Shown: piece by piece, positions 1 to 64,000 of the stretch
Layout: each line of letters starts with the position of its first letter
Numbering within the stretch: the first letter of the stretch is position 1
Virus record (IMG/VR): IMGVR_UViG_3300029544_000195
DNA length: 64,000 nucleotides
Direction: 5' to 3' (one strand)
Origin: a virus
Program-made: the position numbers and the translations under genes
The notes under the pieces: generated by a model
The model's input: only the letters and a program-made list of their open reading frames with translations
Database searches by the model: none
What the model was told of the DNA's origin: nothing

Positions 1-363
1 ACATTGATACCAACGCCCGAACCGTCCTATGCTCCATTACAGCCATTAAAAAATGGAAGTTATTCAGAGACAACGGAGGTTTTGCCGGATGAGGATGGTG
101 ATTTTTCAAGTTATCGATTGTCTGCAGATGTTGTTTTTAAAGAAAATGCATTTGCGGGCTTTGAAAACGTGGAAATTTCAGACATCACAAACAAGTTTTA
201 TACAAATCGGGCATTAAATGGCACAAGAAAAAGTATGGGTTTATTAAATCAATTAATAGGTGCGCAAAAAGATGATGCACTTGTAGTAACAGGGGCGACC
301 TGTTCGTCCCATGCATTCCTTACTTTATATCGATTGGCATTAGCGGAGGCGAGAAAACAGTGA
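1..363 (+). CDS. FMN-binding domain protein (host-like; 5' end may lie upstream of window)
   Basis: ORF 4-363. C-terminal VVTGATCSSHAF resembles the FMN_bind SGATxSS motif. Local GC is higher than in the rest of the window. Confidence 0.45.
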   Translation, partial: TLIPTPEPSYAPLQPLKNGSYSETTEVLPDEDGDFSSYRLSADVVFKENAFAGFENVEISDITNKFYTNRALNGTRKSMGLLNQLIGAQKDDALVVTGATCSSHAFLTLYRLALAEARKQ

Positions 364-779
364 AAACAAAAGTGATAAAGTGGATAAATATGTTTCTCGT
401 TTTAGCTGTACTTTTTGGTTATCAGTGGATAGCACTGGGAAATCAAAAGAAAAGAGATGATTACAAACAGCAGAAAATGGAAAACGAAAAAAAGATGTTG
501 CCAAAGTGGAAAAATGGTGTTTATTACGGAGAAGCAGAAGGTTTTGGAGGGCCGGTTAAGCTTAAAGTTACAATTCAAAGTAATAAAATTAAGTCAATTA
601 CCGTAATTTCTGCAAAGCAGGAAACAAAAGAGTATTGGAATATGGCAGCCACCCTGCTTGATGATATTACAAAAAAGCAGAGCGCAGAGGTGGATGTGGT
701 ATCTGGAGCTACCTATTCTTCGAGGGGAATTATAAATGCAGCAAAACAGGCATTGGAGGAAGCAAATGAAAAAAATTAA
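360..779 (+). CDS. FMN-binding domain protein with N-terminal TM anchor
   Basis: VVSGATYSSRGIINAAKQAL motif. Hydrophobic N-terminus. GTG start overlaps the upstream stop (translational coupling). Confidence 0.5.
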   Translation: MKTKVIKWINMFLVLAVLFGYQWIALGNQKKRDDYKQQKMENEKKMLPKWKNGVYYGEAEGFGGPVKLKVTIQSNKIKSITVISAKQETKEYWNMAATLLDDITKKQSAEVDVVSGATYSSRGIINAAKQALEEANEKN

Positions 780-1548
780 GAAATTACAGTGGATAAGGAT
801 TGTCATTCAAGGAATATGTTTTATTTATTTTCCGGCATTGTTTTCGCAGGCATTTTTAGGAATTAAAAATATTTTTGTTTCCATTGGAAAGGGTACTCCG
901 CTTGTATTAAACGACTTTTCTGTGATACTTTTATTATTATGTTTGTTTACTATGTTTTTTGGGCGTTTTTTTTGCGGTTTTATGTGTGCATTTGGAGCAA
1001 TTGGAGACTGGATTTATTGTGTGTCATCCTGGCTGCAAAGAAAAACAAAGAAAAAAATCCCTGAAATTCCAGAGCGTTTTGCCCTGATTTTACAAAAGAT
1101 AAAATATGTATTGCTGTTTGGGATTATATGCCTGTGTTTTTTGCAAAAAGAAAATTTGTTGAATGAAAATAGTCCATGGACAATATTTTCATTGCTGCGT
1201 GCTGGGAATTTTTCGGCTGTTTCTAATTTGTGTGCCATTCTTTTGCTTGTTATTATTGTGGCAGGGATGGCAGTAAAAGAACGTTTCTTTTGTCAGTTTT
1301 TATGCCCAATGGGTGCTGTCTTTTCACTATTGCCACAGTTTCCGTTTTTCCGCCTAAGGAGGGGGAGAAGCTGTCTAAATGGCTGTCAGGCATGCAGAAA
1401 AAACTGCCCGGTATCAATAAAATTGCAGGAAAATCCATTGCGGGACGGAGAGTGTATCAGCTGCCTGAAATGTACTATGATTTGTCCGAAACAGAATATT
1501 CATTATTTGCCCAAAATTAGAAAGAACAAAAAAGATGAAAAAAAATAA
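766..1548 (+). CDS. membrane polyferredoxin (NapH/MauN-like 4Fe-4S binding protein)
   Basis: Repeated FFCxFxCPxGA motifs and two CxxCxxCxxxCP ferredoxin motifs. Several TM segments. Start taken at the ATG after GGAGGA (track ORF 736 plus 30 nt). Confidence 0.55.
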   Translation: MKKIKKLQWIRIVIQGICFIYFPALFSQAFLGIKNIFVSIGKGTPLVLNDFSVILLLLCLFTMFFGRFFCGFMCAFGAIGDWIYCVSSWLQRKTKKKIPEIPERFALILQKIKYVLLFGIICLCFLQKENLLNENSPWTIFSLLRAGNFSAVSNLCAILLLVIIVAGMAVKERFFCQFLCPMGAVFSLLPQFPFFRLRRGRSCLNGCQACRKNCPVSIKLQENPLRDGECISCLKCTMICPKQNIHYLPKIRKNKKDEKK

Positions 1549-1599
1549 AAAAAGTACTTGCAATTTGTTGTCGTCTGTAGTATGATAGCAATTGTTGAT

Positions 1600-1671
1600 G
1601 GTCCGTTGGTCAAGCGGCTAAGACGCTGCCCTCTCACGGCAGAAACAGGGGTTCGATTCCCCTACGGACTA
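1600..1671 (+). tRNA. tRNA-Glu (anticodon CUC)
   Basis: Manual cloverleaf. Acceptor GGTCCGT/ACGGACT (G-U at 1-72). Anticodon stem CTGCC/GGCAG with loop CTCTCAC. T-arm AGGGG-TTCGATT-CCCCT. Confidence 0.7.
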
Positions 1672-1879
1672 CTTATACTTTTTGTTTCACAAGATTACTG
1701 GAAGTACTAGAAATGCGTTGATTGCAGGACGTTATAAAATTTACCAAAATAGTGTAGAAAAACGTGAGGTAATCAAAAAAGTAATCAAACATATGTTCGA
1801 TAATAAAAACAGAAAGGAGAAGTTTCTGTATAAATACATTTTATTAGACCAATAGGTCTTATTTTTTTGCATTTAGGGG

Positions 1880-1908
1880 TTGACTTATGTGCGTACATAA
1901 CTTATAAT
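1880..1908 (+). promoter_or_regulatory. sigma-A-type promoter (TTGACT-17nt-TATAAT) with partial palindrome in spacer
   Basis: Near-perfect -35 (1880-1885) and -10 (1903-1908) at 17-nt spacing. Spacer tatgtgcgtacata is a partial palindrome, a possible operator. Confidence 0.55.
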
Positions 1909-1946
1909 GATTTATGCAAGGACATAAATAGAAAGGAGATGATAAT

Positions 1947-2126
1947 TTGTCACCAAGAACTGGTAGACCACCATTACAAGACGTTTCCCGAACAGAAAAA
2001 CTCAACATCAGATTAACAAAGCAAGAGAAACAAGATATTGAGTATTGTTCAGAAAAATTAAATCTATCAAGGACTGATACGATAATAAAGGGAATTGGAC
2101 TTGTAAAAAAGGAAATTGAAAAATAA
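1947..2126 (+). CDS. ribbon-helix-helix (CopG/MobC-like) small DNA-binding protein, TTG start
   Basis: AAGGAG RBS 8 nt upstream of TTG. The 59-aa product has KLNIRLTKQEKQDIEYCSEKLNLSRTDTIIKGI, matching the RHH/MobC pattern. Absent from the ATG-only ORF track. Confidence 0.45.
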   Translation: MSPRTGRPPLQDVSRTEKLNIRLTKQEKQDIEYCSEKLNLSRTDTIIKGIGLVKKEIEK

Positions 2127-2263
2127 AAGAGTAATCGTTTACCAACCAAAGCAACACGATTACTCAATCAAGCAATTCCATAAGGAATTGATAAATCTAT
2201 TTTATTATTTTCTTGTGGAAAATAAACCAAGTTTTCATTTAGAATGGAAAGGAGAATGATGTA

Positions 2264-2740
2264 ATGGAATTTGCAAAATATTATAATGCAAGTAATCTCG
2301 TAGAAGAGATGCAGAAAGCAGAAGAAATTGACTGCTACCCAACAGACAATGATAAATTTGAAGGTGTATATGTTTGTATGGATACAAACGACTTTTGGAT
2401 TAGCAGAATTAATAAGGGATATAATGAAGAATATGATAGAGAAGACGGTAAATATCTTATAGAACGTAATAAAATTAGTATCTATGATGTCATGGATAAA
2501 CTTCATGAACTATATTCTAAGAAATTACCTGACTTTAAGGAAAATGATTTACAATTTGAAATGAAAAATAAATGCCATAATTATTTAAAGAGATTTAAAG
2601 CAAAAGATATATGTAAGGCAGTTATCCTTTTAGACGATTATGACGGATTATCAAATTGGGATTGTTACGAAACGGATTCATTAGAAGAGGCTATTGAAAT
2701 TATTGATGGTGGATATGGAATTTTGCCGTTAGTAGCCTAA
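2264..2740 (+). CDS. hypothetical protein (158 aa)
   Basis: ORF with RBS. No recognisable motif. Confidence 0.45.
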   Translation: MEFAKYYNASNLVEEMQKAEEIDCYPTDNDKFEGVYVCMDTNDFWISRINKGYNEEYDREDGKYLIERNKISIYDVMDKLHELYSKKLPDFKENDLQFEMKNKCHNYLKRFKAKDICKAVILLDDYDGLSNWDCYETDSLEEAIEIIDGGYGILPLVA

Positions 2741-2770
2741 GAAATCTAAGTTTATTATGATTATGGAAAG

Positions 2771-2956
2771 GTGAAATGTATGAATAAAGTAATTATTAAA
2801 ACGATAAATGTTAGAAGTTATGTTGCAAGTGCAAAAGTTAAAGCTGCGGAAAATACAATCAATAAATTTATTGATGAGAATAATTTAGATGTAATAAGTG
2901 TATCGTTATTTAAAGAGAATGAAGATGAGTATATTTTTACATTAACACTACGATGA
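2771..2956 (+). CDS. hypothetical small protein
   Basis: ORF with GGAAAGGTGA RBS. Confidence 0.35.
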   Translation: MKCMNKVIIKTINVRSYVASAKVKAAENTINKFIDENNLDVISVSLFKENEDEYIFTLTLR

Positions 2957-2995
2957 AATTTAACTTTCCTTGGCAAATAGAAAGCGGGTAATATT

Positions 2996-3193
2996 ATGGA
3001 AATAAAAAACTATTTACCTAAAAGAATCCGAGATAGAGTTGTGAGAGTAGATGTTGATGCTGATTTTGATTATGGAAAAAATCGAAGCGTTCAACATTAT
3101 TTTATCACACTTGATGATGGAATGGAATTTGACGCTACTACAATAAAAGAGTTGAAAAAAATTGCAAAAAGAATAGAATCAAAATCGAAGTAA
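2996..3193 (+). CDS. hypothetical small protein
   Basis: ORF with weak RBS. Confidence 0.3.
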   Translation: MEIKNYLPKRIRDRVVRVDVDADFDYGKNRSVQHYFITLDDGMEFDATTIKELKKIAKRIESKSK

Positions 3194-3214
3194 AGATTGG
3201 AAGAGGTGATATAA

Positions 3215-3394
3215 ATGGAGCTACCAGTACGATTTATTTATACTGAAAACGGAGTTGAGAAAACTTCGGTTGATGAAAATAAGAGAATGAATTATATTGA
3301 TGGTTTGAATCGCAGGTGGTTAGATAGAAGAGGCGATGGCAGACAGAGAACCACAAAGATTAAAGATTATAGAAGTGGTAAAATTCCACTGTAA
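3215..3394 (+). CDS. hypothetical small protein (59 aa)
   Basis: GAGGTGA RBS then ATG. Hand-translated. Absent from track because it is under 60 aa. Confidence 0.3.
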   Translation: MELPVRFIYTENGVEKTSVDENKRMNYIDGLNRRWLDRRGDGRQRTTKIKDYRSGKIPL

Positions 3395-3429
3395 ATGACG
3401 ATTTCTTTTGAAAATTTGGAGGTATAATT

Positions 3430-3708
3430 ATGGAATATACTAAGTTATTAAAAGCAAAAGGATTTAGTTTAAATCCTTATCCAGAAGGAAAATTTTGGGA
3501 AATGATTGTAACTGACAATGAAGATAAGAAGCAACATATTTGTGATGTATTTGGAGCGGATATCGAACTATTTGATTCTAATATAACGGATATTGATACA
3601 CTTATTTTACAGTGCACAGAAGATTTTACAAAATGCATTTTCTATTATGATTGTAATCCATTTGATATGGAATCAAATACATTCATGAATTGTGTAAAAA
3701 ATATATAA
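3430..3708 (+). CDS. hypothetical protein (92 aa)
   Basis: GGAGGT RBS. Confidence 0.4.
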   Translation: MEYTKLLKAKGFSLNPYPEGKFWEMIVTDNEDKKQHICDVFGADIELFDSNITDIDTLILQCTEDFTKCIFYYDCNPFDMESNTFMNCVKNI

Positions 3709-3790
3709 CCCAAAGGATACACAAATGATTTTTTAATGCGTTCTCAACACGTTTTTCACTGATTCCAATATATCTTTGCGTTGTCTGATT

Positions 3791-3819
3791 TAAAAAAAGC
3801 CCCATTTGGGGCTTTTCTA
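3791..3819. terminator. bidirectional rho-independent terminator
   Basis: aaaaaaGCCCCAtttGGGGCttttct between convergent genes. Confidence 0.6.
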
Positions 3820-3826
3820 TTTAATA

Positions 3827-4582
3827 TCATTTCCAATAACAGTATATACATTGATGTTTGCATGGATGTTTGCAATTTAATAATTCTGTTTTGCAGGATA
3901 AGCACAAGCATCCGTTGCGGTTCTGCATATTTACTTTTGTATTTGAATCTAATCGTAAACCAAGAATCCGCAAATCAATCTCTGATATGCAACCGGAATG
4001 AACAAATAATCCATCAGAGCTATTTAGATATGATTCAGCACAAGTATGAAACTGAATATCATATTGGCTCAATGTATTACATACATCATCCATCATAGAC
4101 TTTGATGCATAAAAATTTGAACCATAAATCGGAGCAAATCCGATTTTACGAAATCTTTCTTTTACATGAGGATATTCGTCAAATATAGAAATGCGTACTC
4201 TCATACATGGCAATAATTGCATATCAAATGCCATATCCAATACTTCGCAAACCCGTTTTAATCCATTTGAAGTAGGGAAAATTGGGTCAATGCGAAGCAC
4301 ACATTGTTCCAACGGAAACCCTTTTTTAATAAGCTTCCGCAATTGTGATAATTGACTATGGTATGGCGGAACGTTTGGTTCAATAATGGATTGCCCCCAT
4401 CCAGTGCAAGTAGCATGGATAATGAGTTTGTATCCATTTTGATAAGCCTGCATTACTCTATGAATAAATTCATCTGTAATGTTTTTTGTAATAAGAATTA
4501 CTCCCGATACAGTGCTTAATTTATCATACCACGAAAAGTCCAAGGCCGCATCACCACGTTCTGTAATTCCAATTTTTATCAT
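3827..4582 (-). CDS. DUF1848-like protein with extreme C-terminal CX3CX3CX2C (radical-SAM-like) cysteine cluster
   Basis: 251-aa ORF with AGGAGG RBS. Last residues are CKHPCKHQCIYCYWK. From memory, Pfam DUF1848 is described with a C-terminal radical-SAM-like Cys cluster. Confidence 0.4.
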   Translation of the reverse strand: MIKIGITERGDAALDFSWYDKLSTVSGVILITKNITDEFIHRVMQAYQNGYKLIIHATCTGWGQSIIEPNVPPYHSQLSQLRKLIKKGFPLEQCVLRIDPIFPTSNGLKRVCEVLDMAFDMQLLPCMRVRISIFDEYPHVKERFRKIGFAPIYGSNFYASKSMMDDVCNTLSQYDIQFHTCAESYLNSSDGLFVHSGCISEIDLRILGLRLDSNTKVNMQNRNGCLCLSCKTELLNCKHPCKHQCIYCYWK

Positions 4583-4596
4583 ATTTTATCCTCCTC

Positions 4597-4911
4597 TTAA
4601 TTCACATAGTTAAACCATACAAGATAACAAGCATTATCTGAAATAAATTCCGCGCTAGTATCCGCGTCATATAAATCTTCTCCAGTAAGCAATGCATCTT
4701 CGGGCAGCGCATTGTAAGCAGCCATATCATCTAAATTACAAATTATCTTAACAATAGATAACTTCTGCAATTTATTAGTTGCGTGTTCAAATAGATATGC
4801 TCGACTTCCAACATTGCAACGATTTTCATTGATGAAGTAATCTAACTGGTCCTTGCTTTTTTCATTATAGCTGGATATCGTCCAGCTACGGCTTAATTCT
4901 TTTGGTGTCAC
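4597..4911 (-). CDS. hypothetical protein (GTG start)
   Basis: AAAGGAGGAT RBS upstream. Co-oriented with flanking minus-strand genes. Confidence 0.4.
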   Translation of the reverse strand: MTPKELSRSWTISSYNEKSKDQLDYFINENRCNVGSRAYLFEHATNKLQKLSIVKIICNLDDMAAYNALPEDALLTGEDLYDADTSAEFISDNACYLVWFNYVN

Positions 4912-4926
4912 AATTTTATCCTCCTT

Positions 4927-5196
4927 TTATACAATAAACTTTAACATAAATTCTTCAAATTCTTCCTGCGAAATAAGCTGAGTATTTACATACTGATAAA
5001 GATTATGTAAAACATAATCACATAATTTCGTATCAGCTTCTATCTTAGCTAAAAATGCCCAAGTTGTAAAAAATGAACGAAGCTGCTCTGGAATATATTC
5101 ATCTTCCCAGCTATTTTCCTCCGCAAACTGATACATAAAATCCACTAAAAATTCCATATTTTTTCTCCTTCCTGATATTAAATTAACTACTCCCAA
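4927..5196 (-). CDS. hypothetical protein (89 aa)
   Basis: AGGAAGGAG RBS. First gene behind the minus-strand bipartite promoter. Confidence 0.4.
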   Translation of the reverse strand: MGVVNLISGRRKNMEFLVDFMYQFAEENSWEDEYIPEQLRSFFTTWAFLAKIEADTKLCDYVLHNLYQYVNTQLISQEEFEEFMLKFIV

Positions 5197-5199
5197 TTG

Positions 5200-5262
5200 T
5201 TTATTAGATATATATAATATGTCTGTTTGCCTTTAATCTAAAGTAGAAATCATATTATGAGC
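5200..5262 (-). promoter_or_regulatory. bipartite phage promoter (minus strand): GCTCATAATATGATTTC ... AAACAGACATATTA
   Basis: Reverse complement matches the bipartite consensus found at 6 other sites. Core at 5215-5225. Confidence 0.5.
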
Positions 5263-5282
5263 ATTTTTTACAGAGTCCGGTG

Positions 5283-5296
5283 GACAGACATATTAA
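5283..5296 (+). promoter_or_regulatory. conserved phage promoter motif GACAGACATATTAA
   Basis: One of ~30 copies. Lies 31 nt upstream of the 5327 start. Confidence 0.5.
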
Positions 5297-5326
5297 TAAT
5301 AGTTTTATACAGAAAGGTGTGATTCT

Positions 5327-6772
5327 ATGAATATCGCAAAAAAAATTGGCAATAATGTCCTGAAAGGACTAAAAAACATCGGGCAAAAGGTGGAATGGTT
5401 TTTCCATAATGTATTTGCTCGAATTGCATTAGGAAAAGATGCATGGAACGAAGCAGCGCGCATCAATATGGAAACCGAAGCGAAAAAGGAATTAAAAGAA
5501 TTTGAACAACAACATCCAAAAGAAGAAGTTCCGGAAGAGCAACAGAAAGTACTTCAAGAAAAAACTTCTGAACAGGAACAAAAAGAGCCGGAATTATCGG
5601 AAAATGAAAGAATTTTACATCGGACGAAAGAAAACTTGGATATGATGGTTGAAAAATTAAATAATTTATATTGCAAACATAAACTGCCGACTCCGGGGAT
5701 TATTTTGGCTCACAACAGAGAAGATGTTTTAAATCTATCAAAAGAAGAAGTTGAAACAGAATTTCAAAAAGCATTCAAGCAAATTGAGAATTCTCCATTA
5801 AAAGAAAAAGAAAAAAATTTATTTTATCGTGGGTTAGGACAATCGCAGGTTTTGCTAAACAGAAAACAAAAATACATGGACAAAGTATTAAACGAAAGCC
5901 ACAAAAACGAGATAAAAGAATCTGAGCATGACCAGCCGGAAATGCAAAAAGAAACTGAATCAGTGATTGATTCGTCCAATAATTTTGAGTCTTTAAATAC
6001 TCAAATAGATGAATTAGAAAAAGATTTACAAGAAAATGAGGAATCTTTTCAGGTTGTTAATTTAAGACCTAAAAAGGAAAATGAGACATTAGAAGAAAAG
6101 AAAGCACGCTTAGGAATTGATGTAATATCCGTACAAGAAACAGAGAAACCTATTCTTACCGGAGAAGATGAGTTAAATGAGATGTTAAAACAGTACAAAC
6201 CTTCTTTGCAAGAAATGAAAACACAATTAATTTTAGCAGCTACACGTGCAGAATCAATGTTAAATGAAATGCCAACAATTGATGCTATTTGCAAAGAAAA
6301 TATTTCTCTATGCGAAAATATTGTGCAACAAAATGTAGCATTAGAGATTTCACGAAATGATGAAAAATATAATATTGGATATGCTGGCAAGGAGATATCT
6401 GTAACCAGAGAGGGTATTATGGCAGGAGATTATGACAATGAGATTGTTGAATTTGGAGCATTTATTTGGGATAAATTAAGTCCGGAAGTAGAGCAAGATG
6501 GCAGTGCACTAGCAGATGCCGGTGATTTACAGGCATTATGTAATTCCGCTGTCGCCTCTAAAGATACTAATAGTATCAGTGAAAAGTCAAATGATATTAA
6601 TGTTTTATCTGGAAATAACATGGACCTTGATGATATGCTTACTCCAGAAACAGAAGTTGAAGACGAAATTAAAAGAGAAAAATTAGATGATTTACTTGAT
6701 AACATTGACAATAGCGGACCGGATGTAGAAAACTCATCGAACGAAATTGATGTTTCTGATATAGCAATTTAA
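5327..6772 (+). CDS. highly acidic Glu/Lys-rich coiled-coil protein (481 aa)
   Basis: Long ORF with RBS. Very low complexity (E/K/D-rich). Driven by the divergent strong promoter. Confidence 0.5.
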   Translation: MNIAKKIGNNVLKGLKNIGQKVEWFFHNVFARIALGKDAWNEAARINMETEAKKELKEFEQQHPKEEVPEEQQKVLQEKTSEQEQKEPELSENERILHRTKENLDMMVEKLNNLYCKHKLPTPGIILAHNREDVLNLSKEEVETEFQKAFKQIENSPLKEKEKNLFYRGLGQSQVLLNRKQKYMDKVLNESHKNEIKESEHDQPEMQKETESVIDSSNNFESLNTQIDELEKDLQENEESFQVVNLRPKKENETLEEKKARLGIDVISVQETEKPILTGEDELNEMLKQYKPSLQEMKTQLILAATRAESMLNEMPTIDAICKENISLCENIVQQNVALEISRNDEKYNIGYAGKEISVTREGIMAGDYDNEIVEFGAFIWDKLSPEVEQDGSALADAGDLQALCNSAVASKDTNSISEKSNDINVLSGNNMDLDDMLTPETEVEDEIKREKLDDLLDNIDNSGPDVENSSNEIDVSDIAI

Positions 6773-6776
6773 AGAA

Positions 6777-6802
6777 AAAAGGCTCTTCAAGGGCCTTTTT
6801 TA
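6777..6802 (+). terminator. rho-independent terminator
   Basis: aaaAGGCtcttcaaGGGCCTttttttat. Confidence 0.5.
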
Positions 6803-6840
6803 TGTTATTAGAAAAAAATAATCCCTTAAAAATTCTTTAT

Positions 6841-6878
6841 AATATGGTTTTTATAATTTTGAAAAACAGACATATTAA
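6841..6878 (+). promoter_or_regulatory. bipartite phage promoter (ATAATATGGTTTTT ... GAAAAACAGACATATTAAA)
   Basis: Same architecture as the copy at 19486-19524. Confidence 0.5.
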
Positions 6879-6908
6879 AGATATAAAATACTTTTTAGGG
6901 GTGTTATT

Positions 6909-9032
6909 ATGGATGTAATGAAAGGAAAATATAATAAATTACTGTATATGGGGCGCGATGGTGTTGCCTATTTTTCTATGTTTGTATCGAAGACGCCACT
7001 ACCTTACGAAAGCACATATAGTACATATATTTGTTCTGGACGAGTCCCGGAATATAATCGTGGGTATCCGCTTACTTTACACGGGCATTGGACGAAATCA
7101 AACAAATGGAAATTTGAAGTTGAATCTTTTGAGGAAGATTTGAAAGAAGGATATGTTTTAGAAGAATATTTAATGCAAATTGATGGAGTCGGGGCTGTTT
7201 CTGCTAAAAAATTAGCGGGAGTTAAAGATATTTGGAATTATGATATTTATAATTCTGAACTTTTAGCAAAAAATACTGGATTATCGAACGACCTTTGCGA
7301 AACAGTAATTTCCACATTAAACAAGCAAAAAGGGCGATATGATTTATATTGTTATTTATGCCAATATGGAATTACTGATATTAAGGTGGATAATATAATT
7401 GAAACTTACGGAAATAAGGCACTACAATATATTAAGGATAATCCATATGATATTCTAAGAAAATACAATACTTCATTCGCTGTTATGGATGAAATTGGCT
7501 TTGCAGCCGGACTTAATTACTATAATTTAGATAGGCTTGACGCTATGCTGCATTATGCTATGGATTTATGTACAAAGGACGGTAGTACTTTTGTTCTTAT
7601 CAATGATTTGATTGAGAAAATGTTATGGATAGCAAAAAAAAGCATCTATGGTGTAGAAATTCCGGATGGCTTTTTAGCAATTGCTCTATCAAATGCAAAT
7701 TGGTTATATGTGGATAAAATAAATGACCGAGTTTACTTAAAAGAATATTGGTATCGAGAATATGATATAGCAAGAGGAATTGCCCGCTTAGAAAATACAA
7801 AAACCGTATTAAACATTTCAAAGAAAGATGTTAACTGGGTAGAAAAGAAATTGAATATTACTTATGCATCTTCTCAAAAAAATGCCTTTAATTTGTTGAA
7901 CAGCACAGGCGTTAAAGTGCTAACCGGCGGCCCCGGAACTGGCAAAACAACACTCATAAATGGAATTTTGACGCTTTACAAAGAAAAGTACCCAGATAAT
8001 AAAATTGCTTTATGTGCACCAACCGGAGTGGCGGGCGAGCATATGGCTGAATCTACGAACTCTCCAGCGTCTACCATACATCGGTTATTAGAATATCAGC
8101 CATTTAGTGATGAAGAAGCATCTTACAAAGATATGGATGACCCAATTGATGCGGATTTTATTATCATGGATGAAACTTCTATGACGGACACTAAGTTGAT
8201 GGGAATGTTTTTTAATGCTATTCAATCTGGAAGTTTAGTTTTATTGTGCGGAGATATTGACCAGTTAGACAGTGTTTGTCCGGGAGCCGTTTTGAGAGAT
8301 ATTATTAATTCTAAAAAAGTTGACGTATATCGCTTAGATACACTTTTCCGCCAAAAACAAGGTTCGACCACGATTATTAACAAGGATAAAATTAAAATAA
8401 AAGACTGTGAGTTAGTTATGGATAATCAATTTCAGATTTTACGATATAATTCTGGCAAAGAAATTGATTCTATCTTAACTACAGTTTTAAAAAAGGAAAA
8501 TAACCCACAAATTTTAACGACCCCAAACAAGGGAGCGGCCGGAGTGTATGCATTGAATCATTTAGTTCAGTCATCTTTTCAGTTTGAAGGAAGAGAAATA
8601 CACCGTAATGGATATGTTTTTCATAAAAACGATAAGATTATGATGATTGTTAATAATTATAAAGCCGGTTATTTTAATGGCGATATTGGAAAAATAATTT
8701 CAATTACTGATGCCGGAACTGTAACGATACAAATTGGAAAGAAAACAATCGTAATGGAGCATACATGGTTAGAAGATATGGTTTTAGCGTATGCCATTAC
8801 AATACATAAATCGCAGGGAAATGAATTTGACACTGCAATTATTGTTTTGCCGCAAAATCCAGAAATTCTTCTTAATAAGCATCTAATATACACGGCAATA
8901 ACGAGAGCCAAATCCAAAGTGATTATTTTATCACAAGGAAATGCACTGGAAAAAGCAATTATGAATGATGCTCGGTTTTCAAAGAAAACAGGACTAAAGG
9001 AAAAAATATGTATAACATGTGATAATGTTTAA
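6909..9032 (+). CDS. recD2: RecD2-like ATP-dependent DNA helicase (SF1B)
   Basis: N-terminal RecD2-type OB region. HhH (VSAKKLAGV). Walker A LTGGPGTGKTTL. Walker B FIIMDETSM. C-terminal YAITIHKSQGNEFDTAII helicase motif. Confidence 0.8.
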   Translation: MDVMKGKYNKLLYMGRDGVAYFSMFVSKTPLPYESTYSTYICSGRVPEYNRGYPLTLHGHWTKSNKWKFEVESFEEDLKEGYVLEEYLMQIDGVGAVSAKKLAGVKDIWNYDIYNSELLAKNTGLSNDLCETVISTLNKQKGRYDLYCYLCQYGITDIKVDNIIETYGNKALQYIKDNPYDILRKYNTSFAVMDEIGFAAGLNYYNLDRLDAMLHYAMDLCTKDGSTFVLINDLIEKMLWIAKKSIYGVEIPDGFLAIALSNANWLYVDKINDRVYLKEYWYREYDIARGIARLENTKTVLNISKKDVNWVEKKLNITYASSQKNAFNLLNSTGVKVLTGGPGTGKTTLINGILTLYKEKYPDNKIALCAPTGVAGEHMAESTNSPASTIHRLLEYQPFSDEEASYKDMDDPIDADFIIMDETSMTDTKLMGMFFNAIQSGSLVLLCGDIDQLDSVCPGAVLRDIINSKKVDVYRLDTLFRQKQGSTTIINKDKIKIKDCELVMDNQFQILRYNSGKEIDSILTTVLKKENNPQILTTPNKGAAGVYALNHLVQSSFQFEGREIHRNGYVFHKNDKIMMIVNNYKAGYFNGDIGKIISITDAGTVTIQIGKKTIVMEHTWLEDMVLAYAITIHKSQGNEFDTAIIVLPQNPEILLNKHLIYTAITRAKSKVIILSQGNALEKAIMNDARFSKKTGLKEKICITCDNV

Positions 9033-9035
9033 AAA

Positions 9036-9067
9036 ATAAGCCGCCCGATATTTCGAGCGGCTTTAAT
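9036..9067. terminator. bidirectional terminator
   Basis: GCCGCccgatatttcgaGCGGCtttaatt between convergent genes. Confidence 0.55.
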
Positions 9068-9069
9068 TA

Positions 9070-9777
9070 TCACCTGATATAAACTTTTTTTGAAAAACGA
9101 TAATAATGATATAAAAAATCACTTCGCAGTTTATGTGGCATTGATTTATGAAATGCTTCAAAAGTATTGGCGTATAGTGTGATAGCGAAAGAATATAACT
9201 TATATTTCTTCATTGCTGCCACTCCTTTTGGCCCGGAGAAATATTGATACATTGCTTCCAAATTTTGAAAGCGTGGCATTTGTGATATTGCATATTGCAA
9301 TAAAACACTAAATCGGCGAACTCCTTCAATTCCACCAATCCAGGTGGATGGAAATTTTGAGGCACTGCCAGTATGAACTCGTTCAAACATAGCAATACAC
9401 TGGTCTTCAATGCTTAACCTGAATTTTTTAGGATATAGAAGATAAGCCAAATAAGTCATATCTAAATCGTCTTTACTATACTCTTGTGGAAAATCAATAT
9501 ATTTATTTACTATCTTAGATAGCTTCATCTTTTTCAATACGTTCGATGTGAGATATCTTCGGATGTCCTGCGGCGTCCATTGCAAATATTTTTCCAAGGC
9601 AAAACGAATAATTTTTAATGCCTGCTCTTGTTTTTGCAGCGGTCCTAAATCAGTAAAATAAGCAACCGGAAAAATATCAGTATTTCCGACATACATTCTC
9701 TCATATTCTTGTAAAATTACTAAATCATGATTAATTGTTACTATGTTGTTGTTACTTTCTTGTAATTTGATATCCAT
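9070..9777 (-). CDS. hypothetical protein (235 aa); lone opposite-strand gene
   Basis: ORF with its own minus-strand motif copy (9824-9834) and RBS. No recognisable domain. Confidence 0.45.
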   Translation of the reverse strand: MDIKLQESNNNIVTINHDLVILQEYERMYVGNTDIFPVAYFTDLGPLQKQEQALKIIRFALEKYLQWTPQDIRRYLTSNVLKKMKLSKIVNKYIDFPQEYSKDDLDMTYLAYLLYPKKFRLSIEDQCIAMFERVHTGSASKFPSTWIGGIEGVRRFSVLLQYAISQMPRFQNLEAMYQYFSGPKGVAAMKKYKLYSFAITLYANTFEAFHKSMPHKLRSDFLYHYYRFSKKVYIR

Positions 9778-9823
9778 AAAACATTACCCGTAGGGGTCTC
9801 CTTTCAAAATAATCCTCTATATT

Positions 9824-9898
9824 TAATATGTCTGTTTTAAAACAAAACGAAAACGATATTATAACAATTTTTTCCTAATTACCAAAACAGACATATTA
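9824..9898. promoter_or_regulatory. divergent pair of phage promoter motifs (minus copy 9824-9834, plus copy 9888-9898)
   Basis: taatatgtctg on the plus strand (minus-strand motif) and cagacatatta. Confidence 0.5.
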
Positions 9899-9935
9899 AA
9901 AATATCAATTATAACAACAAAAAGGAGGAATGAAT

Positions 9936-10436
9936 ATGAATGAATTTACAAAAAATGGAAGAATATTTGTTGATATGGATGGGGTTTTAGCAGAATTTCG
10001 AAAGGGCGTTCCAGAAGAAATGCTTTATCGAAAAGGTTATTTTGCTACTTTACGGCCAATTTCATCAGCCTGTCAGATGTTGAATGTGTTAATTCGGTCA
10101 ATGCCGGAAAATGTTTATATTTTAACATCTTACTTGGAAGATAGTCCTTATGCAAAGAGAGAGAAGCTAATGTGGGCTATGAAATATACGGATATTGACC
10201 CGGAACATATTATTTTTGTTCCTTCATCGGTATCAAAATCAGAGTATGTAGCAGCAACAGAGCTTGATTTGTTGATTGATGATTACGGATTAAATCTTGC
10301 GTGTTGGCACGGTACTCCGGTTAAGTTTGTGAATCCGGTTAATAACACTAAGCGAAAGAAGTATAATCATACTTTGGATTATCGCGATAATCCAATTATG
10401 AATGCGTTTCGTGTTCAGATGTTATTATCTATGTAA
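9936..10436 (+). CDS. 5'(3')-deoxyribonucleotidase (NT5C family, HAD-like)
   Basis: N-terminal IFVDMDGVLAEF matches the NT5C/HAD motif I (DMDGVLADF). Start chosen at the second ATG for RBS spacing. Confidence 0.65.
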   Translation: MNEFTKNGRIFVDMDGVLAEFRKGVPEEMLYRKGYFATLRPISSACQMLNVLIRSMPENVYILTSYLEDSPYAKREKLMWAMKYTDIDPEHIIFVPSSVSKSEYVAATELDLLIDDYGLNLACWHGTPVKFVNPVNNTKRKKYNHTLDYRDNPIMNAFRVQMLLSM

Positions 10437-10450
10437 AGGAGGTCTCGCTT

Positions 10451-10717
10451 ATGGTAGTAAAATCCTATGGAATGGACATAAATATTACTTTTGTCCATCG
10501 AGCAAATGAAATTGATTTAATCGAAGAGTCGATTTCCGGACCACAGTACTTAGGAACTTTGTTTTTGGAAATTGACAACAATGGCATTGGACTTTTAAAT
10601 GCTTTTGACTCTTTATCTCAAAAAGTGGCAAAAACATTAATAGAAGAAGGGCTAATTAAAAAGGCGGAAAAGCAAAATCCATATGCAGTTTATCCGTCTT
10701 ATATCATTAAATTGTAA
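10451..10717 (+). CDS. hypothetical protein (88 aa)
   Basis: AAAGGAGG RBS. Confidence 0.4.
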   Translation: MVVKSYGMDINITFVHRANEIDLIEESISGPQYLGTLFLEIDNNGIGLLNAFDSLSQKVAKTLIEEGLIKKAEKQNPYAVYPSYIIKL

Positions 10718-10728
10718 ATAATTCTATT

Positions 10729-10757
10729 GCCCCGGTATAATGCCGGGGTTTTTCTTT
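10729..10757 (+). terminator. rho-independent terminator
   Basis: GCCCCGGtataatgCCGGGGtttttcttt. Confidence 0.6.
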
Positions 10758-10783
10758 GTAAAATATTTTTATAAATACCAAAA

Positions 10784-10794
10784 CAGACATATTA
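10784..10794 (+). promoter_or_regulatory. phage promoter motif (TACCAAAACAGACATATTAAAA)
   Basis: Motif copy 33 nt upstream of the 10828 start. Confidence 0.5.
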
Positions 10795-10827
10795 AAATTA
10801 TTAAATAAAAAATAGGAGGAAATTATT

Positions 10828-12444
10828 ATGAGTACTTTAAATGTAGTGGAGGTATTATTTAACCATAAACCAGTCGATGTACATTTTCTTAGCAAAAAAA
10901 CATCACAGACAATAACAGTTAGCCCTCAATTTTTATCAGGCAGACATAATCCTGCGTCCCCTGGTGTAAAGATAAGTGGCATTGCCAAGATGTTTGATTA
11001 TTTATATCAAAAAGGCGAACCATGTAGGATGTGTATTTATTTTTCAGCCAAGAATAAAATTGCATATGTTGAATTATCCGTTCCATCTGAAATGATTCAC
11101 AGTTTGATTACGCCAAATGAAGTTCGTGTATATGAAGCTGCCGAATCAATTTCTGAAAAATGGCATTTATTACCACTTATTGCAGTTCAGTGGATGATGA
11201 ATGCGGATTGTTCACTTCTTTCATTTTTAGAAAAAGTTCAAAGTAATATAAGTGCTGTTCAAAATGCAATAGGATTCACTGATGAATTTTATTATTACGG
11301 AAAAGATAAAGGCCTTTTGTCTTCAGTTTCAATTGATTTTGGTAATGCAACCATTTTAGCAGAAGCAAAAAGAGCTTTCCAAAATGGAATGTTTTCCGAA
11401 AAAGCAATAAAATTTGGAGAAATGATATCAGCTCTAGAGCAATATCAAACGAAAAAAGAAACAAATTCATCAAATCAGCAAATTGATTATGAAAAACAAT
11501 GGGAAGAAATCAAAGCTGGAAAATATTTACTGGATTATGAATGGAGAGATGATTTACAAGATTATATCAAACCATTAAGTTTTTTGGATAAATATGTCCC
11601 AGACCGCATGTTTTGGCAATTGTTTCGTATTTTTAAAATACGTACACAAAAAGCACTTACCAGAATAAAAGAAGCTCAAGATGCCGGACTATCATTTCCG
11701 GAGGCACAAAAAGATGATTGTTTAAACATTTTTTTGCATGGCCGCGCCGGTACTGGTAAATCGTACTTATTATACGCATTAAGCGCTGCCTTTGGAATCC
11801 CTGCTCCTTTTACAAACTGTTCAAAGGGAACAGAGGAAGATACGTATGAAGGCATTACAAAAGTTATTGATGGTAAATTAACAGAAATTGAAACATCAAT
11901 GATTAAAGTTTCCCAAAATGGTGGCATGTGGATTGGTGAGGAGTTTGACCTTACTGACCCAGAGGTAAACAAGGGTGTTTTTAATCAATTGACAGAATAT
12001 CCTTATATTGCAATGAAAAGTGGATACAAACCAGTCAAAAGACATCCATTAGCTATTTTCGCAGCCACTTTTAACGTGGGAGAACAAAGCCCTCGTATGG
12101 ACCCGGCGTTATCTTCTCGTTTTGTTCCGTCTTTACGGTTTAAAGACCCAACAAAAGAAGATTTTATTAAACGAATGATAGCTTCCGGAGCCAAAGATGA
12201 TACGGCAAATCAGGTTTATGATGCATATATAAGAATTTTAACTATGCTCAAAGACCCGGATATTAATGGCGAAGAATGTGAGGAATATATTGTTCCTCGT
12301 CTTTGTATTGAAACATGTAATTTAATTGACAAGGACAACTTAGATTTCCGTACAGCGATTGAAATTTGCATGATAAATAAAATCGCAGAAATCAGACCAG
12401 ATGTGGCTGACGAAATTTATGTTGCAATGGATTCATATTTTTAG
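10828..12444 (+). CDS. MoxR/CobS-like AAA+ ATPase with ~290-aa N-terminal extension
   Basis: Walker A FLHGRAGTGKSYLLYAL. Walker B region WIGEEFDL. Adjacent to a vWA partner, the typical MoxR-vWA / phage CobS-CobT arrangement. Confidence 0.65.
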   Translation: MSTLNVVEVLFNHKPVDVHFLSKKTSQTITVSPQFLSGRHNPASPGVKISGIAKMFDYLYQKGEPCRMCIYFSAKNKIAYVELSVPSEMIHSLITPNEVRVYEAAESISEKWHLLPLIAVQWMMNADCSLLSFLEKVQSNISAVQNAIGFTDEFYYYGKDKGLLSSVSIDFGNATILAEAKRAFQNGMFSEKAIKFGEMISALEQYQTKKETNSSNQQIDYEKQWEEIKAGKYLLDYEWRDDLQDYIKPLSFLDKYVPDRMFWQLFRIFKIRTQKALTRIKEAQDAGLSFPEAQKDDCLNIFLHGRAGTGKSYLLYALSAAFGIPAPFTNCSKGTEEDTYEGITKVIDGKLTEIETSMIKVSQNGGMWIGEEFDLTDPEVNKGVFNQLTEYPYIAMKSGYKPVKRHPLAIFAATFNVGEQSPRMDPALSSRFVPSLRFKDPTKEDFIKRMIASGAKDDTANQVYDAYIRILTMLKDPDINGEECEEYIVPRLCIETCNLIDKDNLDFRTAIEICMINKIAEIRPDVADEIYVAMDSYF

Positions 12445-12455
12445 GAGGTGCAATT

Positions 12456-14189
12456 TTGTTTGAAAAAGAATTAAGAAATTTTGAACGTATTTTTCGAGGG
12501 ATAACCGGAAAGCGGTGTGTATGCTTTCCGGAAACACCTCCGGAACTTGGACATACCGATGAAAATGCACATATTTATGTTGCAAAGGACCATGAATATT
12601 ACAAAGGTCTATCTATTGCAGAACAAAAAATGTTTCGGTTGGGAATTTTTACCCACGAAATGCTGCATCAAATTTTTTCTAACTTTTCTTTATTACAAAG
12701 AATGGCAAAAAAATTGGGCGAAAAAGAGTATCGGGTTTTTGCTGAATGTAACAACTTAGTAGAAGATGCCAGTATCGAATTTATGGCATCTAATGTTATT
12801 AAAGGCAAATTATTAAAAGCGTTACAATTCAGCATACAAACAATATATCTTAATACGCCGCAATTGCAGGAAATCCCTTCTCCATATCAACAATTTATTT
12901 GTGCTTTAGTACAATTTGGAGATATGGGAATTTTAAAAGGAGATTTTACTTTCCCGGAATCCAAAGAATGTTTTAATCAAGCAGCTAAATTGTTTGACAA
13001 AGCAGTAGAGAGCCAAAGTACAATTGTAAGAAAAAATTGTGCTGTAAAAATTATGGAAATTGCCAGACCTTTATGGGAGAAGGAAGATTTAGAAGATAAA
13101 TCAAAATCCATTTCAGATTTATTTGGCAGTAGTTCTAAAACCTTAACAAAAGGAGTTTCTTGTTGCGATGGTAAGTCGATTAAAATTCATGAAGATGAAA
13201 CAGAAAATAGCGCATCTGCACGCAGAAAAAAATATTTGAAGAAAAAAACTTCTGGAGCAGATGATAATGATTCGATTCCCGTAATTGCTATTACATCAGA
13301 AGATTTAGACTGGCTTACATCATCAGAAGATTTAGCGGTAAAACGGCAAAGCGAAGAAAAAAAACAAAATCAAGAAGATGCTATAGATAAATCAATTCGA
13401 CCAAACATTTCAGTAGACCGTCTTAGAAATTTAGATGTGGAATGCGGAGTGGAGGAAGAGTACAAAAACCATATGGCAGCTTATCGCCCAATTATAAATT
13501 CTTTTTCAAAAACTTTACAACGCATTTTTCAAAATGATAAAAGTGAAGTTGTAAAAAAGAAAAAAGGGAAATTGAATATTGAGCGATATTATGCTCCTCG
13601 AAAGACTCCTCGAATTTTTGACCGCCGTACTACACCGAAAAATATTAAAGACATGGCGATTACAATTGCAATTGACGAGTCCGGTTCTATGACGGCTGAA
13701 GAAATGGGCAAAAAACGCACTCGAATTGCCAAAGAAGTGGCATTATGTTTCGCAGAAGCTTTTTCTCCATTTAATGTACCATTATATGTCTTTGGTTATC
13801 ATGATGATGTAACACATCATCATTATATTAAATGGCGTAACACAAGAAAAGAACGCACAAAATTACTTGTGTATAATTGTTATGGCTGTAATCATGATGC
13901 AGCAAGCATTAATTATGCAGTTGAATTATTGAAAAGCCGAAAAGAAAAACATAAGCTTTTAATTGTTATTACAGATGGTATTCCATCAATTGGAGAACCA
14001 TTGGACGTGCAGAACGAAGTACGTAAAGCTCGAAAAATGGGATTTGCCGTTTTGGGTGTGGCGATTGGAAATGATGCCACAGAAGCAATAAAAACGATGT
14101 ATGGAAAAGATTTTTTTCATGTTACATCAACAGAGACAGCTTTTAAAAATGTAGCTAAAATCATTTCAAAAATGATTCAATCATGGTAA
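12456..14189 (+). CDS. HExxH metallopeptidase-like + von Willebrand factor A domain protein (DUF2201/CobT-like), TTG start
   Basis: N-terminal FTHEMLHQIF (HExxH). C-terminal vWA with MIDAS IAIDESGSMT and VITDGIP. AGGAGGTG RBS 5 nt before TTG. Confidence 0.6.
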   Translation: MFEKELRNFERIFRGITGKRCVCFPETPPELGHTDENAHIYVAKDHEYYKGLSIAEQKMFRLGIFTHEMLHQIFSNFSLLQRMAKKLGEKEYRVFAECNNLVEDASIEFMASNVIKGKLLKALQFSIQTIYLNTPQLQEIPSPYQQFICALVQFGDMGILKGDFTFPESKECFNQAAKLFDKAVESQSTIVRKNCAVKIMEIARPLWEKEDLEDKSKSISDLFGSSSKTLTKGVSCCDGKSIKIHEDETENSASARRKKYLKKKTSGADDNDSIPVIAITSEDLDWLTSSEDLAVKRQSEEKKQNQEDAIDKSIRPNISVDRLRNLDVECGVEEEYKNHMAAYRPIINSFSKTLQRIFQNDKSEVVKKKKGKLNIERYYAPRKTPRIFDRRTTPKNIKDMAITIAIDESGSMTAEEMGKKRTRIAKEVALCFAEAFSPFNVPLYVFGYHDDVTHHHYIKWRNTRKERTKLLVYNCYGCNHDAASINYAVELLKSRKEKHKLLIVITDGIPSIGEPLDVQNEVRKARKMGFAVLGVAIGNDATEAIKTMYGKDFFHVTSTETAFKNVAKIISKMIQSW

Positions 14190-14197
14190 AGTATTCA

Positions 14198-14225
14198 AAA
14201 AAAGCCCCTTTATGGGGCTTTTTCT
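14198..14225. terminator. bidirectional terminator
   Basis: aaaaaaGCCCCtttatGGGGCtttttct between convergent genes. Confidence 0.6.
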
Positions 14226-15354
14226 AATTAAAATAGTTGTCAATTGACATATCATTTACAATATCTTCTGCAACTAAACGATATTTATTATCATTCGATA
14301 TGTTGCCGACATCTAAATTATAAAAATGTTCCGTAATTGCTTTTTCTGCCAAATTACGGACTGTTCGTGCATTTGCAAAATTAGAGTTTTTCTTTTTTGA
14401 AAGCAATATTTTTTCTAACTTTTCTAATGCTTCTAAACTGACTACCATGTTTTCGGCATAAATCAAATTGATAAAAATTCGCTGCATTTCTTCGATTGTA
14501 TAATCTTCAAACATAAAATAGTTTTTTATGCGAGATGCAAGTCCAGAATTTGAGTTAAATAATTTCTTCATTTCTTTTTTGTACCCGGCTAATATAACAA
14601 TCAGATTAGTTCTTTCGTTTTCCATTTCGTTTAAAATGGTAGATAATAATTGCTGCCCTAGTCCGTAATTGCCTTGGACAAGAGAGTAGGCCTCATCAAT
14701 AAATAATATTTTCCCTTTTGCCCTTGCTAAGAGCATTTTAGTACGTGCAATTGGGTCCTCTCCGGATTTGAAAAAGTTACCATCAACATAAATATATTCA
14801 TTACGTTTTATGTATTTATATTGATATAGAAATCCTGTTAGAATACCGGCAATTGTTGTTTTTCCAGTTCCGGGATTACCTAAAAAGCACATGTGCATAT
14901 TATTAATGGGGTGTTTTTTATCCTTTATTTGCGATTTAAAACGCAACACTTCTTGTTTGACTTTTGTTAACCCGATTAAATCATTTAAATCCTCTTCTGG
15001 ATGCTTACTGCCTTTTTTAACAATGCTTTTGAATTCCGCATCAGACAACAAGGATTCATTTTTTAATAATTGCATCTGTGCTGCCGCATCTCGTTGTTGT
15101 TTTGTTAAATGCTTGTGCTTTCCAGACTTGAATTGACGAGTTGCCTGTTCTAGTCGTTCTTTTCTTAAAAAACTTCGCAAAACAAAACATCCAATCCAAA
15201 ATGCAAATCCAATTACGCCAGCTAAAATATAAGTCAATTGCGTAAAGTGGTAATCATTAATGGATAACCATATCAAACTACCCCAGCCAATAATTGGAAT
15301 GATAAAAAACAAAATGCATCCTAAATTTAATAACAAGGTTCGTAATAATTTCAT
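14224..15354 (-). CDS. membrane-anchored SpoVK/CbbX-family AAA+ ATPase
   Basis: Two N-terminal TM helices. LNDLIGLTKVKQEV...FLGNPGTGKTTIAG...ILFIDEAYSL...VILAGY...SRI, a close match to the SpoVK/CbxX signature. Confidence 0.7.
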   Translation of the reverse strand: MKLLRTLLLNLGCILFFIIPIIGWGSLIWLSINDYHFTQLTYILAGVIGFAFWIGCFVLRSFLRKERLEQATRQFKSGKHKHLTKQQRDAAAQMQLLKNESLLSDAEFKSIVKKGSKHPEEDLNDLIGLTKVKQEVLRFKSQIKDKKHPINNMHMCFLGNPGTGKTTIAGILTGFLYQYKYIKRNEYIYVDGNFFKSGEDPIARTKMLLARAKGKILFIDEAYSLVQGNYGLGQQLLSTILNEMENERTNLIVILAGYKKEMKKLFNSNSGLASRIKNYFMFEDYTIEEMQRIFINLIYAENMVVSLEALEKLEKILLSKKKNSNFANARTVRNLAEKAITEHFYNLDVGNISNDNKYRLVAEDIVNDMSIDNYFN

Positions 15355-15896
15355 GATAATTCTCCTTTCTTTTTTTCATATTGTTGATTGATTTCTACAA
15401 AAATAAGTGCGTCTCCACCATTATCCGGATGGTATTTTTTGACCAGTTTTTTGTATTTTCGCATTAAATCTTTTTTCGTATTACATTTGTCAAAATAACC
15501 GGTTAATGTATTAGACGGAACAACATCAACATTCTCTTTTTGATATTGTTTGAAGCGTTGCTGCTTTTTATAGTCTTGCACGGACTCTTTTAATTGCTCA
15601 AAGTACATGATAAACCGCCCTTTAAGGTTTGTTATTTCATCTAATGTATTATAAATTTTTTCTAATTGACGTTTTCTCTTTAATTTTGTAATTAAAGTAC
15701 GTACTTCATCCAGTTTATCTGTTATCCCCTTGTTTGTTTGCATCATTTTGGCGTAAATTGCATCATCCACAACAGCAGATGCCGCTTCTTCAAGATAATC
15801 AACAATTTGATTCCTTAATGCGTTTATTTGCTGAACATCATCATTAAATTCATCAATCAGAGCGTTCTTTTCGGATAATAGGGTATAATTCATCAA
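15351..15896 (-). CDS. J-domain (DnaJ-like) protein
   Basis: C-terminal KKDLMRKYKKLVKKYHPDNGGD (HPD motif). 4-nt ATGA overlap with the downstream AAA+ gene. Confidence 0.6.
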   Translation of the reverse strand: MMNYTLLSEKNALIDEFNDDVQQINALRNQIVDYLEEAASAVVDDAIYAKMMQTNKGITDKLDEVRTLITKLKRKRQLEKIYNTLDEITNLKGRFIMYFEQLKESVQDYKKQQRFKQYQKENVDVVPSNTLTGYFDKCNTKKDLMRKYKKLVKKYHPDNGGDALIFVEINQQYEKKKGELS

Positions 15897-17352
15897 GCTC
15901 CTCCTTTTCTTGTTGAATAGAAAATTCTTCTTTGTTAAACAAATAGGACCATTTTTGATAGTCTCTAATAATTTGAAACTGCTTTAATATTTTGACTGAC
16001 CATAATTTTCGCTCTTTAATTAAGCCGGAGACTAATCGCTCTACTTTTTTTTCTGAAACATGTAAAATATGAGCGATTGTTTTATTGGTTTTGTATTTCT
16101 TTTTTAAAGCAATAATGGTTCTCTTTTCTTTTTCTAACTGCTTTTGTTTTGTGTTCGTTTTCCTTTTTTCATAGTATTTTTTGCAATAAGCAGCATTGTT
16201 TTTTACTTTTGGTTGAATGCACTGTAAATTAAGGCGTTCTCCCAATTCTTTTGAAACACCTAATTTTTCCATAAGTGTAGATGTTTTCATGTAATAATTT
16301 TTATGTATCGCAGTACAGATGCAATTTTGCAATTTTTTTTCGGACAAAGGGCAGTTAAAATTGTCATTAAACTGCCAAAGAGCAGCCCATACTTTATCCA
16401 TATTGCAATATAACAATTTTGCGTGAATATAAAAGGCAAAACATAATTGATTACGATGCCCAATTTCTGCATGATTTTGTTTATAATATTCTTGTATTGT
16501 CTGAATATCTCTTATTCGTGAAATATTCAATTCTTTGCATGAATGATGATGCTTCTTTTTTTTGCTTTGTTTTTTCCAAGCAGAATACCATACTGGGTTT
16601 TCCCATTCGCCCAATACAATATCCATATAATCCATTAAGGTTTTGCGTTTTGGAGTATCTAGAGCCCAGCCATCATGGTCTAATTCATTTTCTTCAATTA
16701 CTTTGATTTCTTTATACGCAGCGGTCCAATCGACACAATATGTTTGCAATTCATTATTCCATTTATAACTAATTTTACTTACTTTAGCATTTTTTGTGTT
16801 ATAACTGCCCGGCAATCGAATGAATGATTGAAGACCTTGTGTCTCTGCACAAAAATCAAAAAGCGGATATTCATTAATTTTTGCCACCAGTTTTTTTTGT
16901 ACCAAATCTAAAGCTTGCATTTGTTTTTTTCCGGAGACGTGTCCATTTAACAAGTAAATAAGGCGAAACTGATTGCCGTATTCAATGTAATATGGAACTG
17001 GAATAATAGAATTATCATGATATAATTCGCGAATTGCGCAAATTGCTTCTTCTACAGAGGCAGACTTATCTCTGCCAAACTTATAATCAACATCAATGCA
17101 GAAAGCATAGCAATTAAAAATATCATTTCGTGTTCCGGTTAAATTTGCTTTGTTTTTAAAGGTGTTAAAGCTCATATAAACATCTTCTCTTGGAAATCCG
17201 GATAAAACTTTAGTCAAATTATTAGCTTTTTTTAACCAGGAAACCTGATGAAACTCCTGCTTTGCTATAGTCGGACACCAAAATTTAACTAGTTCTGCGC
17301 CGGTTGCTTGTTCAAATATGGAATTAAAGAGAGTAGTATAATCCATATGCAT
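15853..17352 (-). CDS. DNA primase/replication protein (AEP-like N-terminal domain + PriCT_1 domain + C-terminal HTH)
   Basis: CIDVDYKFGRD acidic motif. Region GHRNQLCFAFYIHAKLL...FNCPLSEKKLQNCICTA matches the PriCT_1 pattern. C-terminal KTNKTIAHILHVSEKKVERLV looks like an HTH. Confidence 0.5.
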   Translation of the reverse strand: MHMDYTTLFNSIFEQATGAELVKFWCPTIAKQEFHQVSWLKKANNLTKVLSGFPREDVYMSFNTFKNKANLTGTRNDIFNCYAFCIDVDYKFGRDKSASVEEAICAIRELYHDNSIIPVPYYIEYGNQFRLIYLLNGHVSGKKQMQALDLVQKKLVAKINEYPLFDFCAETQGLQSFIRLPGSYNTKNAKVSKISYKWNNELQTYCVDWTAAYKEIKVIEENELDHDGWALDTPKRKTLMDYMDIVLGEWENPVWYSAWKKQSKKKKHHHSCKELNISRIRDIQTIQEYYKQNHAEIGHRNQLCFAFYIHAKLLYCNMDKVWAALWQFNDNFNCPLSEKKLQNCICTAIHKNYYMKTSTLMEKLGVSKELGERLNLQCIQPKVKNNAAYCKKYYEKRKTNTKQKQLEKEKRTIIALKKKYKTNKTIAHILHVSEKKVERLVSGLIKERKLWSVKILKQFQIIRDYQKWSYLFNKEEFSIQQEKEELDELYPIIRKERSD

Positions 17353-17378
17353 GTGCTCCTTTCAAAAGTCTATAAGTG

Positions 17379-17425
17379 TAATATGTCTGTTTGAAATGAA
17401 AATCGAAATCATATTATGAGCAAAA
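17379..17425 (-). promoter_or_regulatory. bipartite phage promoter (minus strand) driving the primase/J-domain/AAA+ operon
   Basis: Reverse complement reads GCTCATAATATGATTTCGATTTTCATTTCAAACAGACATATTA. Confidence 0.5.
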
Positions 17426-17574
17426 ATTTAGCAGATGAGCTTCAAAGTTTCCCAAGAGCGGTACAAACAATACCTATACATATAGTCTGTGAAAAAAATG
17501 AGGGTAGTAAGAAAATGTATTGATTTTGGTGTGTAATGAGCCATTTCCCGTTGATTTAAGAAAAAATGATATAA

Positions 17575-17585
17575 CAGACATATTA
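17575..17585 (+). promoter_or_regulatory. phage promoter motif
   Basis: ATAACAGACATATTAAG 19 nt upstream of the start. Confidence 0.45.
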
Positions 17586-17604
17586 AGACTAAGGAGGAAT
17601 TTAT

Positions 17605-19476
17605 ATGATTAGTTTGCAGATGGGTGTTATCCCTAACTTGGATATTTTGAGTAAATTGTCAGATATTAACAAAAGAAAAAACTGCTCAGAAAAAATAAAA
17701 AAATATTTGAATGCTGAATTGTCGGAGAGCGAAATGCTAATTGATTGGTCAAAAGCAGGACGGGATTATGATTTAATTCCATGGGCTGATAATAATGATT
17801 ATTTATCCTTATGGGAAGAGCGTCATGCACAGAATGAGTATTATTTAGATGACAAACATATTCTTGGTTCAATGGTTGCTTTTGAAGTTATTGTGGGATA
17901 TGAAAAAGAATTGGAAATGGACATTGAGAAGTGGGGACGTATTCAGTATGATTGGTTTTGTGAAGAATTTTCAGAAGAAAATGTTTTATCGGCAATGCTG
18001 CATTTAGATAGCGAAGCTTATCCTCATTGTCATTTTTTAATTTACTATACGACAAAAGAAGGCGTTATTACAGAATCTCCTTATATTGAGCAGGGAAAAG
18101 TAAGTGCGCAATTTCTTGCTAAATATGAAGATGCAATGAAAAAATTTCAGTTAGACGCTATAACTAGAGAAAAATTGGCAAATTCAATAAAATCAAATGA
18201 GCCTGAGAATAATTCGGATTTTTATTTAGCAACAATTGACCGTTATATATCTGAAAATCCAAGAAGCGCTATTGATGACCAGGAGTATATTTATGACACG
18301 GTGGGCCAGTTGTCGCAAATAGCTTCTGCGTTAAGTATAGAACGACAAGAAGAACTTTTAACAGATTTAATTCACTATTTTATGCGTGTAGAGAAAAATA
18401 CGTTAAAGCAAGCGCAAAAAGGGATTCTTCTAAAAGAAAGCTTCTTTAAAGAGGTGAAAAAACGCTTAAAACAATTAGGGGTTGAAAAGTCAGAAGAAGT
18501 AGATATTATGCTGAAAAGAATTGATAGTGCTATTTATGGTAATTACATTCTTGACCCATTATTAAATGACGAATCTATTTCAGATATTAAAGTAATTGCG
18601 CCAGACAAAATTCGAGTTAAGAGATATGGCCGGCGCTTAACGTCTAATCTACATTTTCGGGGAATTGATGATTATTACCGTTTTTTAAATGGAATTGCGA
18701 TTCGCAATAACACAGATTTAAGCCCTTTTAATGCTGTCCAAAATTTTACAGATAAGTTTTCTAATGATAAGTGCATTATGCGTATTGATATTTGTACAAC
18801 TTTTGTGAATTCAGTGGGGTGGCCGTATTTACATATTCGCAAGGTGCCAAAGAAAAAATATACAATAGAAGATTTAATGAATTTTGGAATGCTTGATGTC
18901 AAAACAGCAGCTTACTTAATTGATAAAGTGAAAAACGGAAAAGGAATATTATTTACAGGAAAAGGTGCATCTGGTAAAACGACTTTGATGAATACGTTAC
19001 TTGATTTGATTTCCTATAACAATTCAGGCCTGGTTATTCAGGAAAACGAAGAATTGTTTTCTAATAAACATCCAGATTTAATGTTTCAGCATGTTGTTAC
19101 TAGCCGCCGGCAGAACGAAATTCAATTTGACCTAAAAGATTTAGCGCGAAATGGCTTGTTGACAGATTTGGATTATTTTGTTATCGGGGAAATCAAGGGT
19201 GGAGAAGCATTTTATTTTTTAAATGCGGCATACACCGGGCACAAATGCTGGGCTTCTTGTCATGGGGCTTCCTCTACGGAGGCAATTAATAAATTAGCGG
19301 ATTATGTCACCTATGAATCCGGGTATTCGCAGGCAGAAGCGAAAAAAATGCTTCAATCACTGGAAACTATTGTGTTTATGAAAAACTTTAAGGTGACAGA
19401 GATTTCAGAAATTACCGGTTGGAACGAAGAAAAGAAAGACTTAACATATCGGGCAATTTATCGTGGAATTGGGTGA
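17605..19476 (+). CDS. CpaF/VirB11/TadA-family secretion ATPase (type II/IV secretion NTPase)
   Basis: LDPLLNDESISDIKV...PDKIRVKRYGRR...GILFTGKGASGKTTLMNTL...VIGEIKGGEA...AYTGHKCWASCHGASSTEAINKL follows the CpaF/VirB11 motif order (Walker A, Asp box, His box). Confidence 0.7.
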   Translation: MISLQMGVIPNLDILSKLSDINKRKNCSEKIKKYLNAELSESEMLIDWSKAGRDYDLIPWADNNDYLSLWEERHAQNEYYLDDKHILGSMVAFEVIVGYEKELEMDIEKWGRIQYDWFCEEFSEENVLSAMLHLDSEAYPHCHFLIYYTTKEGVITESPYIEQGKVSAQFLAKYEDAMKKFQLDAITREKLANSIKSNEPENNSDFYLATIDRYISENPRSAIDDQEYIYDTVGQLSQIASALSIERQEELLTDLIHYFMRVEKNTLKQAQKGILLKESFFKEVKKRLKQLGVEKSEEVDIMLKRIDSAIYGNYILDPLLNDESISDIKVIAPDKIRVKRYGRRLTSNLHFRGIDDYYRFLNGIAIRNNTDLSPFNAVQNFTDKFSNDKCIMRIDICTTFVNSVGWPYLHIRKVPKKKYTIEDLMNFGMLDVKTAAYLIDKVKNGKGILFTGKGASGKTTLMNTLLDLISYNNSGLVIQENEELFSNKHPDLMFQHVVTSRRQNEIQFDLKDLARNGLLTDLDYFVIGEIKGGEAFYFLNAAYTGHKCWASCHGASSTEAINKLADYVTYESGYSQAEAKKMLQSLETIVFMKNFKVTEISEITGWNEEKKDLTYRAIYRGIG

Positions 19477-19485
19477 TTTTTGTTA

Positions 19486-19524
19486 TAATATGGTTTTTGT
19501 TTTTCTGAAAAACAGACATATTAA
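19486..19524 (+). promoter_or_regulatory. bipartite phage promoter (ATAATATGGTTTTT ... GAAAAACAGACATATTAAAT)
   Basis: Paralog of 6841-6878. Confidence 0.5.
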
Positions 19525-19553
19525 ATATATAAACATAGGAGGTTAAGTTTAAT

Positions 19554-19811
19554 ATGACTATTACAGAAAAAGAGTTTACTAAGATGGAACGGGCAATCCA
19601 AAATTGTGATTACGACCTTGATGGATGGTTCCCGTCTATTGATGATTTAGATAGATTTGTTTATCCAAACAAAGAAAAATATTTTGTTTTTATTCTGTTC
19701 TTGTTAGAAAAGTCAAAAACTATGTCTTTAACGTCAGAGCAGCAGGAAGCGAAAAAAGAATTACAAAAAATTGCCTATGAATTGGAAATTAAGGAAGGTG
19801 ATGGCCCATGA
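19554..19811 (+). CDS. hypothetical protein (85 aa)
   Basis: AGGAGGT RBS. Confidence 0.4.
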   Translation: MTITEKEFTKMERAIQNCDYDLDGWFPSIDDLDRFVYPNKEKYFVFILFLLEKSKTMSLTSEQQEAKKELQKIAYELEIKEGDGP

Positions 19812-20341
19812 CAGGGAAACTGCATCGTTTTGGAGGGGCGTGTTCAGGCATTATTACGACTGCTGCATTATGCTCACAGCTTCCTCAAACCACAAATGGA
19901 AACATGCTTTTAGCAATGAGCGGAGCCTTATTGGGCGGAATTGGAGGACTGCTGCCGGATATTGATACCCCACATTCTATAATCAGCCTTAAACATCCGA
20001 TTGTTTCATGGGTTGTTTGTAAATTTACAGAACATCGTATGGCTATCCATACTTTGATAATTCCGATGTTTTTGGCAGTTCTTACATCGGTGCTTTACTC
20101 CGTTCAATTTGACGCCTTTGTATTAAGTGCAAGTTTATTAAGTGGATTTGTATTTCATTTGATTCAGGACACATGCACGAGAGGAGGTATTGCATGGGGC
20201 TATCCTTTTGTAAAAGAAAAGTATTCTATGCGTAATACTTATAGCGGAGCTCCGGGGGATATATTGGTAACAATAGTATTGATTATGTTACAATATGCAT
20301 TTTTCGTTCAATTATTCATGTTATATGATTTTTTGAAATAA
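19808..20341 (+). CDS. membrane-bound metal-dependent hydrolase, YdjM/DUF457-like
   Basis: 4 TM segments. Conserved His/Asp positions (PDIDTPHS, HRMAIHTL, QDTCTRGG). ATGA overlap with the upstream gene. Confidence 0.4.
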   Translation: MTGKLHRFGGACSGIITTAALCSQLPQTTNGNMLLAMSGALLGGIGGLLPDIDTPHSIISLKHPIVSWVVCKFTEHRMAIHTLIIPMFLAVLTSVLYSVQFDAFVLSASLLSGFVFHLIQDTCTRGGIAWGYPFVKEKYSMRNTYSGAPGDILVTIVLIMLQYAFFVQLFMLYDFLK

Positions 20342-20343
20342 AA

Positions 20344-20354
20344 CAGACATATTA
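20344..20354 (+). promoter_or_regulatory. phage promoter motif
   Basis: AAACAGACATATTAAAA. Confidence 0.45.
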
Positions 20355-20402
20355 AAATTAGAACAGCTTAAAGCTGAACAATTTACAAGGAGGTACACAA
20401 AT

Positions 20403-20756
20403 ATGTGTAAAAAAGTAGGTGGCAGAGTGCCGCGATTTAATGTTGATAAAGAAAAAGGAGTTGTCGTAGCGTATCTTGACAATTGTATGTTTGATGCTAT
20501 TGATACAATTTGCGGCAGAACAGAGCTTGGCTGTTTAGGTGCAGACTTTTTTGAGGATGCCTCAATTCGCACAGCTCTTATGATGAATTCTTATCGCGGA
20601 AAAGCGAAATTACATCCCGGCGATGTATTTAATGAACAAAAAGGCAAGGAAATTGCTTTGAAAAAATTGCAGGAGAAGTACAATGCTTCAAAGAGAAAAG
20701 CAATTAAAAGATTTCTTTCTCGTTGGAATCACATTTTGCTTAACGGTTGCGAGTAA
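20403..20756 (+). CDS. hypothetical protein (117 aa)
   Basis: AAGGAGGT RBS. Confidence 0.4.
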   Translation: MCKKVGGRVPRFNVDKEKGVVVAYLDNCMFDAIDTICGRTELGCLGADFFEDASIRTALMMNSYRGKAKLHPGDVFNEQKGKEIALKKLQEKYNASKRKAIKRFLSRWNHILLNGCE

Positions 20757-20764
20757 ACAATTAA

Positions 20765-20800
20765 GTGGTAGCTTTTGCTGCCACTTTTTTTTATTGCCTA
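20765..20800 (+). terminator. rho-independent terminator
   Basis: GTGGTAGCttttGCTGCCACtttttttt. Confidence 0.5.
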
Positions 20801-20807
20801 TAGCAAA

Positions 20808-20875
20808 CAGACATATTATAAGTATATTAATTAAACAAATTGGAGAATGTTCAGAGACCGCAAGGTCTCTTTTAT
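20808..20875 (+). ncRNA. candidate promoter-to-terminator mini transcription unit (~40-50 nt sRNA or leader)
   Basis: Motif copy at 20808-20818. It is followed within ~35 nt by hairpin GAGACCgcaaGGTCTCtttt (20855-20875) with no ORF between. Confidence 0.25.
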
Positions 20876-20939
20876 AATAAATATATAATTTAATAAGGAG
20901 GAATTGCATTTAAAATTCAAATTTTAGGAGGACAAAATA

Positions 20940-21080
20940 ATGGCAAAAGGGAAATCAAGATGGAAGAACTTACCGCCCAATGAACGATTTGCAAAAAAGT
21001 TGCAGCAACGCGGGGTGTCGGATGAAACATGTGAAATTATTCGGCAACATGGTGATGCAAGCAAGGAAACGGAGGAATAA
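20940..21080 (+). CDS. hypothetical small protein (46 aa)
   Basis: TAGGAGGA RBS. Hand-translated. Confidence 0.3.
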   Translation: MAKGKSRWKNLPPNERFAKKLQQRGVSDETCEIIRQHGDASKETEE

Positions 21081-21083
21081 AAT

Positions 21084-21185
21084 ATGGCAAAAAAAGTTAT
21101 GGTATTTTTTCTTGCATTTGGAATTGTCGCAAGTGTAAGTTATTTATCTATGTTTATTGCTCCGGAGATTGTGTGGGCGATTTAA
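21084..21185 (+). CDS. hypothetical small membrane peptide (33 aa)
   Basis: ACGGAGGA RBS. Single hydrophobic helix. Confidence 0.25.
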   Translation: MAKKVMVFFLAFGIVASVSYLSMFIAPEIVWAI

Positions 21186-21367
21186 GAAGGGAAAAGCTAA
21201 AAGAGGAGAACAAAAAGAGGAAAGAGCAGCCTCTTAAAATATTGCGTTTATAATAAATGGAGATATTAGTGTTTGAATTAGTTAGGACTTTAGGATATGA
21301 TAAGATTATTTTTGGAAAGAGGAGAAAATTCAAGCAAATATATCAAATAGATTATATATTTATTCCA

Positions 21368-21395
21368 GGCATCCCAGAAGGGGTGCCTTTTTTGG
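21368..21395 (+). terminator. rho-independent terminator
   Basis: GGCATCCCagaaGGGGTGCCttttttgg. Confidence 0.55.
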
Positions 21396-21415
21396 TTAGA
21401 AAAATTACTTTATAA

Positions 21416-21426
21416 CAGACATATTA
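21416..21426 (+). promoter_or_regulatory. phage promoter motif
   Basis: ATAACAGACATATTAAAA. Confidence 0.45.
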
Positions 21427-21457
21427 AAATAAATAATAGAAAGGAGTTTATCACTCA

Positions 21458-22045
21458 ATGTTCAAAAAAATAATAAATAATTTTTGCAAAGACAGATATT
21501 TTATATTTTCAGTATGTTTATGTTTGATTAGTCTGATTAGTATATGCATACGCATAATTCCAATAAGTATGCCTTTAATAACAAAGATGTTGTTGATTTG
21601 TCCAATAATATCAATCTTTGTCTTTTTATTGTTTACTTCAATAAAAGACGCACACATGAAAGATATTGCAAATTGGCAAGGTATTTTATTTATTTGTATT
21701 GGCATTATTTTATATACAATTCGAATTATTGTGATGAAGACGTCTTTTGTGGATGTACAAGAAGAAACTTTTTCCATGATATTTTTCTTTTTAGGTATTA
21801 TGCTTCTAGGCCGATTTCGAAAATGGAATAAAAAAGCATCATTTCTTTGCGTAGGGGTTGCTATTCATTATTTAGCGGTCTTTGGTAAAATTTATTTTTT
21901 TATATTGCTTATAACTATATTGACAGCGTGTGTTTGTTTTTTCTTATATAGTATTGTTTGTTATATGAGGAAAAGTGACAAATCTAAGGCCCTAATTCCC
22001 TATTTATATGTTAGCTGCTGCATCATATTAAGTATTCTTATATGA
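21458..22045 (+). CDS. polytopic membrane protein (195 aa)
   Basis: GAAAGGAG RBS. 5-6 hydrophobic helices. Confidence 0.45.
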   Translation: MFKKIINNFCKDRYFIFSVCLCLISLISICIRIIPISMPLITKMLLICPIISIFVFLLFTSIKDAHMKDIANWQGILFICIGIILYTIRIIVMKTSFVDVQEETFSMIFFFLGIMLLGRFRKWNKKASFLCVGVAIHYLAVFGKIYFFILLITILTACVCFFLYSIVCYMRKSDKSKALIPYLYVSCCIILSILI

Positions 22046-22060
22046 TTTTTTGAATTTTAA

Positions 22061-22071
22061 CAGACATATTA
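22061..22071 (+). promoter_or_regulatory. phage promoter motif
   Basis: TTAACAGACATATTAAAA. Confidence 0.45.
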
Positions 22072-22104
22072 AAAATGATTATGTTAAGGAGGTGCAAATT
22101 ATGC

Positions 22105-22668
22105 ATGAAAAATATTAAAGATATTGCATTAAACATTATTAAGGATAAATATGCAAAAGATTTTCAATATTCACTAGGTGAAGATGTATTTGAGCATTGC
22201 AACCGGACGTGCAATATTGCTTTGCAAATAGCTGAAGTATATGGATTTAATTTGCAACAAAAAATTGATTTAGCAGCAGGAGCTTTATTACATGATATTG
22301 GAAAATCTTATGTAAATCAAGACGTACTTAATAAAGCCAAAAAATTAACTCAGGATGATAGAACCTTAATTGAGTGTCATCCCCAGTACGGCTTTTGGGT
22401 ATTAAAGCAATTGGACTTTAATCGTACAGTTGTAGATATTGTATATCATCATCATGAACGGCTAGATGGAAGTGGATATCCACAAAAATTACGAGGACAT
22501 AAAATTGATATATTAACTCAAATAGTGAGCGTAGCTGATGTTTATGAAGCGTTGACTGCAGACCGCGTATATCATAAAAAACGGTCAAAAGAAGAAGCTC
22601 TTAAAATTATGAAGTCGGATAAAGGGCTGAACCAAGTTGCAGTTGATATATTAACTGAATGTTGTTAA
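22105..22668 (+). CDS. stand-alone HD-GYP domain phosphodiesterase (~187 aa)
   Basis: LLHDIGKSYV (HD) and HHHERLDGSGYPQKL (canonical HD-GYP signature). Start taken at the in-frame ATG 11 nt after AAGGAGG. Confidence 0.7.
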   Translation: MKNIKDIALNIIKDKYAKDFQYSLGEDVFEHCNRTCNIALQIAEVYGFNLQQKIDLAAGALLHDIGKSYVNQDVLNKAKKLTQDDRTLIECHPQYGFWVLKQLDFNRTVVDIVYHHHERLDGSGYPQKLRGHKIDILTQIVSVADVYEALTADRVYHKKRSKEEALKIMKSDKGLNQVAVDILTECC

Positions 22669-22671
22669 AGA

Positions 22672-22698
22672 GGCTTCTAATGAAGCCTTTTTTCTCAT
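22672..22698 (+). terminator. rho-independent terminator
   Basis: AGGCTTCtaatGAAGCCTtttttctc. Confidence 0.55.
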
Positions 22699-22735
22699 AA
22701 TATGATTTTCATTTTGCCTAAAAACAGACATATTA
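22694..22735 (+). promoter_or_regulatory. bipartite phage promoter (CTCATAATATGATTTTC ... AAAAACAGACATATTAATAG)
   Basis: Bipartite consensus. Confidence 0.5.
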
Positions 22736-22797
22736 ATAGTGTCACGATAATAAAAGGAGACTATTAATAATATCACAACAACAAAAGGAGGATTTTT

Positions 22798-23100
22798 ATG
22801 AAAAAATATATTTTAATGATAGCTCTTGTAATTATGGCATTGCCATTTAATTATGCAAAGGCAGAAACTACAATGCAACCTGCAAGTCAATATGAATACA
22901 ATGTTGAAAGTGCAACAGATAGTGCCGCAACAATTGCGAGCTCAACGCCAAAAGCAACTTTAAGTCCTGAAGAAGAATTTAAAGAAATTGGAGCTGATGT
23001 GGCAAAAAACAATAAATATAATGCATTAGTTCTTATTGTTTTATTTGTTGCGTTGGCAGCTATTGTAGTTAAAAATAACAAAATTAAGAAAAGAAAGTAG
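22798..23100 (+). CDS. small secreted/membrane-anchored protein (signal peptide + C-terminal TM + basic tail)
   Basis: AAAGGAGGA RBS. MKKYILMIALVIMALPF signal. C-terminal hydrophobic stretch then KNNKIKKRK. Confidence 0.45.
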   Translation: MKKYILMIALVIMALPFNYAKAETTMQPASQYEYNVESATDSAATIASSTPKATLSPEEEFKEIGADVAKNNKYNALVLIVLFVALAAIVVKNNKIKKRK

Positions 23101-23107
23101 GTAAACT

Positions 23108-24976
23108 ATGAGTTTTAACAAAGAACAAAAAGCAGCTATCAATCATAAAGATGGGCCGTTAATTGTAGTAGCCGGACCGGGCTCCGGGAAAACCACAGTT
23201 GTGGTAAATCGAACGGCTAAATTAATTGAAAAAGGCGTAAATCCATATAATATATTAGTCATTACATTTACGAAAGCCGCTGCCAAAGAAATGCAGATGA
23301 GATATGAGGCTTTAACTCAATGCGAAACACCGGGTGTTACTTTTGGCACAATTCATTCTGTTGCATTGGCTATATTAACAACTTCTTTTGATTATACATA
23401 TGAGAATGTGTTAACAGAAAGAGACGAATGGAATGTTTTGCGCGAAATCATAAAGAACAACAAAATTTACACAGAAGACATTAATACTTTAATCAAGGAT
23501 TTGGTAAGTGCTATCAGTAATATTAAATCCGGAATGCTTAAACCGCCTTATGACATCGAATGCGGTTGCCGGGAAGAACAGTTGCAATTAATTTTCAATG
23601 AATACTGTAATTATTGTAAACAAAACAAAAAAATTGATTATGATGACATGCAAATTGAGTGCCTAAAATTGCTAAAAGAAAACAAGGACATATTGAATTG
23701 TTGGCGTGAACGATATCAATATATTCAGGTAGATGAGTGCCAAGATGTATGCCATACACAGATGGAGTTGATTGAATTATTGGCGAATCCTCGCAATAAT
23801 TTATGCATTGTTGGAGATGATGACCAATCACTTTATCAATTCAGAGGCGCAAAACCGGAAATTATGTTAGCATTCGAAAAGAAAGCAAATGCTAAAAGAA
23901 TTACACTTGATACAAATTACCGTTCTGGAGAAAAAATTGTGAGTGCTGCTTCTGAATTCATTAAATCAAATTCAAAGCGATTTGATAAAGATTTCAAATC
24001 AGTTCGCGAAAAGGGTTCTATTGAGATTAAGCCCTACCGCACGCCGGAACTCCAAGCTATAGGCGTTATAGGCGATATTAAAAAATTGCTTAATAAAGGC
24101 ACCTCACTAGACGATATTGCTATTATCTATCGCACAAATAAAGAATGTCCTAAAATCGCATCTGTTTTAATGGATGCTGATATTCCGTTTATCGCAAAAA
24201 CAGAAGGTGTTGTCAATTTATTTGAACATTGGATTTTTAAAGACATTGTTCGCTTTCATGAACTCGGAAAAAGTATAAATACTGCTCCGTTTGGTGAAAT
24301 CAAAAAAGCTTTAAAACGTCCAACGCGATACATTCCTAATGAAGCCTTGCAGCAGAGCAAGAGCTTAGATGATTTAGTTGAATGGGGCGTTATGCATCGT
24401 AAACCATACATTGCAAGAAATATTTTTCGGTTTAAACAGGATATAAAAACCATGAGCCGTATGAAATTACAAAGCTTTTTGGATTATTTAATCAATCACA
24501 TGGATTATAAAAAGGCCTTGCTTGATTTTGCGGATTATAACAGGATGAATCCTCAGGAATTAATTGATATTCTGGATGAGATTGTTGATACATCAAAAAC
24601 ATTTGATTCTTTCGATGAATGGGTTGAATATGCAAAAGATTACACGTTTACTCTAAAAAAGAGTATTGATGAGACAAAAGAGGGCATCTATTTGATGACA
24701 ATGCACGGCTCTAAAGGCTTAGAATTTAAGCATGTATTCATTATTAACGCTAATGAAGGCTTTACGCCATACTCACACAAAGGCGAAATTAATGACATTG
24801 AAGAAGAACGCCGGATGTTCTATGTGGCTATGACAAGAGCAAAGGATTTTTTACATATCTCGTATACAAACCGTTCAAGAGGAAAGAAGATGCGAGAATC
24901 AAGATTCGTAACTGAATTGGCCGCTGTTATGGATAAGCAAATTACAGACAAAGCACTTTTAAACAAAAAGGAGTGA
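23108..24976 (+). CDS. UvrD/PcrA/Rep-family DNA helicase (SF1A)
   Basis: Walker A VVAGPGSGKTTVV. ILVITFTKAAAKEM. Motif III IVGDDDQSLYQFRGA. YRSGEKIV. C-terminal MTMHGSKGLEFKHVFII and YVAMTRAKDFLHIS. Confidence 0.8.
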   Translation: MSFNKEQKAAINHKDGPLIVVAGPGSGKTTVVVNRTAKLIEKGVNPYNILVITFTKAAAKEMQMRYEALTQCETPGVTFGTIHSVALAILTTSFDYTYENVLTERDEWNVLREIIKNNKIYTEDINTLIKDLVSAISNIKSGMLKPPYDIECGCREEQLQLIFNEYCNYCKQNKKIDYDDMQIECLKLLKENKDILNCWRERYQYIQVDECQDVCHTQMELIELLANPRNNLCIVGDDDQSLYQFRGAKPEIMLAFEKKANAKRITLDTNYRSGEKIVSAASEFIKSNSKRFDKDFKSVREKGSIEIKPYRTPELQAIGVIGDIKKLLNKGTSLDDIAIIYRTNKECPKIASVLMDADIPFIAKTEGVVNLFEHWIFKDIVRFHELGKSINTAPFGEIKKALKRPTRYIPNEALQQSKSLDDLVEWGVMHRKPYIARNIFRFKQDIKTMSRMKLQSFLDYLINHMDYKKALLDFADYNRMNPQELIDILDEIVDTSKTFDSFDEWVEYAKDYTFTLKKSIDETKEGIYLMTMHGSKGLEFKHVFIINANEGFTPYSHKGEINDIEEERRMFYVAMTRAKDFLHISYTNRSRGKKMRESRFVTELAAVMDKQITDKALLNKKE

Positions 24977-25379
24977 TATAAATGATTGGAGTATAAAATG
25001 CAAAATTATAATTGGTGATATTATAGCTCGTCTACCATTTATAGGAAGAAAGAGCAACGAAGGCGCTTGCGTTGAGCAGGCGTCTTTTGTGTTATATAGT
25101 ATTATTTTTTCCTGTTCAAAAAGAAAAAAGTATATATACTTTCTACACAATTGTATATTAGGTTTATACTTAACCATTTTCTCACATCAAATTATACCAT
25201 AATCAGATGTGCCCGCATAAGAAATAACTGCTGTCATTAAGGAAGAAGAGCACCCGGAGATGTAGTTGAAATAAATAAAAAAATATTGGACGAGGAAGAA
25301 TGGCTTAAATCACCTGTGAAATAATCGCTATAATGTTTTTCCATATATAGTAAAAAATATTTCTTTTTTTGAATTGCCT

Positions 25380-25790
25380 GTTTGTGATAATAAATTCCCC
25401 CTCTATGTAGACGTTGAATCGCAATCTGAACCGCCGTCATGGTGGGGAACGATATGATACCGCTATGGTGGGGTAGGGAAATGAGGGTTCCGGTGCCTGC
25501 TTTGAAGATAAACCACTCTATGGTGGGGAAACAAACTTTCTCTGCATTGTGGAGTAGCAAGAATTCCACTATGGTGGAAAGTATTCCCCTTTTTAATAAC
25601 AAAAACGTTATAATACGTTTTCATATATAACAAAAAATACCCAGCATGTCGGGAATAACAATAAACATCATAGTGGGAATAGTTTTTAATTTTTATATCA
25701 TCATGGCGGGATAAATTTCATATATAACAAATTTATATATAACCATTATGGTGGGGTAATATAGCTGCTTTTTCCAAAATGCTTTGCCTT
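25380..25790. repeat. iteron-like repeat field (~8 copies of YATGGTGGGGWA, roughly 11-bp phased) with three copies of TTTTCATATATAACAAAAAAT; candidate replication origin
   Basis: Core copies near 25440, 25462, 25519, 25548(deg), 25579, 25670, 25703, 25748. AT-rich flanks. No credible ORF; the minus ORF 25237-25602 is judged spurious. Confidence 0.45.
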
Positions 25791-25791
25791 A

Positions 25792-25802
25792 CAGACATAT
25801 TA
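25792..25802 (+). promoter_or_regulatory. phage promoter motif
   Basis: TTACAGACATATTAAGAAT. Confidence 0.45.
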
Positions 25803-25839
25803 AGAATGTAATCATTAAATAATAAGGAGGAATTTTCAT

Positions 25840-26817
25840 ATGAAAAGAATGATTATTGCAGTAGCAGCTACATTAAGTATTGTTGGTGGAATGTTTCATA
25901 ATGCATCAGCCGTAGAAAAGGACGTTAAAGAGGTCGAAATGAAGCGAGTCGTATATGTTTCTCCAGAGGTCACTTCAAAAGTAGAAGAACTTAAAGAGGG
26001 CATGAATCATCAGTCTAAAGTGATAAAAAAACTCAGAGAGAAAAAACGAGACATTGCATCTGAGACTAAATTGCAGAAATCTCAAAAATATGCAAATGTG
26101 CAAAATCAGCTAATGGAAGAGCGAAAATCACCATTTGTTGATAATTTGCAAGATGGACTATGGGAAACGCAGAATTTCGCATATCGAGAAATTGACACAA
26201 ATGCCGTCAAGAAAATCTTAAAAGAAAAGAAGATTAGTGAACGGATTAAAACATTAGAGGCTGAAAAGAAAAAATTAAGCCAGAATGTCGATATGGAAAA
26301 ACAGGTGCTTTCTCAGATGAAGATTGACTTGCGGGAATTAAATTCTCTTGATGGCGTTGTATTCAATCCGAATGATGTTACGGAAGTCAGCAATATTTCA
26401 GTCAAACAGATGCGGCAGATTTTGCAGGATACCGACTTACAGGAGTTTGCTCCGGTTTATGTGAGAATTGAAAAGGAATTCTATATTAACGCAATTGTCA
26501 TATGTGCACTTTCTGCATTAGAAAGTGGATGGGGAACTTCTAAACGCGCAAAAGAAGACCATAATTATACCGGCTTTGGTGTGTATTCCGACGAAGCGGA
26601 AGGAATTAATGCAAATAGCGGAGAAGAGAATCTTCGCATGACGGCGGCCCATTTGCAAAAGAATTATCTTACGGAAGGTGCCGTTTACAACAACGGAAAA
26701 AGCCTTGTCGATATCAATAAGAAATATTGCGTGGGAGATACCTGGGCATATAAAATAGCGGATATCGGTTATCGTTTAATGAGAAAGCTGCAAGAAAATA
26801 ATGTTTCTGTACAGTAA
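25840..26817 (+). CDS. secreted peptidoglycan hydrolase with C-terminal glucosaminidase (FlgJ/Mannosyl-glycoprotein endo-beta-N-acetylglucosaminidase-like) domain
   Basis: Signal peptide. Coiled-coil middle. C-terminal ICALSALESGWGTSKRAKEDHNYTGFGVY matches the glucosaminidase ESGWG core. Confidence 0.6.
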   Translation: MKRMIIAVAATLSIVGGMFHNASAVEKDVKEVEMKRVVYVSPEVTSKVEELKEGMNHQSKVIKKLREKKRDIASETKLQKSQKYANVQNQLMEERKSPFVDNLQDGLWETQNFAYREIDTNAVKKILKEKKISERIKTLEAEKKKLSQNVDMEKQVLSQMKIDLRELNSLDGVVFNPNDVTEVSNISVKQMRQILQDTDLQEFAPVYVRIEKEFYINAIVICALSALESGWGTSKRAKEDHNYTGFGVYSDEAEGINANSGEENLRMTAAHLQKNYLTEGAVYNNGKSLVDINKKYCVGDTWAYKIADIGYRLMRKLQENNVSVQ

Positions 26818-26821
26818 CGAA

Positions 26822-26852
26822 GAAAGCCTGACCAAACGGTTAGGCTTTTTTA
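26822..26852 (+). terminator. rho-independent terminator
   Basis: AAGCCTGACCaaacGGTTAGGCTTttttat. Confidence 0.5.
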
Positions 26853-26904
26853 TACCAAAATAAAATATTTTTTCTTATAATAACGATTCAGTTTTTGCGT
26901 AAAA

Positions 26905-26915
26905 CAGACATATTA
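26905..26915 (+). promoter_or_regulatory. phage promoter motif
   Basis: AAAACAGACATATTAAGAAT. Confidence 0.45.
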
Positions 26916-26952
26916 AGAATATAATATATAAACAATAAGGAGGAAAGTAAAA

Positions 26953-27342
26953 ATGGAGAGATTAACAAACAACAAAAAAGCATCTGATATGTCAATCTTG
27001 GAACAGTTGAAAGAACTGTGCGAACTTGATGCGTGTGACTTTGATAATTGTCCTGTTGAAGATATCCCATGCCGTGATTGCCCCCAAAGAAGAATGATAG
27101 AGCGAGCAATCGAAATAGTAAAAGAAAATGGAATGGAACAAGAGGACAAAAGAGCAGAAAAGGAGGCCAGATTAGTAAAACCTATATTTGAGCTTAATTT
27201 TGGCGATGAGGTAAGTAAATATCATTGTTCTTGCGGTAAAGTGATGTTAGTAAGTCATGACCCAGGGGTTCTTGATAACAACGATGCACCGAATTATTGC
27301 AGCAATTGCGGATGCAGGTTTGATTGGAGTGATGAAGAATGA
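26953..27342 (+). CDS. hypothetical Cys-rich (zinc-ribbon-like) protein
   Basis: AAGGAGGA RBS. CxxC...CSCGK...CSNCGC pairs. Confidence 0.45.
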   Translation: MERLTNNKKASDMSILEQLKELCELDACDFDNCPVEDIPCRDCPQRRMIERAIEIVKENGMEQEDKRAEKEARLVKPIFELNFGDEVSKYHCSCGKVMLVSHDPGVLDNNDAPNYCSNCGCRFDWSDEE

Positions 27343-27429
27343 GATTGATTGATGCAGATGAATTGTAAAGGGAAATTATCGAATAGAAGCATTGGAAAAG
27401 TTGAAACGGTTAAAGAAAGGTGAATCAGA

Positions 27430-27891
27430 ATGAAAAAAGCATTTAAGAAGATTTTGGAGCGATTGGAAAGAGAAATTGCAGGAAAACCTACTCCGGAGGA
27501 GTACAACAATGGAATCAATAGGGCATATTCAATCGTGCAGAAAGTAGCAGAAGAATACAACAACGGTTGGATTCCATGCAGTGAGAGGTTGCCAGATAAT
27601 GCGGAGCATAAAGGAAGTATCTGCCCTAGATATCATGTTATGACGATATACGGACAGACGGTCGGGTGGTTTAACCCGGATTACGATAGTTGGTTTGTTT
27701 TGGTATGGTATATGACTGCAAGATATCTGGAAAGCGAAATTGATATGGAAAGAGGAGATATTCCGAAAGTTATAAGAGTGCCACTGGAATATGGAATTGT
27801 AACGGCATGGCAGCCACTATCAGAACCATATCCTACGAAAGAATCACGCACAATATTACCGAAAAGGCAGCAAAATAGTCTACATAGTTGA
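27430..27891 (+). CDS. hypothetical protein (153 aa)
   Basis: AAAGGTGA RBS. Confidence 0.4.
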   Translation: MKKAFKKILERLEREIAGKPTPEEYNNGINRAYSIVQKVAEEYNNGWIPCSERLPDNAEHKGSICPRYHVMTIYGQTVGWFNPDYDSWFVLVWYMTARYLESEIDMERGDIPKVIRVPLEYGIVTAWQPLSEPYPTKESRTILPKRQQNSLHS

Positions 27892-27902
27892 GGAGGTATA
27901 AA

Positions 27903-28007
27903 GTGTTAGCATACATTGACAATAATATCTACGGATGGTATTATCAAAAAGAAGATAGTCTTATCGGCGATGGTACATTTTTGATGAGTATATTAAACCT
28001 AAGCTAA
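27903..28007 (+). CDS. hypothetical small protein (34 aa, GTG start)
   Basis: GAGGAGGT RBS 6 nt upstream. Hand-translated. Confidence 0.2.
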   Translation: MLAYIDNNIYGWYYQKEDSLIGDGTFLMSILNLS

Positions 28008-28041
28008 AAGAAATATTGCATAATAATAAGGAGTGATAACT

Positions 28042-28245
28042 ATGCACATACCAACAATTGAAGAAAATTATGAATACAGAATGAAAAATTTAATGAAAAA
28101 ATTTATAAAAGACAATGAGTTAGAACACATTCATGATTCCGAAAAATTACAAGACGAATTGTGGAATAACTACTCAAAGGAATTTGCTCATGCAGTATTA
28201 CAAGACATGAGCAATTTTTCGGGCAATGAATTATTTGAAATTTAA
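28042..28245 (+). CDS. hypothetical protein
   Basis: AAGGAG RBS 9 nt before ATG (track start 28033 is a GTG too close to the RBS). Confidence 0.4.
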   Translation: MHIPTIEENYEYRMKNLMKKFIKDNELEHIHDSEKLQDELWNNYSKEFAHAVLQDMSNFSGNELFEI

Positions 28246-28274
28246 GAATTTTGGATGGGAATTTTCGCAGGACA

Positions 28275-28310
28275 AAAAACAGTCTTATATACAAGGCTGT
28301 TTTTTTATTG
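28275..28310 (+). terminator. terminator-like hairpin + T-run
   Basis: AACAGTCTTatatacAAGGCTGTTtttttatt. Confidence 0.4.
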
Positions 28311-28320
28311 CTCATTATTA

Positions 28321-28331
28321 CAGACATATTA
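28321..28331 (+). promoter_or_regulatory. phage promoter motif
   Basis: TTACAGACATATTAATAAT. Confidence 0.45.
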
Positions 28332-28362
28332 ATAATATCAAAAATAATAAAAGGAGGATTTT

Positions 28363-28833
28363 ATGAAAAAAGAAATTTATGAAGAACTTACAAGGATAGG
28401 AGAACGGCGATTAGCAAAAATGGGTGCAAATTTTTCCGATTATTTGCAAGTGGAGCCGGGAGAAATTCTTTTGTCTAAAAAAAGAATTCTTCCCCCTCAA
28501 TGCATTAGAGGCGTTTCTGAACTCGGAATTGCGTATCATTTGTTCGAACTTCCAAACCGCAATAATATTGAGTGTCTAATAAAAAAAACAGAAGAAGCTT
28601 ATAACTGCCGTGTATATCACGTTGTTGTATCAAAGACAGCTTTTAGTACATTGGCAGATTTATTATTTGTGTCGGAAGAAGATTTACCGGAAAATGAGGC
28701 AACGCCTATGTATATAAACAATGATGTTTATTATGTTTTGTCTAATTGTTGTAATCTTACAACCGGAGAACAGGAAATCGGCGAAATTGGAGTAATAGTA
28801 GACACTTATGGCGGAATTGTTCGCTGTCAGTAA
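28363..28833 (+). CDS. hypothetical protein (156 aa)
   Basis: AAAGGAGGA RBS. Confidence 0.45.
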   Translation: MKKEIYEELTRIGERRLAKMGANFSDYLQVEPGEILLSKKRILPPQCIRGVSELGIAYHLFELPNRNNIECLIKKTEEAYNCRVYHVVVSKTAFSTLADLLFVSEEDLPENEATPMYINNDVYYVLSNCCNLTTGEQEIGEIGVIVDTYGGIVRCQ

Positions 28834-28864
28834 AAACTTATTTTAATCAAGGAGGCAATTCGTT

Positions 28865-29176
28865 ATGAAATTTTACAAAGACCGAAAAGAAGATATTGGT
28901 TCGTCAGATGTAGCCGCTTTGGCACTTATAGGACCAAAACCAAAAGAAGGACTTCGTGCACAGATTCTTAACTTTGGCGAAGATGGTTGTTACAGTGCGT
29001 ACATTGTAGACGACCCGGAAGTTGAGATTCCGAATCATTATAAGAAAATAACCGAATTTTGTAAATGGATGGAAGTTTATGATGATGATGGATTGTGTAA
29101 AAAATATTACGCAGAAAAAATTAACGTGTATCGAGCAGGCGAGTATGGATGTATTATCCAACTGCTGCCGGAATAG
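28865..29176 (+). CDS. hypothetical protein (103 aa)
   Basis: AAGGAGG RBS. Confidence 0.45.
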   Translation: MKFYKDRKEDIGSSDVAALALIGPKPKEGLRAQILNFGEDGCYSAYIVDDPEVEIPNHYKKITEFCKWMEVYDDDGLCKKYYAEKINVYRAGEYGCIIQLLPE

Positions 29177-29185
29177 GAGGTAATT

Positions 29186-29740
29186 ATGGCTAAGATTATG
29201 AATTTTCAGATGAAGAATATTAAAAGAATGACCGGAAGGGAAGGATATGGCTGCGCAGCCAGCCTTTATTTGGATGGAAAACGTATTGGTACTTATATAG
29301 ATTATGCAGATGGCAGTCCGGAAGATGTTGAATATGTCTCCAAAGAGGCAGAAGAAGCAATGATGAAAACCATTATTGCTTATGCAAAGAAAGTCCCGAA
29401 CGAATTTGTTATAAATTTGTATCAGGAACGTCCAGAGCAATACAAAAAAGAATGTGAGTGGTTTCGTAAAACCCATCCATACATTCCGGAAGAGGACATC
29501 ACCAAGGAAACTATGGCGTCCAATTCCATTGTATATATCGTCTCTGATTTTCTTAAATTGTTTGATGCAGAAAGGCAGTTCAAGAAATTTTCAAAAAAAG
29601 GATATATCGCAATCAGTGTAGAGGGAAATCAACTCTTTGCCTATCCGCCTAATTACTCAAAAGAGCAGGTTATGGCAGAGGCAGGCAATGGGAATGTGTA
29701 TTTCTCGCTCGATGATTTTAACATTATGCAGGAGGTATGA
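29186..29740 (+). CDS. hypothetical protein (184 aa)
   Basis: TAGGAGGT RBS. Confidence 0.45.
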   Translation: MAKIMNFQMKNIKRMTGREGYGCAASLYLDGKRIGTYIDYADGSPEDVEYVSKEAEEAMMKTIIAYAKKVPNEFVINLYQERPEQYKKECEWFRKTHPYIPEEDITKETMASNSIVYIVSDFLKLFDAERQFKKFSKKGYIAISVEGNQLFAYPPNYSKEQVMAEAGNGNVYFSLDDFNIMQEV

Positions 29741-29742
29741 AT

Positions 29743-29949
29743 ATGAAAGATGGATGGCATATACTAAAAGGCTATGAAGTATACGTAGAAAACAACATGG
29801 TAATGTATGGCATCAAAGAAGACCATAACGGAGAAAGCGTAACCGCTTACCCATATCGTTGTAACACAACATATGGAGGCTGTGACAATGTGAGCGGAGA
29901 AGTTAAAGCAGATACTTTTCGAAGGTCAGGCTTGTATAGCTTACAGTAA
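29743..29949 (+). CDS. hypothetical protein
   Basis: Second ATG chosen for RBS spacing (GCAGGAGGT). Confidence 0.4.
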   Translation: MKDGWHILKGYEVYVENNMVMYGIKEDHNGESVTAYPYRCNTTYGGCDNVSGEVKADTFRRSGLYSLQ

Positions 29950-30003
29950 AAACATCTCGCCCGTGGGTTATCTCATGGGCGAGTATAGAAAGGAAGAACA
30001 ATA

Positions 30004-30210
30004 ATGAAAGATGCAAAGAAAAAGTTTTACAACGCAGATGAAATATCTGATGCAATAGAATTTCTTAAAACAGAAAATAAAAGAGACAGAATGATATGTC
30101 GCCTGTCAACATGCGAAAAAAATGTCAAGGCTGCTAAAATAAAGAAACTGAAATATAGAGCAATAGCTATATACGCACTTAAAAAATTAAAATTAGGAGA
30201 TGAAGAATGA
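30004..30210 (+). CDS. hypothetical basic protein (68 aa)
   Basis: ORF with weak RBS. Confidence 0.35.
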   Translation: MKDAKKKFYNADEISDAIEFLKTENKRDRMICRLSTCEKNVKAAKIKKLKYRAIAIYALKKLKLGDEE

Positions 30211-30527
30211 GTAGATTTATTATTTTTCAAACAAACGCGGAATATTATTCCGCCCCATGGGAGATAGCAAAAAACAATTACTCATTAGATGATTACCGGG
30301 CGGTGTACTGCGAAGTAATCATTGATGAAATTCAATATCGTAAAGAAATAACATTAACAAATCAGGATGATTTAGCGATATTAGAAGATGTAGCTGCCCG
30401 ATTTAGTAAACCACAAAATCGAAGCGGACATACATTATCTGTCAGTGATGTTGTTGCTATTGAACGAAAAATTGGCACTCGATTTTACTATCGAGATATA
30501 TCCGGTTGGAAAGAGATTAAAAAATAG
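30207..30527 (+). CDS. hypothetical protein (106 aa)
   Basis: ATGA overlap with upstream gene. GGAGATGA RBS. Confidence 0.4.
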   Translation: MSRFIIFQTNAEYYSAPWEIAKNNYSLDDYRAVYCEVIIDEIQYRKEITLTNQDDLAILEDVAARFSKPQNRSGHTLSVSDVVAIERKIGTRFYYRDISGWKEIKK

Positions 30528-30538
30528 GAGGAATAAAT

Positions 30539-31063
30539 ATGAGATTAAAAAGACTAAGAAAGGCCACAGAAATAAGAATCAAAAACGAAGGAGAGTATTT
30601 GCTTCTGATGGAATTAGCCGAAAAGGCCGGTTATATATGGGGCGGGACCCTCGATAAGCCGACTCGGTTTAATGATGTGGAAGAATTTTATTGTCGGACA
30701 AAAGCAATTGAACTATTACCCGCTGTTGGGACAATGACGAGGACACCAATGTGTTCAATAAGCCCAGAAGAGACAATCCCACTCAAAAAAGTAATAAAAT
30801 TTGAAGTCGGTGACAAAGTACGACTTCGAGAAGGAATAATTAAGAAACTCAGAAAGAAAAAATCACTTCCAGCAGAAATGTTGATTTCAGAGATGAAAAA
30901 ACAGGTAAATAAAGAAGACGTTATAGAAGACAGTTTTTCCCTTAATTCTAAAAGATATTATTATCTTGAAGGATGTAAGGATATTTTTTATCCTAAAAAA
31001 TGGCTTGACCCAATACTTCCTTCTTTTCCGAAAGAAAAAACTGCTGCCGGAAAGGAGGAATGA
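30539..31063 (+). CDS. hypothetical protein (174 aa)
   Basis: TAGGAGGA RBS. Confidence 0.45.
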   Translation: MRLKRLRKATEIRIKNEGEYLLLMELAEKAGYIWGGTLDKPTRFNDVEEFYCRTKAIELLPAVGTMTRTPMCSISPEETIPLKKVIKFEVGDKVRLREGIIKKLRKKKSLPAEMLISEMKKQVNKEDVIEDSFSLNSKRYYYLEGCKDIFYPKKWLDPILPSFPKEKTAAGKEE

Positions 31064-31065
31064 AC

Positions 31066-31542
31066 ATGAAAATTATTTCGTATAACCTAGAATTGGATGA
31101 AGAGAGAAAACCAATGCTTGTAAAGGATTTCATGTGTGATTATAATGTAATGCATCCGGACCCAGAGAGCATCTATAAAATGATGAGCGAAGTTTTTCAT
31201 GCGGACCGGCTCGCGGAAGAACGAGCATGGCTTATCTCCATGAACACTAAATTAGAACCAAAGGGGATATTTGAAGTAAGCCATGGAAAAATAAACCAAT
31301 CTTTAATCGGAATACAGGAAATTTTTACCAGATTATTACTATCCGGAGGAAATCATTTTGTAATCGTACATAATCATCCAAGCGGTAATCCAATTCCGTC
31401 CAATGCTGATTATGAAATAACCAATCGACTTATTGAAGCCGGGAAAGTTATGGACATTAAGTTAGAAGACCATATCGTGATTGGAGATAATTTACATCCA
31501 TATTTTTCGATGAGAGAACACGAACCAAGTATTTTTTCATAA
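31066..31542 (+). CDS. radC: RadC-like JAB/MPN domain protein
   Basis: HNHPSGNPIPSNADYEITNRL matches the RadC JAB metalloprotease motif (HxHPSGxxxPSxxD). Confidence 0.7.
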   Translation: MKIISYNLELDEERKPMLVKDFMCDYNVMHPDPESIYKMMSEVFHADRLAEERAWLISMNTKLEPKGIFEVSHGKINQSLIGIQEIFTRLLLSGGNHFVIVHNHPSGNPIPSNADYEITNRLIEAGKVMDIKLEDHIVIGDNLHPYFSMREHEPSIFS

Positions 31543-31569
31543 TAAAAAAAGAGGCCGATAGGATAATTC

Positions 31570-31758
31570 CTACGGTCTTTTTTCTTGAAAAGATTTATGA
31601 AATTCTTCTTCTGTCAGAAAAAGCATAATATTCTTTCGTGATACTATAAAATAAGAATTTTTTCTTGTTAATTCCCATTTTTGGCTCGGATGCAGACTTA
31701 TAACAACTTTTGAATCGTCCGATGTAATCAACTCAATTTTTATCGGTTTTACAAACAT
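31570..31758 (-). CDS. hypothetical small protein (62 aa), lone minus-strand gene
   Basis: ORF with AAAGAAAGGGA RBS. Orientation opposite to neighbours. Confidence 0.3.
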   Translation of the reverse strand: MFVKPIKIELITSDDSKVVISLHPSQKWELTRKNSYFIVSRKNIMLFLTEEEFHKSFQEKRP

Positions 31759-31848
31759 AATATTCCCTTTCTTTTACTAATTGTTATCGTATACCGGCAT
31801 CTTAACATACTTCATCAAACATTTCAAGAAAGCTTATTTCAAAAAAAC

Positions 31849-31891
31849 GCTCATAATATGATTTTCGTTTTAATTCAAAACAGACATATTA
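31849..31891 (+). promoter_or_regulatory. bipartite phage promoter (GCTCATAATATGATTTTCG ... AAAACAGACATATTAGAT)
   Basis: Bipartite consensus. Confidence 0.5.
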
Positions 31892-31956
31892 GATATATAA
31901 GGAGAACACAATAACGGAGAGCACATTGCTAAAAAAGAGAAAGGAAGGATATTATT

Positions 31957-32280
31957 ATGTTAAAAAAAGTAAAGAAGGTAATTTTATTTAGCGTCACCGC
32001 TATTTGCCTTATGATGTGTGGTGCTTCTATGGTATCTGCAAAAGAATGTACCTGTGAACAATGTCAAAATCAAAGCGCTTTAATCACCACCGGCCCAACG
32101 GCAACGCCGGATATTCTTAAAGAAGCGGAAGAAAGAGCATATAAGCGCTTTAAGAAAGAACAGAAGAAAGAAAATAAGAAAAAGCAAAAAAAAATCGATT
32201 GGAGAACATTTGACACATGCCTCGCAGTGTTTATTGGATTCCTTTTTCTTATGATTGTTATGGCTTGTATTTTAATATAA
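31957..32280 (+). CDS. secreted protein with C-terminal membrane anchor
   Basis: Signal peptide. CTCEQCQ. Lys-rich. C-terminal TM helix. Confidence 0.45.
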   Translation: MLKKVKKVILFSVTAICLMMCGASMVSAKECTCEQCQNQSALITTGPTATPDILKEAEERAYKRFKKEQKKENKKKQKKIDWRTFDTCLAVFIGFLFLMIVMACILI

Positions 32281-32299
32281 TAAATAAGGAGGAATTGAT

Positions 32300-32935
32300 A
32301 TGTTTCCAGTAGAAAAATTAACTAATATTGTGAACCAGTTGCAGCATAAAAGTGTGACAACGGATTATTTTACTTGTTTGTCGCTAATCCTGCAATTGAT
32401 TGGATTGGTTATTGGACCGGTACTTATTGTTATCGGATTTTATGTCGGTCTATATTTAATCAAAAAGAAGCTTATCAGCACTTTAGATAAAGATGCTCTG
32501 ATAAATGTGGAATTCAAATATTCATCATGCAAAAAGAGTCCAGAAAAATGGTATATTGATGGCGCTACTTGTTTAGGGCATCCAAAACAAAAAATGCTTA
32601 ATGCCGTTACATACATATATTGGGGACTTGTTATTGCTTCTGTATTATTGCTGATTTCCCCATTTCTCTTTATGAGTCCTTTTGTATGCTTTATTGTTGG
32701 CATACTTTCAATCATTATATTAATTTATTTTGTGTCTTGTCTTTCGGCTCATAAGCTTTACGGCGAACCATTATTTACGAATACTCGCGCTCAAAGATAT
32801 AAAGACACAATTAATTGTATGAGTAATGTATACATTAATAACCACCTATCACTAAAAAGACGAATGATTTCGAAAGAAGATATGCCGACTCTTAAAAAAG
32901 AAATAGAAGAATGGATTGGGAAAGTTCGATACTAG
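32300..32935 (+). CDS. polytopic membrane protein (211 aa)
   Basis: AAGGAGGA RBS. ~4 TM helices. Confidence 0.45.
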   Translation: MFPVEKLTNIVNQLQHKSVTTDYFTCLSLILQLIGLVIGPVLIVIGFYVGLYLIKKKLISTLDKDALINVEFKYSSCKKSPEKWYIDGATCLGHPKQKMLNAVTYIYWGLVIASVLLLISPFLFMSPFVCFIVGILSIIILIYFVSCLSAHKLYGEPLFTNTRAQRYKDTINCMSNVYINNHLSLKRRMISKEDMPTLKKEIEEWIGKVRY

Positions 32936-32947
32936 GAGGACTTAAAT

Positions 32948-33394
32948 ATGAAAAAGACATTATTTTTAGCATTGCTTTTATGTACTGTATTAGGTGCAAC
33001 TATTCCAATGTCAGCAAAAGCATGTTGCTGTTGCAATGATAATCACCAAAATTATGATACCTCTTATCCATCTGCAACAGCAAACCCTGTTCAGCAGGCA
33101 GAAGAACAGGGGTATCAAAAAGCACAAGAAGATTACCACAAGGAAGCAGGGTTTCAGGAATGGAGAGCTGAAAAGGCGCACCATAATTCACACAAATTAA
33201 ATGCACCTACATGGAATTTGCCGGGAATTATATATGCAATTGTTGGAATTATTTGCATTTTTATAGGGGTTAAGATTCTTTATTGGTTTTTTGAGGCGGA
33301 AAGTTTAAAAAAGCCAATGATTGGCTGGGGCCTTTGCATAGTTGGTACGCTTTGTGTTTTTCATGCGTTAATTGAATTGCAAATATTATTGTAG
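32948..33394 (+). CDS. secreted protein with C-terminal TM helices
   Basis: TAGGAGGA RBS. Signal peptide. CCCCNDNH. Confidence 0.45.
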   Translation: MKKTLFLALLLCTVLGATIPMSAKACCCCNDNHQNYDTSYPSATANPVQQAEEQGYQKAQEDYHKEAGFQEWRAEKAHHNSHKLNAPTWNLPGIIYAIVGIICIFIGVKILYWFFEAESLKKPMIGWGLCIVGTLCVFHALIELQILL

Positions 33395-33742
33395 AGAATA
33401 GAAGATTTGTTAAGGAGTTGAATATAGTAATTTGGCGGAGTCAAGGCAAGTAGGTGTCTTTTACAATAAGTGTGGTTCGACTCCACCACTTCGCATTAAG
33501 CCTAAGCGCTAGGATGACAAACTAGTTTTCAAGAAAGCACTGCACACGTGTGGAATAAAAGCACAGGCGAAGTTAAGGTAACAGATATAGAAAGTCAGTA
33601 TAAGTCCAAAGATATGTCTATGATATATTTGCATCTGGTGAGTATGTTGGAAAGCCGACCTTAATTAAAGACTTAGGCTAAAGTTGAGGTTGAAAACGAA
33701 ACTATGGTTGCATATTGGAAAATGAGCTAGGAGGACTTAGAT

Positions 33743-33907
33743 ATGGATTTAGGAATGATATTTTTTATAATTGGAATTATTTTAGTAATAGCTGGAATTA
33801 TAGCTCTTTGTATCGGTGCAGATGTGGAGGAATTTACGTTTTTGAGCCTTGTCTTTATTGGACCAGCTGTATTTTATATTATTCTTTATGCGTTAATTAA
33901 TTTGTAA
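33743..33907 (+). CDS. small membrane protein (54 aa), paralog of the N-terminus of 52074..52538
   Basis: TAGGAGGA RBS. Begins ATGGATTTAGGAA as 52074 does. Two TM helices. Replaces the out-of-frame track ORF 33715-33900. Confidence 0.4.
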   Translation: MDLGMIFFIIGIILVIAGIIALCIGADVEEFTFLSLVFIGPAVFYIILYALINL

Positions 33908-33932
33908 ATAATAACTTAAAAGTAAATTACAA

Positions 33933-33960
33933 AGGCTGCCGTAATTACGCGGCAGTTTCT
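33933..33960 (+). terminator. rho-independent terminator
   Basis: GCTGCCGtaattacGCGGCAGtttcttc. Confidence 0.5.
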
Positions 33961-33989
33961 TCTGTTTATTAATTAAGAAGTTTGGTTAA

Positions 33990-34000
33990 CAGACATATTA
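33990..34000 (+). promoter_or_regulatory. phage promoter motif
   Basis: TTAACAGACATATTAAATG. Confidence 0.45.
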
Positions 34001-34103
34001 AATGTATCTAAAACCAATAAATGGAGTATGCAATTGAAAAGGAGGAAATCAATAACCGTTATAAATTAAACAAATATGAAAAAATGTTAAAAGGAGGTTT
34101 TTT

Positions 34104-34460
34104 ATGCATTTAGTAAAAAAAATTAATTTGTCAAAACTCTATCCGGATTGTCCAGTTAAGGAAGTGTATATGTATGGAGAAGCTTCTGCCGAAGCAAATC
34201 TTGCTATGCAGGAACCGTTAAAGAAACTGTATGAGTATGAAAATCAAAAAAATACTCAATGGATTTCAGTAAAGGACCGACTGCCTGATAAAGCAGGAAC
34301 GTATCTTGTATTGGGCGAAAGTGGTGGAGCAACAGTTGCGCCATGGTATGAACCAAATGAGTACCGGGAAAAAGGTCACTTTGGTGGAAAGAAAAAAGGA
34401 AGTTATGTTAAATATTGGATGCCGAGACCGGCAACCCCAAATGAAAAAGGAGAGAAATAA
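34104..34460 (+). CDS. hypothetical protein (118 aa)
   Basis: AAAGGAGGT RBS. Confidence 0.45.
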   Translation: MHLVKKINLSKLYPDCPVKEVYMYGEASAEANLAMQEPLKKLYEYENQKNTQWISVKDRLPDKAGTYLVLGESGGATVAPWYEPNEYREKGHFGGKKKGSYVKYWMPRPATPNEKGEK

Positions 34461-34461
34461 T

Positions 34462-35007
34462 ATGGAAATGGAAATTGAATTTACAAAAAGTGAAGTAATG
34501 GATATTATCACGCATCTTGTTATGACAGGAGAAGGAGAAGAGGGAAGAGGTTTAAACGCTCATTGCCCGCATCCGGTCGCCCAATCGGAAATTAATTTTA
34601 GGGGGAAAAGAGTAATTTTTTCATTTAACCCGGAACAGGGAGATTCGGTAGAGATGGATGACATTTCAATTCCAGTATCCGGAACTGAAGATATTTGGAA
34701 GACAATTCAGAATAATATAATGTTTTCCGAATGGATTATCGGAATTTGTAACTCTGAAGCCGATGGCGGTGCAAAGTTTTATCGTTTTAAGGGAACAAAA
34801 GAAGAAGCAAAAAGAGAACTGTTTCGCTTGATTTTAGAGGATGTACAAACGGCATCCCGTGACGAAGAAACTCGTTGCTGCGGAACGGAATCATTTAGAG
34901 AAATCAGTGAAAATAATGAAACTGGAGAACTTTATGGCTATAGTATTTTTCAAAATTATTGTATTGATTATACAGCCAAAAAGTTTTCCTGTATTAAGGA
35001 AATTTAA
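34462..35007 (+). CDS. hypothetical protein (181 aa)
   Basis: AAAGGAGAGA RBS. Track ORF 34306 trimmed to the RBS-supported ATG. Confidence 0.45.
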   Translation: MEMEIEFTKSEVMDIITHLVMTGEGEEGRGLNAHCPHPVAQSEINFRGKRVIFSFNPEQGDSVEMDDISIPVSGTEDIWKTIQNNIMFSEWIIGICNSEADGGAKFYRFKGTKEEAKRELFRLILEDVQTASRDEETRCCGTESFREISENNETGELYGYSIFQNYCIDYTAKKFSCIKEI

Positions 35008-35027
35008 AATTGAACAGGGGGAAAATT
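34960..35027 (+). repeat. direct repeat copy 1 (~66 bp; 3' end of gene 34462..35007 + intergenic)
   Basis: TGTATTGATTATACAGCCAAAAAGTTTTCCTGTATTAAGGAAATTTAAAATTGAACAGGGGGAAAATT is ~85% identical to 35648-35713. Confidence 0.6.
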
Positions 35028-35084
35028 TAATTAAAGATTATTAAGTAATATAATATGGAATTATAGAAGAAAGAGGTCGAGATA

Positions 35085-35570
35085 ATGAGTTATAAGGTTT
35101 TAGATGTTTGTCGTTTTGTTATTAATTATAGTAACGAGCGCGATTATGGAATTTCTAATTTGAAACTTCAAAAAGTGCTTTATTTTATTCAGGCATATTT
35201 TTTGATAAAAAAGAAAGACCATTCTACTTGTTTTGATGAGAAGATTGAAGCATGGGATTTTGGACCCGTTGTTCCAGAAGCGTATTATGAATATAAGCAA
35301 TATGGAAGTGGAGACATACCTACAATCAAGTCATATATCATGTTCAATGAAAAGGATATATGGAATGCTAAAAGAATCGAGTTTGAGGATACTATTATTG
35401 CAGATGAGGACAAAAGCCTTATAGAAAGAGTTGTAGATAAATTTGTAGATTATTCGGCAACAAATCTTGTGTCATTAACTTATAGACAGTCACCATGGAT
35501 TGATGCTTATGTTCCATATCAGAATAACGAGATTACAATTAAAGCGATAAGGGAGTACTTTAATGGTTGA
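35085..35570 (+). CDS. Panacea-domain (DUF4065; SocA/GepA-like antitoxin-type) protein
   Basis: N-terminal ISNLKLQKVLYFIQAYFL ... EAWDFGPVVPEAYYEY fits the DUF4065/Panacea pattern (KLQKLLYFAQ...W..GPV). Confidence 0.5.
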   Translation: MSYKVLDVCRFVINYSNERDYGISNLKLQKVLYFIQAYFLIKKKDHSTCFDEKIEAWDFGPVVPEAYYEYKQYGSGDIPTIKSYIMFNEKDIWNAKRIEFEDTIIADEDKSLIERVVDKFVDYSATNLVSLTYRQSPWIDAYVPYQNNEITIKAIREYFNG

Positions 35571-35647
35571 TGATAAGTTAGATATATTGCTCCGGACGAC
35601 ATACAAAAATGAAATTAGAGCAATCAAAAAAATTCAATAATACCAAA

Positions 35648-35713
35648 TGTATTGATTATACAGCCAAAAAGTTTTATTGTATTAAGGAAGTTTAGAATTA
35701 GACAGGAGGAAAT
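35648..35713 (+). repeat. direct repeat copy 2
   Basis: Retains the degenerate C-terminal coding remnant (...IDYTAKKFYCIKEV*) and the RBS used by 35718. Confidence 0.6.
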
Positions 35714-35717
35714 TATT

Positions 35718-35951
35718 ATGAGTTTACAATTAACAAAAACAGAAAAACAATTGTTGAATCAAGAATTTGAAGGGACGGAATGGTGCCCTCATTGTAACAG
35801 AGAGACAGATTTTAAATATAATCCAATGAAGAACGAATATATAACATGTACAAATTGTGGGATGAAAATACATCCTTGCAGCTTATGTGATGGTAATGAT
35901 TGTAATAATTGTGAGGATGAAATTAAAACATCATTACTGCAATGGGCATAA
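35718..35951 (+). CDS. zinc-ribbon protein (78 aa)
   Basis: CPHCN...CTNCG...CSLCDGNDCNNCED. CAGGAGGA RBS. Confidence 0.45.
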   Translation: MSLQLTKTEKQLLNQEFEGTEWCPHCNRETDFKYNPMKNEYITCTNCGMKIHPCSLCDGNDCNNCEDEIKTSLLQWA

Positions 35952-35975
35952 TTATGATATGAGGAGAAGTTTTAC

Positions 35976-36548
35976 ATGAATGAAGTAGCTAAAAAAATGA
36001 GAGATGTATTACCACAATTAATTGAAGAACTTAATGCTACTCCTAATAATGATTTTTACAATGAGCTTGTTTCAGAAGGAGTAGAATTTGAACCATTAAA
36101 AGAATATAACGGAGATATTATTCAAATTGACCGTCTTATTGAATTTTTGCCAACAGAATATTGGTCGTGGGATGGGACAAAGAAAATTTATTTAGATGAT
36201 ATATCCGCTGCTATTCAGAAAGCTCTGCCAGAAATATCTAGCCCATATGGAGATACATGGAAGTATCCTGTAACAGAACACAAATCAAGAGAATGGCATA
36301 TAGGAAGGATTATCTACTTTATCAATCATCCAGATGAAATAAAGGATATTGAAATTGATAACGAGTGTAATGGAGGTTATATTCTTCCTCGTCCTATTAT
36401 TGTGGATGGATGGCATAGGTACGCAGCAGCAAGATGGTTATATAGTCAGGGCAAGCTAATTAAAATTCATTGTAAGTATGGAGGTAGAATAGATATACTT
36501 GAATATTTACAAGGTAAAACAAACAGTTTTAATTGTGAATCCGTATAG
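35976..36548 (+). CDS. ParB/sulfiredoxin-fold (ParB-like nuclease domain) protein
   Basis: IIVDGWHRYAAARWL resembles the ParB/Srx DGxHR motif. Confidence 0.4.
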   Translation: MNEVAKKMRDVLPQLIEELNATPNNDFYNELVSEGVEFEPLKEYNGDIIQIDRLIEFLPTEYWSWDGTKKIYLDDISAAIQKALPEISSPYGDTWKYPVTEHKSREWHIGRIIYFINHPDEIKDIEIDNECNGGYILPRPIIVDGWHRYAAARWLYSQGKLIKIHCKYGGRIDILEYLQGKTNSFNCESV

Positions 36549-36573
36549 AAAAGAAAGTGAGGAACAATAAAAA

Positions 36574-36852
36574 ATGCAACATACAATGAGAAGTGCATTT
36601 AAGAGATGGTTAATCTTACATAATGAAGAATTTCGCATAGGCAGGTGGATACGGCTTCCGCATTGGTTTCGCCATTATATACGAAATACAAGAAAATGGG
36701 AATATACAGTAACTGAAAGAAACAGTTACAACTATTATTGTGGTGAGGATGAAGCAAACCATGAACAGAAAAGAAGATATAAAGGATATTACACTTTTGA
36801 AATTTCAGATGATGAGTTATTACAATTAGAAAGACCTGAATGGATAAAGTAA
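36574..36852 (+). CDS. hypothetical protein (92 aa)
   Basis: GTGAGGA RBS. Confidence 0.4.
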   Translation: MQHTMRSAFKRWLILHNEEFRIGRWIRLPHWFRHYIRNTRKWEYTVTERNSYNYYCGEDEANHEQKRRYKGYYTFEISDDELLQLERPEWIK

Positions 36853-36870
36853 AATATTGTTATTTGGAAA

Positions 36871-36898
36871 GGACTCGGTTTTTAACCGGGTCTTTTTT
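36871..36898 (+). terminator. rho-independent terminator
   Basis: GGACTCGGtttttaaCCGGGTCtttttt. Confidence 0.55.
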
Positions 36899-36913
36899 AT
36901 ATGTAAAGGAATA

Positions 36914-36924
36914 CAGACATATTA
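36914..36924 (+). promoter_or_regulatory. phage promoter motif
   Basis: ATACAGACATATTAAATAT. Confidence 0.45.
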
Positions 36925-36956
36925 AATATATCTAAAAAAACATTAGGAGGTAGGGC

Positions 36957-37130
36957 ATGATTAAAAATTTATTTCATGTAGGGCAAAAAGTAGAATGCCG
37001 ATTGGACGAAAAATTCTATTCTGGCACAGTAACAGAAGTACATGATGACCATATCATTGTGGATGTTCCAGAAGTGTCAGGCCATTGTTGGTTTGAAGAA
37101 AATTTTAACATCGGCTGTGTATATCCATAG
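36957..37130 (+). CDS. hypothetical small protein (57 aa)
   Basis: TAGGAGGT RBS. Hand-translated. Confidence 0.3.
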   Translation: MIKNLFHVGQKVECRLDEKFYSGTVTEVHDDHIIVDVPEVSGHCWFEENFNIGCVYP

Positions 37131-37142
37131 GAGGTTGTTATT

Positions 37143-37349
37143 ATGAGTAAATATTTTTTCACTAGTTTAGATTTTGTAACCATAGTAAAAAAGCAATACA
37201 TGAGAAATGATATTTGTATGAGCGAATTGCTTCGAATGCATGATGAACTAACCGTTTCTCAAAAAAGAGAATTGCTGCTATGGTCTGGTGATGACGAATT
37301 TATGCAAGTGACAGAAACCGGAGAACTTGTAAGAAAAGCATATGTGTAA
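37143..37349 (+). CDS. hypothetical protein (68 aa)
   Basis: TAGGAGGT RBS. Confidence 0.4.
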   Translation: MSKYFFTSLDFVTIVKKQYMRNDICMSELLRMHDELTVSQKRELLLWSGDDEFMQVTETGELVRKAYV

Positions 37350-37362
37350 AAGGAGGATTATT

Positions 37363-37551
37363 ATGAATCAGATTATTATTATCACAAATGGTAATGTAAA
37401 AACATTACGCGGAGTAACAAAGATTCGTTTTCAAGCTGATAATGACGGCGATAAATATGTTGAGGTTTATCAGGGAAAAAAGAAAACCCGCTTCAATTCT
37501 AACAATATTGTTGGTTTTGAATGCAAAGCCGCGGATTGGTATTTAAGATAA
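37363..37551 (+). CDS. hypothetical protein (62 aa)
   Basis: AAGGAGGA RBS. Track ORF 37342 trimmed. Confidence 0.4.
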   Translation: MNQIIIITNGNVKTLRGVTKIRFQADNDGDKYVEVYQGKKKTRFNSNNIVGFECKAADWYLR

Positions 37552-37563
37552 GGAGGATTTGAT

Positions 37564-38148
37564 ATGCAATTATGTAGATTTGGATATGCAGAAAAGATTA
37601 TGCCGGAAGCAGAATACGCAAATTTTAAAAAAGGTGATACGATTTGTGGAGCATTTGATTTCCCAAACACCATAAAATGTGTAGAAACATGGGACGAAAA
37701 TGATTTCGCAACTTACACAGAATTTGTGGATAAGGCCAAAAAACTGGATGAAAAATTTTGTTCCGCAATTCATCAGGATGATGGAACTGTTAAAGTAAGA
37801 GAATGGTTTATTGAGACTCTTAATGTTGATGAAAATGGAAACTTGTTAGAAAAGTTTGGATTTGATTTTGCTGAAGGCCGTTATGCAGTAGATTTTGGAA
37901 CTGGAACCGGAAGCGAGACAGCTTATTCCGTAGAAGATGCAATGAAAAAAGCCGAAGCCGGCATTGCGTATACACAAAAAGATATACGTATTTTGGATGA
38001 GACAGAACGCTCCCCTTGGAGTACTGACCCAGAACCGGTTGTTGCAATTCTTCCTTGGTATGGTGTTAAGGCAGGTGAAGATGACGAAGTTGTTCAAGGT
38101 TTTGGAGAATACGGATTTTACGGACCTTGGCAGAAATTAGACAATTAA
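37564..38148 (+). CDS. hypothetical acidic protein (194 aa)
   Basis: TAAGGAGGA RBS. Confidence 0.45.
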   Translation: MQLCRFGYAEKIMPEAEYANFKKGDTICGAFDFPNTIKCVETWDENDFATYTEFVDKAKKLDEKFCSAIHQDDGTVKVREWFIETLNVDENGNLLEKFGFDFAEGRYAVDFGTGTGSETAYSVEDAMKKAEAGIAYTQKDIRILDETERSPWSTDPEPVVAILPWYGVKAGEDDEVVQGFGEYGFYGPWQKLDN

Positions 38149-38211
38149 TGCTTTTTGCTTTCACAAAAGCCATCATGATTTATTATGGTGGTTTTTTGTA
38201 TGGAAAGAAAA

Positions 38212-38222
38212 CAGACATATTA
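38212..38222 (+). promoter_or_regulatory. phage promoter motif
   Basis: AAAACAGACATATTAAAAAT. Confidence 0.45.
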
Positions 38223-38338
38223 AAAATGATTTTATTAACAAGAAAGGAGAATATTATGGGAATACCAGAAGATTTTGAACACATTTTTTAAGAAGATTGA
38301 GTGTAACAAAAAATTTTAGAACAAACAGGAGGACGGAT

Positions 38339-38578
38339 ATGAGTAAAAATTCAGCAGAAAAAATCGTAGCAGCAAAAGTGGAAGAGGTTTTCGGAGACGA
38401 ATTGCAGAGATTAAGAAAAACGGCATGTCCAATTATGTTATTGCAGAGATTGGTACATAAAATCTGCGTTTGCAATTCATGGAAAATCAATAAGGAAACA
38501 AAAGAAAAAGCGTGTGACTTTTTATATGAAAAATATATTAAAAAGGAATATCACGGTTGGCTTGGCGTTTGCTGCTAA
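38339..38578 (+). CDS. hypothetical protein (79 aa)
   Basis: ACAGGAGGA RBS. Trimmed from track ORF 38297. Confidence 0.4.
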   Translation: MSKNSAEKIVAAKVEEVFGDELQRLRKTACPIMLLQRLVHKICVCNSWKINKETKEKACDFLYEKYIKKEYHGWLGVCC

Positions 38579-38591
38579 AAGGAGGGCTTTT

Positions 38592-39107
38592 ATGAAATCA
38601 AATTATGAAAATGGTTTTCACGATGGTTATAATGCTGCTCGGACGTGGATTCCGGCGATATTAAAATCCCCATCAGAAAGTGGTTACTATCTAATCATCG
38701 AACACCGCAAGTCAAAAGGAGAATATTTGCCTAAGTTTGATGAAATTTACATAAGAAAAGCACGGTTTATTCAACCGGAAAAAATATGGTGTCTCGGAAA
38801 ATACGTTGACTCAAAAGCAGAAGCTAATGTGATAAAAGAAGTATTGTTTTGGATGCCGCTGCCTCAATTACCTGACGATGCTCTCAATTTTCCGGGAGTT
38901 AAAAATTGTGATGATATTGAATCACAGAAAAACGCTCATGCAACAGAAATCGTAGAGTTGTTTGAGGGATTATTGGACGAAAAAGGCATTGATGTGCCGT
39001 GTTCGGATAAGGAAGAGCAGGAATGCCGCTATGATAGCGGAAATGTTGCTAGGCTATACGGTATGGAATATTTTAATCTTGTTAGTGCAGTTCAAAATTT
39101 ATTGTAA
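38592..39107 (+). CDS. hypothetical protein (171 aa)
   Basis: AAAGGAGGG RBS. Trimmed from track ORF 38514. Confidence 0.45.
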   Translation: MKSNYENGFHDGYNAARTWIPAILKSPSESGYYLIIEHRKSKGEYLPKFDEIYIRKARFIQPEKIWCLGKYVDSKAEANVIKEVLFWMPLPQLPDDALNFPGVKNCDDIESQKNAHATEIVELFEGLLDEKGIDVPCSDKEEQECRYDSGNVARLYGMEYFNLVSAVQNLL

Positions 39108-39113
39108 TTCCAT

Positions 39114-39140
39114 GAAGCCCCTTCGGGGGCTTTTTCTTTT
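39114..39140 (+). terminator. rho-independent terminator
   Basis: GAAGCCCCttcgGGGGCTTtttctttt. Confidence 0.6.
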
Positions 39141-39155
39141 GTTTATTTCTTAAAA

Positions 39156-39166
39156 CAGACATATTA
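39156..39166 (+). promoter_or_regulatory. phage promoter motif
   Basis: TAAAACAGACATATTAAATAT. Confidence 0.45.
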
Positions 39167-39229
39167 AATATATCTTGGAAATAATAGGAGTTGAAATTAA
39201 ATAACAAAAAAGGAGAGGAGATATAGCTT

Positions 39230-39538
39230 ATGAAAATATATTTTGAAGATTCTTGTCTAAGAACGCCAAAATTAGAAGACTTTTATTATATTGTTGATGC
39301 AGCCAGTGGTGTTTCGTCCAATATTGCTTTTCTTGATGAGTTGTTGGAGAGACAGAAAGATTGTGTTGTTTACACAAATTCTCTTATAGTGTTTAGCAGT
39401 CGGTATGCATGGGATGCTGAAATTTATATCCGAAATAAGGATGGTGAATTTACTAATATTACGTCAGTGACTTCGAGATATTCAACAGAAGGGCTGAATC
39501 TTGCCAGACTGTATATTGCCGGAGAATTTAGAGTTTAA
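39230..39538 (+). CDS. hypothetical protein (102 aa)
   Basis: AAAGGAGAGGAG RBS. Confidence 0.4.
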   Translation: MKIYFEDSCLRTPKLEDFYYIVDAASGVSSNIAFLDELLERQKDCVVYTNSLIVFSSRYAWDAEIYIRNKDGEFTNITSVTSRYSTEGLNLARLYIAGEFRV

Positions 39539-39561
39539 GAAAAAGAAATGGAGGAAAATAT

Positions 39562-40164
39562 ATGAGCAAATTTATTTATATAAGTAATGTGAGAAAAGAC
39601 AAAATTTTAAAGGCGATTCAAAACCATGAATGTTATGATTCATGGGGAGAAGTCCAGTATGGAAACGATGAACGAGCAGTTGAGTACAATATCTGTATTG
39701 ATAATACGGCAACAAAAGAAACGATATATTGCAGTGCTTTTTATGGATTATTAAAAAATAAGGAAGGTTGTTGGCAACATGATGATGACCAGGAATGGTA
39801 CGAATATGAAATTGATTTTGCGGACAACGATTGGGAGGCAAAGTTAAAAGAAGCTGCTAAAAAAGCCTATAAAGAATTATGTGAGGATTACATGAAAACA
39901 AAACAGTATTATATTGCGAGATATAATGAAAGATGGAGAAAATGTTTTGATGAAGTGTCCAGTGATGGAAGTAAAGACCCTAGATTTGATGCATCAGTAT
40001 TATTTACTAAGACTGCAAATATAGAAGAGTTTGTTGGATATTATCTTGAACTTGAATCTATTAGCCCTTTGGCAAATTGGTTAAATCATGTAGAAAAAGG
40101 GCTTGAATTAAATGAGCGAGATAAAGAGGTTATAAAAATTTTAAAAGAATTGGAGGCAAAATAA
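39562..40164 (+). CDS. hypothetical protein (200 aa)
   Basis: ATGGAGGA RBS. Confidence 0.45.
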   Translation: MSKFIYISNVRKDKILKAIQNHECYDSWGEVQYGNDERAVEYNICIDNTATKETIYCSAFYGLLKNKEGCWQHDDDQEWYEYEIDFADNDWEAKLKEAAKKAYKELCEDYMKTKQYYIARYNERWRKCFDEVSSDGSKDPRFDASVLFTKTANIEEFVGYYLELESISPLANWLNHVEKGLELNERDKEVIKILKELEAK

Positions 40165-40286
40165 TGGCATTTTTTTGTAAAAGAAAGACTAGCAAATCTA
40201 AAAGAAAAAATGTTGGCTGTAAAGGCTGCAAGTATTATGAAAAAGTATTTTGGCATGGTCATTGGTCATGGAGATGTACATGCTGA
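40164..40286 (+). CDS. small Cys/His-rich basic protein (40 aa)
   Basis: TGGAGG RBS. Overlaps the upstream stop (TAATGG). Confidence 0.25.
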   Translation: MAFFCKRKTSKSKRKNVGCKGCKYYEKVFWHGHWSWRCTC

Positions 40287-40318
40287 GATAATTAAATAAA
40301 GAAATGGAGGAAATTACT

Positions 40319-40477
40319 ATGAATAAAGAACTGAAAAAAATAGCAAAGAAGTATAACTGGAAATTAGAAGTTTGGCATGGCGAATGCAAAGGTATTTTAT
40401 GTGGAGTGCAGGAAACGAATCCAGGCGAAGAACCACTTCCGTTGTATAGGTTTCCAGGTGGTATTTCTTTAGGATAA
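40319..40477 (+). CDS. hypothetical small protein (52 aa)
   Basis: ATGGAGGA RBS. Confidence 0.3.
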   Translation: MNKELKKIAKKYNWKLEVWHGECKGILCGVQETNPGEEPLPLYRFPGGISLG

Positions 40478-40523
40478 CAAGTAGTGAAACAATAATTTAC
40501 TTAAAAGATTGGAGGAAATTATT

Positions 40524-40757
40524 ATGAATAAAATGAAAAACCAGCCTATGCACAGAGTATGGGGTAGAATAGGATGCCTTTTCTTGTTAACGGATTTAGA
40601 GTATAAGCAGCTGACAGCTGCTATACAGGAAAATAATCCGGAAGCAGTAAGAGACATTTTAATAAAATCATTCAGTCGAAGAGAGGGAAATTCCTATCTT
40701 CCATTTGATTGCGAAGAGAATCCTAACATGGATTACGATTTTGAGTTTGAATGTTAA
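40524..40757 (+). CDS. hypothetical protein (77 aa)
   Basis: AAAAGATTGGAGGA leader, shared with 41608 and 42175. Track ORF 40509 trimmed. Confidence 0.4.
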   Translation: MNKMKNQPMHRVWGRIGCLFLLTDLEYKQLTAAIQENNPEAVRDILIKSFSRREGNSYLPFDCEENPNMDYDFEFEC

Positions 40758-40774
40758 AAGAGGAGGTTTTTGTA

Positions 40775-41383
40775 ATGAGAACAAAATTTTGTATAAGCTT
40801 AAAAGAATTATTTGCCAATGGAATTCAGTATCTTGAATTTGGGGGTTATATTAAACTTATAGACGAAGGAGATGGCTATTGTCGTTATGAATTGTATAAA
40901 GACGATAGTGATGAAGAAGAACTATTGTTAAGTGATGGTGAGCAATTATCATTTGGTAAATGGAAAACAATCGGAAACGGAACCAAATATATAATTGGTA
41001 CATCAGGATACGAAAAACAAGTATATTTAACAGAAAGGGAATTCAATATAGCAGTATTAGTTGGGTTGAATTTAGAGGAAAAATTTAATTTAATTTGTAA
41101 GCCAATTCCAACATATGCATTGAGCAATGAAATTGGGATTGATATAGGAAAAAGTTATATTTTGGATTTAACAACCAAAAAGAACTACAAGGTTGTAAAT
41201 AAATATCTTAAAATAATGTGCCCGGATTACAAGAAAATCAATAAGAAGTACATTGGTAACAAAGTTATTGTTGAGTTTTATCGTGACGGTTACGATAAAT
41301 GGTGGTTTTGCAATCACGGAACTATTAAACAGTATTTTAAAGCAGCGAGAGCGACTTTAGAAAGGTACATGAAAGAATTATAG
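40775..41383 (+). CDS. hypothetical protein (202 aa)
   Basis: AGAGGAGGT RBS. Confidence 0.45.
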   Translation: MRTKFCISLKELFANGIQYLEFGGYIKLIDEGDGYCRYELYKDDSDEEELLLSDGEQLSFGKWKTIGNGTKYIIGTSGYEKQVYLTEREFNIAVLVGLNLEEKFNLICKPIPTYALSNEIGIDIGKSYILDLTTKKNYKVVNKYLKIMCPDYKKINKKYIGNKVIVEFYRDGYDKWWFCNHGTIKQYFKAARATLERYMKEL

Positions 41384-41412
41384 ACTTAAAACGAATCGAA
41401 AGGAGCATAAAG

Positions 41413-41580
41413 ATGAGTAATGCAGAAAAGAAGAACAAATTAAAAAAGAGGTATGACAAATTTGTTAAAACAGAAGAAGGCAAAAAGTGGAAACATTTTT
41501 GGCAAAGCCAAACAGGTTCAGAAAGACGTGGGGATTTTGGCGATTATCTGTATGACTTTTATCCAGAAATGTTGCAGTAA
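41413..41580 (+). CDS. hypothetical small protein (55 aa)
   Basis: AAAGGAGC RBS. Confidence 0.3.
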   Translation: MSNAEKKNKLKKRYDKFVKTEEGKKWKHFWQSQTGSERRGDFGDYLYDFYPEMLQ

Positions 41581-41607
41581 TTTTTTAAAAGATTGGAGGA
41601 CGATATT

Positions 41608-42141
41608 ATGACAAAAACAATAGTATTAGATAGAAGAACAAGCAAAAATTCTAGTTTAGAATATGGAGATTTCGTCGCATGTTGTAATTGCGGAAAAACA
41701 ATGTTGGCAGATATCGGAATTGACAAATGCCCTGAGTGTGATGAAGAGACATTAACATGGGCAGATGAAAAGAATCAAGAAGTATCAGATGATTTCTTCT
41801 ATGATAACGAAGAGTATATGTTAGTAAATATGGAAGAATATTATATTGATGAAAAAAGTATTAGATATTATTATCCATTTGAAACAGATAAAAAAGTAAC
41901 TGATTATGGTGTTTTAGCGGAATATATAGGAAAAAAATTTTCCAGAAAAGAAATGGATAAAATAATTGCAGAAATGATATTAAGACATCCGTATATAGAC
42001 AGCTCAATGAGGCTGTGTTTGGATGTTATGAGAAATCAATCATATTATCATATGTTAGTCTTTCATAATTATAATTATAACAAACAAGAAAAAGGCAACG
42101 AAAGTATTAAATATGAGACAGAATGTATTGAAAATAATTGA
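41608..42141 (+). CDS. hypothetical protein with CxxC...CxxC zinc-ribbon near N-terminus (177 aa)
   Basis: ACCNCGK...CPECDEE. GATTGGAGGA leader. Confidence 0.45.
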   Translation: MTKTIVLDRRTSKNSSLEYGDFVACCNCGKTMLADIGIDKCPECDEETLTWADEKNQEVSDDFFYDNEEYMLVNMEEYYIDEKSIRYYYPFETDKKVTDYGVLAEYIGKKFSRKEMDKIIAEMILRHPYIDSSMRLCLDVMRNQSYYHMLVFHNYNYNKQEKGNESIKYETECIENN

Positions 42142-42174
42142 ATATAAAACACATTTTGATTGGAGGATAATATT

Positions 42175-42795
42175 ATGACAGAAATTAGAATTGATAACAC
42201 CGGAAATGGCACGGATTATTTATATACTCAAAGTGCTATGTGGAGAGATTATATTGACTGTGAAAATTTTGATGAAGAAGTTGTATTGACTGGAAATCGG
42301 GATTATAACAATTTCACAGAGGCATCATGGTATCAAAGAACAAAAGAAGTTTTGGATGATATTGATGCTTGGGGTGAATATCCAGAAGATTTATCCGATG
42401 AAGCGAATGCAAAACTTAAAGAATTGTATGAGAATTGCAGATGCACGGAGGATATTTTTGTAGATGTACTTCGAGTGTTGTACCCGAAAGATACATTTAC
42501 TGCCGGTACCATTCGAGGCGTTTGTCAGCGTGAATGGCAGAATTATATTATTAAAGGAGATGTTGATGTAAAGCTGCTTGAAGCTTTTTATTTCAACAGA
42601 GTGTCTTGTGTTACAATTATTACAGACACAGAATCTTTTAGTGATGTAATTGCAGATGACGTTTTATGGAAGGTATCACAGTCCGGTTTGGAAGAATATT
42701 TCAGAAAAGAATATGATATTCCGGCCGATGAAGAACTTCATATTTATCAGGCAGATGGTTACATACAGACTGTTAACTGGAAAAAAGTATGCTAA
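42175..42795 (+). CDS. hypothetical protein (206 aa)
   Basis: GATTGGAGGA leader. Confidence 0.45.
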   Translation: MTEIRIDNTGNGTDYLYTQSAMWRDYIDCENFDEEVVLTGNRDYNNFTEASWYQRTKEVLDDIDAWGEYPEDLSDEANAKLKELYENCRCTEDIFVDVLRVLYPKDTFTAGTIRGVCQREWQNYIIKGDVDVKLLEAFYFNRVSCVTIITDTESFSDVIADDVLWKVSQSGLEEYFRKEYDIPADEELHIYQADGYIQTVNWKKVC

Positions 42796-42810
42796 TTTTG
42801 TTATTTAATA

Positions 42811-42838
42811 AGGCTCTCTTCGGAGAGTCTTTTTTTTA
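42811..42838 (+). terminator. rho-independent terminator
   Basis: GGCTCTCttcgGAGAGTCtttttttt. Confidence 0.55.
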
Positions 42839-42851
42839 TGCATCTATCTGA

Positions 42852-42862
42852 CAGACATATTA
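42852..42862 (+). promoter_or_regulatory. phage promoter motif
   Basis: TGACAGACATATTAATAAT. Confidence 0.45.
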
Positions 42863-42912
42863 ATAATATCAATAAAACAATACGGAGACGTAAAAATCAA
42901 GGAGGTATGGAT

Positions 42913-43173
42913 ATGAAAAGATTTGAACTGCCGGCAATCGGCGATGCAAGAAAAAGTTTTTATAACAAAGCTATTGTAACGGAATACGACAACGGAGATG
43001 TGGAATTAATGAGTTACGCTACAACCGTTTGCCGAATTCGAAATGGTAAATTTGAGAAACTGTGGGATAAGTATAGCGCAACTACAATGCGCCATATTAA
43101 CGCATTTCTGAGATTCTATGATATTCCCGGCGGCGGTAAGACTTGGTGGAAATCTTTAAGTATGGCAAGCTAA
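42913..43173 (+). CDS. hypothetical protein (86 aa)
   Basis: AAGGAGGT RBS 7 nt before the second ATG. Confidence 0.4.
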   Translation: MKRFELPAIGDARKSFYNKAIVTEYDNGDVELMSYATTVCRIRNGKFEKLWDKYSATTMRHINAFLRFYDIPGGGKTWWKSLSMAS

Positions 43174-43191
43174 TTTAAGGAGGACAATATT

Positions 43192-43434
43192 ATGACAGAA
43201 ACTAAAATCAGAGAAAAAATCACAAGTAGCCCCATTGGAAAAGGGGCATTAATTGGCTTTGAAAATTGTATTACTCCGGTTGCTTTTTATAAGGCGCCAG
43301 ATGGCTATTACATTTACAAGGCTGACCGTCCAATGACATTTGAAAATATGCTTTGTCATAGTAAAAGTGTAGAAGGATTGGTACAGTTCATGCAGGGAGC
43401 CCTTTGGTTCCGGCTTAACGGAAAGGAGAATTAA
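43192..43434 (+). CDS. hypothetical protein (80 aa)
   Basis: AAGGAGGA RBS. Confidence 0.4.
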   Translation: MTETKIREKITSSPIGKGALIGFENCITPVAFYKAPDGYYIYKADRPMTFENMLCHSKSVEGLVQFMQGALWFRLNGKEN

Positions 43435-43435
43435 T

Positions 43436-43612
43436 ATGTATAAAAGAAAAACAAAGGATTGCTATGCAATCGAAGGAAATTGTGGCTATGGATGGGATAT
43501 TGAAGTTAACTGTGAAGACCTTGCAGATGCAAAAATGCAGTTAAAGACATACAGAGAGAATGTAACATATCCTGTTCGAATCAGAAAATGGAGAGAAAAA
43601 ATTCCCGCTTAG
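43436..43612 (+). CDS. hypothetical small protein (58 aa)
   Basis: AAAGGAGA RBS. Hand-translated. Confidence 0.3.
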   Translation: MYKRKTKDCYAIEGNCGYGWDIEVNCEDLADAKMQLKTYRENVTYPVRIRKWREKIPA

Positions 43613-43632
43613 AGAATTAAGGAGGTAAAAAA

Positions 43633-43905
43633 ATGAGTAATTACAAATTATATACCGGTTTTTTGGCCGGAGAAATGACAAAAGAAGATGAAAAAAGTCT
43701 TATTGTAATTATTACCAAATGGAAAAATGATGCAAAAGATTCTGAAGATGGGCGTAAAACATTTTATTTTAAAACAACTCATCGTGCTCAGGATATTTTA
43801 TTCCTGGAGGAAAAAATTTATGATGAAGCGTGGTGCGAATCGCTTTATGATACTTACCCGGGAAATACCAGACTCACAATTGAAAGGGAGGTTAAATTAT
43901 GTTAG
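43633..43905 (+). CDS. hypothetical protein (90 aa)
   Basis: AAGGAGGT RBS. Confidence 0.4.
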   Translation: MSNYKLYTGFLAGEMTKEDEKSLIVIITKWKNDAKDSEDGRKTFYFKTTHRAQDILFLEEKIYDEAWCESLYDTYPGNTRLTIEREVKLC

Positions 43906-44084
43906 AAATTAAGATTAAAACAAGCGGAGCTGCATATGATGACGGTGATGGACTTACATTTGCCGGCCGCTGTGAATTGCAGAGAAATCTTACCGAAATT
44001 TCAAGAGACCTTGCTGATGGTCGTAATAATGGTAACATTATGGACGTCAACGGTAATAAAGTCGGTGAGTGGTTTGTAGATTAG
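43899..44084 (+). CDS. hypothetical protein (61 aa)
   Basis: AGGGAGGT RBS. Overlaps upstream gene. Confidence 0.35.
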   Translation: MLEIKIKTSGAAYDDGDGLTFAGRCELQRNLTEISRDLADGRNNGNIMDVNGNKVGEWFVD

Positions 44085-44095
44085 GAGGAAGTTAT

Positions 44096-44608
44096 ATGAC
44101 AATTTTAGAAGCAGGGAAAAATGTTGTTATTTCGTCCGGTTCCGATTTAACTCATGTTTATCGTATCGGATTTATCAATAAGGATGATACATTGGACGAA
44201 ACAGAACTGGATGCAATCAATTTATCCGACTTAGAAGAGCTTTGGCGTTCTTTGTGTCCGGAATTTAACTGTGATGAAGATTCCGTAGAATATATCGAGT
44301 TAGTCGGTATTCGAGCATTAGAGACTGATGAAGATACTTTGACCGATGAAGAATTTTCGGCAATCGCAACGTGGACGCATAGCGTTAAGCTTGATGAAGC
44401 GTTTGATGTTGTGTCCAATAAGAGATTTATTGATTATGACGGAAACAAACATATTTCTGTTAAAGAAGGAATGCAGGAAATCGCAGATGCGATGGCTTAT
44501 CATCCAAAACATGACCTTTGTGATAATGATGCAGAGATTATGGTAAATCTTTTGCTAAAATACAAAGTCATGACGGAAAAGCAGATAAAAAATCTACCAC
44601 TTGATTGA
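44096..44608 (+). CDS. hypothetical acidic protein (170 aa)
   Basis: TAGGAGGA RBS. Trimmed from track ORF 44069. Confidence 0.45.
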   Translation: MTILEAGKNVVISSGSDLTHVYRIGFINKDDTLDETELDAINLSDLEELWRSLCPEFNCDEDSVEYIELVGIRALETDEDTLTDEEFSAIATWTHSVKLDEAFDVVSNKRFIDYDGNKHISVKEGMQEIADAMAYHPKHDLCDNDAEIMVNLLLKYKVMTEKQIKNLPLD

Positions 44609-44835
44609 TTTAAGAACAAAAAGAGGCTTTCTATAATATAGGAAGTCTTTTTTTATGACAAATAACGGAAAATGGTATATTGCAGAGAATATTTAATACA
44701 TAATGTTACCACCCTCATTTTTTTCACAGACTATATGTATAGGTAATATAGAGCTGAGGGGGAGCTGCTTACAGTTACAACTTCTGGTTTCCCTACCAAT
44801 TTTCTTTATAATGGGATTTTATCTCACCGGACAAA

Positions 44836-44846
44836 CAGACATATTA
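44836..44846 (+). promoter_or_regulatory. phage promoter motif
   Basis: CAAACAGACATATTATTAT. Confidence 0.45.
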
Positions 44847-44905
44847 TTATTATACAGCAAACATCATGGAGGTATTAACAATCAAATTAAAAAAGGAGGA
44901 ATTCT

Positions 44906-45502
44906 ATGTATAGAAGAAAATTCAATTCAGAATTATGGAAGAAAATTTTTGAAAACCATGTAGCTACTTTTACTGACTATGGAAACATTAAAGTATTGGA
45001 CTTCAAAGCGCCGGACACAAATATTTATCGAATCCGGTTTCTTTTTGAAGAGGATTATTGCCGCTTACATATTAGTGGTGATTTAGGTGAGCTGATTGCT
45101 GCAAATTTCGATAATATGACCTTCGACAAATTTTCTGATTATGTAAATAACATCAACTATTTCGAGGAAAAGATACTTTGTCATAGCAGACCGATTTTTA
45201 AATATGATATAGAAAAAGCCAAGGAACAGTTAAAAGAACTGGCAGAAAAAAATGATTGGTCGGGTTATTTATGTGTTGACTCAGATGAGCTTGATATCGT
45301 TATGGATGATATCTTGATGGGCTTTAATGATGAAAAAGGTATCGGAGACAAAGGATATGATTCGTTAGTTGAATTAGAAGAGGATGCATATAAATTTGTG
45401 AAAAATATTGGCCGAGAAGAGACCGATATTCTTGATATTTACATGCTCGCATTTAAACTGGCAAAGAAACAATTGAATAATAAAGGAGGTAATGAAGTAT
45501 GA
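44906..45502 (+). CDS. hypothetical protein (198 aa)
   Basis: AAAGGAGGA RBS. Confidence 0.45.
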   Translation: MYRRKFNSELWKKIFENHVATFTDYGNIKVLDFKAPDTNIYRIRFLFEEDYCRLHISGDLGELIAANFDNMTFDKFSDYVNNINYFEEKILCHSRPIFKYDIEKAKEQLKELAEKNDWSGYLCVDSDELDIVMDDILMGFNDEKGIGDKGYDSLVELEEDAYKFVKNIGREETDILDIYMLAFKLAKKQLNNKGGNEV

Positions 45503-45669
45503 ATTTTGCAAAAGTGATAGAAATAAATAAACAAGCGGATAAATTGATAAAAGAAATCAAAAAGGAAGATGATATGAGCGCACAACTTAAAATGGTAAAG
45601 CAGATTACAGATATTAATGTTTTACAAACAATAGTGAGAAAGGTATTGATTTTAAATGAAGGTAATTAG
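45499..45669 (+). CDS. hypothetical small protein (56 aa)
   Basis: AAAGGAGGT RBS. ATGA overlap with upstream gene. Confidence 0.3.
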   Translation: MNFAKVIEINKQADKLIKEIKKEDDMSAQLKMVKQITDINVLQTIVRKVLILNEGN

Positions 45670-45736
45670 TAATGGTCTTTAAATTAAAAAAAAAGAAATA
45701 TTCACTGTTTCATGCGAAATTAGAGGAGGTAAGAAA

Positions 45737-46180
45737 GTGATAGAATTTAGATTCAATGAAGATTTTGCAAATAACTGGAAGTCAGGTCAGATAGTTACTT
45801 GTGAAAAAAAAGAGGATAGTTATTTAATTGATAAAGTTGTACTTATTAAAAAGGACGAACTCCTGAAACATGGTGAATTTATCACAATGAATATTGAGAT
45901 TTTAGGACATATGGAATCAAATGGTGTAGATGATTTATTCATGTTTGATAGAGATTTTCAACCAGGAGATACAGTACAACATTTCAAAGGTGGTTTCTAT
46001 AAGATTGTTACCATTGGAATTAATACAGAAACAGAAGAAAAGATGGTTGTATATCAGAGCTTAAAGGATAAAAGAGTATGGATTAGACCATATGAAATGT
46101 TTATCAGTAAAGTGGATAGAGAGAAATATCCAAATACTTATCAGCCATATAGACTTATCAAAGTAAAGATTACTACTTAG
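45737..46180 (+). CDS. hypothetical protein (147 aa, GTG start)
   Basis: GAGGAGGT RBS. Confidence 0.4.
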   Translation: MIEFRFNEDFANNWKSGQIVTCEKKEDSYLIDKVVLIKKDELLKHGEFITMNIEILGHMESNGVDDLFMFDRDFQPGDTVQHFKGGFYKIVTIGINTETEEKMVVYQSLKDKRVWIRPYEMFISKVDREKYPNTYQPYRLIKVKITT

Positions 46181-46242
46181 TAATCAGTCTTGAACAATTC
46201 AGTTCAAAAGAAAAAAGGAATATTTAGAAGGAGGTAATTAAA

Positions 46243-46482
46243 ATGTCGTTAGGATTTGAGAGGATAAAAAGACGTAAGGGAGAAGAAACAATGACTAAGG
46301 AAGAAAAGAAAGGATTTACTAATGCAGATAGAATTCGACATATGACAGATAAAGAACTGGCGGATTTTATTGATTGCCCTTATATGAAAGACCCTTATGA
46401 TGAGTGCATTTATGGTTGGCATGAACATGATTGCGACAAATGCAAATTAGAATGGCTGCAATCAATTAGAAAGGAGCAGTAA
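46243..46482 (+). CDS. hypothetical protein (79 aa) with C/H cluster
   Basis: AGAAGGAGGT RBS. CPYMKDPYDECIYGWHEHDCDKC. Confidence 0.4.
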   Translation: MSLGFERIKRRKGEETMTKEEKKGFTNADRIRHMTDKELADFIDCPYMKDPYDECIYGWHEHDCDKCKLEWLQSIRKEQ

Positions 46483-46486
46483 GTTT

Positions 46487-46939
46487 ATGTATGATGTAAT
46501 GAATTTATCTGAGTACATAATTACAAAATGCATTAAGGAAAATCATCTTATCAACAGTATGCAGCTTCAATATATTTTGTATTATATTCAAAAGGCATTT
46601 TTGATTGAAAAAGGTAAACTTGCTTTTTCGGATGATATAAGAGTGAAAGCTTGGGGACCAGCTATTTCAAGTGTATATGACCGTTATTGCGGATATGGCA
46701 CTATGCCCATCTTCTTTTCGCCGGCAAAATATAACGTAGCGAAAGAAGATAAGCAATTAATTGACTCAATTGTAGAAAGTAAACGAGTTTTGACACCATG
46801 GGATTTAGCTGAAGAATTGCGCAGAAAAGATAAAGTATGGAAGCAAATTTACAAAAAAGGCTCCGGATTATTCAATAAAAGAATTCCGGTAAGCTTATTA
46901 AAAACTACAGGAGGGAGAAATATATGGAATATCAATTGA
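46487..46939 (+). CDS. Panacea-domain (DUF4065) antitoxin-like protein, paralog of 35085..35570
   Basis: MQLQYILYYIQKAFL...KAWGPAISSVYDRY matches the Panacea pattern. Confidence 0.5.
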   Translation: MYDVMNLSEYIITKCIKENHLINSMQLQYILYYIQKAFLIEKGKLAFSDDIRVKAWGPAISSVYDRYCGYGTMPIFFSPAKYNVAKEDKQLIDSIVESKRVLTPWDLAEELRRKDKVWKQIYKKGSGLFNKRIPVSLLKTTGGRNIWNIN

Positions 46940-47223
46940 ACAGACCCAGATTTGCAACTATTATTGATTTTTGTAATGGACTCGCCGCAGGCGAGAAATT
47001 AATAGTCTTTGAGTTTGGAAAACACTATGATTTAGTGTTACATATTTACAAAGATGAAGAATTTAATGCCTTAAAAGACGTGTACCATGCAAATTTAGTA
47101 AGAATTAGCACGGCTCAAAATGGAGAATGGGTTGATGATACAGAGGATGTGCATGTAACAGATGGTTCTTTATATAGGGAACTGCAACGAATTTACCATT
47201 ATCAAAATTTAAAAACATTATAG
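46924..47223 (+). CDS. hypothetical protein (99 aa), candidate toxin partner (16-nt overlap with Panacea gene)
   Basis: AGGAGGGAGA RBS inside the upstream gene. The overlap suggests translational coupling. Confidence 0.4.
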   Translation: MEYQLNRPRFATIIDFCNGLAAGEKLIVFEFGKHYDLVLHIYKDEEFNALKDVYHANLVRISTAQNGEWVDDTEDVHVTDGSLYRELQRIYHYQNLKTL

Positions 47224-47234
47224 GAGGACTAATT

Positions 47235-47522
47235 ATGCAGAAAAATAATATTATTGCAAACGCAAAAAAAGAGATTGAGAACTTTGAGGACAAATTGGGT
47301 GAGAATTTTTATGACGCTTTTTAGGAAGACGATAATCTTACCATTGATATGGCGAGAGGTATTTTACATGCCTTTTCTGATTGCAAAACAGAAAGAGAGT
47401 TCCAAGTCGCCAACAATATGCTTATAGGAGCATGTGGCTATAGTATCCAAACACTTATTGAACGAATCAAGGAATTGGACGAGGACCCGGAACATTGTTG
47501 GCGTTGGGAAAATGATTTTTAA
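47235..47522 (+). pseudogene. single reading frame interrupted by an in-frame TAG at 47322-47324 (29-aa N-part with strong RBS + 66-aa continuation without RBS)
   Basis: TAGGAGGA RBS before 47235. After the TAG, the same frame stays open to 47522 with no independent RBS. Confidence 0.35.
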
Positions 47523-47533
47523 TTTGATTTTGC

Positions 47534-47562
47534 AAAAGGCTCCCTTCGGGGGGCTTTTTTGT
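47534..47562 (+). terminator. rho-independent terminator
   Basis: AAGGCTCCCttcgGGGGGCTTttttg. Confidence 0.6.
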
Positions 47563-47581
47563 ATGATTTTTTAATTCTAAA

Positions 47582-47680
47582 CAGACATATTAAGAATATG
47601 AGAACAAATGAGCAATGACATGTGTAAGGAAAATTTTGCTCATAATATCGTTTTCGTTTCAATCCAAAACAGACATATTA
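47582..47680 (+). promoter_or_regulatory. tandem phage promoters in front of the tRNA island (simple copy 47582-47592; bipartite copy 47638-47680)
   Basis: TAAACAGACATATTAAGAAT, then GCTCATAATATCGTTTTCG...AAAACAGACATATTAGTAG. Confidence 0.5.
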
Positions 47681-47781
47681 GTAGTGTAAGGATGATTAAG
47701 AAAAACATTCTTACATGGAGAACACATTAAAGGAGGGCACATAGCGGAGAACACATTTTTGGAGAACACAGCCAGTAAAAT

Positions 47782-47855
47782 AGGGAGCTAACTCAGTTGG
47801 TTAGAGTGCCTGTCTTATACACAGTTGGTCGTGGGTTCGAGTCCCACGCTCCCCA
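47782..47855 (+). tRNA. tRNA-Ile (anticodon UAU), A1·C72 and C27·U43 mismatches
   Basis: D-arm ACTC/GAGT. Anticodon loop CTTATAC. T-arm GTGGG-TTCGAGT-CCCAC. Acceptor AGGGAGC/GCTCCCC. Confidence 0.5.
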
Positions 47856-47954
47856 TTTCTTAAAGTTTGCGGGAAACCTTCTTTCGTATGTTATTAAATG
47901 CAAAGAGAAGTTCTTTAAAGCCCGGAGTGATAACCGCAAACGCTTCGGGCAAAA

Positions 47955-48026
47955 GGAAGATTAGCTCAGTGGCAGAGCGTTCGGCTGTTAACCGAATGGT
48001 CATGGGTTCAAATCCCATATCTTCCT
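47955..48026 (+). tRNA. tRNA-Asn (anticodon GUU)
   Basis: Acceptor GGAAGAT/ATCTTCC. D-arm GCTCAGTGGCAGAGC. Anticodon stem TTCGG/CCGAA with loop CTGTTAA. T-arm ATGGG-TTCAAAT-CCCAT. Confidence 0.75.
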
Positions 48027-48161
48027 CTCCTTAATGCTTGCATGTATCGTGAAACATTTTTCCAATGTATCATGATATGCGTTTGGAACTAATAATCCAT
48101 CTCTTTCGGATAGTTTATTCTGTTATGTCAAGGCGGAAAAGCAAGCACCTTGACAAAACCT

Positions 48162-48233
48162 AGCGGTATCGCCAAGTGGTAAGGCACAGGACTTTGACCC
48201 CTGTATTCGTAGGTTCGAATCCTACTACTGCTG
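48162..48233 (+). tRNA. tRNA-Gln (anticodon UUG)
   Basis: Acceptor AGCGGTA/TACTGCT (one G-U). Anticodon loop CTTTGAC. T-arm GTAGG-TTCGAAT-CCTAC. Confidence 0.6.
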
Positions 48234-48269
48234 CTGTCCAAATATAATGGACATTACCAATACTTTGGT

Positions 48270-48397
48270 TCTGACGTTGGCATTTGCGGAAATGCATCGG
48301 GCGAGAAGAATAAGTTGCAAGAGTTTGTTTTTTTCCCATTTGAAACTTTCTTCATGAACTGCCCGAATTTGTAAGGTTCGAATCCTTACCGTCAGAT
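48270..48397 (+). ncRNA. tRNA-like element with a ~58-nt insertion replacing the anticodon loop
   Basis: Perfect 7-bp acceptor TCTGACG/CGTCAGA. D-arm GGCA...TGCA. Stem CGGGC/GCCCG encloses 58 nt. T-arm TAAGG-TTCGAAT-CCTTA. Confidence 0.35.
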
Positions 48398-48671
48398 TTG
48401 CGCTTCACTTTCTCTAGCGAGGGAGGATAGGAGCGCATAGGACAAACTTCCTGAAGCCGAAATGGTTTAACCAGTCGCAGGTTGGGTCTTGGCAAAAAAC
48501 TGTAACTGTAGAGAGCAAAACAAAGACATTGCGACCAGGTTTTTGCTGGCAGTTATAGACATCTTTAGTGATAACGAGAACTTGCAAAAAGCAAGTCGGG
48601 GAGTTTCAAAGATGTTATTGTTTTCCTTATTTTTTGGGTTGGCCCCCTCTCTTTTTGCGAGAGAGGGGAAT

Positions 48672-48742
48672 GGCGGCTTAGTCAAAAGGCAAGACAATAG
48701 GTTTTCATCCTATGAGTGTGGGTTCGAGTCCCGCAGCCGTCA
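48672..48742 (+). tRNA. tRNA-Glu (anticodon UUC)
   Basis: Acceptor GGCGGCT/AGCCGTC. Anticodon stem ATAGG/CCTAT with loop TTTTCAT. T-arm GTGGG-TTCGAGT-CCCGC. Confidence 0.7.
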
Positions 48743-49305
48743 TTTAAACATGATTATCTCAGTGAAGAAGGAGTTTTCAATCCTGCTGAGACGCATGGTA
48801 ATAAGTTGAATTAATTTGAGATATTGAATTGATTAACAACTTTTATTAAGAAGTGATTCTTGATATGGAGACAGAAACTGTCAACAACGCTGTGTGGTGT
48901 ATCATTATAAAGAGGTCAAAAGCAGAATCCTTGTGGCTGACATAATAGACGCCCGATGTTCGGGAATAATCCGTTGATGTGAGAGGTGTGAGAGACCACG
49001 GACTAAACGGAAATCTCAACAAGTCAGTTTGCCTTGAACCTGAGAAATCAGGGTATAACACAAGAAATTCGTTAAAGTAGCGGTATGGCAGAACTATTAA
49101 ATTTATCTTTTGCTTTATAGAGCAAATAGGAAAAAATAATATTCTCTGAAAGAACCGTGAAATTTGTGGGTATCATTCCCACCCGTGCTTAGACAGTGGT
49201 AAGAAGCCAAGGGTCGCTCCCGAACGCTCAGACTTATCATCACGGTGGCCGAATATGACTGAGTTTATAATGGATAAAGGGAAGCCTTAATCATGTTTAT
49301 TTTTT

Positions 49306-49393
49306 GCAGATATAAGCCTAATTGGTAAGGCAACGCTTTGCTAAAGCGTTAGTAACCGGCAACGGTGTATAGGTTCAAATCCTATTATCTGCG
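49306..49393 (+). tRNA. tRNA-Ser (anticodon GCU), class II with long variable arm
   Basis: Acceptor GCAGATA/TATCTGC. Anticodon stem ACGCT/AGCGT with loop TTGCTAA. Variable arm ACCGGCAACGGT. T-arm ATAGG-TTCAAAT-CCTAT. Confidence 0.75.
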
Positions 49394-49539
49394 TTTGCAT
49401 CACAATAGTGATGTAATAGACCGTTTTAATCTTAGATGGATAAAGATTGTAATGATTTGGCTGTTTTACCAGAACTTAGTTTAGAGCAAGGGGCGCTTCC
49501 GGAAGCGTAAGGTCTCTCTGAATCCATCCAATAACAAGT

Positions 49540-49648
49540 TGATGTGTGGCGGAAAGGAAGACGCAGGAAACCACAAGTACGATGCCAAAGTGAGCCGAAA
49601 GGATATGGACAAAGGCATCATGAGAGGTTCGATTCCTCTCCACATCAA
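49540..49648 (+). ncRNA. tRNA-like element (~109 nt) with expanded body
   Basis: Acceptor TGATGTG/CACATCA. T-arm GAGAGG-TTCGATT-CCTCTC. Internal GATGCC...GGCATC stem. No canonical anticodon arm identified. Confidence 0.3.
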
Positions 49649-49864
49649 GATTCCGGTTCATTACCGGATAAGGCAGGCGTTACGGTAGTCCCTGCTGAAA
49701 TAATTAAAATGCCTGCGTTGGAAGAATATCCAACGCGGGAAACCGTAGGAAATAATAACGAAAAGGAGGTCAAAGGTTTTATTCGTCCAATAATAAAATG
49801 GACAGAGTAACAATGAATTTTAAGAAAGGATAGCGAAAAAGTTTTCGCAAAAAAGGTGATTATT

Positions 49865-50953
49865 ATGGATGTAAATATTAGTATCGGTATGATTATTTTA
49901 GCAGTTATTGTTTTGGTTGTAATCGGTATTATTGTAAAAAATGTGCAGGTGGTTCCTCAATCTTCCTGTCGGATTATTGAACGATTAGGAAAATATAAGG
50001 CAACTTGGCAGGCCGGACTTCATGTAAAAGTCCCATTTATTGATAACGTAGTACGGTATATTACCTTAAAAGAGCAGGTTTTGGATTATCCGCCGCAGAA
50101 TGTTATCACAAAAGATAATGTAACAATGCAGATTGATTCGGTTGTTTATGCAACCATTTTTGACCCTAAGAAATTTACATATGGTGCAGAAGACCCATCT
50201 TCCGGATTACGAAATCTGACGGCAACAACACTTCGAAGCATCATCGGAGAAATGGAATTGGACGAAACGCTCTCGTCAAGAGAAGTTATTAACGGTAAAA
50301 TGCAGAAGATTTTGGATGAAGCAACGGATGCTTGGGGAATTTGCGTCAGTCGCGTAGAAATTAAAAATATTATTCCTCCGGCTGAAATCGAAGAAGTCAT
50401 GACAAAACAGATGCGTGCAGAACGCGAGCGAAGAGAGACATTACTCCAGGCTCAGGCACACAAAGAATCTGTAGTAGCAATGGCGGAAGGAGACCGTCAG
50501 GCTAAAGTGTTAGCCGCTGAAGCAGAAAAAGATGCTGCAATTGCACTGGCAGAAGGCAAGGCTAAGTCAATTAAACTTGTGTATGAGGCAGAGGCAGATG
50601 GTATTCGCATGTTGGCTAATTCGCAGATGAATGACAACGTGCTGCGTTTGAAATCCATTGAAGCAATGAAAGATGTTGCGGATGGACAGGCTACAAAAAT
50701 CTTTATCCCGACAGATTTAAGCCAAAGTATTGCTTCTATGGGAATTTTGGGGGACATGCTTGGTACGGCAGAGCAGAAAACGTCCGATGTATCAAGAGAG
50801 CAGTTGAGAGAAAGCCGGATTCAGGCGAAAACAAATGAGAAATTAGAAAAAGACTCTTGCGTATATGATTTAGAAACTAATGAAATCACACTAAAGGCTG
50901 CTGAATCAAATGCAAAAACATCGTCTGAGTTAAATGAAGATATTTCAAGATAG
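49865..50953 (+). CDS. SPFH/band-7 (stomatin/prohibitin/HflK-C-like) membrane protein
   Basis: N-terminal TM helix. IIERLGKYKATWQAGLHVKVPFID...VTKDNVTMQIDSVVYATI...LRSIIGEMELDETLSSRE fits the SPFH domain. C-terminal coiled-coil tail. Confidence 0.7.
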   Translation: MDVNISIGMIILAVIVLVVIGIIVKNVQVVPQSSCRIIERLGKYKATWQAGLHVKVPFIDNVVRYITLKEQVLDYPPQNVITKDNVTMQIDSVVYATIFDPKKFTYGAEDPSSGLRNLTATTLRSIIGEMELDETLSSREVINGKMQKILDEATDAWGICVSRVEIKNIIPPAEIEEVMTKQMRAERERRETLLQAQAHKESVVAMAEGDRQAKVLAAEAEKDAAIALAEGKAKSIKLVYEAEADGIRMLANSQMNDNVLRLKSIEAMKDVADGQATKIFIPTDLSQSIASMGILGDMLGTAEQKTSDVSREQLRESRIQAKTNEKLEKDSCVYDLETNEITLKAAESNAKTSSELNEDISR

Positions 50954-51174
50954 GAGGTGATTGTATGAATCGGATTAGAGACGAGACTAAAAACAACTCA
51001 TTATAACTTGTGAGTTAAAAAAACAGGATGGTCGCCATCTACTATGTAAAAATATGAGATAATTTTTCGTAAAGCGTTATTTGAAACGCAACGATGTATA
51101 GAGGAAAAAGATAAATCGTTCATAGATGGACGAATGTGGAATTCAACCTTGCATATGCAATACGTGACAGGCGT

Positions 51175-51248
51175 GGCGGTGGAGAGCGATTGGTAGCTCG
51201 CTTAGTGAAATACATTAAGAGGTGTCGGTTCGAGTCCGGCCAACGCCC
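51175..51248 (+). ncRNA. tRNA-like element with non-canonical anticodon arm (9-nt loop or 6-bp stem)
   Basis: Canonical D-arm GAGC-GATTGGTA-GCTC and T-arm GTCGG-TTCGAGT-CCGGC. Acceptor 6/7 bp. Anticodon region CTTAG-TGAAATACA-TTAAG. Confidence 0.3.
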
Positions 51249-51252
51249 TTTT

Positions 51253-51324
51253 GAAAGAGTAGTGTAAAGGTTAAGCGCAACAGTCGGCCACACTGTAGTT
51301 TCGGTTCGATTCCGGACTCTTTCA
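51253..51324 (+). tRNA. tRNA-Gly-like (anticodon GCC) with G33 instead of U33; possible pseudo-tRNA
   Basis: Acceptor GAAAGAG/CTCTTTC. Anticodon stem ACAGT/ACTGT with loop CGGCCAC. T-arm TTCGG-TTCGATT-CCGGA. Confidence 0.4.
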
Positions 51325-51542
51325 TTTTTCTGCTTAGACTATTTTGGTAATCTCGTACGATGAATAGTTGGAAAAACTGTAACTGTGACTAACTATATGA
51401 TAATTACGAGTAAGGCATATAGGCAGTTGCGTGTCTCGGAGTAATATGACAAAGTATTTGGTGACCGGATGCGAGCAGTTTTTAAGAGACATTAAAAAAG
51501 TATGCTAATTCCTGCTTAGGAGGGGAAAAGGAGGATGCGATA

Positions 51543-51707
51543 ATGGCACTAATTATTATAAGGAATGCATTATTTGTTATTTTTTTGGTTTTTTGTTCCT
51601 TGAATCTTTATTCATATAAAATTGATAGTGGCGAATTGCATGCATTTACAAGCCCCGCCGTAAAAATAGTAAGTGCTTTAATTCTTTTGGCTTTTGTGTA
51701 TTTATGA
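51543..51707 (+). CDS. small membrane protein (54 aa)
   Basis: AGGAGGGGAAAAGGAGGA RBS region. Two hydrophobic helices. Confidence 0.25.
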   Translation: MALIIIRNALFVIFLVFCSLNLYSYKIDSGELHAFTSPAVKIVSALILLAFVYL

Positions 51708-51840
51708 AAAGCAATGCAAAAGTTGCAATGAAAATTTTCGAAATTGGCAGTTGGGATGACAACATGAATTCCTTTGAATACGATTGTATGAATTCAGTAT
51801 GTTAATTCTCTTTTAAGAGGGAACGAGAGGATGTGAGCCA

Positions 51841-52014
51841 ATGATAAGTACAATAATTCCCTATTGTGTTTTTGGTGTTTGTGCCATTTATGGATACAAT
51901 ATAATTATACGACACGGAGACGCAGAAAAAGCCGTTAAAATAAATCAAATTACTATATTAGCAATATTTATTATTTTTTTAATAACTAAAGTGCTAAAGT
52001 ATTTTGGATTATAG
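51841..52014 (+). CDS. small membrane protein (57 aa)
   Basis: GAGAGGA upstream. Two hydrophobic helices. Confidence 0.2.
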   Translation: MISTIIPYCVFGVCAIYGYNIIIRHGDAEKAVKINQITILAIFIIFLITKVLKYFGL

Positions 52015-52073
52015 CTATGATTACGTCAATGTAGAGTTATTAATAAAAGAATATGAGATAGGAGGAATGAGAA

Positions 52074-52538
52074 ATGGATTTAGGAACAATATCAACAATA
52101 ATTTCAATAGTCGGAGCTGCTTTAGTACTAGTTGGTTTATTTATATCTTTCCCTTTAGAAAGCGAAGTTGGAATAATTTTTGTTATTAGTGGCTTTATTG
52201 CTTTACTTGTAGCTTTATTGATGTCATTGTTGACGACATCAACAGAAAAATATGATATATGTAGTGTGAAAACTCAATCAGAATATTCTTCTTGTTTCTT
52301 TTTAGGAACCGGCGGAATGGAAAAAGATGATTATTATTATTTTTATCGAATCAATGAAAAGGGCGGGAAATCTATTGACCGTGTTCCTATGCAGTGGGCT
52401 ACAGTTTACGATACATTAAGTAAATCAGAAACACCTCATATAATTATTAAAAAAAGAGGTGGCTCGATTGATAGCGCGGAATTGTATGTTCCTAAAGGAA
52501 CTGTAATTGATACATATGATATATCTTACCCAGAGTAA
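52074..52538 (+). CDS. membrane protein (154 aa); N-terminus paralogous to 33743..33907
   Basis: TAGGAGGA RBS. Two TM helices then a soluble domain. Confidence 0.45.
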   Translation: MDLGTISTIISIVGAALVLVGLFISFPLESEVGIIFVISGFIALLVALLMSLLTTSTEKYDICSVKTQSEYSSCFFLGTGGMEKDDYYYFYRINEKGGKSIDRVPMQWATVYDTLSKSETPHIIIKKRGGSIDSAELYVPKGTVIDTYDISYPE

Positions 52539-52730
52539 AAACGGCATATATGCAGGCTTTAAGCCTGCTGCCGGTAACGGTTGATTTTGCAATCGAATGG
52601 TGAGGGTGTTATACTACTCGCTAAAGCTTATATTTAATGAAATATAAGCACAAAAAATTACAAGTATTTAACTAAAAAGAGGCTAAGGCTTCTTTTTTTC
52701 TTATATATAGATTTTTTTATGATGAATTAA

Positions 52731-52741
52731 CAGACATATTA
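52731..52741 (+). promoter_or_regulatory. phage promoter motif
   Basis: TTAACAGACATATTAAATAT. Confidence 0.45.
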
Positions 52742-52787
52742 AATATATACAAAAAAATATAGAGAATGTAGAAAAGGAGGTACGCAA

Positions 52788-53561
52788 ATGGGTGTATATG
52801 TAACAGGAGATATTCACGGAATTCCAAACAGATTAAGTACAGATTATTTCCCTGAACAAAAACAATTTTCAGGAAACAAAGAAGAAAATATTGTTATTAT
52901 TTTGGGGGATTTTGGCTTTGTGTGGAATCGAAACGAAGAATCTAAACAGGAAAAATATTGGCTAAATTGGCTAGAAAATAAGCCTTTTACAACAGTTTTT
53001 GTAGACGGAAATCACGAATGCTTTCCTCTATTATATAATTATCCGGTAAAAGAATGGAATGGCGGTAAAGTACATGAAATTAGACCTCATGTATTGCATT
53101 TAATACGAGGAGAAATATTTACAATTGAAAATAAAAAATTCTTCTCTTTTGGCGGAGCAAGCAGCCACGATATTCAAGATGGTATTCTGGATTCAGAAGA
53201 CAAGAACTGGAAAAAGAAAGCAAAAGAATTAGACCGGCAATGTAAATATATGTATCGAGTAAAAGGATTATCATGGTGGCCGCAGGAATTACCTACGGAA
53301 GAGGAGATGCAGCATGGCCTAGATGTATTAAAAGAAAATGATAATACAGTAGACTATATTCTTTCTCACAGTCCATCAACATCTGAAATGTATCTTATGG
53401 GAGGTGTAGGCTTCTATGAAAAAGATGTTTTAACAAACTACTTAGATTGTGTTAAGGCATCAACTTATTATGGCAAGCATCTATTTGGACACATGCATGT
53501 AAATCACGCAATTAATGACAAAGATATTTGTTTGTATGACCAAATTGTCAGGATTTTGTAG
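52788..53561 (+). CDS. calcineurin-like metallophosphoesterase (Ser/Thr phosphatase-like)
   Basis: YVTGDIHG (motif I), IILGDFGF (GDxxDRG-like) and VDGNHE (GNHE) in canonical order. Confidence 0.65.
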   Translation: MGVYVTGDIHGIPNRLSTDYFPEQKQFSGNKEENIVIILGDFGFVWNRNEESKQEKYWLNWLENKPFTTVFVDGNHECFPLLYNYPVKEWNGGKVHEIRPHVLHLIRGEIFTIENKKFFSFGGASSHDIQDGILDSEDKNWKKKAKELDRQCKYMYRVKGLSWWPQELPTEEEMQHGLDVLKENDNTVDYILSHSPSTSEMYLMGGVGFYEKDVLTNYLDCVKASTYYGKHLFGHMHVNHAINDKDICLYDQIVRIL

Positions 53562-53578
53562 GAGAAAAAGAAATATAA

Positions 53579-53589
53579 CAGACATATTA
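53579..53589 (+). promoter_or_regulatory. phage promoter motif
   Basis: ATAACAGACATATTAAAAG. Confidence 0.45.
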
Positions 53590-53612
53590 AAAGTAGTAGA
53601 AAGGAGATTGTT

Positions 53613-54575
53613 ATGAAAGTTATTAAGAAAATACTGGCAGTAACTATGGTTTGTGTTGTTATGCTGACGAATACTGGTTGCGAAAATCCATTTATTGATA
53701 CGCCGTCCAATACCCCGGACCCTTATGCGATACAGATTTATACAAAAGATGATTTGCAGGATAATTGTTATTATATTAAGCATGGTGATGAATTTTACGA
53801 AATCCCATACGGGGAGCAAAGCTTCTATAAAAACGAAGAAACAGAAGCAGAATATGTTTTGGCGCAGGATGATGAACCGGAGCCGACAAGAAACTGGTTT
53901 TACAAAAAAGGTAAAGATGAGTTAATCATTCCTACTATGTATCAGGATGATAGTATCGTATATAAAACATCGGAAACAATTGACAATGTGTTTGAATGGG
54001 AACGATTTTCAGATGATGGTTATACAATTGGCCTGAGAGGAATTAATTTATCAGAAAACGGTAAATTGATTACATCAAATTATATAGCCAATCTTTTGGA
54101 GAACAGTCCATTTGACAAAGTAATGCACCGTGTTGAGGAAATGGATAATGAATATTACCAAACATTTACAATTGATTCTATTAACGGAAAGAAACTTTCT
54201 CAAAAAGATTTAGGAGAAAATGGTTGCATTAAGGGCCTCAATACAGATACAGAATTAAAGGTTCAAATTTATGCCGGCACAACTCCCTATGTAATTAAGA
54301 CCAAAGCAGATGTGCGTGTATTTAGCAACATCGAGAATTATTGGACGAAAACAATCCAGTATCAGTCCGGATTTGCTGAAATAACCACTTCGAAATCCTT
54401 TATTTCTGGATATTATAAAGTGGAAAACAGCGGACTGTTTCGTTATATTGACCGTCCATATTCAAAAGACATTGATATAACTAAAATTGATTACAATAAA
54501 AGATACTTTAAAAAGGAAGAAAATGGTTTTCTTGTTACAAAAGATGATAAAGACCAGTACTTATACGAGCAATAA
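53613..54575 (+). CDS. lipoprotein (320 aa)
   Basis: Signal peptide with lipobox LTNTGC. Confidence 0.5.
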   Translation: MKVIKKILAVTMVCVVMLTNTGCENPFIDTPSNTPDPYAIQIYTKDDLQDNCYYIKHGDEFYEIPYGEQSFYKNEETEAEYVLAQDDEPEPTRNWFYKKGKDELIIPTMYQDDSIVYKTSETIDNVFEWERFSDDGYTIGLRGINLSENGKLITSNYIANLLENSPFDKVMHRVEEMDNEYYQTFTIDSINGKKLSQKDLGENGCIKGLNTDTELKVQIYAGTTPYVIKTKADVRVFSNIENYWTKTIQYQSGFAEITTSKSFISGYYKVENSGLFRYIDRPYSKDIDITKIDYNKRYFKKEENGFLVTKDDKDQYLYEQ

Positions 54576-54631
54576 TCAAAGAGGTGTTCGCATGGTAACT
54601 TCTAGTATCACAAAGAACCTTATATTTTTAG

Positions 54632-54672
54632 AAAAAAAAATCACTCGGTTTTAACGCCGAGTGACCTTTTTT
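54632..54672. terminator. bidirectional terminator
   Basis: aaaaaaaaaTCACTCGGttttaacgCCGAGTGAccttttttttt. Confidence 0.6.
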
Positions 54673-55374
54673 TTACATAGCATACAATTTTTTCCTAGCT
54701 GCAATTAGCTGAGCCGCTTCTTGATTTAATACACGTTTCATTGCTGAATAACTGGTTCCGGTCATTTTCAAAAATTCTTTTCCTTCTTTGGAGGAAAACA
54801 AATAGCCGCTTTCTACAATTGCATGTAGTCGTTCCATAATTTTCCCGTTCATGATAACCCGGTAAGTATCCGGGTCTTCTTCCCATAGCCGTTTTAAGGA
54901 AAAATTACGATTTTCGCCATTCAGATAATAACCGGCGATATCACGTTCTCGTGTTTCTTTTGTCCGATAGTTCCCATAAGAAATAATATCTGCTACGGCA
55001 TGAGGCGTTTCAAGGTCAAGATTTAATTCCTCAATCTCTTTTTGGGATAAAGGCGGTTTGTTTACAGGCTTAATATCAGCAGCTTTTTTCTCTGGAGCAA
55101 TGCCGGCCCATCCAGCAAGTGTTTCAAGGGCTTTCTGATAATCAATTCCGCAAACATTCATTACCATGCCCTCTAAGTTGGTCTGCCGGTCACACACAAA
55201 GCAATAATGACCTCTTTTGTTTAATACACAGTTATTTTTGTGTGTGTCATCATGGTCTAAGTTTGTACACAAAATTTCAAGTCGGCCATGATTTGAAACA
55301 TCAAGGCCAAGCTTTTCTGCAACGGTTATCCCGTCTAATGCTTCGTAAATTTTATCGCGATTGAAGTATGCCAT
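54673..55374 (-). CDS. CHC2-type zinc-finger protein (DnaG-primase N-terminal zinc-binding-domain-like), no toprim domain
   Basis: ILCTNLDHDDTHKNNCVLNKRGHYCFVCDRQTNLEGMVMNVCGIDYQKALETLA matches the CHC2 zinc-finger pattern (C-x-H...C-x2-C). Confidence 0.5.
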   Translation of the reverse strand: MAYFNRDKIYEALDGITVAEKLGLDVSNHGRLEILCTNLDHDDTHKNNCVLNKRGHYCFVCDRQTNLEGMVMNVCGIDYQKALETLAGWAGIAPEKKAADIKPVNKPPLSQKEIEELNLDLETPHAVADIISYGNYRTKETRERDIAGYYLNGENRNFSLKRLWEEDPDTYRVIMNGKIMERLHAIVESGYLFSSKEGKEFLKMTGTSYSAMKRVLNQEAAQLIAARKKLYAM

Positions 55375-55406
55375 ATCTAACCCTCCTTTTATTTAATTGA
55401 TATTTA

Positions 55407-55417
55407 TAATATGTCTT
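55407..55417 (-). promoter_or_regulatory. variant phage promoter motif (AAAAGACATATTATAA) on minus strand
   Basis: Reverse complement reads gcaaaaaagacatattataa. Lies ~30 nt before the RBS/ATG of the 55374 gene. Confidence 0.4.
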
Positions 55418-55448
55418 TTTTGCTATGGCAGAAAAAAACAAGGGCAAA

Positions 55449-55459
55449 CAGACATATTA
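55449..55459 (+). promoter_or_regulatory. phage promoter motif
   Basis: GCAAACAGACATATTAAAAG. Confidence 0.45.
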
Positions 55460-55492
55460 AAAGAAAGAATTAATAAGAAAGGATGATGAAGA

Positions 55493-56941
55493 ATGGGAAC
55501 TGTAGAACAAGATACATTACAAGGTTTTGCTCGATTTACAGATATAGCTACTGATATGCCAAAAGTATTTGGAGAAATCTTGCAGTCTGTGTCTCAAAAA
55601 TGGGGGCAAAAAGCAGATTATCATGCATTAATGAAATCTATGAATGAACATTTAGCAGATAACCCGAACTATCTGCCGCCATGTTTTGTGCCAAAAGATT
55701 TCGCACTCAAAGATTTTGAAGATGAATTTCATGCATTGGGCGGAAAGGGCATGGTTTCCGGTCGAGTTGTAAAAGGGCCGTACACCGGTACGGTTGTAGC
55801 TTTTGTACGAGAAGAAGATATGCTTTTAGCACAGATTGCAAAGGAAAGGGCGCTTTCTATTGGACAGACGCGAATGGATGAATTAGGAAACGTTTTGTCA
55901 AATTCGGTTGAAGTTAGTCTTCCTACGTTGAAATACAGCGCAAGCAAAAACGGATATCCAACACTTATGCAATTGCCGGCGATGGATGAAGTAAAGGCGA
56001 ACATGCTGTCAGAACAATTTAGAGTAAATGGTGTTATGTTCAGCAAAGTAGAGCAGGAAGGAGATGCCGGTGAAACAAGGCAGGCTTTTTACTGCAACCC
56101 GAAAGACCGTAAAAAAGTTGAATCTTGTCTGGCAAGAACAGAGGTTGAATTTGATGGAATTTCCGGAACACGGCAGCATATGATTCGTCAAAATGAAGTA
56201 GATGCTATTACAAAATCAATGAATTACATTGGGGCTAATAAGGCTACTCGAAATTTTTATGTTGTATCCGGCACGTGCACCAGTAATGTAATTGAAGTAA
56301 GCGGAGATAATTTAAATCATCAAACGATTCGAAAAGATGGTACTCCGCAAATTATGAGAAAAGTTAAAGGACAGGAAGATTTTAGCAATCTTGCTAGAGT
56401 ATATAAACAGGAAGTGTCTTCTATGAGGGCCCCGGTTGTTTTGGAGAAGGACGAATACGAAGCTGTTAAAAATGACAAAGAAGCGTTAGAAAAATTAGTG
56501 CAGGAAAAAAGAAAATTCCCGATGTATGCCAGCCTGGAAGAAAAGGCGCAGATTTTATTTGAAAAAGAAGTAAAAAATGCCTATATACGAAAAGTGTCTA
56601 TGACGCAATTAGTGCAGCCATATGATGCCATCGTGGATAAAATGATGCTGCAGGATGTCATGAATGGTGATATGACATTAGAGAATTATTTAGTTTCAGG
56701 GACAAATGCAGACCCAGATGCAGATATCGCAAAATGGAGCGAGGAAGAAAAAAGTCAAGCAGCTGATTTGATTAAAGGATATATTGAACGTTATGAGCAT
56801 GTTACGGAACAGATTATTGACAAAGAAGTAGACATTGAAGACCTTGATTACAAAGTAAGTCTTGATGATATGCTGAATGATATTCAGACAACAAATGCAA
56901 CATATGCATTGCCTGAAGCTGAGCCGGAAGTGGGTGATTAA
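55493..56941 (+). CDS. hypothetical protein (482 aa), translationally coupled to the coupling-protein gene
   Basis: Weak RBS (GGATGA) before the ATG. Stop lies 2 nt before the next start. No relaxase His-triad seen. Confidence 0.5.
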   Translation: MGTVEQDTLQGFARFTDIATDMPKVFGEILQSVSQKWGQKADYHALMKSMNEHLADNPNYLPPCFVPKDFALKDFEDEFHALGGKGMVSGRVVKGPYTGTVVAFVREEDMLLAQIAKERALSIGQTRMDELGNVLSNSVEVSLPTLKYSASKNGYPTLMQLPAMDEVKANMLSEQFRVNGVMFSKVEQEGDAGETRQAFYCNPKDRKKVESCLARTEVEFDGISGTRQHMIRQNEVDAITKSMNYIGANKATRNFYVVSGTCTSNVIEVSGDNLNHQTIRKDGTPQIMRKVKGQEDFSNLARVYKQEVSSMRAPVVLEKDEYEAVKNDKEALEKLVQEKRKFPMYASLEEKAQILFEKEVKNAYIRKVSMTQLVQPYDAIVDKMMLQDVMNGDMTLENYLVSGTNADPDADIAKWSEEEKSQAADLIKGYIERYEHVTEQIIDKEVDIEDLDYKVSLDDMLNDIQTTNATYALPEAEPEVGD

Positions 56942-56943
56942 TC

Positions 56944-59232
56944 ATGCCTAATAATAAGGAAGAAAGATTACGCGGAATCCGGAAAATGTTTATATTTTGC
57001 GGAGGAATCCTTTATTTATTGCTTTTGTTATTTACCTTACATATGGGCTGTATCAAACCGGAGTATGAAAACAATCCGATAAAGATTATGCAATTAGCAA
57101 TGGAACACATACAAGAAAAGCCGCTTGCTATTTTGCCATTTACGTCATATTCATTTGTTTATCCAATGGTTGGGACTTGTATCTTTGGTATCATAATGTT
57201 ATATGCGTATTTAATGGTAATAAGAAGAGATACAGATAAGGATGCCGGAGGTTCCGCTAAGTGGAATACGGATATGAAGGCGTATAATAAAAAGTATAAT
57301 ACGCCATTTCGTTCGATTAAAACAAATGGAGCAGATAATATAATTTTGGCAAAAGATTTGTATATGTCCATGAACGGAAGCAAAACACGAAGAAACTGTC
57401 ATCAGATTGTTTTCGGAGGGTCCGGTACTGGCAAATCATTTTCGCTTGTTAAGCCAAATGGGTTGCAGATGAATAGCTCCTATGTATTTACTGACCCAAA
57501 AGGAGAATTAACGGAAGCTTTAGCTGGACCATTGGAAGATGCCGGTTATGAAATTAAAATTTTTAACCTTAGTAAAATGTCGGATTCTCTATGCTATAAT
57601 CCGTATGCTTATATTCGAGATGAAAATGGTGTCCGTTCCATGGTAAATTGTATTGTAGAAAATACGCGAAAAGAAGGCACTTCCGGAGGAGACCAGATTT
57701 GGGATGATTCCATGACGGTATTATTACAGGCAATTTCTTTTTACATGATGGAAAAGCTGCCAAAAGAAGAGTGTAATTTATCGACAGCGATGAAATTGAT
57801 TCGTTTGGCAGAAGTGGATGAAAATAATTCTTCTGCGAAATCCGAATTGGATATATTGTTTGATAATTACGAAAAAGCAAATAAAGAAGCCGGTAACCCG
57901 GAAAGTATGGCAACGAAATGTTATAAGGAATTTCGTATTGCATCCGGTAAGACATTGAAATCTGTGTTGATTACAACAATGACTCGATTGAGCGCATTTG
58001 ATTATAGCAATGTAGCTAGTTTATTAAAAAGAGATGAATTGCATTTAGAAGAATTGGGAAGAAAAAAACAGGTTTTGTTTATTATTATTCCTACTGCGGA
58101 TAAGGCATTTAACTTTATTGCTGCTTGTTTGTATACGCAGTTGTTTGAATATTTGTATTATTTAGTAGAAAATATATATCCTCATAGTTATTTTTTACAA
58201 AAGGAAGTAAATGGATTGACGGAAACTTTCTTATGGGGTGAAACGATTGAAGAAGTAAAAGCAAAGAAGAAAATGCTTCAGAGCGCAAAGATTGTCGAAA
58301 AAGAAAATCATTATGAAATTGTCAGTAAAGAAGATATTTTTATTGAACGCTTCCTTAATAAGAAAGCAGCAGAATGGTTTTTAGCTAATGCCGGTGGGAA
58401 AATTGTTCCCGGCGACCGAACGTTACCATATAATATACGTTTTCTATTGGACGAATTTGCGAATGTTGGTAAAATTCCCGGATTTGTTGAAAAAATTGCA
58501 ACGATGCGTTCTTATAAGATGTGGTGTACCATTATCTTGCAGAATCAAAGTCAGTTGAAAAAAATGTGGGATGATGATATGAGTACTATTATTGGAAACT
58601 GCGATACGATGATTTTCCTTGGCAGTCAGGAAAAAGACATGATTGAATATATTCAGGCTATGCTTGGTAAAACAACGAAACGTCAGCAGGGAACTTCTAT
58701 TGGTGGAAAAGGCGGAGGAAACGAGTCTTATAATTATACCGGAACGGATTTGTTAGATTTTAACCAGATTCGTGAAATGGCGGATAATGATTGTATTGTA
58801 TTTATTCGAGGAGAAAAACCTTTTTATACAACAAAATACAATTACACAGAACATCCAAAATATCATTTAACTGGAGACGCTGATAAAGCACTTCGTTATG
58901 AAATTCCATATAATAGTCAACGTGTAATTGATTCTAAAATAGACAAAAAACAATCGCACGATGACAAGGTTGCTCGTTATAAGAAAGAAATCGCGCGAGA
59001 TGAGAAAAAGGTAATTAATGGGCCTAGTTATGAAACTGAGTCAATTTTGAACAAGGTCTGTAATGGAAATCCGGAGCAATTAAAAGAATGTTTGGAACTG
59101 GAACATGAAAACGAAAAGGTTGCGAAAACGGAAACTGAAAAGAAAATAGCAAAAGAAGAAAAAGAAAAATCAGAGAAACTTAAAATTGCTATGCAGGAAC
59201 AGGATGCAAATTTATGGGACATTATGATGTAA
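56944..59232 (+). CDS. VirD4/TraG-like type IV coupling protein (FtsK/T4CP-family ATPase)
   Basis: Two N-terminal TM helices. Walker A VFGGSGTGKSFSL. Walker B/T4CP motif RFLLDEFANVGKIPGF. C-terminal Lys/Glu-rich tail. Confidence 0.65.
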   Translation: MPNNKEERLRGIRKMFIFCGGILYLLLLLFTLHMGCIKPEYENNPIKIMQLAMEHIQEKPLAILPFTSYSFVYPMVGTCIFGIIMLYAYLMVIRRDTDKDAGGSAKWNTDMKAYNKKYNTPFRSIKTNGADNIILAKDLYMSMNGSKTRRNCHQIVFGGSGTGKSFSLVKPNGLQMNSSYVFTDPKGELTEALAGPLEDAGYEIKIFNLSKMSDSLCYNPYAYIRDENGVRSMVNCIVENTRKEGTSGGDQIWDDSMTVLLQAISFYMMEKLPKEECNLSTAMKLIRLAEVDENNSSAKSELDILFDNYEKANKEAGNPESMATKCYKEFRIASGKTLKSVLITTMTRLSAFDYSNVASLLKRDELHLEELGRKKQVLFIIIPTADKAFNFIAACLYTQLFEYLYYLVENIYPHSYFLQKEVNGLTETFLWGETIEEVKAKKKMLQSAKIVEKENHYEIVSKEDIFIERFLNKKAAEWFLANAGGKIVPGDRTLPYNIRFLLDEFANVGKIPGFVEKIATMRSYKMWCTIILQNQSQLKKMWDDDMSTIIGNCDTMIFLGSQEKDMIEYIQAMLGKTTKRQQGTSIGGKGGGNESYNYTGTDLLDFNQIREMADNDCIVFIRGEKPFYTTKYNYTEHPKYHLTGDADKALRYEIPYNSQRVIDSKIDKKQSHDDKVARYKKEIARDEKKVINGPSYETESILNKVCNGNPEQLKECLELEHENEKVAKTETEKKIAKEEKEKSEKLKIAMQEQDANLWDIMM

Positions 59233-59234
59233 GA

Positions 59235-59266
59235 AAAAGGAGCCTGAAAAGGGCTCTTTTTTTTCT
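59235..59266 (+). terminator. rho-independent terminator
   Basis: aaaaaGGAGCCtgaaaaGGGCTCtttttttt. Confidence 0.6.
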
Positions 59267-59289
59267 TGTTTGTTTTTAGGGTGGGCTAA

Positions 59290-59300
59290 CAGACATATTA
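59290..59300 (+). promoter_or_regulatory. phage promoter motif
   Basis: CTAACAGACATATTAATAT. Confidence 0.45.
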
Positions 59301-59377
59301 ATATAAGTGTAATGGAGAAGAGAGCATTACACGAGTAATTGTTAATTTTTTTATTGGAAAGGAGAGATTCTATTTTC

Positions 59378-62300
59378 ATGAGAAAAAGAAAAATTTTTAA
59401 ACGTTCGGTAGCCGGAGTCTTGGCTTTGGCAATGCTTTTAAGTGGCAATATCGGTTCAATCCGAAGTAAAGCTGCTGTACAAAGTGTAGCAACCGGGTCC
59501 GTTGCCGAAGTCGAAACAGACCCCGGAAGTCGCAATCTTTCGAATGTCTCTTTTGATGTCAATTCCATTGTTGAAAGTGGAACTGCCGGTTATTCTTATG
59601 TGAATAACGCATTAATTACCTATTGGGGCATTGATAAAAATGGCGTTTTTGCTTTTTACAAGATGGAAAATAACCGCCCGTCTGCGAAAATGGATGATGC
59701 CGGTTATTATGTTATGGGCAGTTGTTTGGCTAACATGTCAACTGCTGCTAAAAAGAAAATCAAGTATGTTATTGGTGGCTTGAATTCCGGCATGAAATTG
59801 GACGGAGATGGCGTTTTGGAATATGCTTTTGCTAATTGCGTAAACTTGGTTGAAGTATTTCGTCTTCCGCCGGTAGCGTATGCCAAAGGTATTTTTCAGA
59901 ATTGTAGAAAATTAGAGCATATTTGGTGTCCAATGGGTGACGCAAATCATGATGTTTGTGATTTACAAGCAGCATTTGATAACTGTACAAGTTTACATGG
60001 TTATTTGCTGTTTGGAAACATTGCATCAAGTATTTCGTTAGATGACAAAACTTTTAATGAGACAGGTTCAGATTGTGACGAAAGTGATAAGTTATGGCTT
60101 ACTGTCTATGGAGAAAACAGCGCAGCAAAAGATAAAATTTATACTTCTGCAAGAACAGGATGTTATGTTAATTATCTTGACACATCAAGTTCTGCTTCAC
60201 TTAGTATTTACAAGACAGCACTAGATACTACCAAAAATGTATCTTACAAGAAGGCAAATGGTGATTATCAGTCAATTACATCATCTATTACTTATGGACA
60301 GACTGTTTCAGACGCTCTTGATTCTGCTATGACAGAAAGTGGACTTATTGGCTACAATTATACGAAACAAACATCCAAAGGATATTATTTCGTTGCGCCA
60401 AACAAAAATCAGTCTTTACAATATGCAATGGGTAGCGGCTTATCCGGCCACACAAAGGATGATGTTTTGGATGCCGGCAATTATACAAAGGCAATTAAAT
60501 CAACCAAAAACAGCAACCTCATAGAGGGGACTTTAATGGTTAATAAATGCCCGATAACAGATTGTTCGGTCGCTTTGACAAATTCATCTGTTCCTTATAC
60601 TGGAGGCGCAATTACCAATAGCGTAACTGCTAAAAACCCTTATACCAAAAAAGCCTTAGTGCTTGGACAGGACTATACAGTGTCTTATAGCAGCAATACA
60701 AATGTTGGAACTGCCGTTGCCGTAATAAACGGTACAGGAAATTATTCCGGTTCAGTTACAAAAACATTTGCAATTGTGGATAAAACTGCTCCGAAAGGAA
60801 ATATTACTTCTAATATTACGGCGGACAAAAATCAGTCCGTAACATTAGAGGCTAGTGATAATGTAGGAGTTACTTCTTATTATTTTGGAGCTTCGGCTAG
60901 CCCAGCAAGTTCTGCTTATACCAAAGTGGCTTCCACAAAATCATTTTCGGTAGATAAAACAATTTCTACTGCAGGAACTTATTACTTTTTCGCTAAAGAC
61001 AGCGCAGGAAATATATCTGCTGTCAAAAAAATTGTTTGTTATCAAACAAAACTCTCTTCAAATGGTGGAAAAGTAACTTATGATGGAGCTATTTATGAAA
61101 CTGATTTTTCAATTGTAAAAGTCGGTGGAACAACCATTAATTTGCCTATTCCGAAAAAGAAAGGATATACATTCTCTTCTTGGGATGGATTTAATGGAAC
61201 TTACACAATCAATGAAACAAAATCATTGTCTGCTGTTTATGACAAAAACACTTATTCAATCATTTATGATTTAAATGGTGGAACTGCTGCAAATGTTAGC
61301 AATTATACAGTAGAAGATGATGACATTCATCTGAATGCACCAACAAAGCAGGGATATGTATTTAACGGATGGACCGGCAGCAACGGCGACACTCCGGAAA
61401 AAGATGTCGTAATTACAAAAGGTTCTGTTGGAAATCGCAATTATGTAGCCAATTATACTCATATTTACGATTACAACACTTCGGATGATACTGTAACAAT
61501 TTACAAAAATTCAGAAAATACTCGCTCTATTATTTATGCAGAATGTGCAAACGCTAAAAAAATTGCATTTGCCGTTGATGTAGATAATATTGCGGACATG
61601 GATTTTAGTAAATTTGCAAACTTGGAATCCATTACAGTAAACTCAAAAGATGCTGATTATGCATCAGAGGGTGGATTACTTTATAACAAAGATAAATCCA
61701 TTTTAGTTTACTGCCCGAAGAAACACAGTGATAATCCGGAAATCAGCAAAGTATGCGAAACAATTCAGGCAAATGCTTTTGCCGGCTGCACAGTTAAAAA
61801 TGTAGCAATTCCGTATTCGGTAGAAACGGTTGAGAAAAACGCGTTCGCTAACACAAACTTACATTCTGTAACGGTGAAAAATCCGGAAACTACTTTGGAG
61901 AAAGAGTCAATTCCGAATACAACAGAGAAGTTGATTGGTTTTCAGGGGTCAAGCGTGGCAAGCTATTGTCAGAACGCAAACCGTGAATCTTATGAAATTC
62001 TCACAACAATTCCGGATGATTTCTTCAAGGACGAAGTAACTATGGAATCGTTTGATATTCCGGCTAATATCACAAGTGTTGGAAACAATGCTTTTGATAG
62101 CTGCGTAAACTTGAAAGATATTACTCTGGGACGCGTTCAGACAATTGGTTCTTATGCGTTCAATAATACAAAGATTGCCGAATTGGAAATTCCAAATACG
62201 GTACAATCAATCGGAGAACGTGCTTTCTCCAGTATTGCCGCTTTAGAGACCATTGAATTTGAAGACCAGAGCGTTTTATCCAATATTGGAGCATTTGCTT

Positions 62301-64000
62301 TTGCGAAAGCAAACGTAACAGAAGTTTCCATTCCAGAATCTGTTGTCTTAGTTGGAAAAGGGGCATTTAACGGATGCTTCGCTCTCAATGAAGCAACTTT
62401 TGAAGGGATGAATGCAAACCTTACTTATGATGAAATCAGCGCCGTATTCCCGAACAGTACAGTTGTTAAATGCTATTACAAGAGTAAAGCATATGACTTT
62501 GCTATGGCGCATGAATATCCGATTTCTCTTATGGTCGGATATGAAAAAGACAAGACAGAAGAGTATTCTTATGTACAGGATTCTCCGGCTCATCTTGTTG
62601 AAGTAACTGTTGGACCGTTGTTAAAGAAAATCAATGCAGGTGCTTTTAAGGGCTGCAAGAATTTAACAACAATTTCGTTCGATGAAGAAGCTATTTTAGC
62701 TGAAATCGGAGAAAGCGCATTTGCAAATTCTGGACTTGCTGCAATTGAATTACCAAAGACGGTGATTACATTGGGCGAAGGAGCGTTTGAAGAAGCGGAA
62801 AGCTTAGTCAGTGTCTCCTTTGGCGGAGTAACGAATGTCCCGAACAATGCGTTTAACGGTTGTAGTTCTCTTACAACCTTAAAAGATACGGACCAGTTTG
62901 AAACAATTGGCGAAAATGCTTTTGCCGGAACCGCTCTTACTGAGTTCACAACCGGCGATAGTTTAATCAGTTTTGGAGAAAATGCTTTTGCAGATTCTAC
63001 GCTTAACGTTTTGGGCGTAGAGAATCCAAATTGTAAATTCCCAGCCGGTCCATTAGTTCCGAATGGAACAGAAATTAAAGGATACACCAACTCTACAGCG
63101 GATATTTATTCGCAGACGTACTTGAATAAGTCCTGTACTTCTTACGGAAAACCGGCTTATGTTGTTCAGTTGAACACAATGGGCGGTATTAACGGGGACG
63201 AAAAAGTTTATGTTGTAAACGGCAAACCGATTCCTCCGATTGTGATTCCGGAAAAAGAAGATTATAGTTTTGTAGGATATTTCAGTTCTGAAAACGGCGG
63301 AGTTCAATACTTTAACGAAAACGGAAAATCTACAAAAACATGGGACGGAACCATGAATCTTATTTTGTATGCGTCATGGAAACACGACCAGTATACAGTT
63401 GCTTATAATGGCAACGGAGCAACAGAAGGCGTTATGAAAGCAGATGCCTTTGATACAAAAACAAACGTCAATTTGACGAAAAATGCTTTTGGCAAAAAAG
63501 GCTATCAGTTCCTCGGTTGGTCTACCGATAGAAATGCCACAAAAGCAATGTATACGGACAAAGATACCGTAAAAGACCTTGCAGGAAAGAATCAGACAGT
63601 AACTTTATACGCTGTTTGGAAACCGGCAAATTACTTTATCACGTATCATGCAAATGGTGGTAACGGAACGATGGATGTGCAGACTTTATCTTCTGATGTT
63701 AAGCAGGAGTTAAGCGTTAATACATTTACACGTACCGGTTACAAATTCCTTGGATGGAGCCGTGATGCAAAAGCAACAAATGCTGAGTATTATGACAAAT
63801 ACAAAGCTGCTAATCTGGCATCTGCCGGAGAAACGATTCACTTGTATGCAATCTGGGCTGTTGACGATGGCAAGAATGGAAATCAAATTGCTTTTGATGG
63901 CAATGGTGGAACAACAGATGCCACTACGTTAACAATTTATGAAGGTCATACAATTACTTTGCCGGGATTCGAGACAACTCGTGATGGAAGAGTATTTCTT
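59378..64000 (+). CDS. giant secreted surface protein: BspA-type leucine-rich repeats + Listeria-Bacteroides (Flg_new) repeat domains; 3' end beyond window
   Basis: Signal peptide MRKRKIFKRSVAGVLALAML. LRR units such as NAFDSCVNLKDITLGRVQTIGSYAFNNTKIAELEIPNTVQSIGERAF. Repeated YxxNGGxG...GYxFxGW modules. No stop in >4.6 kb. Confidence 0.65.
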   Translation, partial: MRKRKIFKRSVAGVLALAMLLSGNIGSIRSKAAVQSVATGSVAEVETDPGSRNLSNVSFDVNSIVESGTAGYSYVNNALITYWGIDKNGVFAFYKMENNRPSAKMDDAGYYVMGSCLANMSTAAKKKIKYVIGGLNSGMKLDGDGVLEYAFANCVNLVEVFRLPPVAYAKGIFQNCRKLEHIWCPMGDANHDVCDLQAAFDNCTSLHGYLLFGNIASSISLDDKTFNETGSDCDESDKLWLTVYGENSAAKDKIYTSARTGCYVNYLDTSSSASLSIYKTALDTTKNVSYKKANGDYQSITSSITYGQTVSDALDSAMTESGLIGYNYTKQTSKGYYFVAPNKNQSLQYAMGSGLSGHTKDDVLDAGNYTKAIKSTKNSNLIEGTLMVNKCPITDCSVALTNSSVPYTGGAITNSVTAKNPYTKKALVLGQDYTVSYSSNTNVGTAVAVINGTGNYSGSVTKTFAIVDKTAPKGNITSNITADKNQSVTLEASDNVGVTSYYFGASASPASSAYTKVASTKSFSVDKTISTAGTYYFFAKDSAGNISAVKKIVCYQTKLSSNGGKVTYDGAIYETDFSIVKVGGTTINLPIPKKKGYTFSSWDGFNGTYTINETKSLSAVYDKNTYSIIYDLNGGTAANVSNYTVEDDDIHLNAPTKQGYVFNGWTGSNGDTPEKDVVITKGSVGNRNYVANYTHIYDYNTSDDTVTIYKNSENTRSIIYAECANAKKIAFAVDVDNIADMDFSKFANLESITVNSKDADYASEGGLLYNKDKSILVYCPKKHSDNPEISKVCETIQANAFAGCTVKNVAIPYSVETVEKNAFANTNLHSVTVKNPETTLEKESIPNTTEKLIGFQGSSVASYCQNANRESYEILTTIPDDFFKDEVTMESFDIPANITSVGNNAFDSCVNLKDITLGRVQTIGSYAFNNTKIAELEIPNTVQSIGERAFSSIAALETIEFEDQSVLSNIGAFAFAKANVTEVSIPESVVLVGKGAFNGCFALNEATFEGMNANLTYDEISAVFPNSTVVKCYYKSKAYDFAMAHEYPISLMVGYEKDKTEEYSYVQDSPAHLVEVTVGPLLKKINAGAFKGCKNLTTISFDEEAILAEIGESAFANSGLAAIELPKTVITLGEGAFEEAESLVSVSFGGVTNVPNNAFNGCSSLTTLKDTDQFETIGENAFAGTALTEFTTGDSLISFGENAFADSTLNVLGVENPNCKFPAGPLVPNGTEIKGYTNSTADIYSQTYLNKSCTSYGKPAYVVQLNTMGGINGDEKVYVVNGKPIPPIVIPEKEDYSFVGYFSSENGGVQYFNENGKSTKTWDGTMNLILYASWKHDQYTVAYNGNGATEGVMKADAFDTKTNVNLTKNAFGKKGYQFLGWSTDRNATKAMYTDKDTVKDLAGKNQTVTLYAVWKPANYFITYHANGGNGTMDVQTLSSDVKQELSVNTFTRTGYKFLGWSRDAKATNAEYYDKYKAANLASAGETIHLYAIWAVDDGKNGNQIAFDGNGGTTDATTLTIYEGHTITLPGFETTRDGRVFL

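Follow-up and report, generated by a model that had tools for sequence, protein, structure and literature searches.

The window analysed here, the whole 64-kb stretch of DNA, contains a short gene for an HD-GYP protein that is framed by candidate expression signals:

22035..22058, + strand: AT-rich box TTCTTATATGATTTTTTGAATTTT, belonging to repeat families D7 and D9 (aligned copies)
22059..22072, + strand: promoter-like motif AACAGACATATTAA, an element-wide repeat whose copy here ends 32 nt 5' of the start codon
22088..22093, + strand: ribosome-binding site AGGAGG, 11 nt 5' of the ATG at 22105, read from the sequence
22105..22668, + strand: HD-GYP coding sequence for a predicted stand-alone phosphodiesterase of 187 aa (Pfam, alignment, AF2, Foldseek, dN/dS)
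22667..22697, + strand: intrinsic terminator, an 11-bp hairpin (22667-22692) followed by a T-run

The open reading frame spans 22075-22668 on the + strand, and the ATG at 22105, which yields the 187-aa product, is the likely start because of the AGGAGG box before it and because it agrees with the N-termini of homologues in the clade alignment. The motif AACAGACATATTAA recurs in 30 copies with at most one mismatch across the 64-kb window, and at up to two mismatches 35 matches are observed in the window against 1.65 expected by chance; the copies have the same orientation as the gene downstream of them and often stand directly after a terminator. In a subset of copies the box TTCTTATATGATTTTTTGAATTTT stands 5' of the motif, and its function is inferred. 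The terminator hairpin has a predicted folding energy of -14.4 kcal/mol (z = -4.66), with 0 of 200 shuffled sequences as stable, and was not among the calls of a simple terminator scan of the window. The preliminary description had credited the gene with a promoter motif and a terminator of its own, and both were recovered at these positions; the upstream AACAGACATATTAA and the downstream hairpin together make the HD-GYP gene a putative monocistronic cassette. A repeated 11-mer in the related element L001, considered as a second element-specific promoter, was rejected, being in reality a 15-nt tandem coding repeat in the gene of a pentapeptide-repeat protein.

On the protein level, residues 29-174 match the Pfam family HD_5 (PF13487, the model covering HD-GYP) with an E-value of 7.1e-32, far beyond chance, and the HD family is matched at 6.3e-19; apart from a weak overlapping HDOD match, the Pfam scan of the 187-aa protein returned no further domain. 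The HD dyad is present at H63-D64 and the sequence HHHERLDGSGYP at residues 115-126, where the signature H116-H-E-R-L-D-G-S-G-Y-P126 fits the HHExh(D/N)GxGYP motif as defined for the family (10.1101/2021.11.05.467447). With HD_5 and HD as its sole Pfam content and the catalytic set complete, the protein is the minimal HD-GYP domain lacking REC or sensor modules that had been read from the sequence at the outset. In a 26-sequence alignment, H31, H63-D64, K67, H92, H116-H117-E118, G124-Y125-P126 and D145 are invariant, the metal ligands align with those of PmGH and V-cGAP3, and both metal ligands and catalytic motifs are unchanged in homologues down to 35% identity. Four residues before H31 lies D27; at this position all 17 close relatives carry Asp or Glu, and most outgroup sequences Tyr. 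In PmGH the acidic residue E185 is a third-metal ligand and marks the trinuclear subfamily (Galperin and Chou, 10.1101/2021.11.05.467447), which usually takes c-di-GMP through to GMP (10.1101/2021.11.05.467447). Judged by its spacing and by that published description, D27 appears to be the equivalent of E185, and with such an acidic third-metal ligand full breakdown to mononucleotides would be expected, not a stop at pGpG.

Structural modelling, which the preliminary description had proposed as a way to examine the trinuclear metal site, gave an AlphaFold2 model (built on 26 homologues) with a mean pLDDT of 92.5, all-helical with 12 helices, the HD-GYP fold having at least 7. The top Foldseek matches in the PDB are all HD-GYP domains (9rbz, 4mcw, 4r8z, 3tm8; TM 0.72-0.83), led by the c-di-GMP-bound DvhD, with the c-di-AMP enzyme PgpH well behind. 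By sequence, the best matches among solved structures are V-cGAP3 (5z7c, E 7.6e-27) and PmGH (4mcw, 1.2e-19), followed by DvhD (9rc0/9rbz), PA4781 (4r8z) and Bd1817. The gene is under strong purifying selection, dS and dN against a 97%-identical relative being 0.23 and 0.01 (dN/dS 0.06). Active-site conservation, fold and this ratio together indicate an intact enzyme under selection, namely an intact, regulator-less HD-GYP with a predicted cyclic-dinucleotide phosphodiesterase activity.

The two characterised enzymes closest to the protein have modules that it lacks. PmGH, the trinuclear c-di-GMP phosphodiesterase of Persephonella marina (4MCW/4MDZ), has the same fold (Foldseek E 2.5e-9, TM 0.72), the same metal ligands, an acidic residue at the E185 position and the HHExxDGxGYP signature, but carries a GAF sensor that the 187-aa protein lacks. 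[quoted passage not shown] The V-cGAP family as a whole has extra N-terminal modules (degenerate HD-GYP or REC), none of which occurs in the 187-aa protein.

The gene lies among the following features of the window:

6909-9032: RecD2 helicase
10828-14189: AAA_5/VWA gene pair
17605-19476: 623-aa fusion of a MobV/Mob_Pre relaxase-like N-terminus with a TadA/VirB11-type ATPase
23108-24976: UvrD helicase
25840-26817: glucosaminidase with a signal peptide (secreted cell-wall hydrolase)
31060-31542: RadC
35085-35570 and 46487-46939: SocA/Panacea proteins
49856-50953: SPFH protein
56944-59232: VirD4-type coupling protein (T4SS-DNA_transf 2.1e-61; TraG-D_C 4.4e-29)

The DNA had been taken for a phage-like element, a view that this gene content contradicts: the VirD4-type coupling protein, the fusion of a relaxase-like N-terminus with an ATPase and the glucosaminidase are present, and a PHROG scan of about 30 window proteins found no capsid, portal, terminase or tail, its matches being only to helicase, hydrolase, 'endolysin-like' and phosphoesterase families. 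Neither the HD-GYP protein nor the coupling protein had a PHROG match. A phage origin was rejected on these grounds, together with an empty 15-kb megablast search against phage and plasmid collections. The coupling protein is 36-41% identical to VirD4-like proteins of the CD1115 family on Firmicute plasmids, 710 of 968 of which are typed conjugative. Against the MobV relaxase model the fusion N-terminus scores E 8.7e-11 (42 bits, under the 100-bit cut-off), and against Mob_Pre 1.2e-6, over the Pfam cut-off; upstream of its gene, the oriT search found only weak inverted repeats. The 64-kb window yielded no recognisable VirB4; the element continues past it. From this gene content the window appears to be part of a conjugative, megaplasmid-like element. 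At the left edge of the window, FMN_bind/Fer4 genes of chromosomal appearance are succeeded by a tRNA-Glu (1600-1672). An array of six tRNA genes in the window encloses a full-length ROOL RNA (389.7 bits), a feature known both in prophages and outside them (PMC5737381). A link to Gabija was considered and rejected, since the UvrD gene matches GajB models but GajA is missing from the window; in relatives a GajA-like AAA_15 gene is present, several genes away from UvrD.

The nearest annotated replicon is the megaplasmid pCY360 of Butyrivibrio proteoclasticus B316 (NC_014389.1). It resembles the element in a T2SS/T4SS-family ATPase of about 620 aa, which aligns at 47% identity with the C-terminal 63% of the query, and in its metallophosphoesterase, thermonuclease, cell-wall hydrolase and MPF_T typing, but has no annotated HD-GYP in the 41 kb inspected and lacks AACAGACATATTAA.

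Human-gut metagenomes contain the element very often. Across public assemblies, 81 blocks encode the identical 187-aa protein, among them human-gut metagenome scaffolds of 220-406 kb, and its neighbour genes are the same in 10 of the 10 places listed. One cluster member, WP_182431114.1, comes from Clostridium sp. AF37-5, and cluster-member contigs reach 967 kb, a length which suggests that the element may be integrated. The order relaxase/ATPase - YdjM - ... - HD-GYP - ... - UvrD is complete in L002 (97% identity) and L164 (58%) and partial in L001 and L004/L005, related elements with GC contents of 34-51%. Around relatives of 58% protein identity (P0005, P0007 and P0008), whose elements have a GC content of 45-52%, one finds parts of the arrangement relaxase/ATPase - (YdjM) - (thermonuclease) - HD-GYP - ... 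- UvrD - glucosaminidase. Retention of the position down to 58% identity identifies the HD-GYP gene as a backbone gene of the element family. A search for a conserved partner gene found none: the membrane protein of 195 aa encoded upstream and the secreted protein of 100 aa encoded downstream are confined to the 97% relatives and missing from those at 58%. More distant stand-alone relatives (identity about 40%) have as neighbour a split DnaE into which an HNH is inserted, or stand in a chromosome beside a GAF gene.

Beyond this clade, plasmids often carry HD-GYP genes, which isolated phages almost never do. The family is very large: an exhaustive profile search gave 118,236 representative clusters at E <=1e-3. 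Homologues were found in 652 plasmid records, 172 of them on plasmids typed conjugative. A tblastn search of 50,697 phage records gave 31 matches, namely 30 unannotated faecal-virome contigs and the Microcystis jumbo phage MaAM05, and the BFVD viral structure models gave one significant match, gp79 of Bacillus phage G (4.9e-5). In the IMG/VR viral contigs at least 74 loci carry relatives of at most 44% identity, several on jumbo-sized contigs; members of the clade at 50% identity or more were found neither in the phage records nor, among the matches listed, in IMG/VR. A scan of genome contigs with the clade alignment likewise gave, among the matches listed, only relatives of at most 44% identity.

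The two motifs that recognise the bases of the substrate deviate from the canonical form. According to Galperin and Chou (10.1101/2021.11.05.467447), the KPG loop holds the second guanine through main-chain carbonyls. At this position (PmGH K235-G237) the 187-aa protein reads K77-A78-K79, and all relatives at 50% identity or more have K[A/T/V/L/E/K]x, none with Pro-Gly, against KPG in 43 of 93 outgroup matches. The second motif, RxY[K/R], is largely responsible for c-di-GMP specificity (10.1101/2021.11.05.467447). Here the corresponding residues (PmGH R314xxK317) read R154-V-Y-H157, and the clade alignment shows the resulting RxYH in 20 of its 25 database homologues; among 93 outgroup matches 6 have it and 85 have RxY[RK]. 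In the best 150 representatives of the exhaustive profile search, RxYH is present in 9 of 21 short proteins (<=240 aa) and in 2 of the 83 domains scored in long multidomain proteins, an enrichment among stand-alone forms that could stem from clade membership. The Vallitalea pronyensis plasmid pVpro encodes a stand-alone HD protein that combines GYM with RxYQ.

These deviations appear to count against canonical c-di-GMP specificity. Replacement of the RxY[K/R] Lys by Gln or Asn shifts HD-GYPs towards cGAMP (10.1101/2021.11.05.467447), while an RxxS variant still hydrolyses c-di-GMP (10.1101/2021.11.05.467447). To RxxH the paper assigns no specificity (10.1101/2021.11.05.467447). In the alignment the cGAMP-specific V-cGAP3 keeps a canonical RxYR, so the rule linking motif to specificity is not general. 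With KAK and RxYH, the enzyme may prefer either c-di-GMP or cGAMP.

The best explanation, to which we give an even chance on sequence and model evidence, is that the gene encodes a constitutive trinuclear HD-GYP that would turn c-di-GMP, and possibly also cGAMP, into mononucleotides in any cell carrying the element, overriding host control. The analysis establishes the identity of the domain, its complete catalytic set, its fold, purifying selection, conserved synteny and a conjugative, not phage, context; activity, substrate, product and physiological role are inferred. The gene, conserved in the backbone of a family of large megaplasmid-like conjugative elements from Clostridia of gut and rumen, would be transcribed monocistronically from AACAGACATATTAA, the same promoter-like motif that stands before most genes of the element, and the sensor-less product would hydrolyse a 3'3'-cyclic dinucleotide in every cell with the element. 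The substrate would most probably be c-di-GMP, possibly together with 3'3'-cGAMP or replaced by it, and the net outcome would be a lowered cyclic-dinucleotide pool in the host whatever its sensory input. In Clostridia, c-di-GMP controls flagella, pili, adhesins and aggregation. Given that control, a drop in the pool would be expected to reset these traits in the element's favour. The gain that the element would draw from low c-di-GMP is not obvious, as biofilm states usually favour conjugation (PMC10333796). Moreover, a search of the window and of 9 related loci found no GGDEF, EAL or PilZ genes and no c-di-GMP riboswitch; nothing on the element itself ties the HD-GYP to c-di-GMP.

Mobile c-di-GMP metabolism is itself a familiar pattern. 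Enzymes of c-di-GMP turnover are enriched on plasmids (PMC10333796), their genes being present on 6-10% of them, including a conjugative plasmid of Clostridium perfringens (PMC10333796); the NELoc plasmid of that species carries a cyclase/phosphodiesterase pair (PMC10333796). Together with the diguanylate cyclases of SXT/R391 and PvrR on PAPI-1, this pair resembles the present enzyme in being conjugative-borne and, as proposed here, host-reprogramming (PMC10333796). These plasmid and ICE enzymes are mostly GGDEF/EAL proteins that have sensors and are accessory cargo, unlike the sensor-less HD-GYP at its fixed backbone position.

Among the alternatives, the one that survives best, though it is an unlikely one, is that the enzyme degrades cyclic di- or oligonucleotides of CBASS-type (or type III CRISPR) immunity in recipients and so protects the incoming element. 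A sensor-less constitutive form is typical of mobile-element effectors and rare among HD-GYPs (10.1101/2021.11.05.467447), and the gene is a conserved part of the backbone, not sporadic cargo. Loss of KPG and the change of RxY[K/R] to RxYH also favour this reading, beside the Lys-to-Gln/Asn shift to cGAMP (10.1101/2021.11.05.467447), as do the preference of RxYH for short stand-alone relatives, the RxYQ of the pVpro stand-alone HD-GY(M) protein and the rank of the cGAMP-specific V-cGAP3 as best sequence match among solved structures. A like role has also been predicted for the HD-GYPs of jumbo phages (PMC7824862). Against this, V-cGAP3 itself has the canonical RxYR, the RxxS variant is active on c-di-GMP (10.1101/2021.11.05.467447), and HD-GYPs are reported to be inactive on c-di-AMP and other cyclic dinucleotides (10.1101/2021.11.05.467447). 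Furthermore, the gene keeps no company of recognisable anti-defence genes, and CBASS and phosphodiesterases go unmentioned in a survey of the leading regions of plasmids. Rather more doubtful still is the broader proposal that RxYH, KPG-less, sensor-less HD-GYPs form a distinct backbone class in conjugative elements of gut Clostridia that destroys 3'3'-cGAMP or other CBASS signals in the recipient.

The preliminary description regarded HD-GYP enzymes as a class not described among phage anti-defence proteins, which was overstated. Iyer et al. (2021, PMC7824862) found them in all three jumbo-phage groups and predicted that they counter SMODS (CBASS-type) and type III CRISPR signalling, so the concept of counter-defence by such enzymes is not new. 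The jumbo-phage proteins are likewise borne by mobile elements and proposed as cyclic-nucleotide erasers (PMC7824862), whereas the present gene is on a conjugative element; the MaAM05 gene, annotated as a cGAMP phosphodiesterase, is 38% identical to the 187-aa protein. For all of these phage enzymes the counter-defence role is a prediction, and in the literature searched no experimental case of an HD-GYP acting against CBASS or another defence was found. The phage nucleases Acb1 (anti-CBASS) and Apyc1 (anti-Pycsar) differ in being phage-encoded, the 187-aa HD-GYP lying on a conjugative element and having no PHROG counterpart, and in a fold unrelated to the HD-GYP fold found here by Foldseek: Acb1 has a 2H phosphoesterase fold and Apyc1 a metallo-beta-lactamase fold. 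The anti-defence idea is legitimate and already published for phages; here it is the motif deviations by themselves that would speak for it, and an immune-evasion role is possible.

A different substrate, such as linear pGpG, other dinucleotides or another phosphodiester signal handled by a scavenging or clean-up enzyme, is improbable. The acidic ligand of the trinuclear type goes with pGpG hydrolysis (10.1101/2021.11.05.467447), both base-recognition motifs are altered, and nucleic-acid enzymes lie nearby (UvrD, a metallophosphoesterase and, in relatives, the thermonuclease). Such a substrate sits poorly with the invariance of the whole HD-GYP signature, whose GYP Tyr touches the cyclic ribose-phosphate ring, and with the observation that all characterised HD-GYPs with HHExxDGxGYP act on c-di-GMP or cGAMP (10.1101/2021.11.05.467447).

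A non-catalytic role as c-di-GMP receptor or protein-protein regulator is very improbable, for although the top Foldseek match DvhD is described as a receptor (PMC13090378) and HD-GYP domains take part in protein-protein regulation (10.1101/2021.11.05.467447), degenerate receptors usually lose the ligand and catalytic residues that are invariant here down to 35% identity, and the low dN/dS speaks against such a role as well.

Should the predicted trinuclear phosphodiesterase do no more than lower c-di-GMP, it would be one more plasmid-borne c-di-GMP enzyme and would follow a known pattern. Its value lies in the combination of a very common gut element, a fixed backbone gene and a small, regulator-free enzyme that should be easy to express and assay, and the RxYH motif together with the loss of KPG offers a defined test of how HD-GYPs choose between c-di-GMP and cGAMP. 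If the substrate were instead an immune signal, cyclic-nucleotide counter-defence would reach beyond phages and take in conjugative elements; were the proposed class of CBASS-signal-destroying backbone enzymes real, its members would be the first experimentally tractable HD-GYP anti-defence enzymes, and theirs would be the first anti-CBASS function assigned to conjugative elements, not phages.

One recurrent feature of the window is a 14-nt motif, AACAGACATATTAA, of which 30 copies with no more than 1 mismatch span positions 5214-59301; allowing up to 2 mismatches gives 35, where 1.65 would be expected by chance. In every copy the orientation is that of the downstream gene, the distance from the motif to the start codon is about 20-60 nt, and an intrinsic terminator often lies directly 5' of the motif. 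The longer consensus reads AACAGACATATTAAnaaTAT, and about half of the copies carry a second box, cTCATAATATGaTTTTC, approximately 13 nt upstream. Two example copies and the genes and RNAs discussed below are as follows.

Motif, window 22059-22072 and 22723-22736: example copies of AACAGACATATTAA
Window 1600-1672: tRNA-Glu(CTC)
Window 3827-4582, minus strand: DUF1848 protein, matching the PADLOC model RTasDUF1848 (DRT-associated; 4.2e-13)
Window 10828-15354: block starting with an adjoining pair, an AAA_5 (MoxR/dynein-like) ATPase and a VWA-domain protein
Window 17605-19476, plus strand: 623-aa fusion of a relaxase-like domain and a secretion ATPase, from domain matches
Window 23108-24976, plus strand: UvrD helicase, matching PADLOC GajB models (2.7e-87)
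Window 47781-51325: tRNA genes Ile-TAT, Asn, Gln, Glu-TTC, Ser-GCT and Gly-GCC
Window 48734-49308: full-length ROOL RNA (RF03087, 389.7 bits)
L001 3313-5097 and L004 6986-8779 (related loci): Gabija-like genes
L009 14959-15498 (Vallitalea pronyensis plasmid pVpro, NZ_CP058650.1): 179-aa stand-alone HD protein

The ROOL RNA sits within the array of six tRNA genes, upstream of which two copies of the motif are placed (47580 and 47668); its carrier here is a conjugative, megaplasmid-like element, not a prophage. Two tRNA T-arm-like fragments (repeat family D15; 33471-33498 and 51224-51251) fall outside the called tRNA genes. A further repeat family, D14, consists of a 72-nt direct repeat of 86% identity (34960-35031 and 35648-35719) upstream of two neighbouring genes.

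At the left edge, positions 1-1672 hold genes for FMN_bind and 4Fe-4S (Fer4_5) membrane proteins followed by the tRNA-Glu(CTC), and no copy of the motif occurs in the window before 5214. This stretch may be flanking chromosomal DNA together with the attachment site of an integrated element; the window showed no direct repeat matching the end of the tRNA. Near the DUF1848 gene, no reverse transcriptase was seen.

The fusion protein has an N-terminal domain resembling MobV/Mob_Pre relaxases (residues ~34-184), joined to a secretion ATPase of the TadA/VirB11/FlaI type (residues ~240-620). Each of the four related loci in which the gene occurs (L001, L002, L004 and L164) keeps the Mob_Pre and T2SSE architecture, and pCY360, the Butyrivibrio proteoclasticus megaplasmid, has an ATPase equal in length to the fusion. 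To our knowledge, such a fusion has not been described. Also kept, in all close relatives, is the AAA_5/VWA block; after the pair come, in the opposite orientation, genes for an AAA+/AAA_lid_6 ATPase and for a protein whose C-terminus is DnaJ-like.

Around the HD-GYP gene, the UvrD helicase lies three genes downstream in the window, where no GajA-like gene was found. In relatives whose HD-GYP protein is 58% identical, a GajA-like AAA_15/DUF2813 ATPase is encoded a few genes upstream of the HD-GYP gene, which thus stands there between non-adjacent Gabija-like genes. On pVpro, a 78.6-kb Clostridia plasmid, the gene for the stand-alone HD protein immediately follows a Tad-pilus/T4SS gene cluster, and the protein carries the motifs HHHERLDGSGYM and RCYQ, the latter being the RxxQ form, which has been linked to cGAMP preference (10.1101/2021.11.05.467447).

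As for its distribution, the 14-nt motif was found in L002 and L003, the relatives with a 97% identical HD-GYP protein, and was found neither in the 58% relatives nor in pCY360. It looks like an element-specific promoter, or else a 5'-leader signal; an element-specific promoter would imply a sigma factor or RNA polymerase of the element's own.

Follow-up and report, generated by a model that had tools for sequence, protein, structure and literature searches.

ROOL RNA and tRNA islands

The association of ROOL RNA with tRNA islands has already been published (PMC5737381, PMC12286853), and structural work proposes tRNAs as possible contents of ROOL cages (PMC12286853). tRNA arrays on phages and plasmids have been proposed to act in counter-defence, with mutations in the anticodon loop evading nucleases (PMC10264068, PMC11555353, PMC12803027). 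The locus described here was found in IMG/VR record IMGVR_UViG_3300029544_000195, of which a stretch of 64,000 nt (the window) was analysed. The locus belongs to a conjugative element of gut Clostridia, in which it forms an island of non-coding RNA. The same island is present in assemblies under the names Clostridium sp. AF37-5 and Monoglobus pectinilyticus. It contains six ordinary tRNA genes, one ROOL copy, and three tRNA look-alikes (A, B, and C). The proteins encoded in the window include a VirD4-type coupling protein, a Mob_Pre/T2SSE-domain protein, and proteins with RadC, YodL, and SocA_Panacea domains; no virion genes were detected among them. Given this conjugative-type gene content and the lack of a detected virion gene, a phage context is unsupported. 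The features of the island are as follows.

47534-47559, + strand: intrinsic terminator closing the upstream operon (11-bp stem with 5 G-C pairs, then a T run)
47579-47592, + strand: promoter-like motif AAACAGACATATTA, copy 1, among the 31 copies of ACAGACATATTA in the window
47667-47680, + strand: promoter-like motif, copy 2, with a companion CTCATAATATCGTTTTCGTTT box ahead; invariant across all related loci
47717-47770, + strand: leader with GGAGAACACA in three identical copies (at <=1 mismatch, 8 matches, 2.5 expected)
47781-47856, + strand: tRNA-Ile(UAU) (ARAGORN; Rfam 62.1 bits)
47955-48027, + strand: tRNA-Asn(GUU) (ARAGORN; Rfam 75 bits)
48162-48234, + strand: tRNA-Gln(UUG) (ARAGORN; Rfam 61.6 bits)
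48270-48397, + strand: element A, look-alike probably derived from tRNA-Phe (ARAGORN -i: Phe(gaa) i(35,51))
48398-48670, + strand: structured spacer of ~270 nt with several hairpins and the first AAAAACTGTAACTGT; no known family
48671-48743, + strand: tRNA-Glu(UUC), adjoining the ROOL 5' end (ARAGORN; Rfam 61.8 bits)
48734-49308, + strand: full-length ROOL RNA (Rfam RF03087; 389.7 bits, gathering score 99.1)
49305-49394, + strand: tRNA-Ser(GCU), adjoining the ROOL 3' end (ARAGORN; Rfam 60.1 bits)
49395-49539, + strand: spacer with hairpins, its last ~68 nt in a block conserved with B
49540-49648, + strand: element B, probable non-decoding derivative of a Leu-type (class II) tRNA (model R1, 132 bits on the window)
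49649-49864, + strand: structured leader of the SPFH gene, with hairpin CCGG-UUCAUUA-CCGG 5 nt after B
49865-50953, + strand: SPFH/Band 7 protein gene inside the island (Pfam Band_7, E = 1.8e-36)
51175-51248, + strand: element C, tRNA-shaped, with A33 (ARAGORN Ile(aat) at relaxed stringency, -ps80)
51252-51325, + strand: tRNA-Gly(GCC) with G33 (ARAGORN; Rfam 44.3 bits, gathering score 29)
51372-51430, + strand: second AAAAACTGTAACTGT, pairing with GGCAGTT in a hairpin as the first copy does; weak evidence, from two copies only

Ordinary tRNAs and orphan T arms

An earlier note, made from the sequence alone, described a promoter-preceded tRNA island mixing canonical tRNAs with elements of abnormal anticodon domain, and this description holds. 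All five of its canonical tRNAs (Ile, Asn, Gln, Glu, and Ser) were called by both ARAGORN and the Rfam tRNA model RF00005 (60-75 bits). Among relatives, the T stem of tRNA-Gln passes through a compensatory series (U-A / U.G / C-G). The same note counted four aberrant elements, of which three (A, B, and C) stand; the fourth, a Gly(GCC)-like sequence placed at 51253-51324, passes both tRNA models and is an otherwise ordinary tRNA-Gly. Its anticodon loop reads C-G-GCC-A-C, so the reported G33 is real. Every stem substitution found in its relatives preserves pairing, and one more substitution lies in the T loop. Overall, 20 of 460 unique tRNAs in ROOL islands (~4%) are non-U33. Most likely the A+T-rich element uses its decoding tRNAs, Gly with G33 among them, to supplement or replace those of the host.

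In the window, the T-loop motif GGTTCRANTCC is found 11 times (0.11 expected). Orphan T arms are enriched in ROOL islands: 78 were found beside 658 tRNAs in 1.0 Mb of ROOL loci, against 2 beside 23 tRNAs in 1.27 Mb of control loci. After several ROOL arrays, acceptor-plus-T-arm elements of ~50 nt lie directly ahead of the first protein gene.

The ROOL copy, spacers, and SPFH gene

The ~550 nt of structured non-coding sequence reported previously at 48750-49300 are indeed a structured RNA, but one of a known family, matching ROOL over model positions 1-574 of 574 (E about 6e-91). The closing helix (~48744-49297) starts within ~1 nt of tRNA-Glu and ends ~7 nt before tRNA-Ser. Variation among relatives is concentrated in an internal A/U-rich linker (49094-49140), and the RNA is expected to form the cage solved for other members. 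tRNAs abutting ROOL are a general arrangement, common in other ROOL loci. Among phage ROOL loci with enough flank, a tRNA adjoins the 5' end in 53 of 103, the 3' end in 40 of 103, and both ends in 28 of 86. The adjoining 3' tRNA is Ser(gct) in 10 phage ROOL loci, and ROOL followed by Ser(gct) is also seen in phage contig L318.

The spacer at 48398-48670 has no Rfam match at E<=10. Its RNAalifold structure of 84 pairs has an energy of -86 kcal/mol; 2 changes are compensatory, 7 are one-sided but compatible, and 2 pairs are broken (fold z = -2.53). In the hairpin at 49395-49416 pairing is kept via G.U to A-U and C-G to U.G changes, and the region 49395-49864 has a fold z of -4.38. Positions 49649-49713 are invariant across all relatives, and a hairpin nearly identical to that of the SPFH leader sits after a tRNA in another ROOL locus (L319). 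In the assembly collection, 298 index blocks contain the exact 362-aa SPFH product.

Three tRNA look-alikes

In element A the acceptor stem has 7 bp, the D stem has 4 bp and a GG loop, and the T arm contains a 6-bp stem and GGTTCGAATCC. The 58 nt previously noticed in place of its 7-nt anticodon loop are real. The anticodon stem runs on into two 5-bp helices with an apex of 21-27 nt; the insert is 45-51 nt long, below group I intron size as had been stated. With introns allowed, ARAGORN at default stringency reports a tRNA-Phe(gaa) with a 51-nt insert, and the best non-self match of the A model is also a tRNA-Phe(gaa) (33 bits). A is taken to be a derivative of tRNA-Phe carrying a rod-like insert. 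Its fold z is -3.05, and it has no Rfam match at E<=10. Overall divergence is 8.2%, as fast as in the spacers, and indels are present. Among five haplotypes, only 1 of ~14 variation events lies in the 66 core paired columns (about half expected), and the insert helices do not vary. Alleles differ at position 37, with either C or U. The A-model search found no homologues outside the conjugative element.

In element B, whose tRNA-like nature was likewise confirmed, the acceptor stem measures 7 bp, U8 is present, the D stem (3 bp) carries a GG loop, and the T stem (6 bp) comes with GGTTCGATTCC; the anticodon arm is absent, and there is a 27-nt loop. Model R1 also detects L318:5706-5833 (98.5 bits), and ordinary tRNA-Leu genes rank next by score at 25-34 bits; B probably derives from a Leu-type tRNA. 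Homologues were found in three ROOL-bearing phage contigs (L318, L230, L210). The B family is small and apparently undescribed, and it neighbours ROOL in phage contigs as well. Pairing is kept in 98.8% of the cells of its core helices, against 31-53% in slid controls; these pair counts are biased toward this structure, as the model used to find L230 and L210 encodes it. Seven core pairs show compensatory change, with a covariation score that none of 500 shuffles attains. In the unrelated phage contigs the acceptor stem is fully compensated and the 6-bp T stem conserved. The B-like elements of L230 and L210 fill tRNA-sized slots within tRNA arrays, while the order ROOL, tRNA-Ser(GCU), B is common to the conjugative element and L318. 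The A element and the B family have in common a 7+6 bp acceptor/T helix. Compared with L191, whose island is 93.7% identical, B has one substitution (0.9%) and the spacers differ by 4.5-12%; conservation within the element is a mosaic, however, and the 98-nt spacer 47857-47954 is also identical to L191, so low divergence can be taken as suggestive at most.

Element C folds into a cloverleaf whose acceptor stem is interrupted by a single G.A mismatch. Its loop reads G-A-AAU-A-C, so position 33 is A. The non-canonical loop described before is therefore present, and it can be drawn in two ways (6-bp anticodon stem with 7-nt loop, or 5-bp stem with 9-nt loop). For the alleles of L020 and L191, default stringency is enough for an ARAGORN call of Ile(aat). 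T-stem pair 2 is U.G, U-A, or C-G by allele, and a C-to-U change in the D stem retains a G.U pair; pairing is preserved in 3 of 3 substitutions.

Of the checks proposed with the earlier note, ARAGORN and Rfam were run over the odd elements. ARAGORN called Gly, A only with introns, C in the window at relaxed stringency, and B not at all; Rfam accepted Gly, gave C a sole match to tRNA-Sec (17.8 bits, E=6.5), and matched neither A nor B. The note would have read such covariance-model noise as decayed pseudogenes. This rule would mislead, since B has conserved, covarying homologues.

Proposed transcription and processing of the island

The two tandem phage promoters reported earlier correspond to two copies of a promoter-like motif, but the motif is an element-wide 14-nt sequence in a setting of conjugative genes. 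All 31 window copies of ACAGACATATTA (<=1 mismatch) are oriented toward the downstream gene, mostly 25-60 nt before its ribosome-binding site. At <=3 mismatches there are 52 matches (19.4 expected; 0 of 100 shuffles had as many). Between the terminator at 47534-47559 and position 52000, further terminator-like sites on the + strand were detected only within the SPFH gene and at the Gly T arm. A sigma-70 scan was uninformative, with 13 sites against 14.4 expected, and internal promoters may be present. The simplest reading of the terminator, the two motif copies, and the lack of a further terminator is one long transcript, which would carry Ile, Asn, Gln, A, the structured spacer, Glu, ROOL, Ser, the second spacer, B, the SPFH mRNA, C, and Gly.

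RNase P (at 5' ends), RNase Z or exonucleases (at 3' ends), and the CCA-adding enzyme read the corner formed by the tRNA acceptor stem and T arm. A, B, and C retain the acceptor stem, U8, the D loop with GG, and the T arm, and would thus hold on to exactly those parts that processing enzymes recognise. Lacking a usable anticodon loop, they are probably non-decoders: A and B have no Rfam tRNA match, A has C or U at position 37, and C has A33. From established tRNA biology, host tRNA-processing enzymes would be expected to cut the transcript at every tRNA-shaped module, releasing the six decoding tRNAs, ROOL, and the SPFH message, the latter flanked by B and C. The look-alikes may then be modules of tRNA origin that are retained to punctuate processing and also give rise to stable tRNA mimics. 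We give about an even chance to this reading of a co-transcribed island cut by RNase P and RNase Z at its tRNA-shaped modules, with the look-alikes as cutting signals or stable mimics. Because ordinary tRNAs punctuate equally well, punctuation alone cannot account for the remodelling of anticodon domains and their later conservation, and it does not explain the 7+6 bp helix.

The roles listed in the earlier note (processing substrates, decoys, pseudo-tRNAs) still cover what the evidence allows. It is quite unlikely that the look-alikes are functionless, decaying tRNAs persisting only through the youth of the element and recombination. Rfam places A and B at noise and C below threshold, A diverges at the spacer rate and has indels, and conservation is patchy in a manner unrelated to function, as in spacer 47857-47954. 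However, the variation of A avoids its helices and leaves those of the insert invariant, all substitutions in C keep pairing, with three pair types at one position, and the B homologues of unrelated contigs are compensated in the acceptor stem and conserved in the T stem. The look-alikes are thus not simply decaying pseudogenes. Anticodon nucleases generally recognise the anticodon loop, which makes A and B, having none, poor decoys for them. This bears on a further, doubtful reading, in which the look-alikes soak up or misdirect tRNA-binding factors (tRNA-modifying or tRNA-sensing proteins, or defence nucleases that cut host tRNAs upon entry of foreign DNA), while the element's own tRNAs would gain resistance from their variant loops (G33 in Gly, A33 in C). 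The conserved tRNA-shaped cores with remodelled anticodon domains, the non-U33 tRNAs of ROOL islands, and the published counter-defence proposal for tRNA arrays are in its favour. So is the setting of the island, an extended series of small genes on one strand with RadC, SocA_Panacea, and YodL domains, as is typical of entry and anti-defence regions. The same evidence fits processing signals equally well, and for this host no nuclease, target, or phenotype is known.

The claim that the insert of A has no precedent was too strong, since six other tRNA genes in ROOL loci have 28-71 nt inserts on the same (5') side of the anticodon loop, three of them adjoining ROOL. Such genes could be interrupted, the insert being removed by a host or element factor (e.g. 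an endonuclease plus an RtcB-type ligase) to give a working tRNA, here tRNA-Phe(GAA). ARAGORN and the A model both point to Phe(gaa); the removal of inserts leaves normal loops in L212 Tyr (CUGUAAA) and L248 Leu (CUUAAAA), two cases read by eye; the L248, L303, and L288 inserts share GGTCT...TAACAGCAA although their tRNA bodies differ; and an RtcB gene adjoins a tRNA/ribozyme island in Dulem virus 39. This splicing reading is nevertheless rather improbable. Without the insert the loop of A would be A/G-U-GAA-C-U, with a pyrimidine at position 37, its discriminator is U (A73 in tRNA-Phe), and two changes in L191 and L014 extend the stem by two A-U pairs at the expense of the supposed loop. A has no bulge-helix-bulge motif, its insert is far below group I intron size, and no Rfam intron family matched; no RtcB or splicing endonuclease was found among the window's proteins, and splicing is no option for B, since it lacks an anticodon loop altogether. 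A very unlikely role for the B family is that of a tRNA-shaped RNA docking on, enclosed by, or acted on by the ROOL cage. All members found sit in ROOL-bearing tRNA islands, the order with ROOL and tRNA-Ser(GCU) recurs in L318, and cages have been proposed as possible tRNA holders (PMC12286853). This co-occurrence is partly built in, as the search set was selected for ROOL, and only four members are independent; the B-like elements of L230 and L210 lie ~2.5 kb from ROOL, and most searched ROOL loci have none.

Two repeats accompany the island. AAAAACTGTAACTGT is present in two copies as noted before, at 48495 and 51372 rather than 48497 and 51366, but the pair is not significant alone (8 matches at <=3 mismatches, 4.6 expected). 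The GGAGAACACA repeat of the leader also occurs 3' of the promoter motif at 31880.

The carrier of the island

The window is a conjugative element and no recognisable phage. It encodes a VirD4/TraG coupling protein (56944-59232; T4SS-DNA_transf, E = 2e-61), a protein with Mob_Pre and T2SSE domains, RecD2-like and UvrD helicases, and AAA/VWA proteins. Further domains are SocA_Panacea, RadC, YodL, HD, DUF1653, and NT5C. Capsid, portal, terminase, and tail families had no match among the scanned window proteins. The phage setting assumed in an earlier note, made from the sequence alone, is not supported. Inside the island lies the gene for a 362-aa SPFH/Band 7 protein; its exact sequence has index entries in 298 blocks of the assembly collection and sits on contigs of 220-406 kb from the human gut. 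An adjacent 95-aa protein is found on contigs of up to 967 kb under the NCBI name Clostridium sp. AF37-5. The SPFH cluster includes one Monoglobus pectinilyticus entry. Given contigs of this length and these two names, the element is probably integrated in a chromosome. It is common in human-gut metagenome assemblies, so expression data may already exist.

The sequence ACAGACATATTA, allowing at most one mismatch, occurs in 31 copies in the window, each facing its downstream gene (for example at 5284, 6866, 9887, 10783, 19512, 26904, 31880, 44835, 47581, 47669, 52730, and 55448). Most copies are 25-60 nt ahead of a ribosome-binding site and many have a CTCATAATATGATTTTCGTTTT box in front. At up to three mismatches this promoter-like motif has 52 matches in the window against 19.4 expected, and its distribution suggests an element-specific promoter or regulator site. 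The copies at 47579 and 47667 lie 3' of a strong terminator (47534-47559) and 5' of tRNA-Ile. The two tandem promoters that the earlier note placed here are a fair description of these two copies, but AAACAGACATATTA is element-wide and not specific to the island. A sigma-70 reading of the island promoters was dropped, as the scan gave no excess over shuffles.

GGAGAACACA is present three times in the island leader (47717-47770). It recurs at 31901-31925, just past the promoter motif at 31880, in two copies of which one is exact and the other has one mismatch; 8 matches were counted, where 2.5 are expected. In a 95-codon gene at 47235-47522, an in-frame TAG takes the place of a CAG (Gln) codon of the near-identical locus L011; this is a nonsense allele or else a site of readthrough. 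Stop-codon recoding was rejected: code 11 covers 92% of the window and no tRNA with a CUA anticodon is found there.

tRNA genes and tRNA look-alikes

ARAGORN calls six tRNA genes within 47781-51325 (Ile-tat, Asn-gtt, Gln-ttg, Glu-ttc, Ser-gct, and Gly-gcc), and the same six pass the Rfam tRNA model with 44-75 bits. The seventh tRNA of the window, a lone tRNA-Glu(CUC) at 1600-1672, is 46 kb away from the island. The consensus T-loop GGTTCRANTCC is found in 11 copies in the window (0.11 expected), seven of them in tRNAs, three in the look-alikes A, B, and C, and one in an element outside the island.

Features of the window discussed below
33435-33494, 60-nt tRNA-like element outside the island, uncalled; its 7-bp acceptor stem is perfect and its T arm contains GGTTCGACTCC
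48270-48397, element A, tRNA-Phe-derived look-alike
48398-48670, spacer from A to tRNA-Glu
48734-49308, ROOL, a giant RNA
49540-49648, element B, Leu-type look-alike
49865-50953, SPFH/Band 7 protein gene
51175-51248, element C, tRNA-shaped, with A33
51252-51325, tRNA-Gly(GCC)

The earlier note had listed four aberrant tRNA-like elements. A, B, and C are real, and all three have the T-loop consensus. The fourth, Gly(GCC), is an ordinary call: ARAGORN finds it at default stringency and it scores 44.3 bits against RF00005, for which at least 29 bits are needed. The G33 that had been read in it is there, in the loop C-G-GCC-A-C, where G replaces U33. In the 60-nt element outside the island one further hairpin replaces the D and anticodon arms (fold z = -1.8).

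The earlier note had proposed running ARAGORN and Rfam over the island. Rfam matched the six tRNAs and ROOL, and gave no hit for A or B at E<=10. ARAGORN called A only with introns allowed, as a tRNA-Phe(gaa) with a 51-nt insert at default stringency, and called C as Ile(aat) at relaxed stringency. Element A has 58 nt between the strands of its anticodon stem and no 7-nt loop. Without the insert, its position 37 would be C or U rather than a purine; its discriminator is U. A model built on A found no homologue outside the element, and its best non-self match is a genuine tRNA-Phe(gaa) (33 bits), so A is a tRNA-Phe derivative. About 14 variation events are seen in five haplotypes of A, one of them in the 66 core paired columns; outside these columns the D loop, variable loop, and 8-10 spacer are hit, as is the insert apex, where one event is a 6-nt deletion. 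In the alleles L191 and L014 two changes each yield an A-U pair, one from a G.U pair and the other from an A-C mismatch, so that the stem extends into the supposed anticodon loop. The minimum-energy fold, in which the insert pairs with a U-run, was discarded, being unsupported by the haplotypes that delete this run.

The insert fits neither a group I intron of bacterial tRNA genes nor the protein-spliced tRNA introns of archaea and eukaryotes. A group I intron takes about 200 nt or more and a catalytic core, while the insert is 45-51 nt long and no intron family matched at E<=10; the earlier note had rightly called it too short. On inspection the fold also lacks a bulge-helix-bulge (3-nt bulge, 4-bp helix, 3-nt bulge, usually at 37/38): the only bulge, on the 5' strand, measures 2 nt, an internal loop of 7 nt lies on the 3' strand, and the insert is at 31/32-32/33. 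ARAGORN -m made no tmRNA call for A or B and Rfam found no tmRNA in the island. Neither A nor B matched the Rfam tRNA-Sec model, and both are 7+6 without a UCA loop. Comparable inserts occur in tRNA genes of other loci. In its intron mode, ARAGORN found inserts of 28-71 nt on the 5' side of the anticodon loop in L212 (Tyr), L248 (Leu), L303, L287, L288, and L260. The first three of these genes abut the 3' end of ROOL, and in L212 and L248 the loops, read by eye, are otherwise normal. The inserts of L248, L303, and L288 share GGTCT...TAACAGCAA despite differing tRNA bodies, as a small mobile insert would.

The best match of element C in the Rfam tRNA clan is tRNA-Sec, with 17.8 bits against a gathering score of 47 (E=6.5). 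Unlike tRNA-Sec (an 8+5 helix in bacteria, a 6-bp D stem, a long variable arm, and a UCA anticodon), C is 7+5 with a 5-nt variable region and has the loop G-A-AAU-A-C, with A33 in place of U33. Its second T-stem pair is U.G, U-A, or C-G depending on the allele, and a C-to-U change in the D stem retains a G.U pair.

ROOL and its tRNA neighbours

Between tRNA-Glu and tRNA-Ser lies a full-length match to ROOL (RF03087; 389.7 bits against a gathering score of 99.1, E ~6e-91, model positions 1-574 of 574). The earlier note had described about 550 nt of structured non-coding sequence here; the RNA is indeed structured, but its family is known. In the Rfam alignment the closing helix of ROOL begins within ~1 nt of the end of tRNA-Glu and finishes ~7 nt before tRNA-Ser, so that tRNA genes abut both ends, in keeping with the family's setting beside tRNA genes on mobile elements.

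For comparison, 120 ROOL loci were taken from IMG/VR by a conserved-core pattern, and counts were made only where the flank suffices. A same-strand tRNA abuts the 5' end of ROOL in 53 of 103 loci and the 3' end in 40 of 103 (Ser(gct) in 10); both ends are abutted in 28 of 86. ROOL would thus typically be excised from a tRNA array, with tRNAs flanking it on both sides. An island of tRNAs and ROOL on a mobile element is of an already known kind. ROOL in the islands of phages, prophages, and megaplasmids is likewise ~575 nt long, surrounded by tRNA genes of an island, and variable in an internal linker; the carrier differs, being a conjugative element here rather than a phage. ROOL is among the largest and most ornate bacterial RNAs, and its cage structure has been solved. 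Two accounts place ROOL near tRNAs, possibly co-transcribed with them (PMC5737381, PMC12286853), and the second describes a homo-oligomeric cage from cryo-EM of other members (PMC12286853). The passages on ROOL consulted in PMC5737381 and PMC12286853 do not mention exact tRNA abutment on both sides or non-decoding look-alikes.

Other parts of the island are also structured. The consensus energy of the 273-nt spacer from A to tRNA-Glu is -86 kcal/mol (z = -2.5), and among its changes 2 are compensatory and 7 are one-sided but compatible. No Rfam family matches this stretch, which could be more than a spacer, namely an RNA not yet described. The repeat AAAAACTGTAACTGT, taken in the earlier note as a hint of further small RNAs, is not significant as a standalone signal, but it does form one strand of a 10-bp helix in this spacer. 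Between tRNA-Ser and the start codon of the SPFH gene, 470 nt have a fold z of -4.4.

Conservation of element B

Element B has no anticodon stem-loop. The anticodon arm is replaced by an unpaired linker of 15 nt and a 6-bp stem with a 27-nt loop at its tip. A search for T arms outside ARAGORN tRNAs recovered a similar element in an IMG/VR phage contig (L318:5706-5833). The two agree in the D arm, in the sequence of the acceptor stem (TGATGTG/CACATCA), and in having a 6-bp T stem, in which an A-U pair is swapped for C-G, and the order of ROOL (L318:5047-5607), tRNA-Ser(gct), and B-like element in the phage contig is the same as in the window. A model of B scores 132 bits in the window and 98.5 bits in L318, while ordinary class II tRNA-Leu genes score 25-34 bits. 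B is conserved, beside ROOL, between the conjugative element and phages. Longer B-like elements fill tRNA-sized slots within arrays at L230:3625-3763 and L210:7203-7322.

The features of this proposed family of Leu-type tRNA look-alikes from ROOL islands are a 7-bp acceptor stem, U8, the D arm UGGCGGAAnGG..ACGC, a 6-bp T stem, and no 7-nt anticodon loop. The core helices are common to the window, L191, L318, L230, and L210, and the absence of the anticodon loop was checked in the window and L318. Over the 16 core pairs of these five members 98.8% of cells are paired, a value to be read with the caveat that L230 and L210 were found with a model encoding the tested structure. Compensatory changes are seen in 7 of the 16 pairs, including 6 of the 7 acceptor pairs; none of 500 shuffles reached the covariation score and slid controls gave 31-53% pairing. 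The 7-bp acceptor stem with 6-bp T stem is found in every member, and also in A. The middle domains are unlike: B has the 27-nt loop on its 6-bp stem and L318 a three-way junction. An assignment of B to a protein gene was rejected, as the ORF at 49544-49810, called in two related contigs as a 90-aa gene, has a stop after only 5 codons in the L318 homologue.

A hairpin CCGG-YUCAUUA-CCGG was observed 4-5 nt past a tRNA or look-alike at 49653-49667 and at L319:1276-1294. It is near-identical in the window and this unrelated ROOL phage contig, and its loop resembles a tRNA-Met anticodon loop.

Among the island copies compared, 10 are near-identical (98.4-99.98%), L191-L195 are 93.7% identical, L196 95.7%, and L020 92%. 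Low divergence from L191 is only suggestive because the island is mosaic and one 98-nt spacer is also identical to L191.

Divergence between the window and L191, by feature (suggestive only, the island being mosaic)
Spacers: 4.5-12%
ROOL: 1.1%, mainly in the variable linker
B: 0.9%, one D-loop change
B with conserved flanks (49472-49713): 2 substitutions in 242 nt
C: 1.4%
Gly: 1.4%
A: 8.2%

Non-decoding tRNA shapes in ROOL arrays

ROOL arrays are enriched in tRNA shapes unable to decode. Orphan T arms were defined as a perfect T loop on a 5-bp stem outside any ARAGORN tRNA, and were counted alongside the tRNAs called.

Orphan T arms and ARAGORN tRNAs
Window: 3 orphan T arms, 7 tRNAs
Relatives of the element: 9 orphan T arms, 19 tRNAs
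Control loci (1.27 Mb): 2 orphan T arms, 23 tRNAs
ROOL phage loci (1.0 Mb): 78 orphan T arms, 658 tRNAs

Mini elements of ~50 nt, consisting of an acceptor stem and a T arm, stand just ahead of the first protein gene after several arrays. U33 is absent from 20 of the 460 unique ARAGORN tRNAs of the ROOL phage loci L203-L322 (12 C, 5 G, 3 A).

Several related observations were made in these loci. A conserved 51-nt mini tRNA-like element (TTCCAGTAC...GGTTCAAGTCC...GTACTGGAA) is found in L225, L244, L249, L264, L266, L273, and L301; in the six loci from L244 to L301 it is at the end of the tRNA array, immediately 5' of the ribosome-binding site of the next gene. The non-U33 tRNAs of the ROOL phage loci include a recurrent tRNA-Met(CAU) with G33. 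ARAGORN also called two four-base anticodons in 8-nt loops, ccta in a relative of the element (L019:5129-5200) and caga in a ROOL phage locus (L317:6206-6281); the former contains CUA and could read TAG. More uncalled look-alikes are found in the relatives (L019:7430-7487, 7540-7588, and 7922-8023; L187:11844-11956). Two are mini acceptor/T-arm elements of ~50 nt, a 102-nt one has a 7-bp stem with a 5-nt loop in place of the anticodon arm, and a 113-nt one is located between HicB and Lar genes.

Possible roles of the look-alikes

A, B, and C are tRNA-like cores without a usable anticodon loop. The B family is conserved and covarying, and the variation in A and C spares or preserves helices. 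That B and C are simply decaying pseudogenes is unlikely; for A this is less clear. By analogy with tRNA processing, the island would be transcribed as a single RNA and cut by RNase P and RNase Z at every tRNA-shaped module, which would free the tRNAs, ROOL, and the SPFH message. The look-alikes would serve as cutting signals and may also give stable tRNA mimics.

Such behaviour has precedents. Plant-mitochondrial t-elements, mascRNA, and the tRNA-like RNAs of MHV68 are non-decoding tRNA shapes cut by RNase P and RNase Z, and cutting of the t-element type sets the ends of neighbouring RNAs (the tRNA punctuation model). Similarly, the SPFH message lies between B and C, and in related loci mini acceptor/T-arm elements are found ahead of genes. 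The known examples are organellar or eukaryotic, however, and A and B are larger, with conserved extra domains; the likeness is one of shape and of position beside ROOL and the SPFH gene. The tRNA cluster of phage T4 includes two stable RNAs without an assigned function (species 1 and 2; rnaC, rnaD) with tRNA-like ends, which are matured by the tRNA-processing machinery. It is likewise a tRNA operon of a mobile element that also encodes stable RNAs of tRNA size or larger. The T4 RNAs differ in that they are not known to be associated with ROOL.

Decoy, ROOL-partner, and (for A only) spliced-gene readings have room beside the cutting model, which does not account for anticodon domains that are remodelled yet conserved, or for the 13-bp acceptor/T helix common to A and the B family. 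Non-standard helix lengths, as against the standard 7+5 bp acceptor-plus-T helix, are known from tRNA-Sec and 'allo-tRNAs'. A and the B family, at 7+6 = 13 bp, equal tRNA-Sec in total length, but the split is neither 8+5 nor 9+4, and a UCA anticodon and a D arm of Sec type are both lacking. As to decoys, tRNA arrays on plasmids and phages are viewed as counter-defence and changes in the anticodon loop have been proposed as nuclease evasion (PMC12803027, PMC10264068, PMC11555353). The variants of those arrays retain a 7-nt anticodon loop, whereas A and B have none.

The most far-reaching reading is that A and the B family are an undescribed class of non-decoding tRNA shapes, marked by the 13-bp (7+6) helix and a remodelled anticodon domain, that travel with ROOL on phages and conjugative elements and work as its substrate, cargo, or cofactor. 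This appears improbable on present evidence. If it were true, the class would be the first concrete lead to ROOL function, and the short inserts on the 5' side of the anticodon loop in neighbouring tRNA genes might be small tRNA inserts of a new type, which that system removes or uses. No description of non-decoding tRNA look-alikes of this sort, above all of the B family beside ROOL, was found in the literature searched. B and similar elements are candidates, open to testing, for RNAs that mature or act together with ROOL. They also serve as a warning that tRNA finders and Rfam miss a recurrent component of mobile-element tRNA islands.

Relatives of the element

SPFH protein searches of IMG/VR, GTDB genomes, and JGI metagenomes returned only relatives of 46-63% identity without the island, and these scans were kept as controls only. 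The SPFH homologues P0006, P0010, and P0114 (68-69% identity) are also without a tRNA island. IMG/VR has no match to exact 22-mers taken from the 3' ends of A and B, and blastn against phage and plasmid records gave generic tRNA or SPFH similarity only. Dulem virus 39 was rejected as a relative: it possesses RAGATH-27, a hammerhead ribozyme, and RtcB, and has no ROOL.

In the 92%-identical allele L020 (111-1207), genes for a YbaK-type aminoacyl-tRNA editing-domain protein and NfeD lie directly upstream of the SPFH gene, in the position held in the window by B and the structured leader. The locus L202 (NZ_OY725741.1, PLSDB 'plasmid 17' of Monoglobus pectinilyticus) has sporulation genes, coaD, rsmD, and recG around an NfeD-SPFH pair, and this 'plasmid' resembles a piece of chromosome. 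A type II hammerhead ribozyme is present in L001 and in L318 (ribozyme/RAGATH-27 sites: L001:604-668 and 4774-4857, L318:719-787), and L001 additionally has RAGATH-27, adjoining an RtcB gene. The B-bearing locus L230 encodes a tmRNA at 1537-1961.

What the first reader, a model, noticed from the sequence alone, without database searches (positions are those of the whole stretch)
55493..59232. VirD4/TraG-like coupling protein translationally coupled to a 482-aa unknown protein, driven by a phage promoter motif
The 762-aa product has two N-terminal TM helices, a Walker A motif (GGSGTGKS) and the T4CP-typical LLDEFANVG Walker B region. It is FtsK/T4CP-like. It is preceded by a 482-aa protein with no recognisable relaxase motifs whose stop lies 2 nt before the T4CP start.

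T4CPs normally pair with a relaxase. This may be a novel relaxase or DNA-processing partner, or a phage DNA-translocation module. The divergently transcribed CHC2 zinc-finger gene (54673-55374) recalls the primase zinc-finger proteins of conjugative leading regions.
Basis: partly seen in the sequence, partly recalled or inferred. Interest (0 to 1): 0.55.

Follow-up and report, generated by a model that had tools for sequence, protein, structure and literature searches.

The report
Conjugation coupling protein with PcfB-like partner
This is a two-gene operon from a large mobile element integrated in a gut Clostridium chromosome: an ordinary conjugative DNA-transfer "coupling" ATPase, preceded by an unusually long, diverged version of the uncharacterised PcfB/DUF3801 protein that normally sits before such ATPases, so the partner is not a new relaxase and nothing ties the pair to phage DNA packaging.

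Summary
A conserved motif precedes the pair and a terminator follows it.

The 762-aa protein is a VirD4-type coupling protein of the NCBIfam CD1115 family (413.8 bits, cutoff 250). It is not FtsK-like.

The 482-aa protein shows no relaxase signature. Profile-profile comparison shows two tandem DUF3801 (PcfB-type) domains. After them come a basic beta-rich domain, a helical domain and an acidic tail, none with detectable homologues.

PcfB/DUF3801 is the usual gene upstream of CD1115-type T4CPs in Firmicute plasmids and ICEs (pCF10 pcfB-pcfC, pRUMAL02, pCDC3875). The pairing holds in four diverged lineages of this rare family (about 20 clusters among 1.84 billion proteins).

The element starts 11 nt after tRNA-Glu, spans more than 62 kb of the window and is present in Clostridium sp. 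AF37-5. The "phage promoter" is an element-wide motif (31 copies) with no demonstrated phage origin.

A candidate relaxase lies 36 kb upstream: a MobV-like domain fused to a VirB11/CpaF-like ATPase. No T4SS channel genes occur in the window or within about 18 kb downstream.

Verdict: a new variant of a known kind, of modest interest.

The parts
1600..1683 (+). tRNA-Glu(CTC) and the left junction of the integrated element. Homology to empty-site contigs ends at 1683.
17605..19476 (+). Candidate relaxase of the element: an N-terminal MobV-like HUH domain (motif III HLDSEAYPHCH present, motif I absent) fused to a CpaF/FlaI/VirB11-type ATPase.
54641..54673 (.). Bidirectional terminator-like hairpin between the 320-aa gene and the 3' end of the CHC2 gene.
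54673..55374 (-). Divergent 233-aa protein with a primase-type CHC2 zinc ribbon; no Toprim or catalytic-domain family was reported. Conserved in L001 (43% identity) but not in L002.
55407..55418 (-). One-mismatch copy of the element motif (AAAGACATATTA), 44 nt before the CHC2 ATG.
55448..55459 (+). Element-wide promoter-like motif ACAGACATATTA, 45 nt before the ATG of the 482-aa gene.
55493..56941 (+). 482-aa long-form PcfB/DUF3801-like protein. It is cytoplasmic (no TM segment) and acidic (pI 4.9).
55667..55861 (+). DUF3801-like unit 1 (aa 59-123).
   Evidence: hhalign of the aa 40-130 sub-alignment against PcfB: probability 87.6%, P=3.5e-6; controls; model.
55919..56155 (+). DUF3801-like unit 2 (aa 143-221).
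   Evidence: hhalign of the aa 135-225 sub-alignment against PcfB: probability 94.5%, P=7.8e-8.
56252..56446 (+). Beta-rich domain (aa 254-318), holding the consensus block FYVVS...H276...P314-VVL. The surrounding aa 223-345 segment is basic (pI 9.2). No homologue found.
56447..56938 (+). Helical C-terminal domain (aa 319-451) and a low-confidence acidic tail (aa 452-482, ending EVGD).
56932..56938 (+). SD-like GGGTGAT for the T4CP, encoded by the terminal V-G-D codons of the upstream gene. The same arrangement occurs in L001.
56944..59232 (+). 762-aa VirD4-type T4CP of the CD1115 family. TM1 is at aa 15-37, TM2 at aa 71-93, Walker A at nt 57415-57438 and Walker B region at nt 58444-58470. Relative to PcfC there is a stretch of about 75 aa (aa ~404-480) between the two aligned segments, plus a charged C-terminal extension.
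59232..59274 (+). Intrinsic terminator (14-bp stem plus T-run) that closes the bicistronic unit.
59289..59300 (+). The next motif copy, which starts the following transcription unit.
59378..64000 (+). Start of a giant secreted LRR_5/Flg_new surface protein that runs off the window (1883 aa in identical contigs). It is probably an adhesin of the element.

Best explanation
Window 55448-59274 is a self-contained bicistronic operon of a large mobile element. The element is integrated immediately 3' of tRNA-Glu(CTC) in a Clostridium sp. AF37-5-like gut Clostridia chromosome. At least 62 kb of it lies in the window, and related contigs add about 10 kb more.

Transcription is inferred to start at the element-specific promoter-like motif AACAGACATATTAA and to end at the hairpin after the second gene.

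Gene 2 encodes a membrane-anchored VirD4-type coupling ATPase (CD1115 family), the substrate receptor of Gram-positive conjugation systems.

Gene 1 encodes a soluble, acidic protein. It is a long-form, diverged member of the PcfB/DUF3801 class, built from two tandem DUF3801 alpha/beta domains, a basic beta-rich domain, a helical domain and an acidic tail.

As with pcfB-pcfC of pCF10, the two genes abut: a 2-nt spacer, with the SD inside the last codons of gene 1. Translation is therefore probably coupled and the two proteins are probably made together.

The inferred role of the 482-aa protein is as a T4CP accessory or adaptor subunit. [quoted passage not shown] It is not the relaxase. The best relaxase candidate in the element is the MobV-like/VirB11-like fusion at 17605-19476.

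Shown: gene structure, family assignments, domain homology, synteny in four lineages, integration site.
Inferred: promoter activity, coupling, physical interaction, adaptor role.
For: T4CP identity:
- PF02534 E=2e-61, PF12696 E=4e-29, and NF045973 'VirD4-like, CD1115 family' at 413.8 bits against a cutoff of 250.
- 637 plasmid records match, and all twelve records listed carry the CD1115 annotation under the match; 467 of the 637 plasmids are typed conjugative.

DUF3801 homology of the 482-aa family:
- 7 of 18 family members hit PF12687. One of them, P0016, scores 27.7 bits, above the gathering score of 24.1.
- hhalign of the family against a PcfB alignment gives 82% probability, E=1e-5.
- The two sub-domains match the same PcfB core independently: 87.6% (P=3.5e-6) and 94.5% (P=7.8e-8).
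- Controls with the reversed PcfB alignment and an unrelated alignment give at most 1.1% probability.

Archetype:
- In pCF10 the 'PcfB family protein' CDS overlaps the start of PcfC, which is itself CD1115 family.
- A published ICE backbone has the order pcfB-virD4-maff2-virB6-virB3-virB4 (PMC12084326).
- Long DUF3801 proteins (455, 316 and 279 aa) lie just before the T4CP in pRUMAL02, pCDC3875 and a Brevibacillus plasmid; in Brevibacillus one small ORF lies between them.

Synteny of this family with a T4CP in four lineages:
- the window;
- L001 (42% identity, 1-nt spacer, followed by TrbL_2 and PrgI genes and a cut-off 424-aa ORF homologous to VirB4);
- L002 (24% identity, followed by PrgI, VirB4 and NlpC/P60);
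- MT835474.1 (profile E=1.4e-10).

Operon boundaries.

No relaxase-like features:
- no relaxase family appears among the Pfam families listed for the 18 members at E<=1;
- there is no significant PDB sequence or fold match, only PII/ACT-like and ring-building-motif-like small alpha/beta domains.

Integration and host.
Against: - Pfam PF12687 and NCBIfam give no hit on the window protein itself. The DUF3801 link rests on relatives and on profile-profile probabilities of 82-94.5%, not above 95%.
- More than half of the protein (aa 222-482) has no homologue outside its own small family.
- No function has been reported for PcfB/DUF3801 in the literature searched. It is listed as 'Not defined' in PMC12084326. 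The adaptor role is therefore analogy, not evidence.
- No T4SS channel genes (VirB6-like, PrgI, VirB4, hydrolase) occur in the window or within about 18 kb downstream of the T4CP. It is not shown that this element has its own channel.
- The MobV-like domain lacks the motif I region.
- The T4CP start codon is not experimentally fixed, and gene callers differ.
Confidence: 0.7

Rival explanations
1. The pair is part of a mobilisation-only kit. The element encodes a T4CP, its PcfB-like accessory and a MobV-like protein but no mating channel, and it borrows the T4SS of a co-resident conjugative element (IME-like behaviour).
For: - No homologue of the L001/L002 T4SS genes occurs in 62 kb of element in the window or about 18 kb downstream of the T4CP.
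- In this lineage the T4CP is followed by a terminator and a surface-protein gene rather than by virB6/virB3/virB4.
Against: - The element continues beyond what could be read.
- All three diverged relatives have the T4SS genes directly after the T4CP.
- The element carries giant adhesin-like surface proteins and a VirB11/CpaF-type ATPase domain, which suggests its own apparatus.
Confidence: 0.2
2. The 482-aa protein is a new, non-HUH relaxase or other DNA-processing enzyme that works with the T4CP.
For: - Its position next to a T4CP.
- The aa 223-345 segment, which holds the beta-rich domain, is basic (pI 9.2) and has no known homologue.
- A few nearly invariant polar residues: D109, E118 and H276.
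- The element's MobV-like protein lacks motif I.
Against: - No relaxase, Rep_trans or tyrosine-recombinase family appears among the families listed for the 18 members at E<=1.
- There is no HxH or conserved Tyr pattern. Only M1 and G225 are invariant, and five residues nearly so.
- There is no enzyme-like fold match.
- The N-terminal half is homologous to PcfB, which co-exists with separate relaxases in pCF10 and the Brevibacillus plasmid.
Confidence: 0.06
3. The module belongs to a (pro)phage and moves or packages phage DNA. The conserved motif is a phage promoter.
For: - An element-wide uniform promoter-like motif.
- A tRNA island with a ROOL RNA, a feature described as typical of phages and prophages (PMC12286853).
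- Several small ORFs hit PHROG families.
- A 'Bacteriophage sp.' record matches.
Against: - No terminase, portal, capsid or tail family appears among the Pfam/PHROG results for the window ORFs scanned, or among Pfam results for the larger ORFs of the 10-kb extension.
- No relatives of the 482-aa protein, the T4CP or the 623-aa protein occur in IMG/VR.
- The matching 'phage' record is UNVERIFIED and encodes ParM-like, SMC, VirB6-like, PrgI and VirB4 genes.
- ROOL also occurs outside prophages (PMC5737381).
- The T4CP is VirD4-type, not a terminase or FtsK type.
Confidence: 0.05
4. The 482-aa protein is itself a T4SS substrate, a protein transferred to the recipient (for example an establishment or anti-defence factor). 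It would be presented to the T4CP through its disordered acidic C-terminal tail.
For: - It is soluble, with a low-confidence charged C-terminus.
- Acidic C-termini are general in the family.
- It is encoded next to the substrate receptor.
Against: - No evidence of transfer.
- Conserved tight coupling with the T4CP suggests a stoichiometric partner rather than a cargo.
- The nearby leading-region-type genes (YodL, RadC, SocA) are encoded elsewhere in the element.
Confidence: 0.05

Closest known systems
pcfB-pcfC of Enterococcus faecalis plasmid pCF10
   Same: A DUF3801/PcfB protein lies immediately upstream of, and is translationally linked to, a VirD4-like T4CP of the same NCBIfam family (CD1115). 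The DUF3801 core aligns with both tandem units of the window protein.
   Different: - PcfB is 161 aa with one DUF3801 domain. The window protein is 482 aa with two such units plus about 260 aa of unique domains.
- BLASTP finds no direct similarity.
- The T4CPs share only 25-32% identity, with a stretch of about 75 aa between the aligned segments and a C-terminal extension here.
- In pCF10 the pair lies downstream of the T4SS genes and upstream of MobC and a relaxase. Here it is an isolated operon.
Long 'DUF3801 domain-containing proteins' upstream of CD1115 T4CPs (Ruminococcus albus pRUMAL02, 455 aa; Clostridium botulinum pCDC3875, 316 aa; Brevibacillus plasmid, 279 aa)
   Same: They hold the same position and orientation relative to the T4CP and are of similar extended length. 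By my reading of its sequence, the R. albus protein also seems to have two DUF3801-like units; this was not tested.
   Different: Outside the DUF3801 core there is no detectable similarity. The family profile scores these proteins insignificantly. Those plasmids have PrgI and VirB4 genes close downstream of the T4CP.
Firmicute ICE backbone pcfB-virD4-maff2-virB6-virB3-virB4 (Faecalibacterium ICEs, PMC12084326)
   Same: The gene order is reproduced in relatives L001, L002 and MT835474.1, with the ~470-aa protein in the pcfB slot.
   Different: In the window's own lineage the T4SS genes do not follow the T4CP. The pcfB-slot protein is three times longer.
Relaxosome accessory protein / T4CP pairs such as TraM-TraD of F-like plasmids (functional analogy, from general knowledge)
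   Same: The proposed working principle is the same: a soluble accessory factor that links the DNA-processing complex to the coupling ATPase. The T4CP here carries the TraG-D_C domain, which Pfam describes as the 'TraM recognition site of TraD and TraG'.
   Different: There is no sequence or fold similarity to TraM. No interaction was tested. This is analogy only.
MobM/MOBV relaxases (for the 623-aa protein at 17605-19476)
   Same: - Mob_Pre scores above the gathering score (28.9 vs 25.5).
- Identity to annotated MobV relaxases is 28-34%.
- Motif III HxDE..PHxH is conserved.
   Different: - The motif I region is absent.
- The NCBIfam MobV score is below its cutoff (42 vs 100).
- The domain is fused to a CpaF/FlaI/VirB11-type ATPase.

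Membership tests
VirD4-type T4CP, NCBIfam NF045973 (CD1115 family) | Score above the curated family cutoffs | tested here: met
   NF045973 scores 413.8 bits against a cutoff of 250. PF02534 scores 208.6 bits (gathering 20.1) and PF12696 scores 101.4 bits (gathering 22).
VirD4-type T4CP, NCBIfam NF045973 (CD1115 family) | N-terminal transmembrane anchor plus Walker A and Walker B NTP-binding motifs | tested here: met
   Hydrophobic segments lie at aa 15-37 and 71-93. GGSGTGKS is at aa 158-165 and LLDEFANVG at aa 501-509.
VirD4-type T4CP, NCBIfam NF045973 (CD1115 family) | Encoded with a T4SS (VirB4, VirB6-like, VirB3-like genes) | tested here: not met
   No homologues occur in the window or about 18 kb downstream of the T4CP. 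The feature is met in relatives L001, L002 and MT835474.1. The rest of the element could not be read.
VirD4-type T4CP, NCBIfam NF045973 (CD1115 family) | ATP-dependent role in DNA transfer | not testable with these tools
   Needs mating assays.
FtsK/SpoIIIE-type translocases (including TcpA/Orf21-type T4CPs) | Match to the FtsK_SpoIIIE domain | tested here: not met
   No FtsK_SpoIIIE family appears among the Pfam hits at E<=0.01. Only T4SS-DNA_transf, TraG-D_C and TrwB_AAD_bind are found.
PcfB / DUF3801 (PF12687), for the 482-aa protein | Pfam PF12687 match above the gathering score | tested here: not met
   The window protein gives no hit even at E<=1. Among relatives, 7 of 18 hit, and only P0016 exceeds the gathering score (27.7 vs 24.1 bits).
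PcfB / DUF3801 (PF12687), for the 482-aa protein | Profile-level homology to bona fide PcfB | tested here: met
   hhalign gives 82% for the whole family, 87.6% for unit 1 and 94.5% for unit 2 (P from 1e-5 to 8e-8), all on the same PcfB core (residues ~54-121). Controls give at most 1.1%.
PcfB / DUF3801 (PF12687), for the 482-aa protein | Located immediately upstream of, and co-oriented with, a CD1115-type T4CP | tested here: met
   Seen in the window, L001, L002 and MT835474.1. The archetypes are pCF10, pRUMAL02 and pCDC3875.
PcfB / DUF3801 (PF12687), for the 482-aa protein | Shared three-dimensional fold | tested here: inconclusive
   The model (pLDDT 77.5) shows two small alpha/beta units that resemble PII/ACT and ring-building-motif domains.
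Conjugative relaxases (MOBP/Q/V/F/H/C/T, TcpM-like), for the 482-aa protein | Match to a relaxase family, an HUH motif plus a catalytic Tyr/His, or a relaxase-like fold | tested here: not met
DnaG-type CHC2 zinc ribbon (PF01807), for the 233-aa protein | Pfam match above the gathering score and the CHC2 ligand pattern | tested here: inconclusive
   The score is 20.8 bits against a gathering score of 24.9. The PHROG 'DNA primase' family matches at E=3e-6. The L001 orthologue has a precomputed PF01807 hit. Cys36/His41...Cys58-x2-Cys61 are present.
DNA primase (DnaG/TraC-like), for the 233-aa protein | Toprim or catalytic primase domain | tested here: not met
   Only the zinc-ribbon region matches (aa 41-101). 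No other family is reported for the 233 aa.
MOBV relaxase, for the 623-aa protein at 17605-19476 | Motif III HxDE..PHxH (metal binding) | tested here: met
   HLDSEAYPHCH. H133, D135, E137, P140, H141 and H143 align with annotated MobVs. Mob_Pre scores 28.9 bits, above the gathering score of 25.5.
MOBV relaxase, for the 623-aa protein at 17605-19476 | Motif I (HxxR region, which carries the catalytic His in MobM by my recollection of the literature) | tested here: not met
   The region aligns to a gap, and the first His of the protein is H74. The NCBIfam MobV score of 42 bits is below the cutoff of 100.

The most novel reading that the evidence does not exclude
The element is a hybrid that combines phage-type features with a non-canonical conjugative DNA-processing set.

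The phage-type features are a uniform element-specific promoter on nearly every operon and a tRNA island with a ROOL nanocage RNA.

The non-canonical set would have two parts. The first is a MobV-like nuclease domain that lacks motif I and is fused to a VirB11/CpaF-type hexameric ATPase. The second is a T4CP whose long tandem-DUF3801 partner supplies the missing DNA-recognition or hand-over function through its unique basic beta-rich domain.

That would make this small protein family a new class of relaxosome/T4CP adaptor and would give DUF3801/PcfB its first function.
Probability: 0.1. Interest if true: 0.6.

Novelty: new variant of a known kind. Interest (0 to 1): 0.3.

Why it matters
PcfB/DUF3801 proteins sit next to the coupling protein in a large share of Firmicute conjugative plasmids and ICEs. 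These elements are the main vehicles of gene exchange, including antibiotic resistance, in gut Clostridia and enterococci. No function for the family was found in the literature searched.

This rare long form duplicates the DUF3801 domain and adds a basic beta-rich domain and an acidic tail. It is fused at the translational level to its T4CP. That gives a richer handle for structural and interaction studies than the 160-aa archetype.

In practice, the result tells annotators that "unknown protein upstream of VirD4" in these elements is a diverged PcfB, not a missing relaxase.

The surrounding element is at least as interesting as the flagged pair. It is common in human gut metagenomes and present in a cultured isolate. 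It carries an element-wide promoter motif, a ROOL RNA inside a tRNA island, and a relaxase-like/VirB11-like fusion.

Tried and rejected
- Direct family searches of the 482-aa protein (Pfam, NCBIfam, PHROGs, PDB sequences) gave nothing meaningful. A weak Bud32 hit (E=0.003, 16.9 bits against a cutoff of 125) was dismissed as noise.
- The word-indexed homologue search found only 2-3 relatives. The exhaustive profile search was needed.
- The first AF2 model, from 3 sequences, was too poor to use (pLDDT 52).
- Megablast of 52000-64000 against plasmids and phages gave no match. tblastn of the 482-aa protein against plasmids gave no match.
- The 482-aa family was not found in IMG/VR or in GTDB species representatives. 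The T4CP and the 623-aa protein were not found in IMG/VR.
- The motif scan of IMG/VR returned only single chance hits in the rows listed.
- oriT search: inverted repeats around the operon and around the MobV-like gene are only the paired promoter motifs or short AT-rich repeats. No convincing nick-site hairpin was found.
The 10-kb extension that could be obtained (L012) holds M78 peptidases, a second giant surface protein, MazF and transglutaminase-like genes, but no T4SS or integrase.
- The idea that the annotated long DUF3801 proteins are full-length homologues was rejected. Only the core is shared.
- The 229-aa divergent neighbour in L002 was considered as a CHC2 orthologue and rejected: there is no similarity.

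Full report
**Observation.**
The upstream stop (TAA, 56939-56941) is separated from the downstream ATG by two bases. The last codons of the upstream gene (..GTG GGT GAT TAA) form an SD-like GGGTGAT 5 nt before that ATG.

The quoted T4CP motifs are present. GGSGTGKS is at aa 158-165 and LLDEFANVG at aa 501-509. Two hydrophobic segments lie at aa 15-37 and 71-93.

A 12-nt motif, ACAGACATATTA, lies 45 nt before the first ATG. A strong intrinsic terminator (59232-59274) follows the second stop, and a bidirectional hairpin lies at 54641-54673. The unit is therefore a discrete bicistronic operon.

One caveat concerns the T4CP start. Gene callers on identical public contigs begin it 14-33 codons later. 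However, the alignment with a 56%-identical homologue already begins at residues 4/5, and that homologue has the same tight junction (1-nt spacer), which favours the upstream ATG.

**The 762-aa protein.**
It exceeds the curated cutoffs of Pfam T4SS-DNA_transf (E=2e-61) and TraG-D_C (E=4e-29). It also exceeds the cutoff of NCBIfam NF045973, 'VirD4-like conjugal transfer protein, CD1115 family' (413.8 bits, cutoff 250). It gives no FtsK/SpoIIIE match.

tblastn finds 637 plasmid records. All twelve records listed carry the CD1115 annotation under the match, and 467 of the 637 plasmids are typed conjugative. Identity to these is about 40% at most. Relative to pCF10 PcfC, a stretch of about 75 aa (aa ~404-480) separates the two aligned segments, and there is a charged C-terminal extension of about 120 aa.

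This is a VirD4-type coupling protein.

**The 482-aa protein.**
Direct searches are blank in Pfam, NCBIfam, PHROGs and PDB sequences.

The family is small. There are 2-3 relatives in the indexed 5.8-billion-protein set and 20 cluster representatives among 1.84 billion in the exhaustive profile search, nearly all 456-518 aa. The element itself is not rare: the near-identical cluster has 159 member sequences, and the exact protein is on at least 28 assemblies.

The 18-sequence alignment has very few invariant positions: M1 and G225 are invariant, and D109, E118, G222, H276 and P314 nearly so. There is no HxH or catalytic-Tyr pattern. No relaxase, Rep_trans or recombinase family appears among the Pfam families listed at E<=1 for the 18 members.

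What does appear is DUF3801 (PF12687), the PcfB family, in 7 of 18 members. One of them scores above the gathering score (27.7 vs 24.1 bits).

I built a PcfB alignment from pCF10 PcfB and its homologues and compared profiles.
- The whole family matches the PcfB core at 82% probability, E=1e-5.
- Split into sub-alignments, aa 40-130 matches at 87.6% (P=3.5e-6) and aa 135-225 at 94.5% (P=7.8e-8). Each matches the same PcfB columns (~54-121).
- The aa 225-345 and 340-482 segments do not match.
- Reversed-alignment and unrelated-alignment controls give at most 1.1%.

An AF2 model from the 18-sequence alignment (pLDDT 77.5, pTM 0.69) shows the following:
- low-confidence N-terminal helices;
- two small alpha/beta units (aa ~59-123 and ~143-221);
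- a long helix;
- a beta-rich domain (aa 254-318);
- a helical domain;
- a low-confidence tail.

The protein has no hydrophobic segment and is acidic overall (pI 4.9). The aa 223-345 segment, which holds the beta-rich domain, is basic (pI 9.2), and the C-terminal tail is acidic.

**Context that explains the pairing.**
In pCF10 the 'PcfB family protein' CDS (161 aa) overlaps by one base the start of PcfC, which is itself annotated 'VirD4-like, CD1115 family'.

A published description of Firmicute ICE backbones gives the order pcfB (DUF3801, function 'Not defined')-virD4-maff2-virB6-virB3-virB4 (PMC12084326).

In the three plasmid hits examined, an annotated 'DUF3801 domain-containing protein' lies just before the T4CP, and these are long forms:
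- 455 aa in Ruminococcus albus pRUMAL02;
- 316 aa in C. botulinum pCDC3875;
- 279 aa in a Brevibacillus plasmid, where one small ORF intervenes.
They share only the DUF3801 core with the window family.

Members of the window family sit in the same slot in three further diverged lineages:
- L001 (42% identity): followed by the T4CP, two small genes, a TrbL_2 gene, a PrgI gene and a cut-off 424-aa ORF that is homologous to VirB4.
- L002 (24% identity): followed by the T4CP, PrgI, VirB4 and NlpC/P60.
- MT835474.1: the upstream ORF matches the family profile at E=1.4e-10, and the T4CP is followed by VirB6-like, PrgI and VirB4 genes.

The 'unknown partner' is therefore the element's PcfB-class protein. 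It is an expanded, tandem-domain variant that current family models miss.

**The element.**
Contigs that carry the window's left-hand host genes (FMN_bind and Fer4_5 proteins) match the window only up to position 1683. That is 11 nt past tRNA-Glu(CTC) (1600-1672). They then continue into a terminator and a host secreted-protein gene, which is an empty site. Everything from 1684 to the window end is therefore an insertion of more than 62 kb.

The cultured isolate Clostridium sp. AF37-5 has the same host flank (100% identity for the Fer4 protein). It has the same insertion, matching window 1-7536 in segments at 89-99.7% identity.

The motif ACAGACATATTA occurs 31 times (30 exact) against 0.37 expected. 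It always points at the next gene, and it typically starts 43-49 nt before the ATG. The consensus is aaAACAGACATATTAaaaaTAt. It does not look like a canonical sigma-70 -35/-10 pair. An imperfect inverted copy faces the CHC2 gene, and copies also flank the same intergenic region in L001.

Gene content seen in the window:
- RecD2 and UvrD-type helicases;
- an AAA_5/VWA pair;
- RadC, YodL, SocA/Panacea, NT5C and a metallophosphoesterase;
- an SPFH protein;
- giant LRR/Flg_new surface proteins;
- no virion genes among the ORFs scanned.

An 83-kb 'UNVERIFIED Bacteriophage sp.' record shares RecD2, AAA_5, VWA and the T4CP with the window. It shares ParM-like, SMC, VirB6-like, PrgI and VirB4 genes with L002. 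It is a conjugative-plasmid-like relative, not a phage.

The one truly phage-flavoured feature is a tRNA island (six tRNAs, 47781-51325) that encloses a full-length ROOL RNA (389.7 bits). The literature describes ROOL as common in phages and prophages near tRNA islands, but also outside them.

**Relaxase and T4SS.**
The 623-aa protein at 17605-19476 has an N-terminal MobV-like domain:
- Mob_Pre 28.9 bits, above the gathering score of 25.5;
- NCBIfam MobV E=9e-11, but below its cutoff;
- 28-34% identity to annotated MobV relaxases;
- motif III HLDSEAYPHCH conserved.
This domain is fused to a CpaF/FlaI/VirB11-type ATPase (E=1.5e-14). The motif I region is missing, so its activity is uncertain. 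Even so, a relaxase candidate exists.

No homologue of the relatives' T4SS channel genes is present in the window or within about 18 kb downstream of the T4CP. The remainder of the element could not be read with the tools available.

No convincing oriT hairpin was found near either locus.

**Mechanism proposed.**
- Shown: a promoter-like motif, a two-gene operon and a terminator; a VirD4-type T4CP; a soluble tandem-DUF3801 partner; conserved adjacency in four lineages; integration next to tRNA-Glu.
- Inferred: translational coupling gives co-production. The partner binds the cytoplasmic face of the T4CP and helps to recruit or transfer the nucleoprotein substrate, possibly using the basic beta-rich domain for nucleic acid contact and the acidic tail for protein contact.

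No function has been reported for any PcfB in the literature searched. This role is therefore an analogy to other accessory-protein/T4CP pairs, not a result.

**Verdict.**

The finding resolves into the standard pcfB-virD4 arrangement with a new long-form variant of the PcfB class. Interest is modest (0.3). The surrounding element deserves a separate look for its ROOL/tRNA island, its uniform promoter motif and its MobV-like/VirB11-like fusion.

Noticed in passing
window 48734-49308 (+): A full-length ROOL RNA (Rfam RF03087, 389.7 bits against a gathering score of 99.1, model positions 1-574 of 574) lies inside the element's tRNA island. The element otherwise looks conjugative rather than viral. 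The literature places ROOL mostly in phages and prophages near tRNA islands.
   Followed up: partly
window 47781-51325 (+): A tRNA island inside the mobile element: Ile(TAT), Asn(GTT), Gln(TTG), Glu(TTC), Ser(GCT) and Gly(GCC). Promoter-motif copies lie on both sides of it (47581, 47669, 52730).
   Followed up: no
window 5215-59300 (31 sites); L001 8820, 9919(-), 9953: The element-wide promoter-like motif aaAACAGACATATTAaaaaTAt occurs 31 times against 0.37 expected. It typically starts 43-49 nt before start codons. A subset of copies also has an upstream TCATAATATGATTTTC box that is partly complementary to the motif, which could be an operator palindrome. The factor that recognises it is unknown. 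The motif is conserved in a lineage whose proteins are only 42-56% identical.
   Followed up: partly
window 17605-19476 (+): A 623-aa fusion of a MobV-like relaxase domain with a CpaF/FlaI/VirB11-type secretion ATPase. Motif III HxDE..PHxH is kept and the motif I region is missing. I do not know of this architecture elsewhere; its distribution was not surveyed here.
   Followed up: partly
window 1600-1684; L008-L010, L015: The left junction of the element lies 11 nt after tRNA-Glu(CTC). Empty-site contigs exist. The cultured isolate Clostridium sp. AF37-5 (NZ_QUDR01000001.1) carries the element at this site. No integrase was recognised among the ORFs scanned in the first ~5 kb of the element.
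   Followed up: partly
window 59378->64000; L003 13886-19537; L012 12159-16097; L001 2188-6246: Giant secreted surface proteins flank the T4CP operon in this element family. One has LRR_5/BspA and Flg_new repeats (1883 aa). A second (1312-1352 aa) also has a transglutaminase core. They may be mating adhesins.
   Followed up: no
window 6909-9032, 10828-14189; MT835474.1 33505-35622, 74064-77104: RecD2-type helicase and an AAA_5 (MoxR-like) plus VWA pair are shared backbone genes between the window and MT835474.1. That GenBank record is labelled 'UNVERIFIED: Bacteriophage sp.' but encodes ParM-like, SMC and T4SS genes, so it is probably a mislabelled conjugative plasmid.
   Followed up: partly
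window 56930-56946; L001 11400-11430: The conserved C-terminal residues EVGD of the PcfB-like protein are encoded by GAA GTG GGT GAT. This sequence doubles as the Shine-Dalgarno sequence of the T4CP in both close lineages, so protein conservation and RBS constraint cannot be separated there.
   Followed up: no
window 20000-47500: A long run of small same-strand ORFs is mostly without known domains. It includes two SocA/Panacea antitoxin-like proteins, RadC, YodL, DUF1653, NT5C and DUF551 (bulk scans, not mapped to individual ORFs), plus an HD_5 protein at 22075-22668 and a glucosaminidase-domain protein at 25840-26817. Nineteen PHROG families of mostly unknown function are hit.
   Followed up: no
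L001 7498-7890: A SecB-like chaperone gene (PF02556) lies upstream of the CHC2/PcfB-like/T4CP cluster in the related element.
   Followed up: no
L012 10001-11477 and 16505-16921; L003 20541-21104: Downstream of the window there are tandem ImmA/IrrE (Peptidase_M78) genes and a MazF toxin gene. ImmA/IrrE genes also lie upstream of the DUF3801-T4CP pair in R. albus pRUMAL02. This hints at a conserved regulatory neighbourhood.
   Followed up: no
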